Under the pieces are notes generated by a model. The model was not told the DNA's origin. It saw nothing but the letters and a program-made list of their open reading frames with translations, and did not search any database. Positions 1 to 64,000 of a DNA stretch of 64,000 bases are shown here, piece after piece (position 1 is the first letter of the stretch; the number at the start of each line of letters is the position of its first letter). The DNA is from Octopus sinensis (Eukaryota): NCBI RefSeq assembly GCF_006345805.1, contig NC_043009.1, positions 22,320,001-22,384,000 on the forward strand, in the 5' to 3' direction. Both the position numbers and the translations under genes were made by a program.

Positions 1-43
1 TTAAATCATTTTAATACTTCATTTACAATTATTTCGTCATTAA

Positions 44-385
44 TACGAAGAGGAAAGGCGAGATGCCGCCTCACTGATCCCCTTAATTACCCGATATATA
101 CGCCAAGGGTCGGTAGTATATAGCGATTCTTGGGGTGCATATAACTCTCTTGGAAATCTCGGGTATACTCACTTTGTGGATCCGACAAACGCGTCGGTGC
201 ACACACAGACGATAGAGAGATTGTGGGGGTCAGTGAAGAAATCGGTTGTTCGCCCAGGCATTCGTGCCTGTTACCTAAAACAATACATGGCGAAGTTCCT
301 TTTTTTGGACAGCATTAAACCTGCTGCCAAGAGAATACACGTATTCTTATTGGCAGCAGCAAGTCTTTATCCTGGCCCGCGATAA
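44..385 (+). pseudogene. Merlin / IS1595-family (ISXO2-like) DDE transposase, C-terminal remnant
   Basis: The open frame reads ERRDAASLIPLITRYIRQGSVVYSDSWGAYNSLGNLGYTHFVDPTNASVHTQTIERLWGSVK, matching the DDE_Tnp_IS1595 pattern (SDxWxAY...FVDP..GVHTQTIExxW). The usual 'TVNHS' segment is missing and there is a stop at 41-43, so the copy is defective. Confidence 0.8.
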
Positions 386-649
386 TTTTTTCCTCCAAAC
401 GCAACCCATCTCATTTCTTTATCAACACTGTCGATGGACCACTCAAAGAGGTATGTATACATTATCATTTTCGTAACATAATTTCTGTAGTATTTCAAGA
501 TGTTTCTGACACGTATTTTGATTCACATAGCGGAGATCCAACATTTCTTCACTTTTTCCAGAATTTCTTCTCTTTATTTTTTTTTTTTTGCGAAATATGT
601 ACAAAAATACGGAGTTTATGATTCATGTGTGAGTGTGTGTTCTTGATAC

Positions 650-1312
650 TCGTTTAGAACAAGTAGTTTTACACCAATTACACTATTTTTTCTTAGTTTA
701 AAGGCCGTGGACTGAAGATGGGAAATTTCCGAAGCCTCTCCCCCACCCCCCTTTCGCGAGCGCGCATTTTTTTCATCATAGTCGTTTAGAGCAAGTTGTT
801 TTACACCTATTACGCTGTTTTCGTTTTTGTGCCCGGTTCAGACGCTTTCGGAAATTCCCGATATAAATTTTCCGAAGCCTCTCCCCCACCCCTCTTTCGC
901 GAGTGCGAATTTTTTTTGTCATATTCGTTTAGAGCAAGTTGTTTTACACATATTACACTATTTTTTTTTGTTTTGGTGCCCGGGTCAGCCCCTCAGACGC
1001 TTTCGGAACTTCCCGATGTGAATTTTCCGAGGCATCTCCCCCACCCCCCTTTCGCGTGCGCGAATTTTTTTTTTCATATTCGTTCATAGGAAGTTGTTTT
1101 ACACCTATTACACACATTTTTTTTTTGATTTTCTGATATGCGTAACGCCCTATATTAACCAAAAAAATTGTTATAGGTCTAAAACAACTTCCTCTAAACG
1201 AATGTGAAAAAAAAACACGCGCGCACGCGAAAGGGGAGTGAGGGAGAGGCCTCGGAAAATTCACATCGGGAATTTCCGAAAGCGTCTGACCCGGGCACAA
1301 AACCAACATCAT
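650..1312. repeat. CpG-rich ~140-bp repeat: three direct copies plus one inverted copy, probably subterminal repeats of the DNA transposon
   Basis: The unit core TTTCCGAAGCCTCTCCCCCACCCCCCTTTCGCG recurs at ~727, ~869 and ~1024; a reverse-complement copy lies at ~1170-1310. Confidence 0.8.
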
Positions 1313-2183
1313 TATTTCGTGAGGTATCTGTCTTTTCTTCAGTTTCCTTCTTTTATTTCAGCTATTCACAACAAAACTAGATGTATGTAAAAGTGACACG
1401 TATACAATACAGATGTTCATATTAATAATACTTACATATTAATATACAACCGACGAGGAAGATAGCACAATATAATTGAAAGAGACGGTACTTAATTTAG
1501 AGTGGTTATTTCTAGCGGTCGTCGTGACTTTTCTTTTACAGCAAACGTTGACGTTAAGTTAATTAGCAATTATTTACAGTTAATATGATTGCCTAAGTGT
1601 CAGTTATAAACTAGTTCTGTCGAAGTAAATGTAAATGTTTTAGTAATTAATTGCAAGTTTAGCGAGGAAAAGTAATAATGAAGAACTAAGAAGATATTGC
1701 TAAGGGGGAAGTAACTCTATTTTTAATACCCGAATGTATTTCGAAAGATTTATTAGACCGTTGCCATGAAAGGGCACCGCCTTGAAGAGTGTAGCGAGAT
1801 AAATCGATCTCACTAGTTGCTATTTCATTTTAATAAATGACAGGCTTTTTATTCTATGGGTCGCTTTTTTGTCGAACTGCTAATAGTAAATTTCTATATT
1901 AACACCCGCACGAAAAATACTATTGGATTTTACTCATAAGGTATTGGTATCTTATATGTATACCATTCTGCCTAAATAATGGATCTACAAATACAATATC
2001 CCTGCATATCTCACATCTATTTTCATTCCTCCACCTCACTCTCTACAACGAGACCCAAAGGTGTCAAGTAATGCTGAATAAGTGCTATGGATAGACCATA
2101 GTTAAGTACCAGGTTCGGTGATTATGCAAATAAGGGGTCCAACGTATGTCATATATCAGCGTGTGTAAATAAATTTTTTTTTT

Positions 2184-2509
2184 GTTAGGGGTGGGAGAAA
2201 AGGGTTTCTGTTATCTTCAGAAATGTAAACAAAGCCACTTACAGTACCTATACCGAAGGATCGCCTTTGGCGATGTTACGGTATAAGTACCGGTGTACTT
2301 CCGGAAGTACCAGATACATTTCAAATAAGTTTTTTTTTATATATGGGGGGTTAGGGTATGTGGCGATGCTTCGTTATATGTACACACGTGACTTTGTTTA
2401 CATTTCTGAAGATAACAGAAACCCTTTTCTCCCACCCCTAACCTCTAACCTTTTTGTAATGCATCTGGTACTTCCGGAAGTACACCGGTACTTATATCGT
2501 AACATCGCC
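2184..2509. mobile_element. Cluster of GGCGAT-terminated inverted repeats (Merlin-like ends / MITE)
   Basis: 2269 GGCGATGTTACGGTATAAGTACCGGTGTACTTCCGGAAGTACCAGAT is the reverse complement of ~2462-2509. 2184-2265 (ending ATCGCC) is the reverse complement of 2362-2442 (starting GGCGAT). Confidence 0.65.
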
Positions 2510-2662
2510 GTGTTCACTTCCGGACTCTCTCACGCTTTGAGAGTTTTCCGTTCGAATCGTACGTGTCTCGAATGGGCTGGAGAATTTCTATTTTGGATGT
2601 ATTTGGGGTACTTAATTGTGCTCAAGACTTAGTGTTTGCTTCTTCCATGGGTATGAGTAAGT
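2297..2662 (+). promoter_or_regulatory. Possible CpG-rich promoter / first exon with ETS motifs
   Basis: ACTTCCGG(AAGT) occurs at 2297, 2470 and 2516, followed by unique CpG-containing sequence and a donor-like GA|GTAAGT at 2657. No downstream + strand exon was identified. Confidence 0.25.
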
Positions 2663-2668
2663 ATTTCA

Positions 2669-3843
2669 GATCTTTTCCTTTTGATGGACGGAATTTTCTA
2701 GTTAACTAAACAATTTGAAACTTCGTATACTGGTAGAATGTATCAAAAGAAAACATTATTGTAAACAAAATTGTAATTTGTAAGTTTAACGTAGTTTAAT
2801 TCTTCGAATTTTAACCAATGAAATGCCAGCATTTGAGCTCAAATCATTTTCTGCGTCTTAAAACTCAGACAATATAAACAGCACACACACATACATGTTA
2901 TTCATCCTTCTCTCTTCTGTCTGTCTGGCTCATCGATATTGATAAACAAAGGAGGAGGCACACACACACACGTGTTATTCATCCTTCTCTCTTCTGTCTA
3001 TTGATAAACAAAAGCGGAAGGAGGAGGCATGTGCTAGAAATAACAGCTATATCTCTTAAATCGATGAATTTCGTCGCCCAATAAAAATATTAACGATATT
3101 TTTTGAATATTTTCTTTATTTTTTTTTACCGAAGGGCCAGAAACAACAAAAACAAAACAATAATATGCCTAAATCGGTCTAGAGGGTGCGCGTGGAGTGT
3201 GGGTCGTATTGTAAAAATTTGCGAAATATTTTTTCATAAAAGGATGCCCCAGCTTGTCAGAGGCTGTGATATAAATTGGGGAAAAATTCCTCGACACCAG
3301 TGCGTAATTGGTACTTAATTTATCGACCCCGAAACGATGAAACATTGACCCCCCCCTTCTGGTTTATTTACCTTTTGTGTAAATTTGTTGCGGCTAGGTG
3401 CAAAACACAGAGGGGACAAAGCATGAGATACAAAAGTATTAAGTCGATTCTATCGACACCAGTGCGAACTCACGAACGTGTATGTATGCTTGTGTGCGTA
3501 TGTATATCCCCGTTTGTATGTGTGTACGCTTATATATTAATTACTATGTGGTTGTGCAAATGTATATGCATGTGTTTGAGAGAGAGAGAGTGTGTGTATG
3601 TGTGCAAGTGTACGTGTGTATGTATCTGAATATATGTGTGTGTGTATGCGGCGTGTCTCGTTTGTTTATCAATATCGATAATGCAGCAAATGATTTGAGC
3701 TCAAATGCTGGCATTTCATTGGTTAAACTTACAAATTACAATTTTGTTTACAATAATGTTTTCTTTTGACACATTCTACCAGTATACGAAGTTTCAAATT
3801 GTTTAGTTAACTAGAAAATTCCGTCCATCAAAAGGAAAAGATC
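2669..3843. mobile_element. Non-autonomous DNA element with ~160-180-bp terminal inverted repeats
   Basis: 2669-2850 (GATCTTTTCCTTTTGATGGACGGAATTTTCTAG...) is the reverse complement of 3688-3843. A diverged related end lies at ~25775-26000. Confidence 0.75.
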
Positions 3844-4108
3844 CAGTATTTCATTTATTCCTTTGCCGCATTTATCACTGACAAAGAGAAGGTTCTTATC
3901 AACTAACTCTGAAATCGGGTCCGATATGATAATAACGGAATTTTTTTTAGAAATTTCTGTTGGTTTTCTTTGAGACATGTGCTTATAGTGATGATTTATG
4001 TGGTTATGGATGTTGTGGTCTAGTTTCGGCATATTTGGCATTAGAAATTTTTTCTTTTACCCTTGTTTATAAATTTAACCTTTAAAGGTATTTTTTAATA
4101 TGGCCATT

Positions 4109-4812
4109 GACGTTTGCGCTGATATGGCCATGTGGTGAGAATGGATGAAGATAGTTGTGTGAAAAAGTGCCACACCCTAGCGGTTGAGAGAACCTGTGGA
4201 AGAGGTAGACCCAGGAAAGCCTGGGACGAGGTGGTGAAGCACGACCTTCGAACTTTAGGTCTCACCGAGGAAATGACAAGAGACCGAGACCTTTGGAAGT
4301 ATGCTGTGCGTGAGAAGACCCAGCAGGACAAGTGAGACCATAACCCGTGGCCTCTACCTGGGATGTAGCCAGTCCACTTATGCATACCTTTCCTTCTTGG
4401 GACACAAAACTCTACTTGTGAAGACCTGTTGAGGCAAGTGAAAATCAAAATCGAAATCGATCAACATTAATGGAAATTGTAGTTGTGATACCAGTGCCGG
4501 TGGTATGTAAGAGAACCATCCAAACGTGGCCATTGCCAGTGCTGCTCCAACTGGCCTCCGTACAGGTGGCACGTAAAAAGGACCATCCGATCGTGGCCGT
4601 TGCTAGCCTCGTCTGGCACCTGTGCTGGTGGCACGTAAAAAGCACCCACTACACTCATGGAGTGGTTGGCGTTAGGAAGGGCATCCAGCCGTAGAAACAT
4701 TGCCAGATCAGACTGGGCCTGGTGCAGCCTTCTGGCTTCTCAGACCCCAATTGAACCGTCCAACCCATGCTAGCATGGAAAGCAGACGCTAAACAATGAT
4801 GATGATGATGAT
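4109..4812 (+). mobile_element. RTE-clade LINE 3' fragment (ORF end, 3' UTR, (GAT)n tail)
   Basis: Encodes CGRGRPRKAWDEVVKHDLRTLGL...DRDLWKYAVREKT, nearly identical to the end of the RTE at 52418-53311, and shares its UTR and tail. Confidence 0.9.
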
Positions 4813-5759
4813 ATATAACACCCTAATGGGAGCCTTAACTCCCAAATTTTAGTCATTTCTGTTATGATCCAAAACTAGGTCAAAAGTACTGAATGGATCT
4901 TTATGAAATTTGGAAATTATATTCTATGCATAAGGGCCATATCCCCCATGACAATTCATATATTTTTGCTGTTGATGAAATTTTAACCATAGATGTTAGA
5001 CAAAAATGAAGTAATATTTATAAAATTTCCTTTTCTTACAAGTTAGAAAGACCCTGCCATGGGGACTTAACACCCACAATTTTGTCATTCTATCTAAGCA
5101 AAAACGAATACAGTTGTGCTCTTGGAAGCTGTAGGGTTACCCAAGCATAAAAGTTGAGCATTATTTCTACTTCAGTGGCACAACAGTGTAACAGTTTGCT
5201 TTGACATACACTTACATTGTGATTTCTGCAATGTGCTGCATAAATTGTCAAGTAATTGAGAGGCATCTTTGCCTCCACTGATTCAGCTGCAAAGTGTTGA
5301 GTAAAGTTATTTGATTGCAGACATTCCTTTCAGTCATTTTATTATCACTGGGTCACACATAGTACCCAGATGGTAACATTGATTTCAAGGCCTTCCCAGA
5401 TGAGTGACTGGTTTTTCAAAGACATTTATAGATTGTATATTTATTCTGTCCAGTTACGTATCAGTATAGTGGTCATTTGCAAACTCCAACTTTCATTTCT
5501 CCTTAGCCCTCACGTCACCCAGTGTTAATGTTTATTTCAGTTAGGTCACGCCCTTCCAATTGCTATAGATTTGTAATGCATCTTATGGCTGTGCCTGTCA
5601 TCTTGATGGTGAGGAATACTACATTGGGAGTGGTAACGACTAGGGTACTGTAGCTGACTGCTTATTGTGATCATTCGTCTTTTGGTTTCCTGTAGCTTTG
5701 CTCTCTTTTTCAAACCCAGTTAACATATATTTCCTATTTCAAAGAAATTCAAACAATAG

Positions 5760-6111
5760 ATATAAGACCCAAGTTAAAAAGATTCTCAACAATTCAACTT
5801 CTCTGGTTGACATTAAGATACCCACCCCCCAATAAAGGCCTTAACTCTCACATTTTAGAGCTCCATGACCTCCATTTTTCAGGAGCAAAATCCTTTTAAC
5901 ATATTTTGAAATATGTGCATAAAAATCAGTAGTATGGGATACATGTGTCATGATTACAATGTTTTTAGGGTGTGTAAAGAAGGAAATAACCCTCATCTGC
6001 AATTTTGATGAAATTCGAAACATAGATATTCCAGTTCATTACAGAAAATATAACAGAAAAGTCCAATTCTTCAATTGAATGTAACCTGGCAACGCCGGGT
6101 ATCTCAGCTAG
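5760..6111 (+). mobile_element. Non-autonomous Helitron remnant (3' end)
   Basis: Hairpin ACCTGGCAACGCCGGGT followed by CTAG|T at 6108-6112, the canonical Helitron 3' terminus. The 5' boundary is approximate. Confidence 0.6.
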
Positions 6112-9100
6112 TCTATATATATGCCAGAATGTCCCATTGAAAATGGTATATGAGTGTTTAGTGATAGGACAAAAATTCCAACCAAATAGGCAATTAACAA
6201 CATACATTATTTTTATTACCATCCACCAATGTTTGCAGTTCATTCACTTCACCAGGTGACCCCTCGATTGAGTCCTCAGGCCACCAAAAGCAATATGGAC
6301 ACAAGCATGACTTAATGAGCTGAGTAATTAGAATATGGACAATGGTAGTTTGCAAGAAGACTGTTCTGTTAGTTTATTTTCCAGTTTTCCCATGAATGTT
6401 CTTAAGTGCTCTTTGAGTTTTGATATTTTGAAGCTGGAAAAAACTACTCTCTCTTCCAGTCTGCCCCATTTCTTGCAAGATTCTCAAAGATTTCTTCCCC
6501 AATATTCAATATTCAACAAATTATCTTTGAATGTGTTATACGCATCAATAAAGAAAACTTTTGGTTACTGCTGTTTCTCTTATCAGGGTCACCATTCTTG
6601 GCTCTAGTTGGTTGCATACTGTTTCCCATATACAATCAAGTTCATTTTCGATAAGATCTTTTATTTACACATTAATTTACGATATATACAGCTGTTACTT
6701 ACTGGAAGCCGTTTACTATTTACAAGCAGAGAAACATGTGTTTTTGGATAAGAATTTAATGGCTACTTATTCATGTTTTGACAGACAGGAAAATTAAATG
6801 TTCATGGTGGACCGACGACTTCTTTTAACCTAGGATCAAGCACAAACATCTTCTCACAAAATGCTGGTGCTTCTCTATCATTGTCCTGCATTTCTGTATT
6901 TATAGACATATATTTTTGCAGGAATATAATGGAAAATTCCATTCTACCAGACCACATATGATCGAATGATTCATTAGAATACAAGACAATTTATTTGATA
7001 TACTGTGACCTACTTCTTGTTACTGGGTTAATGATATTCTGATTCTAAACTTCGCTATAAATTTTAAGTAGATTAAAACAAAGACTACTGGAAACCAGTT
7101 AGGGTTGGTGGCAATAAGGACACCAAAACACAGAGAATGTGTCATAAATTCCATCTGGCTTATGCAAGCATAAAAAAGTGAATGTTATATAAAGATAATG
7201 TGTTTGATGGTGAGACTGAGGGCATGGAGTATGTGTTTTACCGAGTGTTTGAAATACGAAGTGAGAAGGAAAGTGAGCAGAAAATACAAAAGAATCTTTT
7301 TAAAAATACTTAGGAGTGCTAACAAGAAAATAGGAGTTGGTGGATTCCAGAAATTTAATTGAAATGCATTTGGCAGAGTACTAGTGAATTCTGTTACACT
7401 TTAGATGTAGGAACTTATTGGGTTAAATGATTTATAAAAGTATTCCTGTGTTTTTATTGATTGTAGTCTTGCAGATATTGATGTGGTAAGTAAAAGCTTC
7501 CCTGTTGACAGAGTTGGATAACCTCCACTAAGAATTATTATCTGTATTCTTTGTCTATACAGCTGTATGCAAACCCCTTGGAAATTTGGAATTGTGCCTC
7601 TTCTACTTGTTAGCTCATATTTAGTGTGTCATCTTGTCTGGCCACAACATCTTTACATTTCACAGAAGCACTGTTATGCAGTTCTCACTACATTATTGTC
7701 TGTTACACCCTGGCTTCAATTCAACATTGAAAATTATACTGACCCACTTCATTTCAACTGGTATCAATGAGGATATCTGTGAATGGGCCTGAAACTAGAT
7801 CTTGTGTCAGACAGCAAAAATTTCACTGTCATATCAAGTCTCCACTTAGTACACCTGCAACATCTGATGCCCGTTTTCTCAACATATTCACATTGCTTTC
7901 ATATGGACCCCTTCTTTCTTCTTAGGATTTTACCTTTATATCAAGAGATGCAGGCATGGCTGTTTGATTGAGAAACTTGCTTCCTAACCAAGTGGTATTG
8001 GTTCAGTCCCACTCTACAGCAACTTGGACAAGTGTCTTCTACTATGACACCGGGCTGACCAAAGCTTGTGAGTGGATTAGTAGATGGGAACTAAAGAAGC
8101 CCATTATACACACACACATATACAAGTGTGTACATGTACCCTTGTCCTGACACCATATGATGGTTGTGAACAAACATCAGCATCATACTAGCAAGGTTGT
8201 TTGTTTCCAGTCTTCTTTGAAAAACGTTTAACTATGGAGAAATATTAGGTGAGGGTCAGTGACAGGAAGGGCATCCAGCTGTAAAAAACATGCCTCAACA
8301 ATTTCTGACTGACCAATGCAAGCATGGAAAAGTGGACATTAAATGATGATCATTATTAACTTATTGCAATCGCATTATTAAACACGTGGAGAATAAGAAG
8401 AAAAAAAAAAGAAAAAGAAAAGAAAAAATACTATTTATAGTTTCACTCTGCTTGTACATGACTCTATTCACAAGTACTGTTTATAGTCGGCCCCTCCTTT
8501 GATTTTTCTCAAAGTCAAGGTCACTGTTTCACAAGTTCCATCAACACTGTTGCGGTCAATTTGAACTCTATTTGACCGACCGTTCTTCATCTCACTTTAT
8601 GAGCTATTACTACTGCTGCTATCAGAATTTACTGCAGTTACTACTATCGCTACAATTAGAAACATTCAAGTTGACGATGACACCGAAATGTCTTTCTCCG
8701 TGTCTGAATTATACCGGTGGCACCAACGAAAAATCCCTTTCTTTCTCTGTGCTGGGAGAAAAGAGAATTTACTATAAAAACAAACCCCCAGCCCTCCCTC
8801 CAACGTATAATTTACTTTAAAAAGAAATACTTTAAAAGGGAAAAACGTGAGAAAAAAAAGAAAAATTAATAATCTAATTTAACAATAGACAAAAACATGT
8901 GCCTTCTCGCACATAAACACAGTATTCACACATATACAAACATGCGCAGATGCAATTATTGAAGTACTAAATGGCACGTCAAATGATATTTAATCGTGTG
9001 GAACATGTTACATGCATATCAATATTCTAAAGTTTGGACATACTATCCCTTATCCTAAAGCTGCTTCAGACAATTAGGAAGGGTTCCCGACTCGTTGCAC

Positions 9101-9263
9101 CGTCTGCTTTCAATCTTGGATTGTGATTCGGCTCAGCCCAAACTCTCTCAGTTTTTGTCTGCTGTTGCCTACTCCTACAAGGATTGCACCTGTTTTTTGT
9201 TCCTGATTTAACCCTGATTTGTCCTAGAGCCCATAGAAGATTGTTTTTAGTCAACCATCCATC

Positions 9264-10708
9264 ATGTCAGCTACCTACGCATCGAAACTGAGATCTGCAG
9301 GTAGGGCTTCTCATCAAGATGATGGTCCTACCAATAGTCAGCTCAACGAGCAGTTGCTGTTGCTCAAACAAGAGGTTGAGCACCTAAAGTCTGTTGTTGC
9401 TCTCTTACTGAATAAACGGTCTCCTGTTGACGCAGAGTCACCTTTGATTTCTTCCCTGGAGACGTCCAAACTGAAGGGAACAAAATCGAAGCGGCCAAAG
9501 AAGGCGAAGGAACCGGCGGTCATTTCTGCACATGATTGTTCCCGTGCGGATTCTTCCTCATCTGCCTTTTCGGTCCCGGAGGTTCCCCAACCTAATTTGA
9601 GGAGCGTAGACTCAAACCCACCTGAAGACCGTTGTTCTCCCCAAAAGAAGAAACGTCGTCAAAACTCCAGTGGGGCGGATTTAGCTATGAAACCTGACCA
9701 CGATAAACGGTCTCCTGTTGACGCAGAGTCACCCTTGATTTCTTCCCTGGAGACGTCCAAACCGAAGGGAACAAAATCGAAGCGGCCAAAGAAGGCGAAG
9801 GAACCGGCGGTCGTTCCTGTGCAGATTCTTCCTCATCTGCCTTTTCGGTCCCGGAGGTTCCCCAACCTAGTTTGAGGAGCGTAGACTCAAACCCACCTGA
9901 AGACCATTGTTCTCCCCAAAAGAAGAAACGTAGTCAAAACTCCAGAGGGGCAGATTTGGCTATGAAACCTGATCACGATAAAATCTGTTTGGATTCTCCT
10001 TCACTTGTCCTTCCCATTAATGCCATTGCTCAACCAATTCTGAACGATCTCGATGTGGGTTCATCTGGGGAGTGGTGCTCCCCCAAACCGAAGAAGAGGC
10101 AGTGCAGTTCCAAACCAGGCGGGAAAATTATGACCACTAAATCCATTCCGATCGACCCCACAGGCTGACATAAGTCCGATGGCTATGAAACCACCCTTTC
10201 GAAATCCTCCAATGAAGAATCGAATACCGCAGCTCATAGTAGAGAACTTTTTGCCCACTCAAGATCGGCAATAATATATAGCAAAGCTGAATCCACCTGT
10301 GATACAGGCATAAACCGCCTAAAAGATGACATTAATTTTGTTTCCATTTTGGTTGGAGAATTGTTCTCTGTGAACGAAAATGTCAGTGTTCTTAAGGTCG
10401 CTCGGCTAGGAAGATTCCAAGCGAACCCAACCGCAGATACTAGACCACGCCCAATAAGGGTAATCTTTTCTTCTGATCGGGAGGCTTCAGTCTTTCTGAA
10501 CAGAGCTCAGACGCATGCCTGGGAGGACCCCAATATGGGTTTTCGCGAGGAATACTCACTAAGAGAGAGAATTCGCCGGAGGAACCTGATATCCGAGCTA
10601 AAGATGAGGAAACAAATGGGAGAGAAGGGTTTACGAATCCAAGATGGACAGATAATCAAGTCCTACCTCTGGTCCCATGCTGTAGTGCTGACAGGGAAAG
10701 TGATGTGA
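9264..10708 (+). pseudogene. LINE ORF1 (frameshifted; internal 291-bp duplication)
   Basis: Coiled-coil-like N-terminus (QLLLLKQEVEHLKSVV) and a CR1-type C-terminus (RLGRF...RPRPIRVIF...ERIRRRNLISELKMRKQMGEKGLRI). The duplication spans 9412-9702 / 9703-~9980. Confidence 0.75.
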
Positions 10709-11830
10709 GGGCAAAACGAAGTGAAGTTGATACTCCCGTCAACGATGCTATCTCTGATGCCCTTTATTCTGCTTGTTCCCCAACTCCCGCCCCTCAGACT
10801 TCACAGCTCAGCATCGTCTACACCAACTCGTGCTCCTTATTCCCAAAGTTCAGTGAACTATTTACACTGGCCATACGTGACTCCCCTGATGTGATAGCTA
10901 TCACCGAGACTTGGCTGACTCCAGCAGTAAAGGACTCAGAAATCCACCTGCAGGGCTACATCCTTTTCAGATGTGACAGAGGAAAAAGGCGAGGTGGAGG
11001 TGTTGCTGTGTATGTTAAGTCTGAGCACAAACCGTCCTGCGGTATTCTACCCGCAAATGCTCAACCTACAACCAAATTCGATGCCGTCTATTGCAAGCTG
11101 AGCCTATCTGAGTTTTGCCTGCCCATGTTGGCTGTCTACAGGCCGCCTCTAGCCGACCCCCAGGACGATGCTCATCTACTCGAAGCGATAAGATTCGTTT
11201 CAGCTTCGCATGACTGCTTGGTACTAGGCGACTTCAACGCTCCCATGATCGATTGGCCCGCATCAATTTGTACAACATCTTCCCGGTTCGGCCAGGCCCT
11301 TCTTGACGTGGTTGAAGATTGTTTTCTATCGCAACATGTTGAATATCCGACAAGGCATCGGTCTGGGCAGCAGCCATCTATGCTAGATCTGGTATTCTCC
11401 TGCTATCCAAGATCAGTGTCAGACGTATCTGTGTGCGCCCCTCTTGCCACAAGTGATCATGCGGTCCTGAAGTTCGCCATGCACACAACTTTTTCCACGC
11501 CCACGATTACTTCGCTGCCACGTAGAGTCTTCTCTGCAATTAATCTTGAAATTCTAACCGAGGCTTCCGCGCTTCTGGACTGGCGATCCCTGATGACGTT
11601 GTCCTCAGTTGACGAACTATGGTCATCCCTCAAAGCATATGTAATCTGTTTGACTGACCAGGCAGTTCCCGTTGGGCTTCCCAAGAGGAAGAAACACAAG
11701 CCCTGGGTGACGAAGAAGGTTAAACGAGAACGTCAACTCAGAGATATTGCTTGGGCTGAATTCAAAAATCTGGATTCGACTGCAGCTTTTGAGGTGTACA
11801 AAACTCAACGAGACTGAGCCGTGAAAATTG
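10705..11830 (+). pseudogene. LINE ORF2 N-terminal apurinic-like endonuclease (APE)
   Basis: Motifs YTN, AITETWL, RRGGGVAVYV, VYRPP, GDFN, LDLVF and SDH are present. A TGA at 11815 (probably from CGA) precedes the inversion junction. Confidence 0.9.
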
Positions 11831-11834
11831 AAAA

Positions 11835-13254
11835 GCGGTCGTCGGCATCTTCACCATCTCGTCTGGCAGCTTTTTCCACGGATCCGCAACCCGGACGGAG
11901 AAAGCTCCTCTCCTTCGATTGAGATGAAATCGTCGCAGGTAGAGCTTTTCGGAATGACCCCACAGCCGACGCTCCGGAGCAGGAGTGAAGAACAGCTCTT
12001 TCGAGAGGTTACACTTCCCGCTTATGATGTTGTGGGCGAGAATGAGATCACCACGGCGGCGGCGTTTTTCAAGAGAATAAAGGTCGAGCGTCCTCAGCCT
12101 TTCTTCGTAGGACAAATTTTTGAGACCATGAACCATGCGGGTAGCCAGCCTCTGGACTCTTTCGAGGTGCTGTATGTCTTTGAGGAGATAAGGAGAAGAG
12201 GCTTGAATCCCATACTCCAATATGGGTCTCACCAGCGTGACATAGAGTGGCAGGAATATGGCTGCTGTGAGCATTCCGAATGACCGTCGAATCAAAAACA
12301 GAATTCCGCGCGCTTTGTTGGCAGCATGGACGCACTGGGCCGAAGGCGAAAAGGAGGAATCCACCAAGATACCCAGGTCCTTTACCTGATCGGTCCTCTC
12401 CAGCAGCAGACGACCCGGCTCGAAATCAAGTTGAGTTGCAGGAGTAGAGCCGACAGGCAGATGACAGCACTTTGACACGTTCAGACACAGGTCCCAATCG
12501 TTAGACCACTTCCAAATTTGGTGGAGGCATCGACGAAGATCCTCTATACTACCGCGAGGAGCGACCAGTTTGATATCGTCGGCAAATAGAAGGGTGTGTT
12601 GCGTGAGGTCGTCGGCAAGTCATTTATGAAGACTAAGAACAACAAGGGCCCAAGCACTGAACCTTGAGGCACGCCACTGCTCGCACTGGAGACGTCGGAC
12701 CGCGAACCATTAACTTGAACTTGGAAGGAGCGATCTGAGAGGAAGGCACCAACCCATCGTACAATATCTGGATGGAAACTATATGCTTGAAGCTTGACAA
12801 GTAGTAGGCGGTGGTTTACCGAGTCAAAAGCTTTGGCAAAGTCCAATAAAACGATGTCAACAGCATCACTATCATCGAGGATGCGCGTCACCAATTCTTC
12901 CATTACTAGTAAGTTGGTCAAGCATGATCTCTTCGGCACGAAGCCGTGTTGGGAATCAGTGATCGAGGCTGTGTTTAGGAGGTGGAGCATCATACTTTTC
13001 TTAAGGATGGTTTCGAACATCTTGCTGATTATTGATGTAAGGGAAACCGGTTGGTAGTTAAGCGGGTCTTCGCGGCTCCCTTTCTTGAAAATTGGGCAGA
13101 TTATCGCTGTTCTCCAGTCTGCAGGTATAACACCCGTCGCCAATGACATATTGAATAGTCGTGTTAAGGGCTCGCAGATGACCGGAGCCAACGCTTTGAT
13201 AACCCGTGGGTGTATGCCGTCAGGGCCGTGACCCTTGTTGATCTCCATTGCCAT
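11835..13254 (-). pseudogene. LINE ORF2 reverse transcriptase and C-terminus, inverted and frameshifted
   Basis: Motifs GPDGIHPRV, PIFKKG, QHGF..RSCLTNL, DFAKAFDSVNH, GVPQGSVLGPLLF, KDLG, LVRPILEY, LERVQRLATR and RRRRGDLI are typical of CR1. Confidence 0.9.
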
Positions 13255-14132
13255 GCTGATAAGCGTAAATGAAAGTCCATTTGGATACTAAACCAAATAT
13301 TTCATCAGATCAGTTCTTTCCAGAGCTCTGTTTGTATCAACTCCAGTAGTTAAAGCATGGACTTGTCCTCATTGCTTGGTTTAATATCCATGTCTTCCTC
13401 ATTTGTACTACAAATATTTCAGCAGATGAACACAGTACATCTATCCTCATTCATCACAGTTATTTTTTGTTATAAGTTATTTAACTGTGTTAAATGAATC
13501 CAGTAATAAACAAATGATACGGAACATAGGTGGGAAAACAGATTTCGTTTCAAAGCTCCAAGTTGTCCTTGTGCAGTATTGAAGAATCTCTGACTGATCA
13601 CTGACCAAAGTTATAACAGGTCGTTTTGTGATAAGCATAACATGTAACAACTGCACGTACCATATTTTCCAGAATCAGTGAAGAATGAATCGGTGATGAA
13701 CGAGGATAGATGTATACCTGAGCATAGAAAGCATCAAGATCACATTTGTATATATTCCAGCATTTTACAATGTCTGTCAAGTTGCTGAGTTATTTTTCCC
13801 TAAAAAAAAAATCCACTTTTAAATGAACATGGCTTCTCAGTACAATATAGTTTACTTAGAAAAGCGTTAACTGCTCAGCAATTTCAACCACTATCTCTTA
13901 AATTTTCATTAAGAACGTTTCTGCTGTTTTATATATTTTTTGGATATCTTTAATGTTCTGCTCTGCCTTGTACATCATGTTGAAATTTGTTGATTGTTTT
14001 TTAACACTATTGCTGGTTTATTGTTATAGAAGCTTCCTTTAGTTAATCTCTTAAAGTTATTTAAAACAATTACCACCTCTTGTTAAGCAATGTTATATTT
14101 TCAATATTTTGACAACATGCAAGACTGTCGAA

Positions 14133-14677
14133 CAGTGGTTCCCAACCAGTGTCCATATAAGATTTTGCAGTAAAAAAATTATGTGCAATAGGCACAGGAG
14201 TGGCTGTGTGGTAAGAAGCTTGCTTCCCAATCACATGGTTCTAGGTTCAGTTCCACTGCATGGCACCTTGGGCAAGTGTCTTCTACTATAGCCGCGACAG
14301 GCTTCTTTCAGTATGCATATATTTGTGTGTCTGTGTTTGTTCCCCCACCATCACTTGACAACCAATGTTGGTGTGTTTATGTCCCTATAATATAGAAGTT
14401 TGGCAATAAGTACTAGGCTTTCAAAGAATAAGTCCTGGGGACGATTTGTTCGACTAAAGGTGGTGCTCCAGCATGGCTGCAGTCAAATGACTGAAACATG
14501 TAAAAGAATAAATTGGTTATACTTATACAATGCACAAACAATTTTAACAATTCGTAATAAAATTTATTTATAAAAATATAATAGAATTTTTTACAACATC
14601 GAATAGCTATAAGGGTCCACTAGAGTAAAATAGGAATCAAAGGGGGTCAACAAGTAGAAAATAGTTGAGAATCACTG
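14133..14677. mobile_element. hAT-type MITE with a nested SINE
   Basis: TIRs CAGTGGTTCCCAAC / GTTGAGAATCACTG; 8-bp TSD CTGTCGAA (14125) / CTGTAGAA (14678); a SINE-A copy sits inside at ~14191-14512. Confidence 0.8.
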
Positions 14678-16097
14678 CTGTAGAACAATAATTTTGCTGC
14701 TATTTCTAGCAGGTCGAATGATACAGTGGGTCATACGACGAGAAGGGTTATCTCCCATAGTCTTGATGGAGTTGCGTCCCCTAGATTAGATCAATACAGC
14801 GATAATATTTATATATCGGATTTTATGGCATTTAAAACCAACTTTCTTTTTTTTTAAAAGGTCTCAAGAAAGAAAAAAGCAACAACAAAAGCCCCCCCCC
14901 CCCCAATGCGATTACCTTAAAGTCTGCATGTTTTAATTCGCTAAAACTTTTTTCCTGAATATGCGCCGCTGAAATGGGTTGTGCATCATATATGTCATAG
15001 CGTTTTCATTTTACAATAATTTTCACTCTCTATAGGGGGGTCTCCCCTTCGGTAAATGCTCCGTTATTATTCTTGAACAAGCATGGCTCACACAAAATTC
15101 GTTATGGCATATTTTTCTATGGCTTGTCCTTCCTGTCGCCAACCCTTAATTCGTTTATAAACAAGTTATTTTTTTATATAATACAATTGTTCCAATTACA
15201 AATGCATTTTTTTCTTAAGATTGTTTACTCCACTCTCATATGTATTGAGTTTTTTTAAGACTTAGTCTTTCTGTATGTAATCTGTGAAATACTTTTTACT
15301 ATACACGTAGCCAACATAATTTTTGTCTTTTCTTTTTCTGTTTCCATGCTTGCATGGGTCAAATGGAATTTGTTGAGGCAAATTTTCAAAGGCCAGATAC
15401 CTTTCCTCTTGCCAAACGTCACTTGTTTTTGAGCAAAGTAATATTGCTAAGAAATATTGGCTAGACATTTTTTTCACAGAAGATTAGAAATGAACATCAT
15501 TTGTAAAACAGGGATGGTTGTTTGCAACCATCAGATGACGTCAAGACAAGATTGCAAGTGTGCATACATGCATACACACACAATGTGCTTCTTTCAGTTT
15601 CCATCTACCAAAATCTACTCAAGGCTTTGGTTGGCCTGAGGCTATAGCAGAAGACACTTGCCCAAGGTGCCACGCAGTGGGATTGAACCCAGAACCATTT
15701 GGTTGGGAAGCACACTTCTTAGCACTCACACATATGCATACAGACAGGTTTCCACATAGTTTCCATCTACCAAATTCACTTACAAGGCATTGATAGGTTT
15801 GGGACTTTAGCAGATGACACTTACCCAAAATGCTGCATAGTGGAACAGAACCTGAAACCAAGAGGATGGAAAGTGAGCCTTTTAACCACACAGCCATGCT
15901 TGCACCTATGTATATACACACACACACACACATATACACCAATGAAGTAAAATCACAAGTTGAATCATGTTGACTTCTCGTTTTTTTTTCTTTCAGAAAT
16001 ATGAGACAGACTTTAGTCTGTCTCAGGAGAAAAAAAAAAACTCGCAAAAACATCTGAAATTTTAGTAAATAAAAAAAATACTCTCAAGCCAACAGAA

Positions 16098-16103
16098 TTT
16101 ATT
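16098..16103 (-). terminator. Candidate polyadenylation signal of GEMIN5
   Basis: AATAAA on the minus strand ~250 nt after the stop codon, followed by U-rich sequence. Confidence 0.45.
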
Positions 16104-16354
16104 CACAGAATATATTACAGTACGTCAGTCTTTTAAGAACAAGGATGTAGATTTGAATTTTTTGTTTCTTTAGTTGTTTTTTTTCCCATAATTATCTTTT
16201 TGGAATGGCCCAGAATTTTCTAGGCATGTTCTTATACTATTTCATTTGTGTTAATTTTTTCACCTTCCATTTTGCTACCATGTTTGAAGACAGGCAGACA
16301 TAAACCATTCTAGGGACAAGGTGTTACATGTCCAGGTGCTCCAGGTATTTCTGG

Positions 16355-16540
16355 TCATATTTTCATTTGGTCTTTTAAATTGTGGAAGATCTTTTGTTGT
16401 GCACTGGTTAACGAGTACTTTAGTGCCCAGGAAACAGTTTCATCAATGAGCTGTGTCTTCTCAAGGCGGTCAAAGTCTTCACAGTTCCAAATTACTGTCA
16501 ATAATAGTTGAGCAGAAGACAGTGGACGAGGGAAAAGAAT
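16355..16540 (-). CDS. GEMIN5: Gem-associated protein 5, last coding exon (ILFPRPLSSAQLLL...KDQMKI*)
   Basis: Acceptor tctttgcag, phase 0, in frame with the previous exon; TGA at 16355-16357. Confidence 0.75.
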   Translation of the reverse strand: MLFPRPLSSAQLLLTVIWNCEDFDRLEKTQLIDETVSWALKYSLTSAQQKIFHNLKDQMKI

Positions 16541-17289
16541 CTGCAAAGAAAGCATAGAGAGGTTGGTTAGACCAGCTACCATAAATAAGTTAGTTTCGCA
16601 GTGAATGTTGTTGCTTTTTTCCCATTAAAATTAAATGTGGAAAGAAGGCAATAAAATGGTAATAAGAACTAGAGAGAGGGAGAAGGGATGGAATCTTGAT
16701 GTTGCTTAACTTTAGTTATCAAATGAGAACCAGTGTTTCCAAAGTCATATGGCTGCAAACATATTTGTGGTCCTGTATGATGGTGCCATGTAAAAAAAGC
16801 ACCCACTACATTCTCTAGAGTGGTTGGCATTAGGAAGGGCATTCAGCCATAGGAACCAAGTTAAAACAGTTGACTGGAACCTGGTGCAGCTTTCCAGCTT
16901 GCCAACTCTAGCCAAACCATCCAACCCATGCCAGCATGGAAAACAAGACAACCTCAAACACTGAAGTGTTGATGAGCCGGTAAAGGAGCCTCTGCATGGT
17001 TGCTCACCTTGCAAGAAATGGCAATCACTTCTCCCTCATATCACAAGTTACTGTCCTAAAAAAAATAGAGCAGAGTTGAATAATGATAAGTACACTGTTT
17101 GGAGAATAAATGTCAGAATGGGCCTGGTTGGAATACATTTGGTTAACCCTTTTGATACCAACCGGCTCTGGCTCTGAGTACAAATGTCTTGTTTTCATAA
17201 GTTTTGAATTAAAATCCTCCACCAAACCCTAGTCACAATTTATGTTCCTAACACTAGTTTAAGAATTGCTTCTCTAATATATATTTTAA

Positions 17290-17510
17290 CCCTTTTGTTA
17301 CCATATTTCTGTTGAGATGCTCTGTGTTTATTTCAATTAATTTTAAATATAACAAAGAATTTAGTAAAATAGCTTAGTTATCATTAAGCTAGTGTTAGGA
17401 ATATAAATTGTGACTAAGGTTTGGTGGAAGATTTTAATTCAAAACTTATGAAAATAAGACATTTGTACTCAGAGCCAGAACCGGTTTCAGCCATGTTGGT
17501 AACAAAAGGG
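17290..17510. mobile_element. piggyBac-type MITE (family 1)
   Basis: TTAA|CCCTTTTGTTACCA ... TGGTAACAAAAGGG|TTAA. Partial copies at ~17146 and ~47231. Confidence 0.75.
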
Positions 17511-18389
17511 TTAAATTATATTTCAAACACCAGCAGAATGAGGATAAAGTAATTCTACAAAATTCTTTATTTTCAAAATTCAGTGGTTTCAGTTAGTGGA
17601 CTGTGACTATGTTGGGTCACCACCTTGAAGGGTTTAGTTGAACAAACTGACCTCGGTACTTACTTTTAAAGCCTCATATTTATTCTAAAGATCTGTCTTT
17701 TTCAAACTGCTAAGTTATGGGGATATAAACAAACCAATACCAACTGTGAAGTGGTGGTGAGGGACAAACTATGATACATATATATGATAGACTTCTTTCA
17801 GTTTCCATTTGCCAAATCCATTCATAAAGCTTTGGTCAGCCTGGAGCTATAGCAAAAAGACACCTGCCTAAGATGCTACACACTGGGACTGAACCCGGAA
17901 CCATGTGGTTGGGAAGCAAACTTCTTACCACCTGATAATAAAAGGGTTAACTAAAACGAGAACACGTTGCTCTCTGGCCAGATCATCACTGATCATAGAG
18001 AATGTGCTGAATCAGGATTACAGCAGCAGCAGCAATAACAACCACAGACACCATAATGACCATCACTGCTCCGCTGCCATCACCACCAGAGATTATCAGG
18101 ATTACTGCTGCCACTGTCACCGCCACCACCACTGTCATAAATATTTAGCTAAACTGTAGTCAAAATATATAACAATGGTGACACAACTAGGACATAATCA
18201 CATGAGCGTTTTAAAGGTCATGATGGATGGAAAGGTCATGATATAGCTTAATGTTATAGAATTGGGGATACAGTGTGGTGGTGAGTAGGTGGTTGGAGAG
18301 AGGAACAGTGTCCAATCTAGTTCTCACCAAACCAGTGTCGCCATCATACACACATGTCATCAGTTCAAATTCAAAACCTTCTCTCTTAA

Positions 18390-18989
18390 CCCTTTAGCAT
18401 TCAGATTAATCTGCCAAATGCAATGCTTGTGCATTCACATTGCTTTGAATTAATCCATGCATTATTTCATAGCTTAGGGATTTCGATGGCATGATTATTT
18501 GTTTTTAGAATGACAATGTAGGGTAGGTGTGCGAGGCCAAACCTGGCAAGTTTAAATATAAGACAGATGGTATGTTTGGGTTGGAAATGGTTGGTTTAAA
18601 TGCTAAAAAGTTATTCCCATTCATCATCATCATTTAACGTCCATTTTCTGTGCTAGCACGGGTTGGACGGTTCGACCGGGGTCTGGGAAGCCAGGAGGCT
18701 ACACCAGGTTCCAGTCTGATCTGGCAGGGTTTCTATGGCTGGATGCCCTTCCTAACGGCAACCACTTTGTGAGTGTAGTGGGTGCTACTTACGTGCCACC
18801 GGCACAGGTGGTGCTTTTTACGTGCCACAATTATGCATTATCTCATAGCTTTGAGATTTTGAGTTGTGACTGTTTATTTCTAGAATGACATTGTAGGATA
18901 GGTGTGAGAAGTCAGACCTAGTCAGTTAGAACATAAATCATGTAGAATATTCTGCCTGCATATGGCTGGTTTACACACTAAAGGGTTAA
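18390..18989. mobile_element. piggyBac-type MITE (family 2): two adjacent copies with an RTE 3' fragment between them
   Basis: TTAA|CCCTTTAGCATT start and CTAAAGGG|TTAA end; a minus-strand RTE-tail sequence lies at ~18622-18830. Confidence 0.6.
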
Positions 18990-20119
18990 TTTTCATTCAC
19001 CTGGCATCTTACAGATCCCCCTTTTCATCTCACCGCCCACACCAGTTGCATTCTGAAAGCTGTTTCTTCATCACAAACATATATTGACATAGTTTAGAAT
19101 AGTGTTTCGTCTGCCTTTAACCTTTATTGTTTGCTTCTTTCAGTGATTGGACTGTGACCATGCTGGGGCACTGCCTTGAAGGCTTTTAGTTGAATAAATC
19201 AAACCCCAGGACTAATCTCTTTTGCGGAACTACTAAGTTACAGTTGTCTTTTTAGAAATATGAGATTACCAGAAGGAGTGGATTCCCAGTTCCTTCACTC
19301 CTGCCCCTTTTAGTTGCCACTTACGCCACGCAGGGAATATGGCAACTACCCCACCTCCTTGTCACAGTGGGGTTTGATAGTTGACACATAGCTAGGACCC
19401 TTATGGAGTGGACCTGGGAATAAATAGTGACTGAGAGGTGGTTCCATGCTCCACAAACCCTGAAACCAGAGTCCCAGGGTACCACTACTGGATGTAGTTT
19501 GGAATCATACTCAGGACTGGTATTGGAGCGAGAAAGGCAAGATAATTTATAAATGATAGGAAAGCTTGGAGAGTGTTTGTGGATGGATGAGTGAATTTGA
19601 TGTTGCTCAAAGGGGTACGGAACCAGCACAATCTGGCAGGGTAAACCAGCATATGCTGTTGGGCCCTGCTGCTGATATTGGGGTGGGCTGCATAGGACAG
19701 GGCTTGCCTCTTTGAGCTGGGAAATGAATGGAATGCCTGGTGTGTGTCTTGTGGCTATTCCCTCCTTAAAAAAAAAAAGAGGAATAGGCCTGGGTATATG
19801 TATATGTACTAAGTTACAGGGCCATAAACAAACGAACATCAGTTATTGCACAGTGGTGAGGTACAAACATAGACACACACACATCCACATATTGCACAGT
19901 GATGAGGGACAAAAATAGATACAGACACACACATTGCACAATGGTGACACATACACACACATGACAGGAAGCTTCTAGTACTAGTAGTTGAAATAGTAAA
20001 AAAATTTCAAAAGCCGAGACAAGTTTGTGGAGCAGAGGAGTATAAAAGATTTTGGCACAGCTTTTTTGGTGTCACTGATTCAATGTTGACTTATTTGATA
20101 TCCGAAAATCATAGCTGTG

Positions 20120-20514
20120 GACAGTGCCCTGATGGGCTCCTGCGCCAGTGGCATGTAAAATATACCAACCGAATGTAGTCGATGCTAGTGCCCCCTTACT
20201 GGTTCCCATGCTGGTGGAATGTAAAAGGCACCATCCAAACGTGGTCAATGCCTGACTGGCTCCTGCGCCGGTGACATGTAAAAAGCACTATTCGAATGTG
20301 ATTGATGCCAGGGCCACCTGACTGGCTCCTGTGCCGGTGGCATGTAAGAAGCACCCACTACACTCTCGGAGTGGTTGGCATTAGGAAAGGCATCCAGCTG
20401 TAGAAACATTGCCAGATCAGATTGGAACCTGGTGCAGCCACTGGCTTTCCAGACCTCAGTCAAACCGTCCAACCCATGATGGCATGGAAAATGGACATTA
20501 AACGATGATGATGA
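20120..20514 (+). mobile_element. RTE 3' UTR fragment with tandem units and (GAT)n tail
   Basis: Same GTGCCGGTGGCA..TAAAA units and the same CACCCACTACACTCTCGGAGTGGTTGGC...AAACGATGATGATG end as 53470-54103. Confidence 0.8.
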
Positions 20515-22213
20515 AAGAGAAGGCAATGTAGTAAGAAGTTTGTTTCTGAACCATATGGTTCCAGGTTCAGTCCCACTGTGTGGCACCTTCAGCAAGTGTT
20601 TTCTACTATAGCCTTAGGCTGACCAAAGTCTTGGGAGTGGATTTGGTAGACCGAGACTGAAAGAAATCCACCACACACACGTGTGTGTTTACATCCCTGT
20701 AACTTAGTGGTTTGGCAAATGAGACTGATAGAATAAGTACCAGGCTTTAAAAGAATAAGTCCTGGGGATTGATTTGACTAAAATTCTTGAAGGAGGTGCC
20801 TCAGCATGGACACAGTCTAATGACTGAAATAGATAGGAGGAAAAAAGTAAGCAAAAGAATGAGCAAGGGGAGTATGAGAAAAGAGACACAGACTCCTCCA
20901 CCCAACGATGTGGGGTGGGGTTGTGGTGGTGGTGTTTTACATGTTTCATAAGAAGCAATGTTTTAACATTCCAAGTTCCAGCAGAAAATTCTTTGACAAG
21001 AACTACTTTCTTCAAGTTAACACTGCAAACCAAACCACTGAAGCTTGTTATACCACCATGCAGCTTTATGCGGTGGAGGAACATTATTCCACTCCTCTCA
21101 CTACTACCATCACCACCATCATAACCACATTACTATAAGTGCCACCGCCACCCTCCTTGCCAACAACAACATAACTAACCCCCTCCCATCACTATAACCA
21201 CCACCGCCGCCGCCACCAGATTGGGGGAGGCAGTGGGGGTGTACAAGTAGAACAGGAGAAAGGTGCCTCTTACTTCTGTCAGTCAATAGATAATAAGATA
21301 ATAGGGGAGAAACATTTAGTGTATGTTTAGGAGAGAGAGAGATTAAAAGAGAGAGAAGGGGGTAAAGTGGAGGAGGGGGGCAGATGTGAAGTGGGAATGA
21401 AGATTAGCAGATTGGATAACTATCTTATGGAACTTGATAGGGCTCCTCTAGATAGAACTGACACCTAACAACTATTTTGAAGGGTCACTGGGTTTGGAGG
21501 TCATGGAAAGGGTAGGGGGGAGGGGTTTGACAGCATTTATATTTCTGGGTGATGGGGTAACGAGTGCTTGAAAGACTAACACACATATATGTGTGTGTAT
21601 AAGAGTGCATAGATCCTCTGCTAAGTTTCTTTGATTTCCTTAATAAGCATTCCAGTTGTTCAGTCAATACCATTTTTTAGTCTGTGTATAAGTTGATTAC
21701 GTTGCACTATTGCATACTTGACTTTTTACAGGGTAAAAAAAAAAAAAGAAAAATGTAACCGGGATGTGACTTGTATACTGAGCAAAGCTAAACCTATGAA
21801 AGGAAAAAAATTTTGCACCTAGATTTTAATATTAAATTAAAGGTGTGACTTGTACACAAATAAATATAGTGTTAGGTGGGGGGGTCTCATGGAGTAGCGT
21901 CCCTGTTGTTCCTGAGCTAGTTTTCCATCACATTTCTTAAAAATCATGGTAGAGGGACCACTCATGCCTAGAAACTGAGGTTGCGAGTAAGCAAGGGCAT
22001 GTTCCTCATAGAAAATCCAGCTCCAAAAAAGCCTCATGATAGCAAAGGGGAATGGGCACCAGCCAGTCAGCCCAATGGTTGGGGTGGGCTGCACCTGCCT
22101 ACCTCAGTTGCTATGGCATTGGGGTAGATCCAGCCACCCCAATTATTTATTGCAGTGATTAATAAAAAGTGTCATATCTTCCATGTCTCATTAATCAAAT
22201 ATATATATATATA

Positions 22214-22619
22214 GGTGCAGGAGTGGCTGTGTGGTAAGTAGCTTGCTTACCAACCACATGGTTCCGGGTTCAGTGCCACTGTGTGGCATCTTGGGCAAGT
22301 GTCTTCTGCTATAGCCCCGGGCCGACCAATGCCTTGTGAGTGGATTTGGTAGACAGAAACTGAAAGAAGCCTGTTGTATATATGTATATATATATATGTA
22401 TGTGTGTGTATATGTTTGTGTGTCTGTCTTCGTCCCCCCCTAGCATTGCTTGACAACCGATACTGGTGTGTTTACGTCCCCATCACTTAGCGGTTCGGCA
22501 AAAGAGAGCGATAGAATAAGTACTGGGCTTACAAAGAATAAGTCTCGGGGTCGATTTGCTCGACTAAAGGCGGTGCTCCAGTATGGCCGCAGTCAAACGA
22601 CTGAAACAAGTAAAAGAGT
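22214..22619 (+). mobile_element. tRNA-derived SINE family A, full-length copy
   Basis: Pol III A-box-like TGGCTGTGTGG and B-box-like GGTTCAGTGCC, internal (TA)n(TG)n linker, conserved tail ending GAAACAAGTAAAAGAG. Many copies occur in both orientations. Confidence 0.85.
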
Positions 22620-23161
22620 ATATATATATATATATATATATATATAGCATATTTATTTGTTTAACTGCAAAAACTGGGGGTGTGATTTATACAGGGAGCA
22701 AAGCTAAAGTTATGACAGGGAAAAAATTTTCTACTAAGATTTAATGTTAATTTAGGGGTGTGATTTACACATGAGTAAATATGATAAATAATTACTTTTT
22801 GAATTCTAGAATGAGTACTTTGGTGTATAGTAGTAGCATCTGGATGGTACTCAGCATAAATGGTCACATACCAGCAGCAAAGAAAACACATGCAGCTTGG
22901 TGTAGTTCTCTATCAACTCATCCAACCCATGCCAGCATGGAAAACAGACATTAAATGATAATGATGATGACAGGTAGAGCGGGGCCAGTCTGGACCACAT
23001 ACTCCTTCCGACAAGCATAAATTATCCTATCACTCCTGTTAAAATGTTTGGGGTGTAATTTTCATCAGATAGGTGCAGGCATGGCAGTGTGGTTAAAACG
23101 TTTTTATCAAACGTTTCTTTATCAAACATATATGTTTGATAAAAAACAAAACATTAATATA

Positions 23162-23649
23162 TTGGGTTGTCCGGAAAGTTCATGCTGATTTATAGCAGCT
23201 TACCTTTCGACTTATTTTAGAACATGTTTGAGTCCATAAAGTTGGATTTGACTACACCCACATTTAGAGCACAGTTTAAGCTATCTTTTTGTGGAAGAAG
23301 GTTTATGTTCCTATAACCTGTGTTAATTCTGTAACCCTTTTAAATGGAAGATAAGAAAGTTCATTTTCGGTACTTGATACTTTGGGAACCAGACAAAAAT
23401 TGCTGCAGCTCGGCTGGGATGTGTTACCCCACCCTCCATATTCACCAGATATTGCTCCTTCGGATTTCCACTCTTTCAGGTCTCTGCAGAATAGTCTTAA
23501 TGGTAAAAATTTCAATTCCTTGGATGACATAAAAAGATACCTGGATGAATTCTTTGCAATGAAACCACCTCAATTCTGGGAAGAGGGTATTTTCAAGTTA
23601 AAGATGGAGACGCATCTAAAAGTTGGCACAAACTTTCTGGACAACCTAA
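23162..23649 (+). mobile_element. Internally deleted mariner element (mellifera-subfamily-like)
   Basis: TA|TTGGGTTGTCCGGAAAGTT ... AACTTTCTGGACAACCTAA|TA. The N-terminal MEDKKVHFRYLIL is fused to the C-terminal GWDVLPHPPYSPDIAPSDF. Confidence 0.9.
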
Positions 23650-23912
23650 TACATATTATCGACTAGTGGACTAGAGATGTTCTGTATATCTATTTGGAAA
23701 ATGTGAGCAAGACAAGAGAATAAAGGAGGCTCTTTCTGGTCACTAGAACTGCTAGAAATAGCAACCAAATCTTTCACTAATTGTACCCTTCGGTCTTAAA
23801 AGGGGAAAGACAAACTGAATAATGTGGGCATTGGATGCATGCTGCTGGAAAAGAAGTCAGGAAGTTAAACAACACCTAAGCAATAAACAATTAGTGTTCT
23901 TTTGTTTCCTAC

Positions 23913-25132
23913 CTGTGTAGGGTTTTCTGGACCTTGCTTCAGTTCTGACATCACTAACTCCTGTTCGTCTTGTAGAATTGCCATGGTAACGTATGGCTTT
24001 GTGTATTTTTCATCTACTGTATAGTCATACCAAACATCGGGAACATTGACATACTTCCTGTGAAGGGGACACAAATGATTGCTAGCCGGGAGCTCGTCTT
24101 TCCACAGAACTTTCCGTGGCTTTGTTACAGCCTTGTAAGGTTCATCTTCCTGACAAGGAGACAAGCAATGGCTTACATTCGGCACATGGGCTGACGGCTC
24201 GTCAACTAATATCTCGTTAATGGGGAGGGGCAGCTCTTTAATTTCTGTGGGACTACTCGCTCCACTCTGTAAGGGACTGGGAATAGAGGTCTCGTGCCCA
24301 GTAGGGATGAGATCAGGGGTCTGAAGACGCACGTTTTCCTGGGAAGGTATGTCTTCAGTTTTTTGAAAATTTTCATTGTTAGAATTACTTTTTCCATTCT
24401 TCTCACATAAGATTGTTCCACTGTCAGTTTTATCATTTTTGGGTTTCTGTTCAAGAAGTAACTGAGATATTGCTCTGTGAATGTAACCTAATTTCTCGGT
24501 CAAAGCAAATCGTTTGCCCTGTATGTCCCACAACAGACACTTGGATAAGTATCTAAATTTATGGAAAGTTAGTTTGAAGTCTGTTCTTGCCCTATTATCA
24601 TAACAACACTCCTGGTTGTTAGAGGTCTGTTTGTTGTTATTCTGATTTGTGTTGATGCCATCGCTGTGACTATCAGCAATGTTGTTGTTGTTGTTGCTGC
24701 CACTGCTGTTGTTGTTGTTGGTCTTCTCGACCGGACTGTTATCTTGCGTTTGGTTCATGCTTTCAAGCTCGTGCAGCGGCTGGAACAGTGTGTAAGGATT
24801 GTTATCTTCATCCGTCCGAGACTGGGTGTGGACCATCTTTGACACTGCTGACTGTTGTGATGGAATGGTTTTAGATTCCAGGCTCTGCTGTCTGTCGAAG
24901 AGATAGCGAAGCACACCAATGTAGTAATAGGCTCGTACGCAATCTAATTCTCGGCAGCGGAGACTGGAATTGAACACCTGATTGTCATCTTTCAGATCGG
25001 AGAGGTATCGCTTGGTAGTGTTCATCTTAAGAGTTGTGTCCAGCTTTGATAAGTCATCACCACTTTTGTCAATTGTTATCAATACTCTAACAGCGGTCAC
25101 TTCTTGTTGTAGTTTTAACAGGTATTTCGGAC
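23913..25132 (-). CDS. GEMIN5: GEMIN5 large exon (1220 nt; includes Asn-rich / disordered region)
   Basis: Acceptor ttctttccag, donor CAG|gtagg, phase 1 in and phase 0 out; overlaps the 411-aa ORF. Confidence 0.85.
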
Positions 25133-26121
25133 CTGGAAAGAATAAAAGAAAAAAAAAAATGGGAGTGAAAGAAAGAAACAGACAAAGAAAGCTTTTACTA
25201 AACTGGAGTCAAAATAACAACTTTTCTCAACATAAGTATTAGATGAAAATAGTTATCTGCACATCATACTCAATGCAGAGAGATTTTAATCCAATACACT
25301 ATAAATCTAATATAGTTTCTGTTGCACATAAGGGATTGTTATTCAGACATGTGGTTAATTACATCACCAGTGACTTTTTAATCACTGTTTTTCTGTATCA
25401 GCAGTGATGGATTTGATCAGCTTGGGGCTGAACGCATAACCATGTAGTTGGAACACATAACCACGTGGTTGGGAAACAAACTTCTTAACTACATGCCCAA
25501 TCACATCATTGAACTCTCAAAGCAACAAGATAATGTACAATAAATTCAAAACAACTGTGAATAAATAAGCAATGCATTTGACAGAATAATCTGAATGCTC
25601 AATGGTTAAATCAGATATAAAAACAGAGTGACATATACACTAGTAACTATATTTGCCAATAGATGAACAGTAAATAGTGACAGATACACATTTAGAATTT
25701 AGTTGATCATTTAGTTTATGACATCTGCATTGAACATTCTGGAGGGTTTCCATTTAAAGATCAGAACAAACTTGGGATCTTTTCCCTTTGAATGGCAGAT
25801 CGAGAAATTAATTTTTTGTAACTAAACACTTTCAAAGTTTGGTCGCTGGTAGAATGTGTCATATAAAACATCTTTGACTTTTAGTGTTGTTGAGAAAAGT
25901 TTGTATTTTCAAAATTATTTCGTGTTAAAGTTGTCGTATTTTTGTAATTTTAACCAATCAGTGACCTGTATTCAGCTGAATAAAATTACTGCTGTTGTTT
26001 GTCAACAACAACTTCCGGCTAAAGAGTTAAACAGGATTATTCTGTGCTGTGCTTGAGGCTAGCTCAAGAACAGAAAGTGTTGTGAGAAAGATGGATAGAG
26101 AGAGAGAAACTGTTTGCTCAC

Positions 26122-26284
26122 CTTGAGGAAGGCACAGCTGAGAAATGATTTGCAGCAATTGGTACTGACTAGCATCATGGAGGTTAACCATTGCTTGCAG
26201 CAAATGTTTAATCGCTGCTGTTGTCTCACCTTGCAGAAGAGACAGCATGCACAAAGTCAAATCCATGCAGTTCTGCATCAAAAG
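26122..26284 (-). CDS. GEMIN5: GEMIN5 exon (LLMQNCMDLTL...QLCLPQG)
   Basis: Acceptor ttcttgcag, donor AG|gtgag, 163 nt, phase 0 to 1, consistent with both neighbours. Confidence 0.85.
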
Positions 26285-26348
26285 CTGCAAGAAGAAACAT
26301 AAAGAATAAGCAATGAAGCGACAACACTATACAACTATGGTTACAAAT

Positions 26349-27420
26349 AATTTTGGCACAGGGCCAGCAATTGTGGAAGAGGAGGGTAAGTCGATAATAT
26401 CGGCCCCAGTACCCAACCGGTACTTGTTTTATTAACCCCCAAACGATGAAAAGCTAAGTCAGCCTTGGCGGAACTTGAACTCAGAACATAAAGATGAAAT
26501 ATCACCAAGCATTTTGCCTGGTGTGCTAACGATTCTGCAATCTCACCACCTTAAATATTATTAATAATAATAATCTTTTCCACAATTACATCAAACCCAG
26601 TGCATAACTGGTACCTAATTTTTCATCTTGAAAGGATGAAAGGCAAAGTTGACCTTGGTAGAATTTGAACCCAGAACATATCTCAGAATATGCTAATGAT
26701 TCTGCCAGCTTGCCGCCTATAATAATCATCATCATCATCGTGAGATGAATAATAATAATAATAATCCTTTCTACTATAGGCACAAGGCCTGAAATTGAAG
26801 GGAGGGGGATAGTTTATTATATCGACTCGACCCCAGTACTTGACTGGTACTCAATTTATCAACCCTAAAAGGATGAAAGGCAAAGTCAACTGTGGAATAA
26901 TAATAATAATAATAATCCTTTCTTCTATTGACATAAGGCCTGAAATTTGGGTGAGGGGGAGGCCAGTTAATTACATCAACCCCAGGGTGAACTCGTCAAT
27001 TACCTTCACCCTAGTGTTCAACTGATATTCATTTCATCGCCCCCGAAAGGACGAAAGGCAAAGTTGACCTGGGTGGAATTTGAGCTCAGAATACAAAGAT
27101 GGATAAAATGTTGCTAAGCATTTTGATATGTAGGGGGGGGGGAGCTAACAGTTCTGCCAGATTGCCATCTTACATAATAATAATAATAATAAATTTTTTT
27201 TTTTTAATCCTTTCTATTACAGGCACAAGGCCTGGATTTTATGTGGAAGGGAACAGTTGATCACATCAACCTTAGTACTCAGCCGGTACTTAACTTATTG
27301 ACCCCGAAAAGGATGAAAGGCAAAGTCGACCTCGGCGGAATCTGAACCCAGAATGTAAAGATGGATGAAATGCCACAAGGCATTTTGTCTGGCGTCCTAA
27401 CGATCCAGCCAGCTCGCTGC
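26349..27420 (-). mobile_element. Head-to-tail array of ~5 SINE family B copies separated by (AAT)n
   Basis: Repeated GACCCCGAAAGGATGAAAGGCAAAGTCGACCTCGGCGGAATTTGAACTCAGAA...CTGCCAGCTCGCC; on the minus strand this gives a tRNA-like head (TGGCAGAATCG ... GAGTTCAAATTC). Confidence 0.8.
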
Positions 27421-27929
27421 ATTACACCATGATGATGATCATAATAATGAAAATAATAAAAATTAAAATAACAATAACAACAACAATCATGATGATGATG
27501 ATAATACTAATAATAATACAACCATTTTCAAGAGATTGTTAAGATCTCCAGTGAGCCATATGTCTAGTTTGATAAGACTGTCTGTCTACTTCTCGCCATG
27601 TTATCACCCAAGCCACAACAAATTTTGCCTAGTTCACCACTATAGCTACAATTAATGTTATCATTCATCGGCCATATATATATATATTTGCGGGGAGAAA
27701 TAAGAATAGGCATCAGATGACTGACTGGTATTCTTATCAATGCTTATCAATGTAATAAAAGACAAAAAATGGCAATCAGATTCCTATAATTATTAAGAGG
27801 AAATTTCCTCCTCTGTGGCTGTTATTGATTACAAACTGTTGCTTTGTGAAGTTTATTAACTTCAAGCAATTATGTCTTAATTAAGATACACTCAGTTGAC
27901 CTAACCTAATACACATTAATTCTTAATTA

Positions 27930-28018
<89 letters not shown>

Positions 28019-29706
28019 TCAATATTTTTTTTTATTCTTCTACTTGTTTTGGTCATTAGACAGTGGCCATGCAGGAGCACTGCCTTGAAAAGTCTTAGTC
28101 AAACAAATCATCCCCAGAATTATTTTTTTTAAAGCCTAGTACTTATTCTATTGGTCTCTTTTGCCAAACCACTAAGTTACAGGGACACTGGTTGTCAAGT
28201 GGTGATGGGGGAACAACACAAAGACAAACACAGAGATATACATACACATACACACACACATTTCTTTATTGCCCACAGGGGGCTAAACATAGAGCGGAGA
28301 AACAAGGACAGACAAAGGGATTAAGTTGATTACATTGACCCCAGTTCATAACTGGTACTTATTTAATTGACCCTGAAAGGATGAAAGGCAAAGTCGACCT
28401 CAGTGGAGTTTGAAATCAGAACGTAATGGCAGACGAAATATCACTGGGCATTTCATCCAGTGTGCTAATGTTTCTGCCAGCTTGCCGCCCTAACACACAC
28501 ACATATATAGATACTATGGGCTTCTTTCAGTTTCCATCAACCAAATCCACTCACAAGGACCGAACCCAAAACCATGTGGTTGGGAAGCAAGCTTCTTATC
28601 ACACAGTCAATATATATACACACACATACACATATCAATATTGATAGCTTTCATTGTTTCTTTTATTTGTTTCAGTCAGTGGACTGTGGCCATACTGGGG
28701 CACCACCTTGAAGGGTTTTAGTCAAACAAACCGACCCCAGGACCTGTTTCTTTTTCTTTTCTAAGTCTGGTACTTATTCCATTGGTCCCTTTTGCTGAGC
28801 CACTAAGTTATGGGGATGTAAGTAAACCAACAATGGTTGCCAAGCAATGCGTATGTAGGATAAACACAAATACAAAAACACACATATACACAAATGCCAA
28901 ATTTCCACACAATTTCTTGTCAACTGTGTTTGCTCACAAGGCATTGGTTGGTCCAGAGCTACAATAAAAAAAAAATCAAAACACTTGTCCAAGGCACCAT
29001 GCAATGGGACTGAACCCTGTATCACTTGGTTGCAAAGTGAATTTCTTAGACACACAGCCATATACATACATGACCTATACTCACTCCACAAAAGCCTCCT
29101 CCCCTTCAATCATCACTCATCTACTTCTTCACACACTTCAAATCATGTACCAAAATTTTGTACAAGTCTTCCCCACAAGTAACGCACCATCCTTCTAGAA
29201 CACAACTGGACCACACCCTAAAAACCTACTCTGTCGTCTCGGTAGCCTCAATCAAACTGAATCTAAACTTTGTTAGGGTGAAGACAGATAAGCGAGGATA
29301 GACAAGTCTCTGGACCATTTCTGACTGAGTCTCCCACCTGGACAAAACATATTATCCTGATGTTCAGCCACCATCTCTAGCAATTCATTTGTTATAGTAT
29401 CTTCTTAACCTTTCTTTAAATATTTTGGAAGTCCTGAACCACTGGCCTTCTTTCTCCAAGCCATAACCCATCACCACTACTATCATCATTGTCATTTAAT
29501 ATTCGTGCCCCATGCTAGTATGGGCTGGATATGGTTTCTAAGACTGGATGCCCTTCCTAGCAGCAACCACTTTACTGTAGTGGGCGCATTGTTGTGGCAC
29601 AAGCACTAGTGAGGTTACCATGTAGCCTTTAAAACTAAGATCCTCTTTGGGTGAGTGGGTCTGCAGTAGAGAAAGAGGTGGTTTTATGCTGGGGGATAAA
29701 AGGTTT

Positions 29707-30417
29707 AAGTGAGAGTGAAAGGGCCAGGAGAGACCAGGTTTCTTGCCGTAGAGGACTGTACACAGCTACTCATGTTATAGAAGAGAAGGTGGGAGTGACT
29801 AGTGTAGAACTGGAAAGAGATAAAATATAGTGGTGATGAAGTGTCAGGGTAGGGCAACTGGATACCAGGTGAATGGGGACAGGGAGTGAAGGTGAGTAAA
29901 GCTTGTATGGGAAAGTGAGGGGTGGTTGAATATAATGCAGAACGAATGTTGAGGGAAGAGTAGGTGACAACTGTAGAAACTGGGTGAACTTGAGTTGGTA
30001 ACCAATGCTACAAGAGTTCGCAGTGGGGTAGGGGAGAGGAAATGACTAATGATCACCGATGATGATGGTGATCATTAGTCATTTCCTCTCCCCTACCCCA
30101 CTGCGAACTCTTGTAGCATTGGTTACCAACTCAAGTTCACCCAGTTTCTACAGTTGTCACCTACTCTTCCCTCAACATTCGTTCTGCATTATATTCAACC
30201 ACCCCTCACTTTCCCATACAAGCTTTACTCACCTTCACTCCCTGTCCCCATTCACCTGGTATCCAGTTGCCCTACCCTGACACTTCATCACCACTATATT
30301 TTATCTCTTTCCAGTTCTACACTAGCCACTCCCACCTTCTCTTCTATAACATGAGTAGCTGTGTACAGTCCTCTACGGCAAGAAACCTGGTCTCTCCTGG
30401 CCCTTTCACTCTCACTT
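29707..30417. repeat. Long palindrome: 351-bp arms, 9-nt loop GATGATGAT, one mismatch
   Basis: 29707-30057 is the reverse complement of 30067-30417; mirrored ORF translations appear in the supplied track. Confidence 0.95.
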
Positions 30418-30701
30418 GAAGGGTTTTAGTCATTAGGCCGTTTTCCATGTTGACATGGGTTAAGTGGTTTGACAGACTCCAATTGTGTTTTGGCAAGGTT
30501 TCTGTGGCTAGATGCCCATCCAAATACCAATTACTGGGTGTTTGTATGTGGCACCAGCTCGGGTGCTTTCTACATGGCATTGCCCAAAATTAAGAAGATA
30601 TTACTAAATTGTTGAAGGTTCTAAAAAAAAAATAAATAAATAAAATAATAGTAATTAATTGCAGTTCTACTGAGAAATAAGAGTAGAAAATATCGTTTTA
30701 C

Positions 30702-30904
30702 CTGATCAATATTGACAAAACTTTGTCTGCCAGATATAAGAGTGTTGAAAATCTTGTACATATCTTCCACACTGCTGCTTTCAAGATCGACGTCCAGACA
30801 TTGGTGCCAAGAACGCAGTACATGATTGAAGAATGTGTGTTTATTGATGAGGTATGGCTTCCAAGGGCACAGGGGATCAATATCATTGCTATCCAGGATG
30901 AAAT
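30702..30904 (-). CDS. GEMIN5: GEMIN5 exon (DFILDSND...FVNIDQ)
   Basis: Acceptor gcatttcag, donor CAG|gtaaa, 203 nt, phase 1 to 0. Confidence 0.85.
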
Positions 30905-31009
30905 CTGAAATGCAAAATAAAAATAAAAGATATTTTAAAAATAAAAAATACAACTCTACCCTCAAATGCACAAGTTATAAAAAAAAAATATTAATTAGTT
31001 TATTCCATA

Positions 31010-31383
31010 GGCGCAGGAGTGGCTGTGTGGTAAGTAGCTTGCTTACCAACCAAATAGGTCTAGGTTCAGTCCCACTGCGTGGCACCTTGGGCAAGTGGCT
31101 TCTACTATAGCCTCGAGCTGACCAAAGCCTTGTGAGTAGATTTGGTAGACGGAAACTGAAAGAAGCTCGTCGTATATATATGTGTGTGTGTGTCTGTGTT
31201 TATCCCTCCAACATCGCTTAACCGATGCTGGCGTGTTTATGTCCCCGTAACTTAGTGGTTCGGCAAAAGAGACCAATAGAATAATTACTAGGCTTAGAAA
31301 GAATAAGTCCTGGGGTTGATTTGCTCGACTAAAGGCGGTGCTCCAGCATGGCCACAGTCAAATGACTGAAACAAGTAAAAGAG
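31010..31383 (+). mobile_element. SINE family A, full-length copy
   Basis: Near-identical to 22214-22619. Confidence 0.85.
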
Positions 31384-33584
31384 AGAGAGTTTATTCCATA
31401 CATTAAAACATCCATTTTCTCAAATTAGTATGGGCTGGAGAAGAATGCATTTGTGGCTGAATCTTACAGATGGGTGTTCTTCCTGTCACCAACTATTCAC
31501 TGTTTTCCAGATAAGAGGTTTCTTAATCAAAAGTGCAAAGTGATTGATAATAATGTCAACATGTAGCAAAACATATCACTGTTTCGCTCAAGTGAAGCCA
31601 ATACATGTTGACTTTCACAAATACATGAAATGGGCTTCATGCAGTTTCCTCCCACAAAATTCACTTGTAAGGTATTGGTTGGCCTGGGGCTGTAGTTAGA
31701 GACACCTGCCCAAGATGCAGCGCATCTTGGGCAAGTGAACCTGAAACCCATGGCTGCAAAATGAACTTCTAACCACACAGCCATACCTGCACCTCTATGT
31801 TAGTGGAACATAAAATTAAATCTTTCTTATAGTCTCAAGAGAAGCAGTGAACCATTTTTTAATCCCTAAATCAAAGCAATTCACAGAACCACTTATTTCT
31901 GGTATCTTTACTGTTATGAAAATGAGAAGTAAATTTTCCCCTGGAAAGATCACAAGTGCAACAATCGTGTATTATTCCTAGCCGTGGGACAAATCTTGGC
32001 CATAAAACTCACCCTGCTGTCTTGGAAAAAGAATATGAAAGATAGATTGAATAATAAAGCCTTAGAAAGACTGTGTCTAAAAAGACAAGAGAATAATGAC
32101 GAAAATACCTTGGTTCACTGTCCTGGGGTTAAACAACAACATCATTTAATGTCAGTTGGCATAGTCTGGATGGTTCAACAGGATCTGACTAGCCAGAGGG
32201 CTGTGTTGCCACCAGTGTCTGCCTGGCAAGGTTTCTATGTCTGGATGTCTTTCCTAACCCCAGCAACCTTACAGAGTGTACGGAGTGCCTTTTTTGTGAC
32301 CAGTGAGGTCACTGTGTAACATGCAAGACAAAATCCCTTCACAGAGTGGGGAAGGGGTGCGATATGGAGGGCAGCGGCTTAGCTGGATACTGTCAAACTA
32401 ACCAACCCATGCCAACAAGGAAATGGATGTTAAATAATGATGGTGGCAAGGATGGTGTTGGTGATGCTGCTACTGATGATGGTGATGATAATATCCAATG
32501 ATTTACAGGCCATTTTAAATGACTGCCACGTGTAAGACATAACTAATCACATCATGAGCCCATTTCTCAAACACTTAAAACTCTGAACCCTTTAAATTAC
32601 AAAGCTGTTGACAGCAGCATTCTTAATGCTTCTTAATTGCTCTGGATAATTAATAGAAACATTGTAATAATGATAACTATGCAGTTTTCATTTCACAATT
32701 CTTTATTCCTATAGCTTAATCTATCTTATTCTTCACACGTTTTAGTCATTAGACAGTGCCCAGCCTTGAAGGGTAGGGTTTTAGGCAAAGGAATTGACCC
32801 CAGTATTTATTTTTATAAAGCCTGGTACTTATTCTGTCGGTTGCTGGCATGGGTACATTTTGATGCACCCCAGTGCATTATATGTAGATGCATTCACATG
32901 TGTGTGTGTGTATTTTGTTGTGTTTGGGGAGAGTCATTCTCTTTTAGTGTCTTATTATTTAACGGACAGAGTCAATGACTACTGAAAAGGTGGCAAGAAG
33001 CAATGAAAATTTTAGGAAAAATAAATAAGTAAATGAGTGGAAACTTTACCAGTGTGTGTGTTAAATAATAAGGCACTAAAAGAGAATGACTCTCCATGAC
33101 TCTCCCCAGACAAAACAAAATATGCTTAAACACACAAACTCACAAAATGAAAAATATATATGTGTGTGTGTGTACACACACACACACGTGCTGGTTGCCA
33201 AGCTGTGGGGGGATGGACAGACAGACAGAAAGATACATATACATGATGGACTTCTTTTAGGTTTTGTCTATTAAGTTCACTCCCAAAGCATTGGTGGGCC
33301 CAAGGCTATAGTAAAAGACATTAGCTCCAGATACCATGCAGTAGGAACGAACCCAGAACCATGTGGTCAGGACGTAAGCTTCTTTTCACACAGTGACACC
33401 TGTGCCTATCATTTATTATGTTCCAGAATTTATTGAATTCTAATCCATGGTTCTATGCATTACATACACAAGCAGGCAAGGCTTGCACTGAGCCGTCTGA
33501 TTTGTTCACAAAAACATATTGGATATTTCTTTTTCCCATTTGAGCAACAACATTATGTGAACTTGTGTGTTGAAAGAAATCTTG

Positions 33585-33928
33585 GGAGGGTCAATGTGCC
33601 AATAAATAAATGCACACTAAGTTTATTTCACTTCTTTTATTATTATGATTATTAGTTAATTAATTAACCACTTAACCAATTCACCAGCTGATTGTTTGAG
33701 TAATCATTTGGTCAATCAGTTGATCAGCAAGGTCTGGGGTAGAGAGGGTCCATCATTGATGGAGTCACAAATGATTATGAAAAGACTCTGGCAAACCTTG
33801 TTCATTGAGGGATTGATCAAACAATTAATTAGTTAATAGGTTAATGGTTAAGCAAAACACTAATAATAATAATAATAAAAAAAGTGAAATAAAACCAGTG
33901 TGTGTGTTTATTGGCATAATGACCCTCC
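33585..33928. mobile_element. MITE with imperfect long TIRs (possibly Tc1/mariner-derived)
   Basis: GGAGGGTCAATGTGCCAATAAA... pairs with ...TTTATTGGCATAATGACCCTCC, and the symmetry continues inward for ~100 bp. Confidence 0.6.
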
Positions 33929-34381
33929 TTAACTAGGAAGCCTACACCGCCATTTTGCTCTTAGAAACACGAAGCATATTAAACATTATAAGCATCAATA
34001 TGACAGAGCAGAAAAAAAGGAGAATCAGATACATGATTCAAATTTCCCCAGAGATTTGAACTATGCATCTGTTGAACCTCGCCAATAGTCCTGAGTCCTT
34101 TCTTCTGTTTCAGGTTGATGTTTATAATGTTTCAATTTGGTACTTAGTATGTTATTGAAATTAAAATCTTAGCTGCTAATTTATAAGCTAAATATGGTCA
34201 AGAAACTTGCTCCCCAACCATGGGCAGCATCCTGAACAAATGTACTTGTCTCCAGTTTGGATGAGAATGCCATCTGATCCAAAATGGAAACGAGTACCAA
34301 CATTTCAAAGTGGTTTACTTGAACAATTGTGGAGGTCGCTACTGCATGAAAACATTGGTTGCCTTTCTTATTAATCCACAA

Positions 34382-34418
<37 letters not shown>

Positions 34419-34988
34419 AGTATGTATATGCATGCATATATAATGGACTTCCCTGTTGTGTAAGTGACAGATGAGGGTTTCAGCAACTTGGTATCTTTAC
34501 TTTGATTTTGAGCTGATCATTTGGTTAATATCTAAGAAATGTTTTATGGTGCTGACTGGCAATCTTGAGTAAGTTTCTGCTTTCAACTGTGTGGAAGCAA
34601 GCCCTGCCTCACTGCATACTACAAAGCCACAATGACCACAAACAAAATCATTTGTTCTTCTTGTTTCAGCTTTGGGTAACCATGGCTCTGTAGTTAAGTA
34701 AGCCCTCTGAGACTGGTGAGATCAATGTGGTAGTGGTTTGTCTTGAACCACGGCAAGTCATTAACTCCATCTTGAAATAGTAGGGGGCAATTAGTAAATT
34801 AATCAAGAAGTAATTAGCAAATTAAAAGCTGAAAACACGCCTACTGTCTTCATCATTTCCAACAAAGTATGAAGTAAGTAAATATCAAGACTGCCACAAG
34901 ACCATAAAAGAGAAAAACGAAGAAGAACAATAGAAAGGGATTACAATGGATTAGCGTTAATTATGAATATATGTAATATTTATTTTAC

Positions 34989-35139
34989 CTGGCAACAGTG
35001 TTTTTGATCCTGTTAATGATGTCATCCTTCTTTTGTGAAGTACAAAGACGGAGGAATCTTTGGCATACACAACACTGGGCATCAGTGTCAGGAGTTCGCT
35101 CATCATTAGCTCATGCATGCTGATAACCAGAGTAAACAC
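34989..35139 (-). CDS. GEMIN5: GEMIN5 exon (VFTLVISMHELMMSEL...KTLLP)
   Basis: Acceptor tatcttcag, donor CAG|gtaaa, 151 nt, phase 0 to 1; resembles the recalled vertebrate segment QRLVFCLLELLSRHL. Confidence 0.85.
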
Positions 35140-35353
35140 CTGAAGATAGAAACACAATATAAAATTTATGAATACATATATATCTATAAACGTTAAATTT
35201 AACTTAAGTTGAAAGTCAACAAAGTTTGCTTTAGAAGCATTAAGATGTATTAAAAGATACAGATAAGGAAATAATTTTATTTTCAAACGCAGGATAATCC
35301 TAATAATACAGCATGAACTGGATAAGCTATCCATAATTTGCAGATAAATCTCT

Positions 35354-35429
35354 TGGCGGTCAGCCATGAGACTCAAACTCACATCCCTGTGATTACACGT
35401 CAAGTGCTTTACCATTAAGCTAAACTGCC
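35354..35429 (-). pseudogene. Degenerate tRNA-like sequence (Thr-TGT-like anticodon loop)
   Basis: GGCAGTTTAGCTTAATGGTAAAGCACTTGACGTGTAATCACAGGGATGTGAGTTTGAGTCTCATGGCTGACCGCCA shows a D-arm, anticodon arm, T-arm and an imperfect acceptor stem; B-box TTC is mutated to TTT. Confidence 0.55.
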
Positions 35430-36386
35430 CCAGTGAGAAATTCTTCTGCAAATTTAGGATATATAAATCTAGCTTTATAAGATGCTATCATACATTAAAT
35501 TCAACTTAAGTTGAAAGTCGACAAAGTTTGCTTTAAAAGTGTTGAGAAGTATTGAAAGATACAGATAAGGAAATGATTTTATTCTCAAACACAGGATAAT
35601 GCTAATAATATAGCATGAACAGGATAAAGTAGCCATATTTTGGCCACTGACAGATTTTTCTGCAAAATATGGATAGTTTACCCTGTTCATGGTATATTAT
35701 TAGCATTATCCTGCATTTGAGGATAAAATTATTTCTTTATCTGTATTTTTCAATATCTATAAACATTTATATAAGATGGAATGAACAGGCTTTAACTGCA
35801 AAGTACAACAATTGTTTTCATGCAGTGGCAACAACTGCATAAATTAAATTATGTAAGTAAATATGATGCAGCAGCAGTTGTGTACTGGTATGTCATTAGT
35901 TGGTAGATACGTACATACATACACATTTATAGAAATCAGCTGCTCAGTGGATGTTAACATGAAGCTGAACATCAGTAAAAAAGAAAATACTTAAGCTGAA
36001 CTATTGAGGAATCTACAGTTACTTCATCAAAATTACAAGTTCAGGTTTATATCTGTAATTATCGGGGGACTGGGATATGTAACACACTGCTTAAATACCA
36101 ATCTTGAGAAATTAGGCTTCCCAAAACAAGAAAGGAGAAAGCTGATTTGAAGATTACTGTAAAAATCTGTAAAATTTTCCAGAAGTTTTATCATTTAAGA
36201 ATATATGAGCATGTCTAGACATGAAAGTATATGCATGAAAATACATACATAAAACAAAACATGCAATCTGTATACATACATACAAAAATACCCTGTTGAT
36301 GTTGTTGAAATTCCAATGAAGGAGCCTTAGATGTACGTTAGAAACTGGCTCCTTCTCAACTGTCAAGAAATCTCAAAATAAAATGA

Positions 36387-36529
<143 letters not shown>

Positions 36530-36857
36530 CATCAAATTAATATTCACAATAAATGTCCCTTGGATTGCTGTTGTTTTTGTATCTGAATTAGTCTTTCGTA
36601 ATTTATGACCATTTAATTCAAACATTTCCATCTTTTCCCTTTCCTCATCTATCGTTTCTATAGAAACGTTAAAGACTTCTACCAATCTTTGTGAGCATCA
36701 TCCTTATACATCCTGTGTTTGCTTTTTTTTTTACCTCATCTTTGTGTTTTTTTTTTACATTTTTGTACCATATAAGTGTGCGTGTGTGTATTTGTGCATG
36801 TGTATGCATTCTATCCTATTGATTTTTCGAGGGTATTAATTTATTTTTGCATCTACA

Positions 36858-37270
36858 GGCACAGACATGGCTGTGTGGTAAAAAGTTTGCCTCTCAACTA
36901 CATGGTTTTGGGTTCAATCCCTCTGCATGGCACCTTGTGTAACTGTCTTCTTCTATAACCTCAGCCAACCAAAGCCTTAAGAATGGAGTTAGTGAATGGA
37001 AACTGAAAGAAGCCTGTCATATACGTACACACACACACATACATATATGTATATATATATTTATATGTGTCTTTGTGTGTACTTGTCCCCCACTTTCACT
37101 TTACAACCGATGTTGGTGTGTTTATGTCCTTGTAACTTAGCAGTTCAGCAAAAGAGATCAATAGAATAAGCACTGGGCTTACAAAGAATAAGTCCTGGAG
37201 GTGATTTCTTTGACTAAAATCCTTTAAAGTGGTGCTCCAGCATGGCCACAGTCTAATTATTGAAACATAG
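36858..37270 (+). mobile_element. SINE family A, diverged full-length copy
   Basis: Same head, linker and tail organisation as 22214-22619. Confidence 0.8.
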
Positions 37271-37387
37271 TGGGTTCATCTCCTTTCAGTGTTTTTTCTC
37301 TCTAAGGGTCTTTATTTAACCCAATATTTATTTACTTGATAATACTTCTTGCTTTATCTTCAAATTACTGCTAAACAATTATAATAC

Positions 37388-37421
<34 letters not shown>

Positions 37422-37428
37422 TATAATT

Positions 37429-37477
<49 letters not shown>

Positions 37478-38871
37478 TAGATAGATAGATAGACAGACAG
37501 ATATAGATATATACATACAAACATACATGTGTAGATATTTGATATTCTTTATGTAAGATTTTTATGAGTTTAAAGTTCAAATAATAAATATGTCTGCTTA
37601 AAATGTTTCCTCCTATTAAATTGAACATCAACCCAATTATCTAATCTATTTAATCACTACACAATTATTTGATTTAGCTGGATACATTCCCTTTAAGAGA
37701 GAGAGAGAGGGAGAAAGGTAGGTGGAGGGAAGGAGAAAGTGAGAAAGAGAAAGAGAAGAATGAATGTAACAAAGACCCAATGGAAGATAGTTATTTTTGT
37801 TATTTAGAGCTGCTTACATGGTAATGAGCTCTTGGACTGGATACAAACTCAGAAGAATCATTTGAAATACTGCCACAAGATTTCAGCCACAAAGGATAGC
37901 TCATAGAGAGGAGGAGGAGGGGAGAGAGAGAGAGAGGGAGGAGGTTATAACATCACACAGACAGGGCACACTTCTGTATTTATATGCTCCCCAGTAACAG
38001 GTTCCACTCTGGCTTTGTGGTTCACTGCTTCGGGTTACTAAGGGCATCACAGCTGTGAAAACATTGTGTAATTAGCCGAAATTTTCAGAAGTACATCCGA
38101 CCTTTGCATAAAATCCACAAATTGATTCATACCAGACTTTTTGAGATCAGTGGAGAAATCTTTTTACGTGAATAACATTTTAGACACAAAAGTATACAAG
38201 AGGTGATATTGCGCCTTTTCCTGTAGACATTGGAGGCTGAAGCAGAATGTGTGAGTATAAGTGTGAATCCGATAATAATGGTTCATTGTGGTTATGGCCA
38301 GTTTGATTAACTAATTCTGTACTTCAGTACATCTAGTTCTTGGAAACATACTAGATCACTTAGAGAGACCAGCAAATCATCTTGACATACATGAATGTAT
38401 CTCAGCAGATTGTGATGAATATATATAATTTAATGTATGCAATATAAAGATATAAGCTACTAACAGTTTCATACACTGTGTCTCCAAACCAGAAGATAAC
38501 TTGGAGACACAAGGCATGTTATAAAAACCTGCCTTAAACTTGTGCCTCCAATGCATGAAACTATCGGTAGCTCATATTGCCTTAACAGAAGTGTAAACTA
38601 CATATATATATAAATATATATACATATATATATATTCTTTGCTTTTCTTTGTTTTAGCCATTTTGCTGTGGCCATACTGGAGGACTGCCTTTAGTCAAAC
38701 AAATCAATGTATTTATTTCATCGACCCCACCTAAAAGACTTATTTTTTGTAAGTCCAGTACTTATTCTATCGGTGTCTTTTGCTGAATTGCTAAGTTACA
38801 GAGACATAAACACACCAACATCAGTTGTCAAGAGATGGCGGAAGGACAAACCCAGACACACATATATATAT

Positions 38872-39706
38872 TTTAATTCTTATGCTTTCCTAAAAACTTG
38901 ATTTCGAAACGTACGTCCGTAGATAACTTAAAATTGTATGATAGATTGCCGTCAATTCATTCTCTCTTACCTGTTTGTGTCTGCCTTCCAATTGCTGTTT
39001 TTACTGAGATCTCCCTTTTTAGTAGAAGAAATAGCTATAACTCTTTGACTGCTATTTCTAAATTCGGTATGTGGTGAGGCAATTCGTTGCTAAACCCTTT
39101 ATTGCTTAGTATTACTTAAATTTTCCTCGAATGAGGCTTTTACATGCCGAAGACTACTTGGTGTAATTGATAATTATTCCAAATTAATTAATTTCACCCT
39201 TCATTATTACGGATAACCATATTTTATCTCAGTAGATGACCACAGCATCTTGTTTTGGCTACACGCGGGTGGGAAGGGGCTGGTGACACAATCTTTCCAT
39301 TCACACATTGAATTCGGTGATACTAGTTGTGGATTCTAGCTCGCTCTGATGCTGAGTTGAGTTGGTGCCTTCTAGTATCTCAAAATCCAATATATAATCA
39401 TTTATGATTATAGTATTCTACGCTGAAGAGAAAAGAAGTTTTTGGTAAGATAGAATTATTTAATATTTAATTCTTATGCTTTCCTAAAAACTTGATTTCG
39501 AAACGTACGTCCGTAGATAACTTAAAATTGTATGATAGATTGCCGTCAATTCATTCTCTCTTACCTGTTTGTGTCTGCCTTCCAATTGCTGTTTTTACTG
39601 AGATCTCCCTTTTTAGTAGAAGAAATAGCTATAACTCTTTGACTGCTATTTCTAAATTCGGTATGTGGTGAGGCAATTCGTTGCTAAACCCTTTATTGCT
39701 TAGTAT
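38872..39706 (+). mobile_element. Non-coding hammerhead-bearing retroelement (retrozyme / Penelope pLTR-like), ~1.4 tandem units of 594 nt
   Basis: Identical 241-bp direct repeats at 38872-39112 and 39466-39706, no long ORF, flanked by (TA)n; it splits a minus-strand SINE-A into tail (38635-38865) and head (39763-39926). Confidence 0.8.
39417..39517 (+). ncRNA. Type I hammerhead ribozyme
   Basis: Stem I TCTACG/CGTAGA; core CTGAAGA (39423-39429); 70-nt stem II (39430-39499); GAAA (39500-39503); palindromic minimal stem III ACGTACGT; GUC cleavage site after 39511. Confidence 0.85.
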
Positions 39707-40699
39707 ATATATATATATATATATATAAAAACATATACATATACACACACACACACATATGAAATGGGCTTCTTTCAGTTTCCATCTACCAAATCCACTC
39801 ACAAGGCTTTGCTTGGCCCATAGATATAGTAGAAGACACTTGCCCAAGGTGCCATGCAGTGGGACTGAACCTGGAACCATGCGGTTGGTAAGCAAGCTTC
39901 TTACCGCACAGCCACTCCTGTACCTGTATGTATATATATATATCTGGCACAGGCATGGAGGTGTGGTTAAGAAGTTTCCTTCCAAGCAAATACATATGTG
40001 TCTGCCTGGATATTGTGTATACACACACACACACACACACGCACTTCTACAGAAACATAAAACAAGCTAACAAATCATATTCACACATAGACACACATAC
40101 ACATACAAAGAGGCAATGCATTCACAAATGAACATGTATTCACTTGCATACCAACACAATATGGCAGCAATATACATAATATACATACATGTATATTGTA
40201 CATACACACACACATCGAACATATACATATACACAAAGTAGCAACCCATGCACATATAAGCACACGCAGAAACACACACATACTCAAACATGCGCACATA
40301 TAAACATGCACATTCCCAAACATGTACACGCATACACACGCACAGAGATATATAACAAAGTAACAACTCATACAAATACACGCACAGTCACACATATATG
40401 TTTGTGAGTGTATATATGTATATATATGCTTCTGGTGAGGAACCTAGAATAAAAAAAATGAAAACAATAGAATTTGATAAAATAAAAGAGAAATTCCAAA
40501 TGGGAAATGTTAACATTGCAAGATTAACTACTCACACACATGCACAAACATGCGCATGCATGCACACACACACATACACACTACATACACGTACACACAC
40601 ACAGACAAGAGAACATGGAAAATTCTTCACATGTAAGCTAACAGCTATACTTTATTCCCTCTTCAAACCCCAGTTGTTGTTGAGATATTTGTAGTTACA

Positions 40700-40960
40700 A
40701 TGGTGATTGTGATGATGATGACGGTGATGATGGTGATGATGACAGAGGCAACATTGTTGTGATGATGATGATGATGATGATGTGAGTGGCGACAGGTTCA
40801 TGGTGACGATGCTAATGATAATGGTGTTGATGGTGCACCCCCACCCCGTTATACTGCTGTTGATGATGATGATGACAATGATGTTGCTGATGCTGATGGT
40901 GGTGGAAGTGGTGATGATGATGATGATGATGATGACAATGATGATAGCATTGCTATAAAT
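40700..40960. repeat. Degenerate (ATG)n / (GTG)n trinucleotide microsatellite
   Basis: Directly visible. Confidence 0.9.
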
Positions 40961-41294
40961 GATGATAGCATTGTTATAAATGATTGTGGTGGCTGACAGT
41001 AGTATTACGCCAGCAATGATGATGATAAATCTGTGATGATGGTGGTGGCAGTGGTGGAGGTGGGCAAGTGTTATAGGCGTATAATGTGAAGCATTTCAAA
41101 AGTGCCACCACTACCACCACAGCCACCGCCGCCGCCACCTTTGCCAAACTGCACACCCATCCAGTCTGGCACTGAAGCTAGCAACACAAGCATCAATTGG
41201 CAATGGTACCATCACAACCTGACATCACTTTTATCAAGAGAATAACTAACATAATAATAATATATGATAATGATAATAATAATGATACTTTGAA

Positions 41295-41672
41295 ATTTTG
41301 ACACAGGGCCAGCAATTTTGAGGGGAGGTAGCAGTTGATTACATTGACCCCAGTACTTGACTGGTATTTATTTCATCGACCCCCAAAAGATGAAAGGCAA
41401 AGTCGACCTTGGTGGAATTTGAAATCACATTGTAAAGCCAGAAGAAATGCTTCTAACCATTTTGTCCAGCATGCTAACCATTCTGCCAGCTAGGCACACG
41501 GCCTGAAATTTTGGGGGTGGGGACTAGTCGATTACATCGACCCCACTACTCAACCCTGAAAGGATAAAAGGCAAAGTCAACTTCGGTGGAATTTGAACTT
41601 GGAATGTAGCGGCAGATGAAATACTGCTCAGCATTTCACCAGGCATGCTAACTATTCTGCCAGCTCGCCACC

Positions 41673-41728
<56 letters not shown>

Positions 41729-41965
41729 TTATTTATTTATTTATTTATTGCCCACAAGGGGCTAAACATAGAGGGGACAAGCAAGGACAAAGGGAATAAG
41801 TTGATTACATTGATACCAGTGTGTAACTGGTACTTATTTAACTGACTCCAAAAGGATGAAAGGTAAAGTCGACCTTGGCAGAATTTGAACTCAGAACATA
41901 ACGGCAGACGAAATACCACTAAGCATTTCACCCGGTGTGTTAATGATTCTGTCAGCTCATTGCCC
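41295..41965 (-). mobile_element. Array of 3 SINE family B copies with (AAT)n spacer
   Basis: Same core sequence as 26349-27420. Confidence 0.8.
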
Positions 41966-44021
41966 TAACAATAATAATAATGATGATGATGATGATGATT
42001 TCATTTATTTGCCACCAGGGCAAACGATAAGGGGGACAATACAAAACAGACATATAGTGTGTGTGTGTGTGGTTACATATAATGGAATTAAATAAATAAA
42101 TAAATGAAAAAGTATACATGGTATACAACGAAAAGGAAGGGAAATAAACATAGTATACAAAGGTTAACAAAAACAAAGTTGGGGGATGATAGCAATGTTG
42201 TCCTGATATAGGCTGACCTCAAGGGATAATGAAGAAATCCCACTGTCCAAGATCTTGAACACCAAGTGCAAGTGCTCTCTCCAATTCCCTTTCTACGACT
42301 CACAAGTCTACTCTTAGAGAGCTCCAATCCACTCTTGCCATTTAATAATAATTGTCCTGACGCAATACTGGGCAGTGGCTCTCGTGGCTTCTGATCTTAA
42401 CTGATAGGAAGTGTTATTATCATGGACATGTTTTGTCTTGGTGTAAAGGATGGGCTACAGCAAATATTCTGTTCAATACCACAGATTTGCTTATCAGTTG
42501 CTTGACCTCAAACAGTTGAGCATGTCCCTTAATGGCTGACAATATGTGCATCTCTGATCATGAGCAGGGGGAGTGAGGGAGCATCATAGCCATGTTTTCG
42601 GAGGGATTTTTTGAAACTTGAATGATTCACCTCTGGAAACATGGGTATTTTGTTAACCATCCTTAAACAACCCTTATTCAAGGACCTTTTGAGGGGGAAG
42701 GGTTACCCAATCTGACAAAAATTCCAACTGGGCCTCATCTACAAGGCCATGCAATGTTTATCTTGATACAAGGTCACCATGTTGACTGTTACTTTATTTT
42801 TTTTAACCCCAAGAAGATGAATGACAGAGTTGATTATGGCAGGATTTGAACTCACAACATAAAGGATTAGAACAAATACTGCAAAGTACAGACAAGGCTG
42901 TGTGGGTAAGAAGTTTGCTTACCAACCATGTAGTTTCAGGTCCAGTCCTGCTGCATGGTACTTTGGGTAAGTGTTTTCTATAGTCCCAAGCCTGATAAGT
43001 GTATGCAGGTGTGTATCTCCTTGTCTTGAAATCATATGTTAGGTGCAAGTGCCACTGTCACACAGGTAGTGTTGTTTGTTTCCAGTCTCCTGTGAAAACA
43101 TATTCAGCTGAAGGGAAACATTATATCCCTTGGAAATATGCGAGGGTTGGTGACAGGAAGGGCACCTGGCTATTGAAAATCTGCTTCAATGAACTCCACC
43201 TGATCCATACAAGGATGGAAAAGAGAATATTAAATCAATGACGATGATGATGATCTTGAGTTAACAGAGCCTTGCTAAGGAAAATAATGCATAAAGTACC
43301 TGAAAAAATGGCCTAAATATGAATCAGCCACCACAGTCATTTATAACAACGATATTACCACGACCATCATCATCATCATCATTATCAATATTGTTCCAAT
43401 GCTACTACCACAACATCCATCACTCATTCATGGAAAGAAGAGAGGTGTGGAGGACAAGCCCTAGACATGCTGGGGATTATAGAATGATGGACAGAATGAG
43501 CTCTGTCTATGAATGTCATGATGCTGAGTCCATATTACTCGGTAGGGAACACAGGGCCAGTTTCACAGTTTCTCTAGCGTACATATTCCTTCCTGGATGG
43601 GACACCAGTCCATTGCAGGATTACTCACTTTTACTAACTGAGTGGACTGGAATAACATGAAATGAAGGGTTTTGTTCAGAACACAATGTATTTCCTGGTA
43701 CAGAAATTGAAACCACCATCTTACAATCATAAATCCAACACCTGAACCACTAAGCTATGTGCCTTTACAATGTTATAATAGTAAAGAGCCCCTTTGGTCA
43801 GGAATGACCATGGGATGCATCTAGAAAGTTCCATTCAGAGGTATAAGTCAAGGTAAGGTTGTTTATGGAAGACCAGTAGTTGCCCATGCATACCAGCCTC
43901 CCCTATCCACACCACTGATGTTATCCAAGGGAAAGGCAAAGGTCAATACAGTTTGGCACGAGTGACATTGCAACTCATTTCTACAGCTGAGTGAACTGGA
44001 GCAATGTGAAATAAAGCATCT

Positions 44022-44249
44022 AATTTCTTTATTGCCCTCAAGGGGCTAAACATAGAGGAGACAAAGAAGGACAGACAAAGAGATTAAGTTGATTACATCG
44101 CCCCCAGTGCGTAACTGGTACTTAATTTATCGACCCCGAAAGGATGAAAAGCAAAGTCAACCTCGGCGGAATTTGAACTCAGAATGTTACGGCAGATGAA
44201 ATACCGCTAAGCATTTCGCCCAGCGTGCTAACGATTCTGCCAGCTCGCC
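44022..44249 (-). mobile_element. SINE family B copy with a 9-bp TSD, nested in another repeat
   Basis: AAAGCATCT occurs at 44013-44021 and 44250-44258; the host repeat continues on both sides. Confidence 0.85.
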
Positions 44250-45887
44250 AAAGCATCTTGCTCAAGAACACAACACACAGCCTGGTCTAGGAACTGAACT
44301 CACAACTTCAAGATTGTGAGCCTGATGCTCTAACCACTGAGCCATGCACTTTCACAATGTCACAATAGGGTAATCTAAGAGGAAACAACTGAACCAAGAG
44401 ATGACAATCAGATGGAACCCACAGACAGTTGTTTTGTGTGAGACACCAGGATGGAAGCATCATGTGGTGCGTTCATCAGAGTGGAGATGTTGCAGGTTTA
44501 TACCGAGATCCACAATGTTATATTGTTCTGTCCAGCTGGCATTTGACTTAAGAAAGATAACAGAGCAGTGATTCATGAGGCAAAAGAAGGAGGCAGATAA
44601 TGCTTCATGATACATATGACGACAAAGGTATTATATAAGAAAGACCAAAGCTGAAAGTAAAGAATGAAAAAAGCCCCAGAGTGAATAGCAGAGAAGAACA
44701 GTTGCTATGTGGTTTGAATGGTAACAGCTGCACCCATCTTGGTGTGGTGGATGTAAAGTTTGCTCGCTCGTTCATTGACACCAGATAGAGATTGTCTTGT
44801 CCCCGACAAGCAAGACTAAAATCTGAGTGAGTGCCACGTTCTAGACTAGATTCAATAAGGGGGAAGACAGAGGAACACAAAAGCAAAAATTTATGAAACA
44901 TATTGTATGTTATGTGTCAGTAGCAGAAAAGAGAACCATTACCATTATCACTTGCAGTTAAGTAGCTGCATGGCCAATATATGTGTGTGTGTGCACATGT
45001 ATGTATATATACTTATGTATATATGTATGTATGCATGTGTGTGTGTGCATGTATATGTGCACACATACATACATTTTTCAACAAGTGAAAAAAAACCATT
45101 AACAATTGTTGCAAGAGAAAATACAAAAACAATAAAAAATAAGTCTTTGATACAACAATAAAGAAACAATGAAAAAAAAAACTAACACAATCTGTCCCAA
45201 CATATCACACACACACACATTGTTGTAAGACTAACACAATAACAATATGAAATAACAGTGTGGCAATTACAACAAACATTTGGCTCCTTGGTGGAGCAAC
45301 AACAATAATAATAATAGGAAGAAAAAGGAGAAATGAAGGAAGGAAAGTAAGAAGACAATAAGAATGAGAGAGGGAGAAAGAAAGGGTAAAAGAAAGAGAG
45401 AGAAAGAAACGAACTGATGTTATAAGAATATAAGAGAAATGTCTAAAAGAAACAAGTAGTTAAGAGAGTTGTTGCAAGATTCTATAAATGGAATTTGTGG
45501 AATAAACTGGCAACTTTCTAACAGACATGTTACCCTCTCTTTCTCTTTGGCAGATGAAATAATAACCAACTGTATTCAATGGAAGCCAGATTAACTTGGA
45601 TACAAACAAAACCTTCATCTATCAAAGAGCCAACAGCAAAGCTTAGACTAAACCACATACTATAGGATGAACCATGTTGTTGCTTGACTTGCTAGAAATA
45701 GTAACCAAATGAGCACTGGCATAAGAAGTTTGCCATTGCAATCTCAAGAATTTTGGTGGGGGGTATACATCAAACTCAATGTGTGGCATCTTGAGCAAGT
45801 TGTATTTTATTATTGGTCTTGGGCCAACATGGTTTTTGAGTGGAATTTTGTTAGGAACTGTGTAGAAGCCCTTGTTTTATATATTAA

Positions 45888-46295
45888 CTAGCAGCTAAGC
45901 CCGGTTTCACCTGGTCTGTTTGGATAATGTGGCTGTGTTCATTTTTGGTTAGGCATAATCTATAAGAGTGTTTCTCAACCTTATCATTTTGGGTCCCCTG
46001 TTTCAATTGGAGCCTCCAGCTGTATGAAAATTTCCTGACCCCACCCCATCAGAGAACAGCTTCTAAGCAACTAGTTGTTTTAATGGCGGAAGAAAGGGGG
46101 ATTCCATTAGAAAAAGATTTCATCGATTTTCTCGGTAAGTATGGGGGCTAGGGAAAAACTACAAACCGCATTCCAATCTATGCACCCATCTCAACATGTG
46201 GGCCTTTTTTCATGTGAATCCACACAGCCATTTGGCTGTGAACCTCAAGACAAGAAAGAATACAACGATCACCTATGTCCAATTTATATTACAGA
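45888..46295 (-). mobile_element. Complete non-autonomous Helitron
   Basis: Minus strand reads A|TCTGTAATATAAAT ... hairpin (ACCAGGTGAAACCGGGC) ... CTAG|T, i.e. TC start, CTAG end and an AT target site. Confidence 0.7.
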
Positions 46296-46522
46296 TAACA
46301 TCATTTTAACCCCCATTTTCTCATGATAGCCCAAGGTGACTACATGGCTGTGGAGCAAAGTTTTTAATATCACACAACCACTGCATTCACCTATATATCA
46401 TCATCATAGATGCAGGTGTGACTGAGTGGTAAAAAGTTTGCTAACCAACTACAAGGTTCCGGGTTTCCACTGACAGGGCTTTCACTAGCCAGGGGCTACA
46501 GTAGAAGTTTATATATATATAT

Positions 46523-46736
46523 ATATAATATTAATTAGAGACAAAACCACTATTATGCAAATCAAACAAAGAAAGACTTAATCCAATACATAAAAAATTT
46601 TATATAAATTAAATATAATTAAGATATGTGGATATCTTAATTATATTTAATTTATATAAAATTTTTTATGTATTGGATTAAGTCTTTCTTTGTTTGATTT
46701 GCATAATAGTGGTTTTGTCTCTAATTAATATTATAT
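46523..46736. repeat. Perfect palindrome: 105-bp arms, 4-nt loop GTGG
   Basis: 46523-46627 is the exact reverse complement of 46632-46736; it lies between (TA)n tracts. Confidence 0.95.
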
Positions 46737-46817
46737 TATATTTTACTATAAAATTGGATTCAATCCTAAATCTGATTTTTCCCTGTAAATTTGGATTTAT
46801 TCCCTAATATTTATTAT

Positions 46818-46860
<43 letters not shown>

Positions 46861-47474
46861 TGTTCCAACTATATTCAACTGTTACATGAAAGCGAATAGG
46901 GGTCAGATGGGGAGGAAGATGGAGATGATGACAGGTTTTTCTACAAGAGGTAAAAGAACAAAGCTTATATGTCATATATTGAGAAGACAAAATGTTAATA
47001 ATAACTCTAATTTGACACAAAGCCAGTCATTTTCAAGAGCAGAAGGTTAGACAATAATATCAACACTATTATTTCACTGGCATTTTAGTTTACTGCCCCC
47101 CCCCACTCCACCTCTTCGGAGGGACAAAAGGCAAAATTAATGACAGTGAGATTTGAACTCAGGGCTAATGACTCAGAGCAAATACCACAAGGCATTCCAC
47201 TAGCTGCTTTACCAATTCTATCAGCCTTAACCCTTTTGATACCAATCCACCTGAAACTGCCTCTGGTTCGATGACACAAATTTATTTTTTTAAAGTGATC
47301 TAAATTATAATCATCCATTCTTCCATCAAAATTTTACGCTAATTTGTTCCAGACACAAACTTAATAATGACAAAGTTATTTTACTAAATTATTCATTATT
47401 TAAAAATTAATTGAAACAAAAGCAATATCTTTCAACAGAAATATGGTAATGATGATGATAATAATAATAATAAC

Positions 47475-48107
47475 AACCCTTTCAACTAAAGGCACAAGGC
47501 CTGAAATTTTGGGGGAAGAGACTAGTTGATTACATCAACCCCAGTGTTTCACTGGTACATAATTTATTGACTCCGAAAGGATGAAAGGCAAAGCTGATCT
47601 CAGCGAAATTGAACTCAGAACATAGCGATGGGTGAAATATCGCTAAGCATTTCATCCAGTGTGCTAACGATTCTGCCAGCTCGTCACTTTAATAATGATA
47701 ATAATAATCTTTTCTGCTATAGGCACAAAGCCTGACATTTTGGGAGAGGGGGCCAGTTGATTAGATTGACCCCAGTATGCAACTGGTACTTAATTTATCA
47801 ACCCCAAAATGATGAAAGGCAAAGTCAACCTCAGTGGAATTTGAACTCAGAACATAGCAATGGGTGAGATACAGCTAAGCATTTCGTCCAGCAAGCTTAC
47901 GATTCTGCCAGCTCACCGCCTTAATAATAATGGTTTCAAATTTTTCCACAAGGGCAGCCACTTTGGAGAAAGGGATGTGTTCAAGTAGCGCTTAATTTAT
48001 CGGCCTTGAAAAGATGAAAGAGGAATTTGAACTCAGAACATAGCGATGGGAGAAATACCACTAAGAATTTTGTCCAGCATGCTAATGATTCTGCCAGTTT
48101 GCCGCCT
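47475..48107 (-). mobile_element. Array of 3 SINE family B copies
   Basis: Same core sequence, with (AAT)n spacers. Confidence 0.8.
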
Positions 48108-48188
48108 TAACAACAACAACAACAACAATTATTATACACCCAATAATTATCTTCTAAGGGAGTGGTATCGACAATGAAAGGAACCTAC

Positions 48189-48399
48189 CTTCAAGTTGCT
48201 GTGTTCTTGTGTGAAATTGTAAGCTTCTTGATACTGCATTTTCTGGAGGTATTGATGGATAACACGCTGAGCCAGCAAGAGTCCGTTCTGTTTTTCCATG
48301 GCCAAGAGACTGATGTGAGCAGCTGTACGCATACATACATGATCTGTACGTTTGGTAAGGCATCGACTTGCATCTTGCACCTGCTTTATTGCAAGGTAG
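48189..48399 (-). CDS. GEMIN5: GEMIN5 exon, TPR-like dimerisation domain
   Basis: (C)YLAIKQVQDASRCLTKRTDHVCMRTAAHISLL...QEAYNFTQEHSNLK aligns by eye with human GEMIN5 [30 protein letters not shown]...AQEALQLHESLQ (recalled). 211 nt, phase 2 to 0. Confidence 0.9.
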
Positions 48400-48514
48400 C
48401 TGTTTCGAAAACAAAACAAAAAAAAATTCTTTATTAATTACACAAAAGCCAACAAAAAGGTTGAGGACAGTACAAAATGACAGAGTGTAGAGTTACATGA
48501 AAGAAATACATATA

Positions 48515-48900
48515 GGCGTAGGAGTGGCTGTGAGGTAAGTAGCTTGCTTACCAACCACATGGCTCCGGGTTCAGTCCTACTGCATGGCACCTTGGGCAGG
48601 TGTCTTCCACTATAGCCTTGGGCTGATCAAAGCCTTGTGAATGGATTTGGAAGATGGAAATTGAAAGAAGTCCGTTGTATATATGTATATATATATATAT
48701 ATGTATGTGTGTCTGTGTTTGTCCTCCCAACATTGCTTGACAACTGATGCTGGTGTGTTAACGTCCCTGTAACTTAGCGGTTCGGCAAAAAAGACCGATA
48801 GAATAAGTACTAGGCTTACAAAGAATAAGTCCTGGGGTCGATTTGCTCGACTAAAGGCAGTGCTCCAGCATGGCCACAGTCAAAAGAGTAAAAGAGTAAA
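48515..48900 (+). mobile_element. SINE family A, full-length copy
   Basis: Near-identical to 22214-22619 and 31010-31383. Confidence 0.85.
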
Positions 48901-50312
48901 CAGTGTGGTTGCATGTTAAGAAGTTATGGGGACGTAAACACACGAACACCGGTTGTGAGGGGACAAAAACAGACATAAATACACTCACATCCATAATGGG
49001 CTACTTTCATTTTCCATCTACCAAATCCACTCACAAGGTTTTAGTTGACCTGAGGCTATAGTAGAAGAGATTTGCTCAAGGTTCCATGCAGTGGGACTGA
49101 ACCTGGGACAATGTGGTCGGGAAGCAAACTTCTTAACCACATAAGACCCCGCTTTGGTCATGAATGACCATGGGATTGCACATAGAATTTTCCCTTCCGT
49201 TATACAAATCTGGTCAAGGTTGTTTTTATGAAAGACCAACAGTCACCCATGCATACCAGCCTCCCCTCTCCATATCACCAATGTTATCCAAGGGAAAGGC
49301 AAAGGCTGATACAGCTTGGCACAAATGGTGTCGTAACTTATTTCCACAAGATTGTAAGCCTGATGTCGTAACCACTGAGCCATTTATTACAAGTTAAACC
49401 TATGAAATATTTTACATATTTTCACAACAGCTTCATTTGTAGTTGAAATATTTTTAATTTGCCATTTTCTTTCTGGTTCCATTTTTAAGCTCAGCATTTC
49501 AAGATTGGTAGTGAGGAAGCTGCCTACATAACTGGGATCTCCAATAATTATAAGAATAAATTTTATGCTATAGTCTGGGTGGAGTAATTTCAAATTCCTC
49601 ATTAGTTAATACTTATGTATGTAGGTATGTATGATAAGATGTCTGTGTGTGTCTATCGTTATCTTTTATCTTTCATTTGTTTCAGTTATTGGAATGTGGC
49701 CATGCTGGGGCACTGCCTTGAAGTGTTTATTCAAACAAACTGACTCCAGTATCTACTTTTACCTATTGGTAGGTACTTATTGTATGAGTAGGCCATTTTG
49801 GATTTAGCCCTACTGTGCGGTGCCTTGGGCAAGTGTCTTCTTTGATAGCCTTAGGCAGACCAATGCTTTGAGAGTTAATTTGATAAACAGAAACTGTGAA
49901 GAATCCTATCATGTACATCTATATATGTGTGTGTTTGTCCCCATCATCACACACACACTGTTGGTTTGTTTACATTCCTGTAACTTAGGGATTCAATAAA
50001 AAGAGACTGATAGATCAAGTACTGAGGTTGACTTGTTTGACCAAACCCTTCAAAGTGATTCTCCAGCATGGCTACAGTTCATTGACTGTGGCCATGCTGG
50101 GGCACCACCTTGAAGGGTTTTAGTCAAAGAAATCAACCCCAGGACTTATTCATTATAAGCACAGTACTTATTCTATCAATCTTTTTTGCTGAGCCACTAC
50201 GTTATAGGGACATAAATATACCAACACTGGTTGCCAAGTGATGGCGGGGTGACAAACACACACATAAATACATACATACACACACACACACATTATATAT
50301 ATATATATATAT

Positions 50313-53300
50313 CACACTGAAAGGTAGGTCTGGCGAGATAGTCGAGATGCTTGAACGGAGACGTGTTGATGTATGTTGTATGCAAGAAATAAGGTGGAGA
50401 GGAGGATCTGCTAGGTTCCTCACAGGCAAGGAACACAAGTACAAGATTTTCTGGGCAGGGAACACTGACGGGGTTGGTGGCGTGGGTATACTTATCGCTG
50501 AGAAATGGATAGAGTAATTGAGGTAATCAGAGTAAGTGACAGAATACTTAAGATTAGAATAGTGCTTCATAATAGATTAGCAACCATTATATCGCCCTAT
50601 GCCCCTCAGCCAGGGCTACCCGATGGACAGAAAGACAGTTTCTATGACACCCTACTGCAGACCACCTCATTGACGAACGACAGGGACCTTCTCTTTGTAG
50701 CTGGTGATTTCAATGGGCATGTTGGACGACATGCTGGGGGCTTCCATGGCGTACATGGAGGCTACAGTTATGGTTCCCGCAACGAGGAGGGAACCAGGCT
50801 GCTGGAGTTCTGCGATGCGAATAGTCTTATGGTCTGCAACACTAACTTCAGGAAACCAACAAGCCACCTGGTCACCTACCGATCGGGCCGGCATACTAGC
50901 CAAATCGACTACATCCTTGCCAGAAAAAGGGAAAGATGGCTGCTTATCAATGCCAAAACCTTCCCAGGCGAAGAATGCACCCCACAACATAGACTGGTAG
51001 TTAGTGACTTTAGGATCAGGACTAAGAGGGCGACTAGAAGACAACCAACATGGAGAAGAAGGGTCTGGAAACTTAAAGACCCTGCGAATGGACAGAGATT
51101 TAGAGACATGTTACTTGAAGTCTTTGACGAAATGGAAGGGGGTATAGCTACGCATGGGGTAGAAGACAACAGGACGCTTCTGAGGGACAACCTGCTGAAA
51201 GCCACTGACCAGATCTGTGGCTGGTGCAAAGTCCCCTTAGGACCCAAAATAACGTGGTGGTGGAACAATATTGTTGACAGGGCTATTAGACAAAAGAAAC
51301 AGGCTTGGAAGGCCTGGAAGAACAGTGGTAGCAGGGAAGTGTATCAGACTGCCAGAAGGGAAGCTAGGAGACAGGTCTATCTAGCCAGAGGGGAAGCGGA
51401 TAAGAGAAAATTTGCCAATGTCCTGCGCCGTGAGGATGAAAGACTTGAGGTATTTCGTGTTGCAAGACAGTGTGTGAGAGAGAATCGTGATGTGGTAGGA
51501 GAGAAATGTGTTCGCATGGAGGATGGTTCACTTGCGCTAAATGAGGATGCAAAGAGAGAAGCTTGGAGACGCCACTATGAAAGGTTGCTGAATGAGGAAA
51601 ATGAATGGGATAAAGAGAGTCTGCCGAATGTTGACCCAACAGAGGGACCAGCTATCCGAGTTGATAGTTCCGTGGTAGCTAAGGCAATTAGAAGCATGAA
51701 GACAGGGAAAGCCCCAGGCCCATCAGGAATTACTGCAGAGATGCTCAAAATATCTGGTAGTGTCGGCTATAGCATAGTCACCCGTATAGTTAACCAGGTG
51801 ATACATGAAGGAGTCATACCCAATGACTGGTGTAGCAGCATAATAGTCAACTGCTACAAAGGTAAAGGCGATGCCCTAGATACAAAAAACTACAGGGGCA
51901 TCAAGCTGTTGGATCAGGTAATGAAGGTTACGGAGAGGGTTATAGCCCAGTTAATTAGAGAGAGAGTTAGCTTAGATGATATGCAGTTTGGGTTCGTGCC
52001 AGGGAAAAGTACTACTGATGCTATATTCCTGGTAAGACAGCTGCAGGAGAAATACCTAGCCAAAGGTAAGCCCTTGTACCTGGCTTTTGTTGACTTGGAG
52101 AAAGCCTTTGACAGGGTCCCCCGATCCCTTATCTGGTGGTCAATGAGGAAACTAGGGATAGATGAATGGTTAGTGAGAGCTGTGCGAGCCATGTACAGAG
52201 ACGCAGCTAGTAAGGTGAGGGTTGGCAACGAGTACAGTGAAGAATTCGGGTAGAGGTTGGGGTCCACCAAGGTTCAGTCCTCAGCCCCCTCCTATTTATC
52301 ATAGTCCTCCAGGCAATAACGGAAGAATTTAAGACAAGATGCCCCTGGGAGCTCCTCTATGCTGATGACCTTGCTCTAATTGCTGAGTCACTATCAGAAC
52401 TGGAGGAGAAGTTTCAGGTGTGGAAACAAGGATTAGAATCGAAGGGCCTTAGAATCAACCTAGCCAAAACCAAAGTCCTAATAAGTAGGAAGGTGGACCA
52501 ACCACAAACGACTTCAGGTAGATGGCCCTGCTCGATCTGTAAAAAAGGTGTAGGTAGAAACTCTATAAGGTGCACCAAGTGTAAGCTATGGACACATAAG
52601 AGGTGCAGCAATGTCAAAGGTAGGCTAACTGGGAAGATAGTTTTCGTATGTGGCAGATGCTCAGGAGAAATAAACACTGGAAATGTGCAGAGACCAACTT
52701 CTACCACGTTCCAGGGAGACAAACTAGAAGTAGTTGATAGCTTCCGCTACCTAGGAGACCAAGTTAGTAGTGGGGGTGGGTGTGCTGAAAGTGTAACTGC
52801 TAGAGTAAGAATAGCCTGGGCAAAGTTTAGAGAGCTCTTACCCCTGCTGGTGACAAAAGGCCTCTCGCTCAGAGTAAAAGGCAGACTTTATGATGCATGT
52901 GTACGTACAGCCATGCTACATGGTAGTGAAACATGGGCCGTGACTGCTGAGGATATGCGTAAGCTCGCAAGAAATGAAGCCAGTATGCTCCGATGGATGT
53001 GTAATGTCAGTGTTCATAATCGTCAGAGTGTAAGTACCTTGAGAGAAAAGTTGAACCTAAGAAGCGTCAGTTGTGGTGTGCAAGAGAGACGGCTGCGCTG
53101 GTATGGTCATATGACGAGAATGGCTGAAGATAATTGTGTGCAAAAGTGCTACACCCTAGCAGTTGAGGGAACCTGTGGAAGAGGTAGACCCAGGAAAACC
53201 TGGGACGAAGTGGTGAAGCACGACATACGAACTTTAGGTCTCACCAAGGAAATGACTAGAGACCGAGACCTATGGAAGTATGCTGTGCGTGAGAAGACCC

Positions 53301-54103
53301 GGCAAGACTAGTCAGGCCATAACCCGTGGCCCCTACCTGGGACGTAGTCAGTCCACCTGTGCATACCTTCCTTCTTGTGACACTTGTGAAGACCTGTTGA
53401 GGCAAGTGAAAATCAAACAAAATCAAAATAGATGAACATCAATGGAATTTGTATCTTTGTGGTACCAGTGCCGGTGGCACACAAGAAAGCCATCCGAACG
53501 TGGCCGTAGCCAGTACCGCACCGACTGGCCTCCATGCGGTGGGCACGTAACAATCACCATCCAATCGTGGCCGATCGCCAGCCTAATCTGGCTCCTGTGT
53601 CGGTGGCACATAAAAAACACCATCCGAACGTGGTCGTCTGCTAGCCTTGTCTGGCACCTGTGTTGGTGGCACATAAAAACACCATCCGAGCGTGGCCGTT
53701 CGCCAGCCTCGTCTGGCACCTGTGTCGGTGGCACATAAAAACACCATCCGAGCGTGGTCGTCTGCTAGCCTTGTCTGGCACCTGTGTTGGTGGCACATAA
53801 AAACACCATCCGAGCGTGGCCGTTCACCAGCTTCGTCTGGCACCTGTGTCGGTGGCACATAAAAACACCATCTGAGCGTGGCCGTTCACCAGCCTCGTCT
53901 GGCACCTGTGTCGGTGGCACATAAAATCACCCACTACACTCTCGGAGTGGTTGGCGTTAGGAAGGGCATCCAGCTGTAGAAACACTGCCAGATCTGACTG
54001 GCCTGGTGCAGCCTTCGGGCTCCCCAGACCCCAGTTGAACTGTCCAACCCATGCTAGCATGGAAAGCGGACGTTAAATGATGATGATGATGATGATGATG
54101 ATG
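50313..54103 (+). mobile_element. RTE-clade LINE, slightly 5'-truncated, two frameshifts (APE-RT-PHD-like finger, 3' UTR, (GAT)n tail)
   Basis: APE motifs MQEIRW, GVGI, GDFNGHVG, QIDY and QHRLV; RT motifs NYRGIKLL, QFGF, DLEKAFD, GVHQGS and YADD; frameshifts at ~50508 and ~52247; stop at 53311. Antisense to GEMIN5. Confidence 0.95.
53470..53927 (+). repeat. ~61-62-bp minisatellite in the RTE 3' UTR (~7 units)
   Basis: Unit ACCATCCGAGCGTGGCCGTTCGCCAGCCTCGTCTGGCACCTGTGTCGGTGGCACATAAAAAC. Confidence 0.9.
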
Positions 54104-54640
54104 GGCTTCTTTCAGTTTCTGTCTACCACTCATAAGGCTTTGGTTGTCCCGAGGCTATAATAGAAGACATCTGCCCAAGGTGATATGTAGTGGGGTTGAA
54201 CCTGGAACCATGTAGTTGACATTTACTTTCCCATGTTTGATGAAATGCTACCCAACCATTTTCCCTCATATGACAGCACAACTTGAGAGAGATTGTTCTA
54301 TCATGTGATAGATATCTGATGTCTTGAGTTCCGTGTTCAATCCCCAGTAAGTGACATCCTTTTTTTGTTTGCTGTCCATCCCTGATTAATTCTTTAGTTG
54401 GGTTCACTGCTTAAGTGTTGTTGACCCTTGAATATATTCACAGCCACATACAAACCCACTTGCAATTGAACTTACACGCTTGCACATTCACATGCACACA
54501 CGCTCCCACAAAATGCATATATATTACAAATGTGCATATAATAATGAAAATATAGACACAGGAATGTACACAAAAATATTTTACAAATGCTCTCATAAAG
54601 AATGTGTATGCATACATATAGCTAGTTATTCATATATATA

Positions 54641-54838
54641 CTAGCAGCATAGCCTAGCGTTGCCCGGGTATGTAAGAGCCCCTAGTAGGCAACGACTAAT
54701 CCCAATCTAGTCCTTTCCCTCTAGGGAACGAAGGCGCATGTGTAGGTTGCAATGTCTTCTCTTCACTCGAATACTTCTGTGTATACGATGTTCCTAGCTG
54801 TCCCTTTGGGCGAAAACATGAAAACCATGCAATCCAAC
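54641..54838 (-). mobile_element. Helitron 3' fragment with the RepHel (PIF1) C-terminal coding remnant
   Basis: The minus strand encodes FSPKGTARNIVYTEVFE* (NIVYxEV end motif), followed by hairpin CCCGGGCAACGCTAGG and CTAG|T. Confidence 0.75.
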
Positions 54839-56901
54839 ATGTACACAAAATTAAAGATATATACATGTATGTATGCACATACATACATTACTATTGAGCT
54901 GGTATTGTCTAAATTTCAATAAAGGAGCATTGTTTCTGAGGCTGGGGACCAACTTTTTTAGTATTTGGGAAGACATTTACTTGCGTACATACATACATCA
55001 CTGCCAGCACCATTATCATTTTAATGTCCACTTTTCCATGCTTGCATGTGTGACACAGAATTTGTTGAGGCAGGGTTTTCTATAGCTGGATGACTTCCCT
55101 GTTTCCAACACTCACCACTTTCCAAGCAAGGTAATATTTTTCCATGAACAGACATGTTTCAAGGGGATATTGGAAAAGAATGACATTGCTCATGTGATAA
55201 GGAAACACAAACATACACACATACAATGCATGTAGTTACATATATAAAAATACAAAAGTAGTCACATACATATACGCATATAATTATATACATACAAATA
55301 CAAGGGTAGTCACATGCACACATACACATACTTCCATGCCCACACATTGATACCTGTATACATGCAAATGAAGAAACATACATAAGATACATACACTGTA
55401 TCACAGATTGGATATCATTGTTTGGAACGGATCTAGGACTTGTCTAAAACACTTTGGCCTAAGGAACTTTGGTCTAAAGTGACTTTTTCATAAACACACA
55501 ATAGTCTAAAGACATTGTTGTCTAAACTCACTTTGGTTTAATAACTATTTGTTCTAAGAATCTAAAAAAAAAAAAAATGTAAAAGCTCTAAATAACTATA
55601 TTCTAATAATCCTTTTTGTCTTTAGACAAAAATGCTTTTTGACAAAAGTGCTGTATTCTGTTTGGAACAGAAAGAACATGTACTGTCATTGAGGCTAGTT
55701 ACCCTGCTGATGTGAATATCTTTTCAAAAACCAGAGAGAAAGAAGATAATAATGGACAACTCCTTTGAAATAATATTCAGTGTCCTTATCCAGATTATAA
55801 ATTCACATTTATATCAAAAATTATAATTGATGATAATTTTGTTAGTAAATACCTAAGTGACAACCTGGAAAAGCTAGGGTTTTCAGAAAAAGAAATCAAC
55901 CAGCTACCATGCAGTTACAAATACAAATACAAATCTGTAAGCAGAACAATAAAAATGTGCAAGACATTTCTCAAGTTCAAAATGTTATCTATATTCCGAC
56001 AATGAAGCTTTGTATCTTTATTAGAAACCGGCTCTTTCCTTACAGGAACACTTCAAATAATTAAACATGAGAGAGGACATATATAGCTACATGTGTGTAT
56101 GTATGTATATGTAGATACACACACATGCATACTAATACATATCATCATAATCATTGTTTCAACATCCATTTTCCATGCCTGCATGGGTCAGATGGAATTC
56201 ATTGAAACAAAACTTCAATGGCCAGATGCCTTTAACGTTGCCAAACCTCATCTGTTTCCAAGTAAGGTAATATTTTCCCATGACCAGACATGTTTCTGCA
56301 GAGAACTGGAAATGAAGAACTCTGCCTGTATAACAGTGACACTCATTTACAACTATCACGCAATATGAAGGCAAGGAGAAAGTAACACACACACATATAC
56401 ACACTTACATAGGGAATAAAATGTATGACTTAAAGGTTTGGTTGCTGTTATATATATAGGAGTTGGTTATTGATTTACTTATTGAATTTATTTACCGATA
56501 CTGTTGTACATACGGTAAATATGTTTGAAAGTTGCGATTTCTTTGGTATCTTTCTTTCCTAACAACACTTATTTTAGTGCAGTTGACACCGCTGGATTGA
56601 ATGGTACTGTCCAGGTGTTGAAACCATGATGATATCCGTGGGGCAGCTGATGATGGAGGTATGTTGGTATGGCTGTTTTTGTATATGTGAAATAGTATCA
56701 TAACACATTTATATCATCATCATCATCATCATCATCGTTTAACGTCCGTTTTCCGCGCTAGCACGGGTTGGACGGTTTGACTGGCAGTGTTTCTACAGCT
56801 GGATGCCCTTCCTAACGCCAACCACTCCGCGAGTGTAGTGGGTGCTTTTTACGTGCCACCTGCACAGGTGCCAGAGAGGTCAGGCATCGGCCACGATCGG
56901 T

Positions 56902-58169
56902 TATTGCCTTTTTTCGTTGCATTGCGGCAGGGGGAGGGTTCCGGCAGAGAGAAGAGAGAGAGAGAAAGTGGGGGTGTGTGCATGTAATATAGGGGAGCAC
57001 CAGTGGGGAAGGTTTGGGGTAAAGAGAAACGATGATAGGTAGGGTTGGTGGCAGGTTCTAGACAGAATGAAAAGTAGGAAGTAAAACGTAGGAAGTAAAA
57101 CGTAGGATATCACGAGTGGGGGGGGGGGCTGGAAGGAGATAGCCGGTTGAGGCAGTGACACATTTCAAAACAGGGGGAACATAAGATAACAGGTTAAGTG
57201 GGACGTTTGATGAGCTGCGGCGCTAGCTGCTTCTGTCTAGGGGGAGAGAGGCAGGGGTAAATACATAGTGAGAAAGTATATTGAGGAGGAGGGGTAGGAG
57301 GAACAGACACACGTAGTGGTGGAGGTGGTAGAGGGGATATCCGGTGAGGATGGTGTAAACAGAGTGTTCTCCGGTATGGGTGGTGGGGGTGGGAAAGGGC
57401 GGGCGAACCGCGAATGGCGGGGGGCGAAGATTTTGATTGGGGACAGTAGTGATAAAGACTTAAGCAATCGGGGTTTGAAGAAATGAACAGAGTAACGAAC
57501 GAATTAATTAACTTGGTACCGAGGGGTTAAACAAATTAAAGAAATTAAAGGGTTATATTTTAAGAACAAGCAGAATTAGTGAATAGATTCGAACATTTAA
57601 GGGTTAGCGGCAAATGTATGTGTGTAGTACAAGAGTCGGAAGAAATGAAATGAGAATTCTTAGCTTGCTTGCTATGATCATCGCTGTGTGGTCAAGAAAG
57701 GGTGAATGAAAGAGAAGCATGAGGTGATATTTATAATAGGTTCACCGGAAGTGGGTTGGAAAGACGGAAGTTTTGATTGAAGACAGGACAGTACAGTAAT
57801 GGCGGAGGACGAACGAAATATCTTCATACCGAGGCATTTTTAAGAAAATTAAAGAATTTTGAGGAGGAAAGATCACGCAGGTTAGCGAATGGCGGGCGGC
57901 GAAGATTTTGATTGGGGACAGTAGTGATAAAGACTTAAGCAATCAGGGTTTGAAGAAATGAACAGAGTAACGAACGGATTAATTAACTTGGTACCGAGGG
58001 GTTAAGCAAATTAAAGAAATTAAAGGGTTATATTTTAAGAACAAGCAGAATTAGTGAATAGATTCGAACATTTAAGGGTTAGCGGCAAATGTATGTGTGT
58101 AGTACAAGAGTCGGAAGAAATGAAATGAGAATTCTTAGCTTGCTTGCTATGATCATCGCTGTGTGGTCA
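56902..58169. mobile_element. Unclassified element with 285-bp direct repeats (period 475 bp)
   Basis: 57410-57694 matches 57885-58169 with few mismatches; purine-rich on +; ends at a (TA)n tract. Confidence 0.6.
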
Positions 58170-58180
58170 TATATATATAG

Positions 58181-58217
<37 letters not shown>

Positions 58218-58415
58218 TACACATGCAAGCATATGTACACATAATAGGCTTCTTTCAGTTTCTGTCTATCAAATCCACTCACAAGTCTTTGATCAGTTGG
58301 GGTTGAACTTTGAAACGTGGTTGGGAAGCAAGCTTCTAGCCACATAGCCTGTACCAATCATACACGAAAATACAGACAGACACACACACATACTCAGAAA
58401 TAAATAAGGGCTTAC

Positions 58416-58535
58416 CATTTTGCTGCTTGTTCGTAATTCCCTTCCTTGGCCAGTTGTTGGGCCCACATACTGTATAGGTCCTCAAACACTGGGTCAACAG
58501 GGGAGAGACGGACCTTAGCAAAGGTTACAGCTTCT
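58416..58535 (-). CDS. GEMIN5: GEMIN5 exon, TPR-like dimerisation domain
   Basis: (R)EAVTFAKVRLSPVDPVFEDLYSMWAQQLAKEGNYEQAAK(C) resembles human [41 protein letters not shown] (recalled). Acceptor tttgcag, donor gtaag, 120 nt, phase 2 to 2. This frame is not in the supplied ORF track. Confidence 0.92.
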
Positions 58536-59046
58536 CTGCAAATAAAGAAATATGAGAATGCACATCAGTAACTTTTAACCTTAAGTGGTCACTTGACCTG
58601 CTAGGAACAGCAGACAAGTTTCCTTCAAATCACAGTTCAACTGTTTTAAAATACATAACACATACATAGCAAGGTCACTCAATCTGCTAGAAATAGCAGC
58701 CAAGGTTTCTTTCAAATCACAAACAGCAATGTAGTCATTAAGCCATTAAATTAAAGTAAGAGGATGGGATGGTCATGGCTGGAACTCCTTTGATCATGAG
58801 ACTTTGGCCTCATTAGGCCAGAACTTTGCTCAGTTTCCATGGTCAGTTGCAGGGTCAAATCCCCAGCTAATGCCACAACACATTTACAGATGAGTGAACT
58901 GGAGCAATGTGAAACAAAGAGTTTTGCTCAAGAACTCAAAGCACAGCCCAGTCCATGGCGTACAAAGTCTGATCAAAAAGTATCAGGACTGGTGCTACAA
59001 AAAGTAAACAACAGCATATATCAATTTAATATTTAATCGCTTTTAA

Positions 59047-59269
59047 CCCTTTCAATACCAACCTTGCTGAAACTGCTTCTGGCTCTGTAGTACAAATGTC
59101 TTGTTTTCATAAGTTTTGAATTAAAATCTTCCACCAAAACTTGGCCACAATTTATGTTCCTAACACTAGCTTAAGGATAACTAAGTTATTTTACTAGAAT
59201 TCCTTGTTATATTTAAAATTAATTGAAAGAAACACAGAGCATCTCAAAATGTATACGGTAATGAAAGGG
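59047..59269. mobile_element. piggyBac-type MITE (family 1)
   Basis: TTAA|CCCTTTCAATACC ... GGTAATGAAAGGG|TTAA; the body matches 17290-17510 in reverse orientation. Confidence 0.75.
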
Positions 59270-59299
59270 TTAAAGTAGTCACACACTTTATCCAGCATC

Positions 59300-60500
59300 G
59301 ATCAGGTAATGAAGGTCACGGAGAGGGTCATAGCCCAAATAATTAGGGAGAGAGTCAGTATAGATGAGATGCAGTTTGGGTTCGTGTTAGGGAAAAGCAC
59401 CACTGATGCTATATTTCTGGTAAGCCAGCTGCAGGAGAAAAACCTAGCCAAAGATAAACCTCTGTACCGGGCTTTCATTGACATGAAGAAAGACTTTGAC
59501 AGGGTCCCCCAATCTCTTATCTGGTAGTCAATGAGGAAACTAGGGATAGATGAATGGTTAGTGAGAGCTGTGCAAGACATGTACAGGGACACTGTCAGTA
59601 AGGTGAGGGTTGGCATTGAGTACAGTGAAGAATTCCGGGTAGAGGTAGGGGTTCACTAAGGTTCAGTCCTCAGCCCCCTCCTATTTATCATAGTCCTCCA
59701 GGTAATAACAGAGGAATTCAAGACAGGATGCCCCTGGAAGCTCCTCTATGCTGATGACCTTGCTTTAATTACTGAGTCACTATCAGAACTGGAGGAGAAA
59801 TTTCAGCTGTGGAAGCAAGGATTAGAATCGAAGGGCCTTAGAATCAACCTAGCTAAAACCAAAATCCTAATAAGTAGGAAGGCAAGCAAACCACAAATCC
59901 CTTCAGGTAGATGGTCCTGCTCAATCTGTAGAAAAGGCATAGGTAGAAACTCTATAAGATGCACCAAGTATAAGCTATGGACACATAAGAGGTGCAGCAA
60001 TATCAAAGGAAGGCTAACTGGGAAGATAGTTTTTGTATGTGGCAGATGCTCAGGAGCAATAAACACTGAAAATGTGCAGAGAACAACTTCTGCCAAATTC
60101 CAGGGAGACAAACTAGAAGTAGCTGATAGCTTCCGTTACCTAGGTGACCAAGTCAGTAGCAAGGGTGGATACTCTGAAAGTGTAGCTGCTAGAATAAGAA
60201 TAGCTTGGGCAAAGTTCAGAGAGCTCCTACCTCTGCTGTTGACAAAGGGCCTCTCGCTCAGAGTAAAAGGTAGACTGTATGATGCATGTGTATGAACAGC
60301 CATGCTACATGGCAGTGAAACATGGGCTGTGACTGCTGAGGACATGCAGAAGCTTGCAAGGAATGAAGTCAGTATGCTCCAAAGGATGTGTAATGTCAGT
60401 GTGCATACACGACAGTGTGTAAGTACCTTGAAAGAAAAGTTGGACCTAAGAAGCATCAGATGTGGTGTGCAAGAGAGACGACTACGCTGGTATGGTCATG
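59300..60500 (+). mobile_element. Second, more decayed RTE fragment (RT, finger and thumb region)
   Basis: Colinear with 51912-53111 but carries several in-frame stops; truncated at both ends. Confidence 0.92.
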
Positions 60501-61030
60501 CCCCACCAAAAAACAATGAGTTGCCTTGTAATTTTTGCATCTGGTGTAGTTTACTTACTTTATATCTTGGGTAAATGTTATTTGCAGTGATGCACAACAG
60601 GTGCACACTACGTAAACTGCAAGACACCACTCCTTCTACTCTCTGTTTTCCTACTTCAGTGGATGATATCTCAAGTTACATCACACAACTTAGTTTACAT
60701 TGAAAAAGCAGAAGTGATGGTGGTGGTGGTGAAGGTGAGGGTGGCATTGGAAAAGAGGAGGAGGAGGAGAAAGGGTAAAGAGATATATAATTCAAGGATA
60801 TTCATTATCTGTTTTGTTTGGTTTTTTTTCTTCGCCTTGCTTTTTATTTTATTTTACTTGTTTGCTTGATTGTTTATTCTCTCCCTCTCTCTCTTTTTCC
60901 TCTTCCTAGTTATACATTTTATTGCAGAACAAAAAGAAAAAAAAAGAAAATTGCTATGAAACCAGATCAATACCTGGTTGGGAGTAGGAGTGAGAAGGGA
61001 CATTAAGGGAGTGAAATGCTGCTGCTGCTG

Positions 61031-61064
<34 letters not shown>

Positions 61065-61825
61065 CACTACCACCACCACCAATAATAATGATGATGATGA
61101 TGATTATGATCAAAAGCAACATAAAACTTAAGAAGAATTTTCGAAATACATTTTCCTCTTTTTTGCTTAATCTTTTTTTTTATTTATAAAACTGCCAGTG
61201 ATTGTAGCAACAACAATAAAGGGATTCTCACAACTACAACAATAACAAACAAGTACAACAACAACAGGAGCAGCATGAACACCACCACTAGGATGGATGT
61301 CTACAATCACAACAACATAAACATTCACATCTTGAACAACAACAGTAACAATAAGCACAGCTACAGCAACAACAAAAAATATTTAAAAAAAGAGACAAAG
61401 GTGGAAGAGAACAACAAGCAAAAACAAAATAAAATTGAATAAGCTACAACAAAAAAAAAAAGAAAAATAATTACAGCAAAAAAAAAATAACAAAAACTGT
61501 AGGAAAATAAAAATCAATCAAAAATCAATCGGAATAACTGAGGAAAAGAAAAGGGAGGTGTTTCTTTGGATGGTTGAGGTTTTTTAACTTCAACAGGTGT
61601 GAATTTAGGAATAGAGGATATCTTCTTGTGTTCTTTATTGAATGCAAAACCAAAAATGGATGTAAAGAAAAAAAAAGATTAAATAAATAAAATGTTTCCT
61701 GTGCAGACGTGCAAAGCGCGATTTAGATTTTGAGAAGGGTCTTGTGGAAAGGGGTTGGTGGAAGTGGGGGGAATAAAAAGTGGTGATGTGCATGGATTTC
61801 TGAAGACATACACACTAATATAGAC

Positions 61826-61859
<34 letters not shown>

Positions 61860-62577
61860 ATACATACACACATATATACATACACACACACACACATATA
61901 TATATTGTAAAAATACATGCATGCATACATGTGTATGAGTGTGTGTGTGTATACACACACAAAAGCATGGAATATGGGCATTAAATGATGGTGATATATA
62001 CACACAAACACACACACACATAATGAATAATTTGTACGAAGTTATATAACTGCTAACCATTTCTTAGTAAAACATACACATATTTTTTGTGTGCAAATAC
62101 ACACATGTGTATCTATAATGAAAAGCTTTTATTTTACACAAATATTGAAAACAAAACTGTTTTCCATTCTTATCTTTTCTATCAAGGATAATTTCCCCCC
62201 ATATTTTTCTAAGAGATCCTTGCAGTTTATTGGAAAACAATAAAGTTCTCAAATCTGATATAAATATTTTTAGATTTTCTCAATCTCACCTTCTGGATGG
62301 AGTGACATTGCTGCTTGTTGCTCCTGCTTCATAGTTAGGTAATGTCTGTGATTACAGCCAGAATTTGATTTATTTGAGCACATGGTGTTGAGTCGAACAC
62401 TACTGTGGGCTACGGTCAGGAATTAAGTGTCCATGCAGAGACTCTATTCCAATGAATTCTAACAGCACCACTCTCAGCATTTGAACTAATGAAAAATCTT
62501 CAGATTGGCAACAATAACGATGACTTTTAATACTGGGACAAACCGACTGTCTTGCAATGGAAAAGGAGCATATTTAA

Positions 62578-62798
62578 TCCTTTAGCATTTAGATTATTCT
62601 GTCAAATGTAATTTGTATATATTCATATTGTTTTTAATTAATCAGGCTTGGTCTTTCAGTTTCAATATTTTGTTGAAGTGAATGGTTATTTATAAAATGA
62701 CATTGTAGAATACATGTGAGAGGCTGGAACTGGCCAATTTAAACATAAAACAGGCAGAATATTTGGGGTTGGATATGGCTGGTTTAAATCCTAAAGGG
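62578..62798. mobile_element. piggyBac-type MITE (family 2)
   Basis: TTAA|TCCTTTAGCATTT ... CCTAAAGGG|TTAA; the body matches 18390-18610. Confidence 0.7.
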
Positions 62799-63567
62799 TT
62801 AACCATAAAACAACCCCAGTACTTGATGAAGTTGACTCCTGTTGTTTTCTTTTGTCATTCATCTATTCAATAACATTGTATACTCTTTGCCGACCTGCTA
62901 ACTTATAGAAAGTGTCTGAGGCAGAAAAAGACCAATAATTGACAGCTCTTTGCCATCGGACCTAACCAATACAATGGAGAATATTGAGTTCTTGTGTGAA
63001 GACATGTTGCCAAAAGGTTAGAGTAACAGACTCCCAATTGTAACATAATGAGTTGATTCCCAGCAGCACATTGAGTCCTTGAACAAGACTCTTTATTTCA
63101 CATTGCTCCAGTCCACTCAACTGGCAAAAATGAGAAGTACCTTATTTCAAAGGGCCAGCTTTGTCACATTCTGTGTAATGCTGAATCTCCGTGAGAACTA
63201 TGTTAAGGGTATGTGTGTCTGCGGAGTGCTCAGCCACTTGCAAGTTAATTTCACAAGCAGATGGTTCCGTTGATTGTATCAACCAGAACCTTTGTCGTTG
63301 TAATTGACATGTCAGTTTATATTGAGTCCTAACAACTGGAGATTGGTACCACTATCGTTAAGTGACATTGTCTTACACACACTCACAATGCATACTTACA
63401 GTCATTGGACTGTGGCCATGCTGGAGATACCTTGAAGGGTTTTAGTCAAACAAAAGCACTTACTCTATCGGTGTCTTTTGGTGAACTGCTAAGTTACAGG
63501 GACATAAACAAACCAATACTGGTTACCAAGTGGTAGGGTTTGATGTGACAAACACTGACACAAAGAC

Positions 63568-63600
<33 letters not shown>

Positions 63601-64000
63601 TATATATATATACACACACATATATATATACATATACACACACACACACACATATATACATGATGGTTTTCCACAGTTACCGTCTACCAAATTGCTCAAG
63701 AACACAACACACAGCCCAGTCCGGGAATCAAACTCACTATCTCATGATTGTGAGCTCAAAGTTCTAACCATTGATCCATGCGCCTTCACACGCAAACACA
63801 CACACACAAATCGGAAGGTCAGTGTTGTTTATATTCAATGTTTAAACAATGAAAATTCCATACAGCTTAAATGGCTTGCAGAGCCAGTTCACCAAGTCTT
63901 TCACTCATTTAAAATTACATGCGATGAGAGGCAAATACCATCTGAAACAATAGGATGCTAACCTATTGTAGAATTTTCTTCTATTTTCTTGTACTTAACT

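Follow-up and report, generated by a model that had tools for sequence, protein, structure and literature searches.

A young hammerhead-bearing insertion in Octopus sinensis as a probable member of a non-autonomous, Penelope-type element family

In the 64,000 nucleotides of Octopus sinensis DNA analyzed here, referred to as the window, an 835-bp non-coding insertion is most probably (about 0.8) a young copy of an abundant and long-lived non-autonomous retroelement family, with a structured unit of about 594 nt and a dimer-type hammerhead, that is mobilized in trans by an endonuclease-bearing Penelope-type element (PLE). The best reading of its mode of action is that the family works like a non-LTR retrozyme. 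The insertion and its surroundings comprise the following features:

38872..39706, forward strand: whole insertion, 835 bp, delimited by repeat geometry and comparison of insertion sites
38872..39112, forward strand: first 241-bp repeat, the 5'-truncated upstream pseudo-LTR (pLTR), which starts in the loop of hammerhead helix II
39466..39706, forward strand: second 241-bp repeat, the downstream pLTR, with its 3' end (39706) as the presumed start of reverse transcription
38862..38871, unstranded: remnant of the (TA)n target on the left, located within a host interspersed repeat
39707..39727, unstranded: right (TA)n target remnant
38600..39935, unstranded: host interspersed repeat, ends approximate, split by the insertion, with at least five uninterrupted paralogues in the window
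26027..48437, reverse strand: GEMIN5 exons on both sides of the element, from domain matches

The insertion corresponds to 1.41 copies of a non-coding unit of 594 bp (35% GC). Its two 241-bp direct repeats are exact (0 differences, period 594), and the predicted cleavage sites lie after 38917 and after 39511. The 5' end of the insertion falls into the A+U-rich loop of helix II, 46 nt upstream of the first cut site, and the 3' end is located 195 nt beyond the second. The longest stop-to-stop frame has 66 amino acids and the longest ATG-started frame on the forward strand 36; a Pfam search of the 6 frames of the element gave nothing meaningful, the 66-residue frame had no relatives among longer proteins, a comparison of little weight, or among 1.84 billion representatives, and neither an RT or GIY-YIG ORF nor a remnant of either was found in the element. 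As the repeats are identical and as three alleles of this copy (39297, 39351, and 39387) are nearly or wholly absent from four sequencing runs, the copy is young. These three alleles are all situated outside the repeats, a clustering that is not significant (P = 0.076) and from which nothing is concluded about the template.

The flanks of the insertion are the two halves of a common host interspersed repeat. In five paralogues of this repeat within the window the spacer is a microsatellite of 22–51 bp, as compared with 899 bp at this locus, and the 835 bp therefore represent a clean insertion into (TA)n, of which only about 10 nt remain on the left and about 20 nt on the right, with no readable target-site duplication. 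A TPR_GEMI5 match within 48147–48437 (E = 1.2e-6) and a GEMI5_RBS match within 26027–26326 (E = 4.5e-10), both on the minus strand, show that GEMIN5 exons flank the element; the hammerhead strand is therefore intronic and runs antisense to the gene. The initial annotation had described identical 241-bp repeats with cut sites 594 nt apart, the lack of an ORF, a position within (TA)n, and an antisense orientation sparing the GEMIN5 pre-mRNA, and all of these points hold: the repeats are exact, TA remnants are present on both sides and a microsatellite occupies the spacer in the paralogues, and the hammerhead is absent from the host pre-mRNA. Downstream of the GEMI5_RBS exon there is also a 447-residue open frame (23865–25208, minus strand) without a Pfam match, which is probably a long late GEMIN5 exon.

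A type I hammerhead is predicted at the second repeat, and folding adds two further features:

39417..39517, forward strand: complete type I hammerhead motif, predicted from our own descriptor and folding (helix I, 39417–39422/39512–39517; core, 39423–39429; helix II, 39430–39499; GAAA, 39500–39503; palindrome, 39503–39510; cut after 39511)
38909..38923, forward strand: first palindrome and cleavage site (after 38917), predicted from pair probabilities of 0.88–0.97 to be cut by the downstream core
38918..39511, forward strand: cut-to-cut 594-nt unit, strongly folded according to folding predictions, with its ends joined by helix I

The motif has a helix I of 6 Watson-Crick pairs, a CUGAAGA core, a long and interrupted helix II spanning 70 nt, GAAA, a palindromic helix III, and UC at the cut, the site being preceded by an 8-nt palindrome. 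The descriptor gave a single match over the two strands of the 64-kb window and none in 60 locally shuffled windows. Rfam did not recognize the hammerhead at its gathering score or at E values up to 10, and the assignment therefore relies on the descriptor and on folding. At the first cut site CUGANGA and the 5' arms are missing, in line with the earlier description of a complete type I hammerhead at the second site and a 5'-truncated one at the first, and the predicted motif also supports its assignment to the Penelope/retrozyme kind. A common variant of helix III keeps the palindromic duplex through G-U pairs (−8.8 versus −9.8 kcal/mol), and single-base losses on opposite arms of helix II (39439 and 38892) show similar depth in run X1, unphased. 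When metagenome and viral contigs were searched with a 22-nt pattern no match was obtained, and 31 matches to an 18-nt pattern were discarded as chance, as none of them had a matching hammerhead core or further homology.

Folding of the cut-to-cut unit gave a z score of −6.3, and the circular form one of −5.7 as compared with −2.8 for the minus strand. In the monomer, helix III forms with a pair probability of only 0.03–0.04, and co-folding of two copies gives a symmetric double hammerhead (−60.4 versus −48.0). The lowest-energy fold of the whole insert is half of such a double hammerhead, in which the two palindromes pair with each other and the downstream core region pairs with the six bases that follow the first site, the core itself being unpaired; this half-dimer fold has probabilities of 0.85–0.97 at 15, 25, and 37°C, in the nascent transcript, and with flanks included. 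Initially, the complete hammerhead had been assigned to the second site. Folding predicts instead that in a transcript of the insert a helix III of the dimer type leads to cleavage at 38917, the "truncated" first site, and that the second site (39511) is nearly inactive as a monomer. Since only one core survives in this copy, a sense transcript would be cut once, at 38917, and the window copy alone should not release a 594-nt monomer in cis. A dimer mode has been described for metazoan hammerheads (PMC4209133), and for Xenopus it is reported in a preprint (bioRxiv 10.64898/2026.07.22.740005) that 8 of 9 predicted dimers failed to cleave in vitro. Helix I is closed by the unit body with its ends meeting (pair probability 0.95), whereas with shuffled bodies closure amounted to at most 0.10 in 10 of 12 cases and to 0.69 in the other 2. 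This cross helix is predicted to depend on the unit body, and a fold that holds the monomer ends together is predicted to suit ligation.

Variation within the family was compared with the predicted structure using the 40 substitutions listed out of 91 variants, which are linked in subfamilies and so are not independent. Only 6 of the 40 break a confidently predicted pair, with 13.1 expected (P = 0.0014), and 5 of these 6 are carried by a divergent subfamily. Within the hammerhead span there are 2 of 40, with 6.8 expected (P = 0.024), and within core and helix I none, with 1.7 expected, a difference that is not significant (P = 0.18). No two-sided compensatory changes occur among the 40. This bias among variants suggests that the RNA of the entire unit is under selection.

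In 20 of the 24 listed runs, from 10 studies and under 4 organism labels, 50% or more of the unit's words are present. For 4 of these 20 runs (X1, X5, X9, and X13), of which X1 may be related to the source of the window, all contigs were used for alignment to 38846–39465, yielding, in descending order, 6244, 1888, 103, and 41 aligned contigs and coverage of 29–30 of 30 bins. The summed depth in the DNA-like runs X1 and X9 is about 1e4 to 1e6, a figure that is not a copy number, and the family is very abundant. In the same two runs the fraction of contigs that continue into dissimilar sequence is 0. A subfamily with about 88% likeness follows the unit colinearly over 39135–39441 and then re-enters the repeat, its helix II loop being shorter (X5, X13), and its joint is also present in X9. 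As this subfamily has the same layout, the ORF-free unit is not a one-off deletion; it has persisted for a time sufficient for divergence and occurs under two organism labels. With the 20 runs, the ORF-free subfamily, and the identical repeats, the initially proposed young, non-autonomous multi-copy family is supported, and the contrary case named at that time, in which the copies would merely be pLTRs of ORF-bearing elements, is not what the loose ends listed reveal. Just left of the 5' junction, at 38846–38866, a summed depth of 5,000–8,000 was noted in X1 and X9, which could stem from other copies that were likewise cut short in this loop and follow (TA)n, or from host-repeat paralogues.

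We consider it improbable that the insertion is a rare dead by-product, that is, a copy of an autonomous PLE that has undergone internal deletion or rearrangement, with truncated pLTR copies explaining the high depth. PLE hammerheads in genomes are reported to be mostly solitary truncated pLTRs (PMC4209133), and the median depth of the repeat in X9 is about five times that of the body (39224–39433; 578k versus 111k), as such an origin would predict. In X1, however, the body reaches about half the depth of the repeat (510k versus 1,097k), no well-supported junction to foreign sequence was found in the body (39215–39416) among the 24 of 215 loose ends listed, and the 88% subfamily repeats the same ORF-free layout under both labels with no coding remnant detected. 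A false duplication of the 241 bp during assembly, which the 100% identity of the repeats and the lack of any contig seen to span the locus might bring to mind, is given next to no weight: the wrap from 39465 to 38872 occurs in contigs of all four runs (5, 4, 1, and 1 contigs), contigs cross 39112/39113, although the shorter side comprises only 21–29 letters, a further copy terminates at 39112 in (TA)n, and the flanks are colinear with empty paralogues. Among the contigs listed none spans the whole unit, and contigs of this kind are unable to show tandem arrays.

On the hammerhead strand, run X5 displays an excess of A>G over G>A (25 versus 7, P = 0.002), and the share of A>G is 25 of 66 in X5 versus 14 of 75 in X1 and X9 together (P = 0.014), with no such excess in X13 (13 of 56, P = 0.66). 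As X5 and X13 are RNA by guess only, none of the runs with the family being recorded as RNA, and as X5 bears an organism label other than that of the DNA runs and has no matched DNA, these figures give only a hint of A-to-I editing of the family RNA. A literature search on editing of this type in retrozymes brought up a single review, which was unrelated. In the internal loop of helix II, at 39434, a G is found in a 426-nt contig of X13, the sole cover there, and almost never in the DNA-like runs; this might reflect editing inside the ribozyme, on the basis of a single contig from a run guessed to be RNA.

Copies of the family end at two sites, which are described by three features:

39094..39112, forward strand: 19-nt motif whose last base is 3'-end site 1, with a second copy at 39688–39706
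39196..39214, forward strand: 19-nt motif resembling the former (identical at 13 of 19 positions) and closing at 3'-end site 2 of other copies
39113..39214, forward strand: optional 3' extension ("tail") of about 102 nt, from loose ends in X5 and X13 and a depth step in X9

Like the window copy, another copy ends at 39112 and is followed by (TA)n and unique sequence (1 X5 contig), and copies ending at about 39214–39215 before (TA)n are found in 2 X5 contigs and 1 X13 contig, so that besides the window copy the two ends are documented by 1 and 3 contigs, respectively, among the 24 of 215 loose ends listed. The likeness of 19 nt between the two sites is the best of 538 positions and also ranks first at 20 nt, the ranks at other lengths being 3 (9 ties) at 15 nt, 2 at 25 nt, and 2 at 30 nt; the length of 19 nt was picked after the likeness had been seen.

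Together with the partial tandem forming pLTRs, the 5' truncation, and the (TA)n target, the two 3'-end sites are PLE-type marks. In general, PLEs are characterized by partial tandems, 5' truncation, a tail, and a bias for (TA)n without visible target-site duplication (PMC8557442, PMC3846280). For the PLE of the anole, the only one examined in vitro, it is reported that two internal start sites of reverse transcription yield an optional tail of 30–40 bp, that reverse transcription starts inside uncut linear RNA, that A+T-rich DNA is cut, and that the hammerhead is unnecessary for insertion (PMC11167929). A SINE-like or satellite-derived repeat, moved by a microsatellite-targeting LINE, with the repeat resulting from template switching or local duplication and the hammerhead as a passenger, appears very unlikely. 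The window is rich in LINE remnants and TA tracts are common insertion sites; however, the unit lacks a poly(A) signal, a B box, and any tail repeat of its own, the pair of fixed internal 3' ends and the partial tandem are typical of PLEs, and fold and hammerhead look constrained.

Mobilization by a PLE would proceed as follows. An RNA longer than one unit, presumably a tandem transcript or a ligated circle, would be the template. The PLE protein would nick the (TA)n tract, and reverse transcription would begin internally in the RNA, at one or the other of two fixed sites separated by about 102 nt; the 3'-end sites themselves are seen in other copies, and the initiation mechanism is proposed by analogy with the anole element. 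Copying would then go upstream through one hammerhead and around the unit and would continue for 46 nt beyond the next cut site, and a stop in the A+U-rich loop of helix II would give the 241-bp repeats, the geometry of which is observed and the cause conjectured. According to folding, the hammerhead would act as a double hammerhead between neighboring units and be nearly silent in the monomer or circle. We infer PLE mobilization, internal initiation, and 5' truncation in a hairpin loop from these marks; within the window, neither an autonomous PLE partner nor homology to the pLTR of an autonomous PLE was found. Reverse transcription around a circle as a source of inserts longer than one unit is an idea already contained in PMC4209133. 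A circle and an uncut tandem transcript both give this insert, and its form therefore does not separate them. The initial annotation had concluded from the more-than-unit insert that a young family was copied from a circular or tandem RNA of about 594 nt; the young family stands, and a circle is not singled out because partial tandems are the normal insertion form of PLEs (PMC8557442).

A narrower version of this explanation invokes the full retrozyme cycle, in which tandem transcripts self-cleave, ligation of the 594-nt monomers gives abundant circles, and the circle is what the reverse transcriptase copies. We regard it as a possibility with somewhat less than even chances. The cut-to-cut unit folds far better than shuffled versions and more so on the hammerhead strand than on the other, the unit body closes helix I as shuffled bodies mostly do not, folding predicts an inactive monomer, which is a precondition for a stable circle, the repeats are identical even though the family varies at many sites within them, and retrozymes of mussel, coral, and axolotl form such circles (PMC7229834). 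However, a homogeneous tandem source accounts equally well for identical repeats, the main substrate of the anole PLE is uncut RNA, with no RNA-seq reads ending at the cut (PMC11167929), and hammerheads of PLE type, with a long helix II and a palindromic helix III, are reported to be poor cleavers (PMC4209133). A bolder scheme is doubtful: the PLE reverse transcriptase would copy the circle directly, starting at one of two short signal copies spaced 102 nt from each other, the fold would aid ligation, the RNA would be A-to-I edited, with edits possibly fixed in new copies, and the whole would be an active high-copy retrozyme. If true, thousands of young insertions would make circle-templated target-primed reverse transcription and its start signal directly testable. 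This type of reverse transcription has been proposed since 2014, without proof in the cited parts of the PLE and retrozyme papers.

On returning to the preferred explanation, a PLE-mobilized unit, the element may be compared with known systems. With animal non-LTR retrozymes (PMC7229834; bioRxiv 10.64898/2026.07.22.740005) it shares a non-coding unit below 50% GC, one type I hammerhead per unit, a palindromic helix III suited to dimers, a strong unit fold, a high copy number, and proposed mobilization by PLEs, and dispersed monomers like the window copy are common among them. The unit of 594 nt exceeds the 150–450 bp given in PMC7229834 and falls within the 51–972 bp of the preprint. An interrupted hairpin of 70 nt makes up helix II, as compared with 4 bp in animal non-LTR retrozymes, and the fixed 3' ends, the tail, and the (TA)n target found here are undescribed in the cited portions of the animal retrozyme papers. 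With one complete core and 1.41 units, the window copy counts as a monomer and lacks the two complete hammerheads by which the preprint defines "active" elements. According to the preprint, retrozymes track the pLTRs of PLEs. We class it here as a non-autonomous hammerhead element of PLE type rather than as a proven retrozyme, its ribozyme being predicted from sequence and folding.

Endonuclease-bearing PLEs and pLTR hammerheads (PMC4209133, PMC8557442, PMC3846280, PMC11167929) are alike in the partial tandem forming pLTRs, the 5' truncation, the optional 3' tail from two starts of reverse transcription, the A+T-rich or (TA)n targets without readable target-site duplication, and a hammerhead that lies upstream of the 3' end and combines a long helix II with a small palindromic helix III. 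In contrast to them, the present element contains no RT or GIY-YIG ORF or remnant, and for lack of an ORF with both it was rejected as an autonomous PLE; its tail is about 102 nt long versus 30–40 nt, and its helix I has 6 pairs versus 2–5. Naiads PLEs target (TA)n and are reported to be without hammerheads. From a stated microsatellite bias, Neptune would be our guess for the partner clade. Active Penelope families have been reported in Octopus vulgaris (PMC13282606, PMC8967140). Non-autonomous Chlamys PLEs such as MRC1 (PMC8557442) are likewise ORF-free, with pLTRs and head-to-tail copies under PLE machinery; unlike the present element they are green algal and mostly lack hammerheads, and 3' homology to the autonomous partner has been demonstrated there. 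Plant LTR retrozymes (PMC4918200) resemble it in having a non-coding unit of 600–1000 nt between identical repeats with a cut site in each, whereas they possess type III hammerheads, true LTRs, PBS/PPT, and 4-bp target-site duplications in place of the type I hammerhead, truncated upstream repeat, and variable 3' ends found here. Identity with a plant-type LTR retrozyme was rejected because of the type I topology, the truncated first repeat, and the absence of a readable target-site duplication.

Both the element class and the circle model are already published, in PMC4209133, PMC7229834, and bioRxiv 10.64898/2026.07.22.740005. As the class is known, the find is unsurprising by itself, and its value is that of a clean test case and a good experimental system. 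A literature search found no description of such a family in cephalopods, and supplements or repeat libraries may already list it. One ORF-free element here unites retrozyme features, namely the unit-wide fold and the dimer-type hammerhead, with the insertion marks of PLEs, which lends support to the published, indirect claim that PLEs mobilize animal retrozymes. It also offers two sharp predictions, the site at which an insert of 1.4 units is cut and a candidate duplicated start signal for reverse transcription.

Several minor observations concern other parts of the window. A second partial tandem consists of 285-bp repeats (57410–57694 and 57885–58169) that are 98.6% alike with a period of 475, within an element at about 57000–58169 that borders on (TA)n and on the right-hand half of the host repeat described above and has short tandem repeats at its other end. 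It has no hammerhead by the descriptor and no Pfam or protein match, was rejected for these reasons as the autonomous partner, and is possibly a Penelope-type insertion of a different family. A near-perfect palindrome of 715 bp (99%) at 29704–30420, without a Pfam match in four frames, is of the kind left by PLEs at inverted 5' ends, and an A+T-rich palindrome of 251 bp (95%) at 46505–46755 directly follows a (TA)n tract. Ordinary transposon remnants are located at 44–385 (forward), 9237–13287, and 50242–53311 (forward) and comprise an IS1595-type transposase and two LINE copies with RT, one of them also with endonuclease. A tRNA-like Rfam match at 35358–35429 (reverse strand; 32.7 bits), the single one in the window, represents a pseudogene or the head of a SINE.
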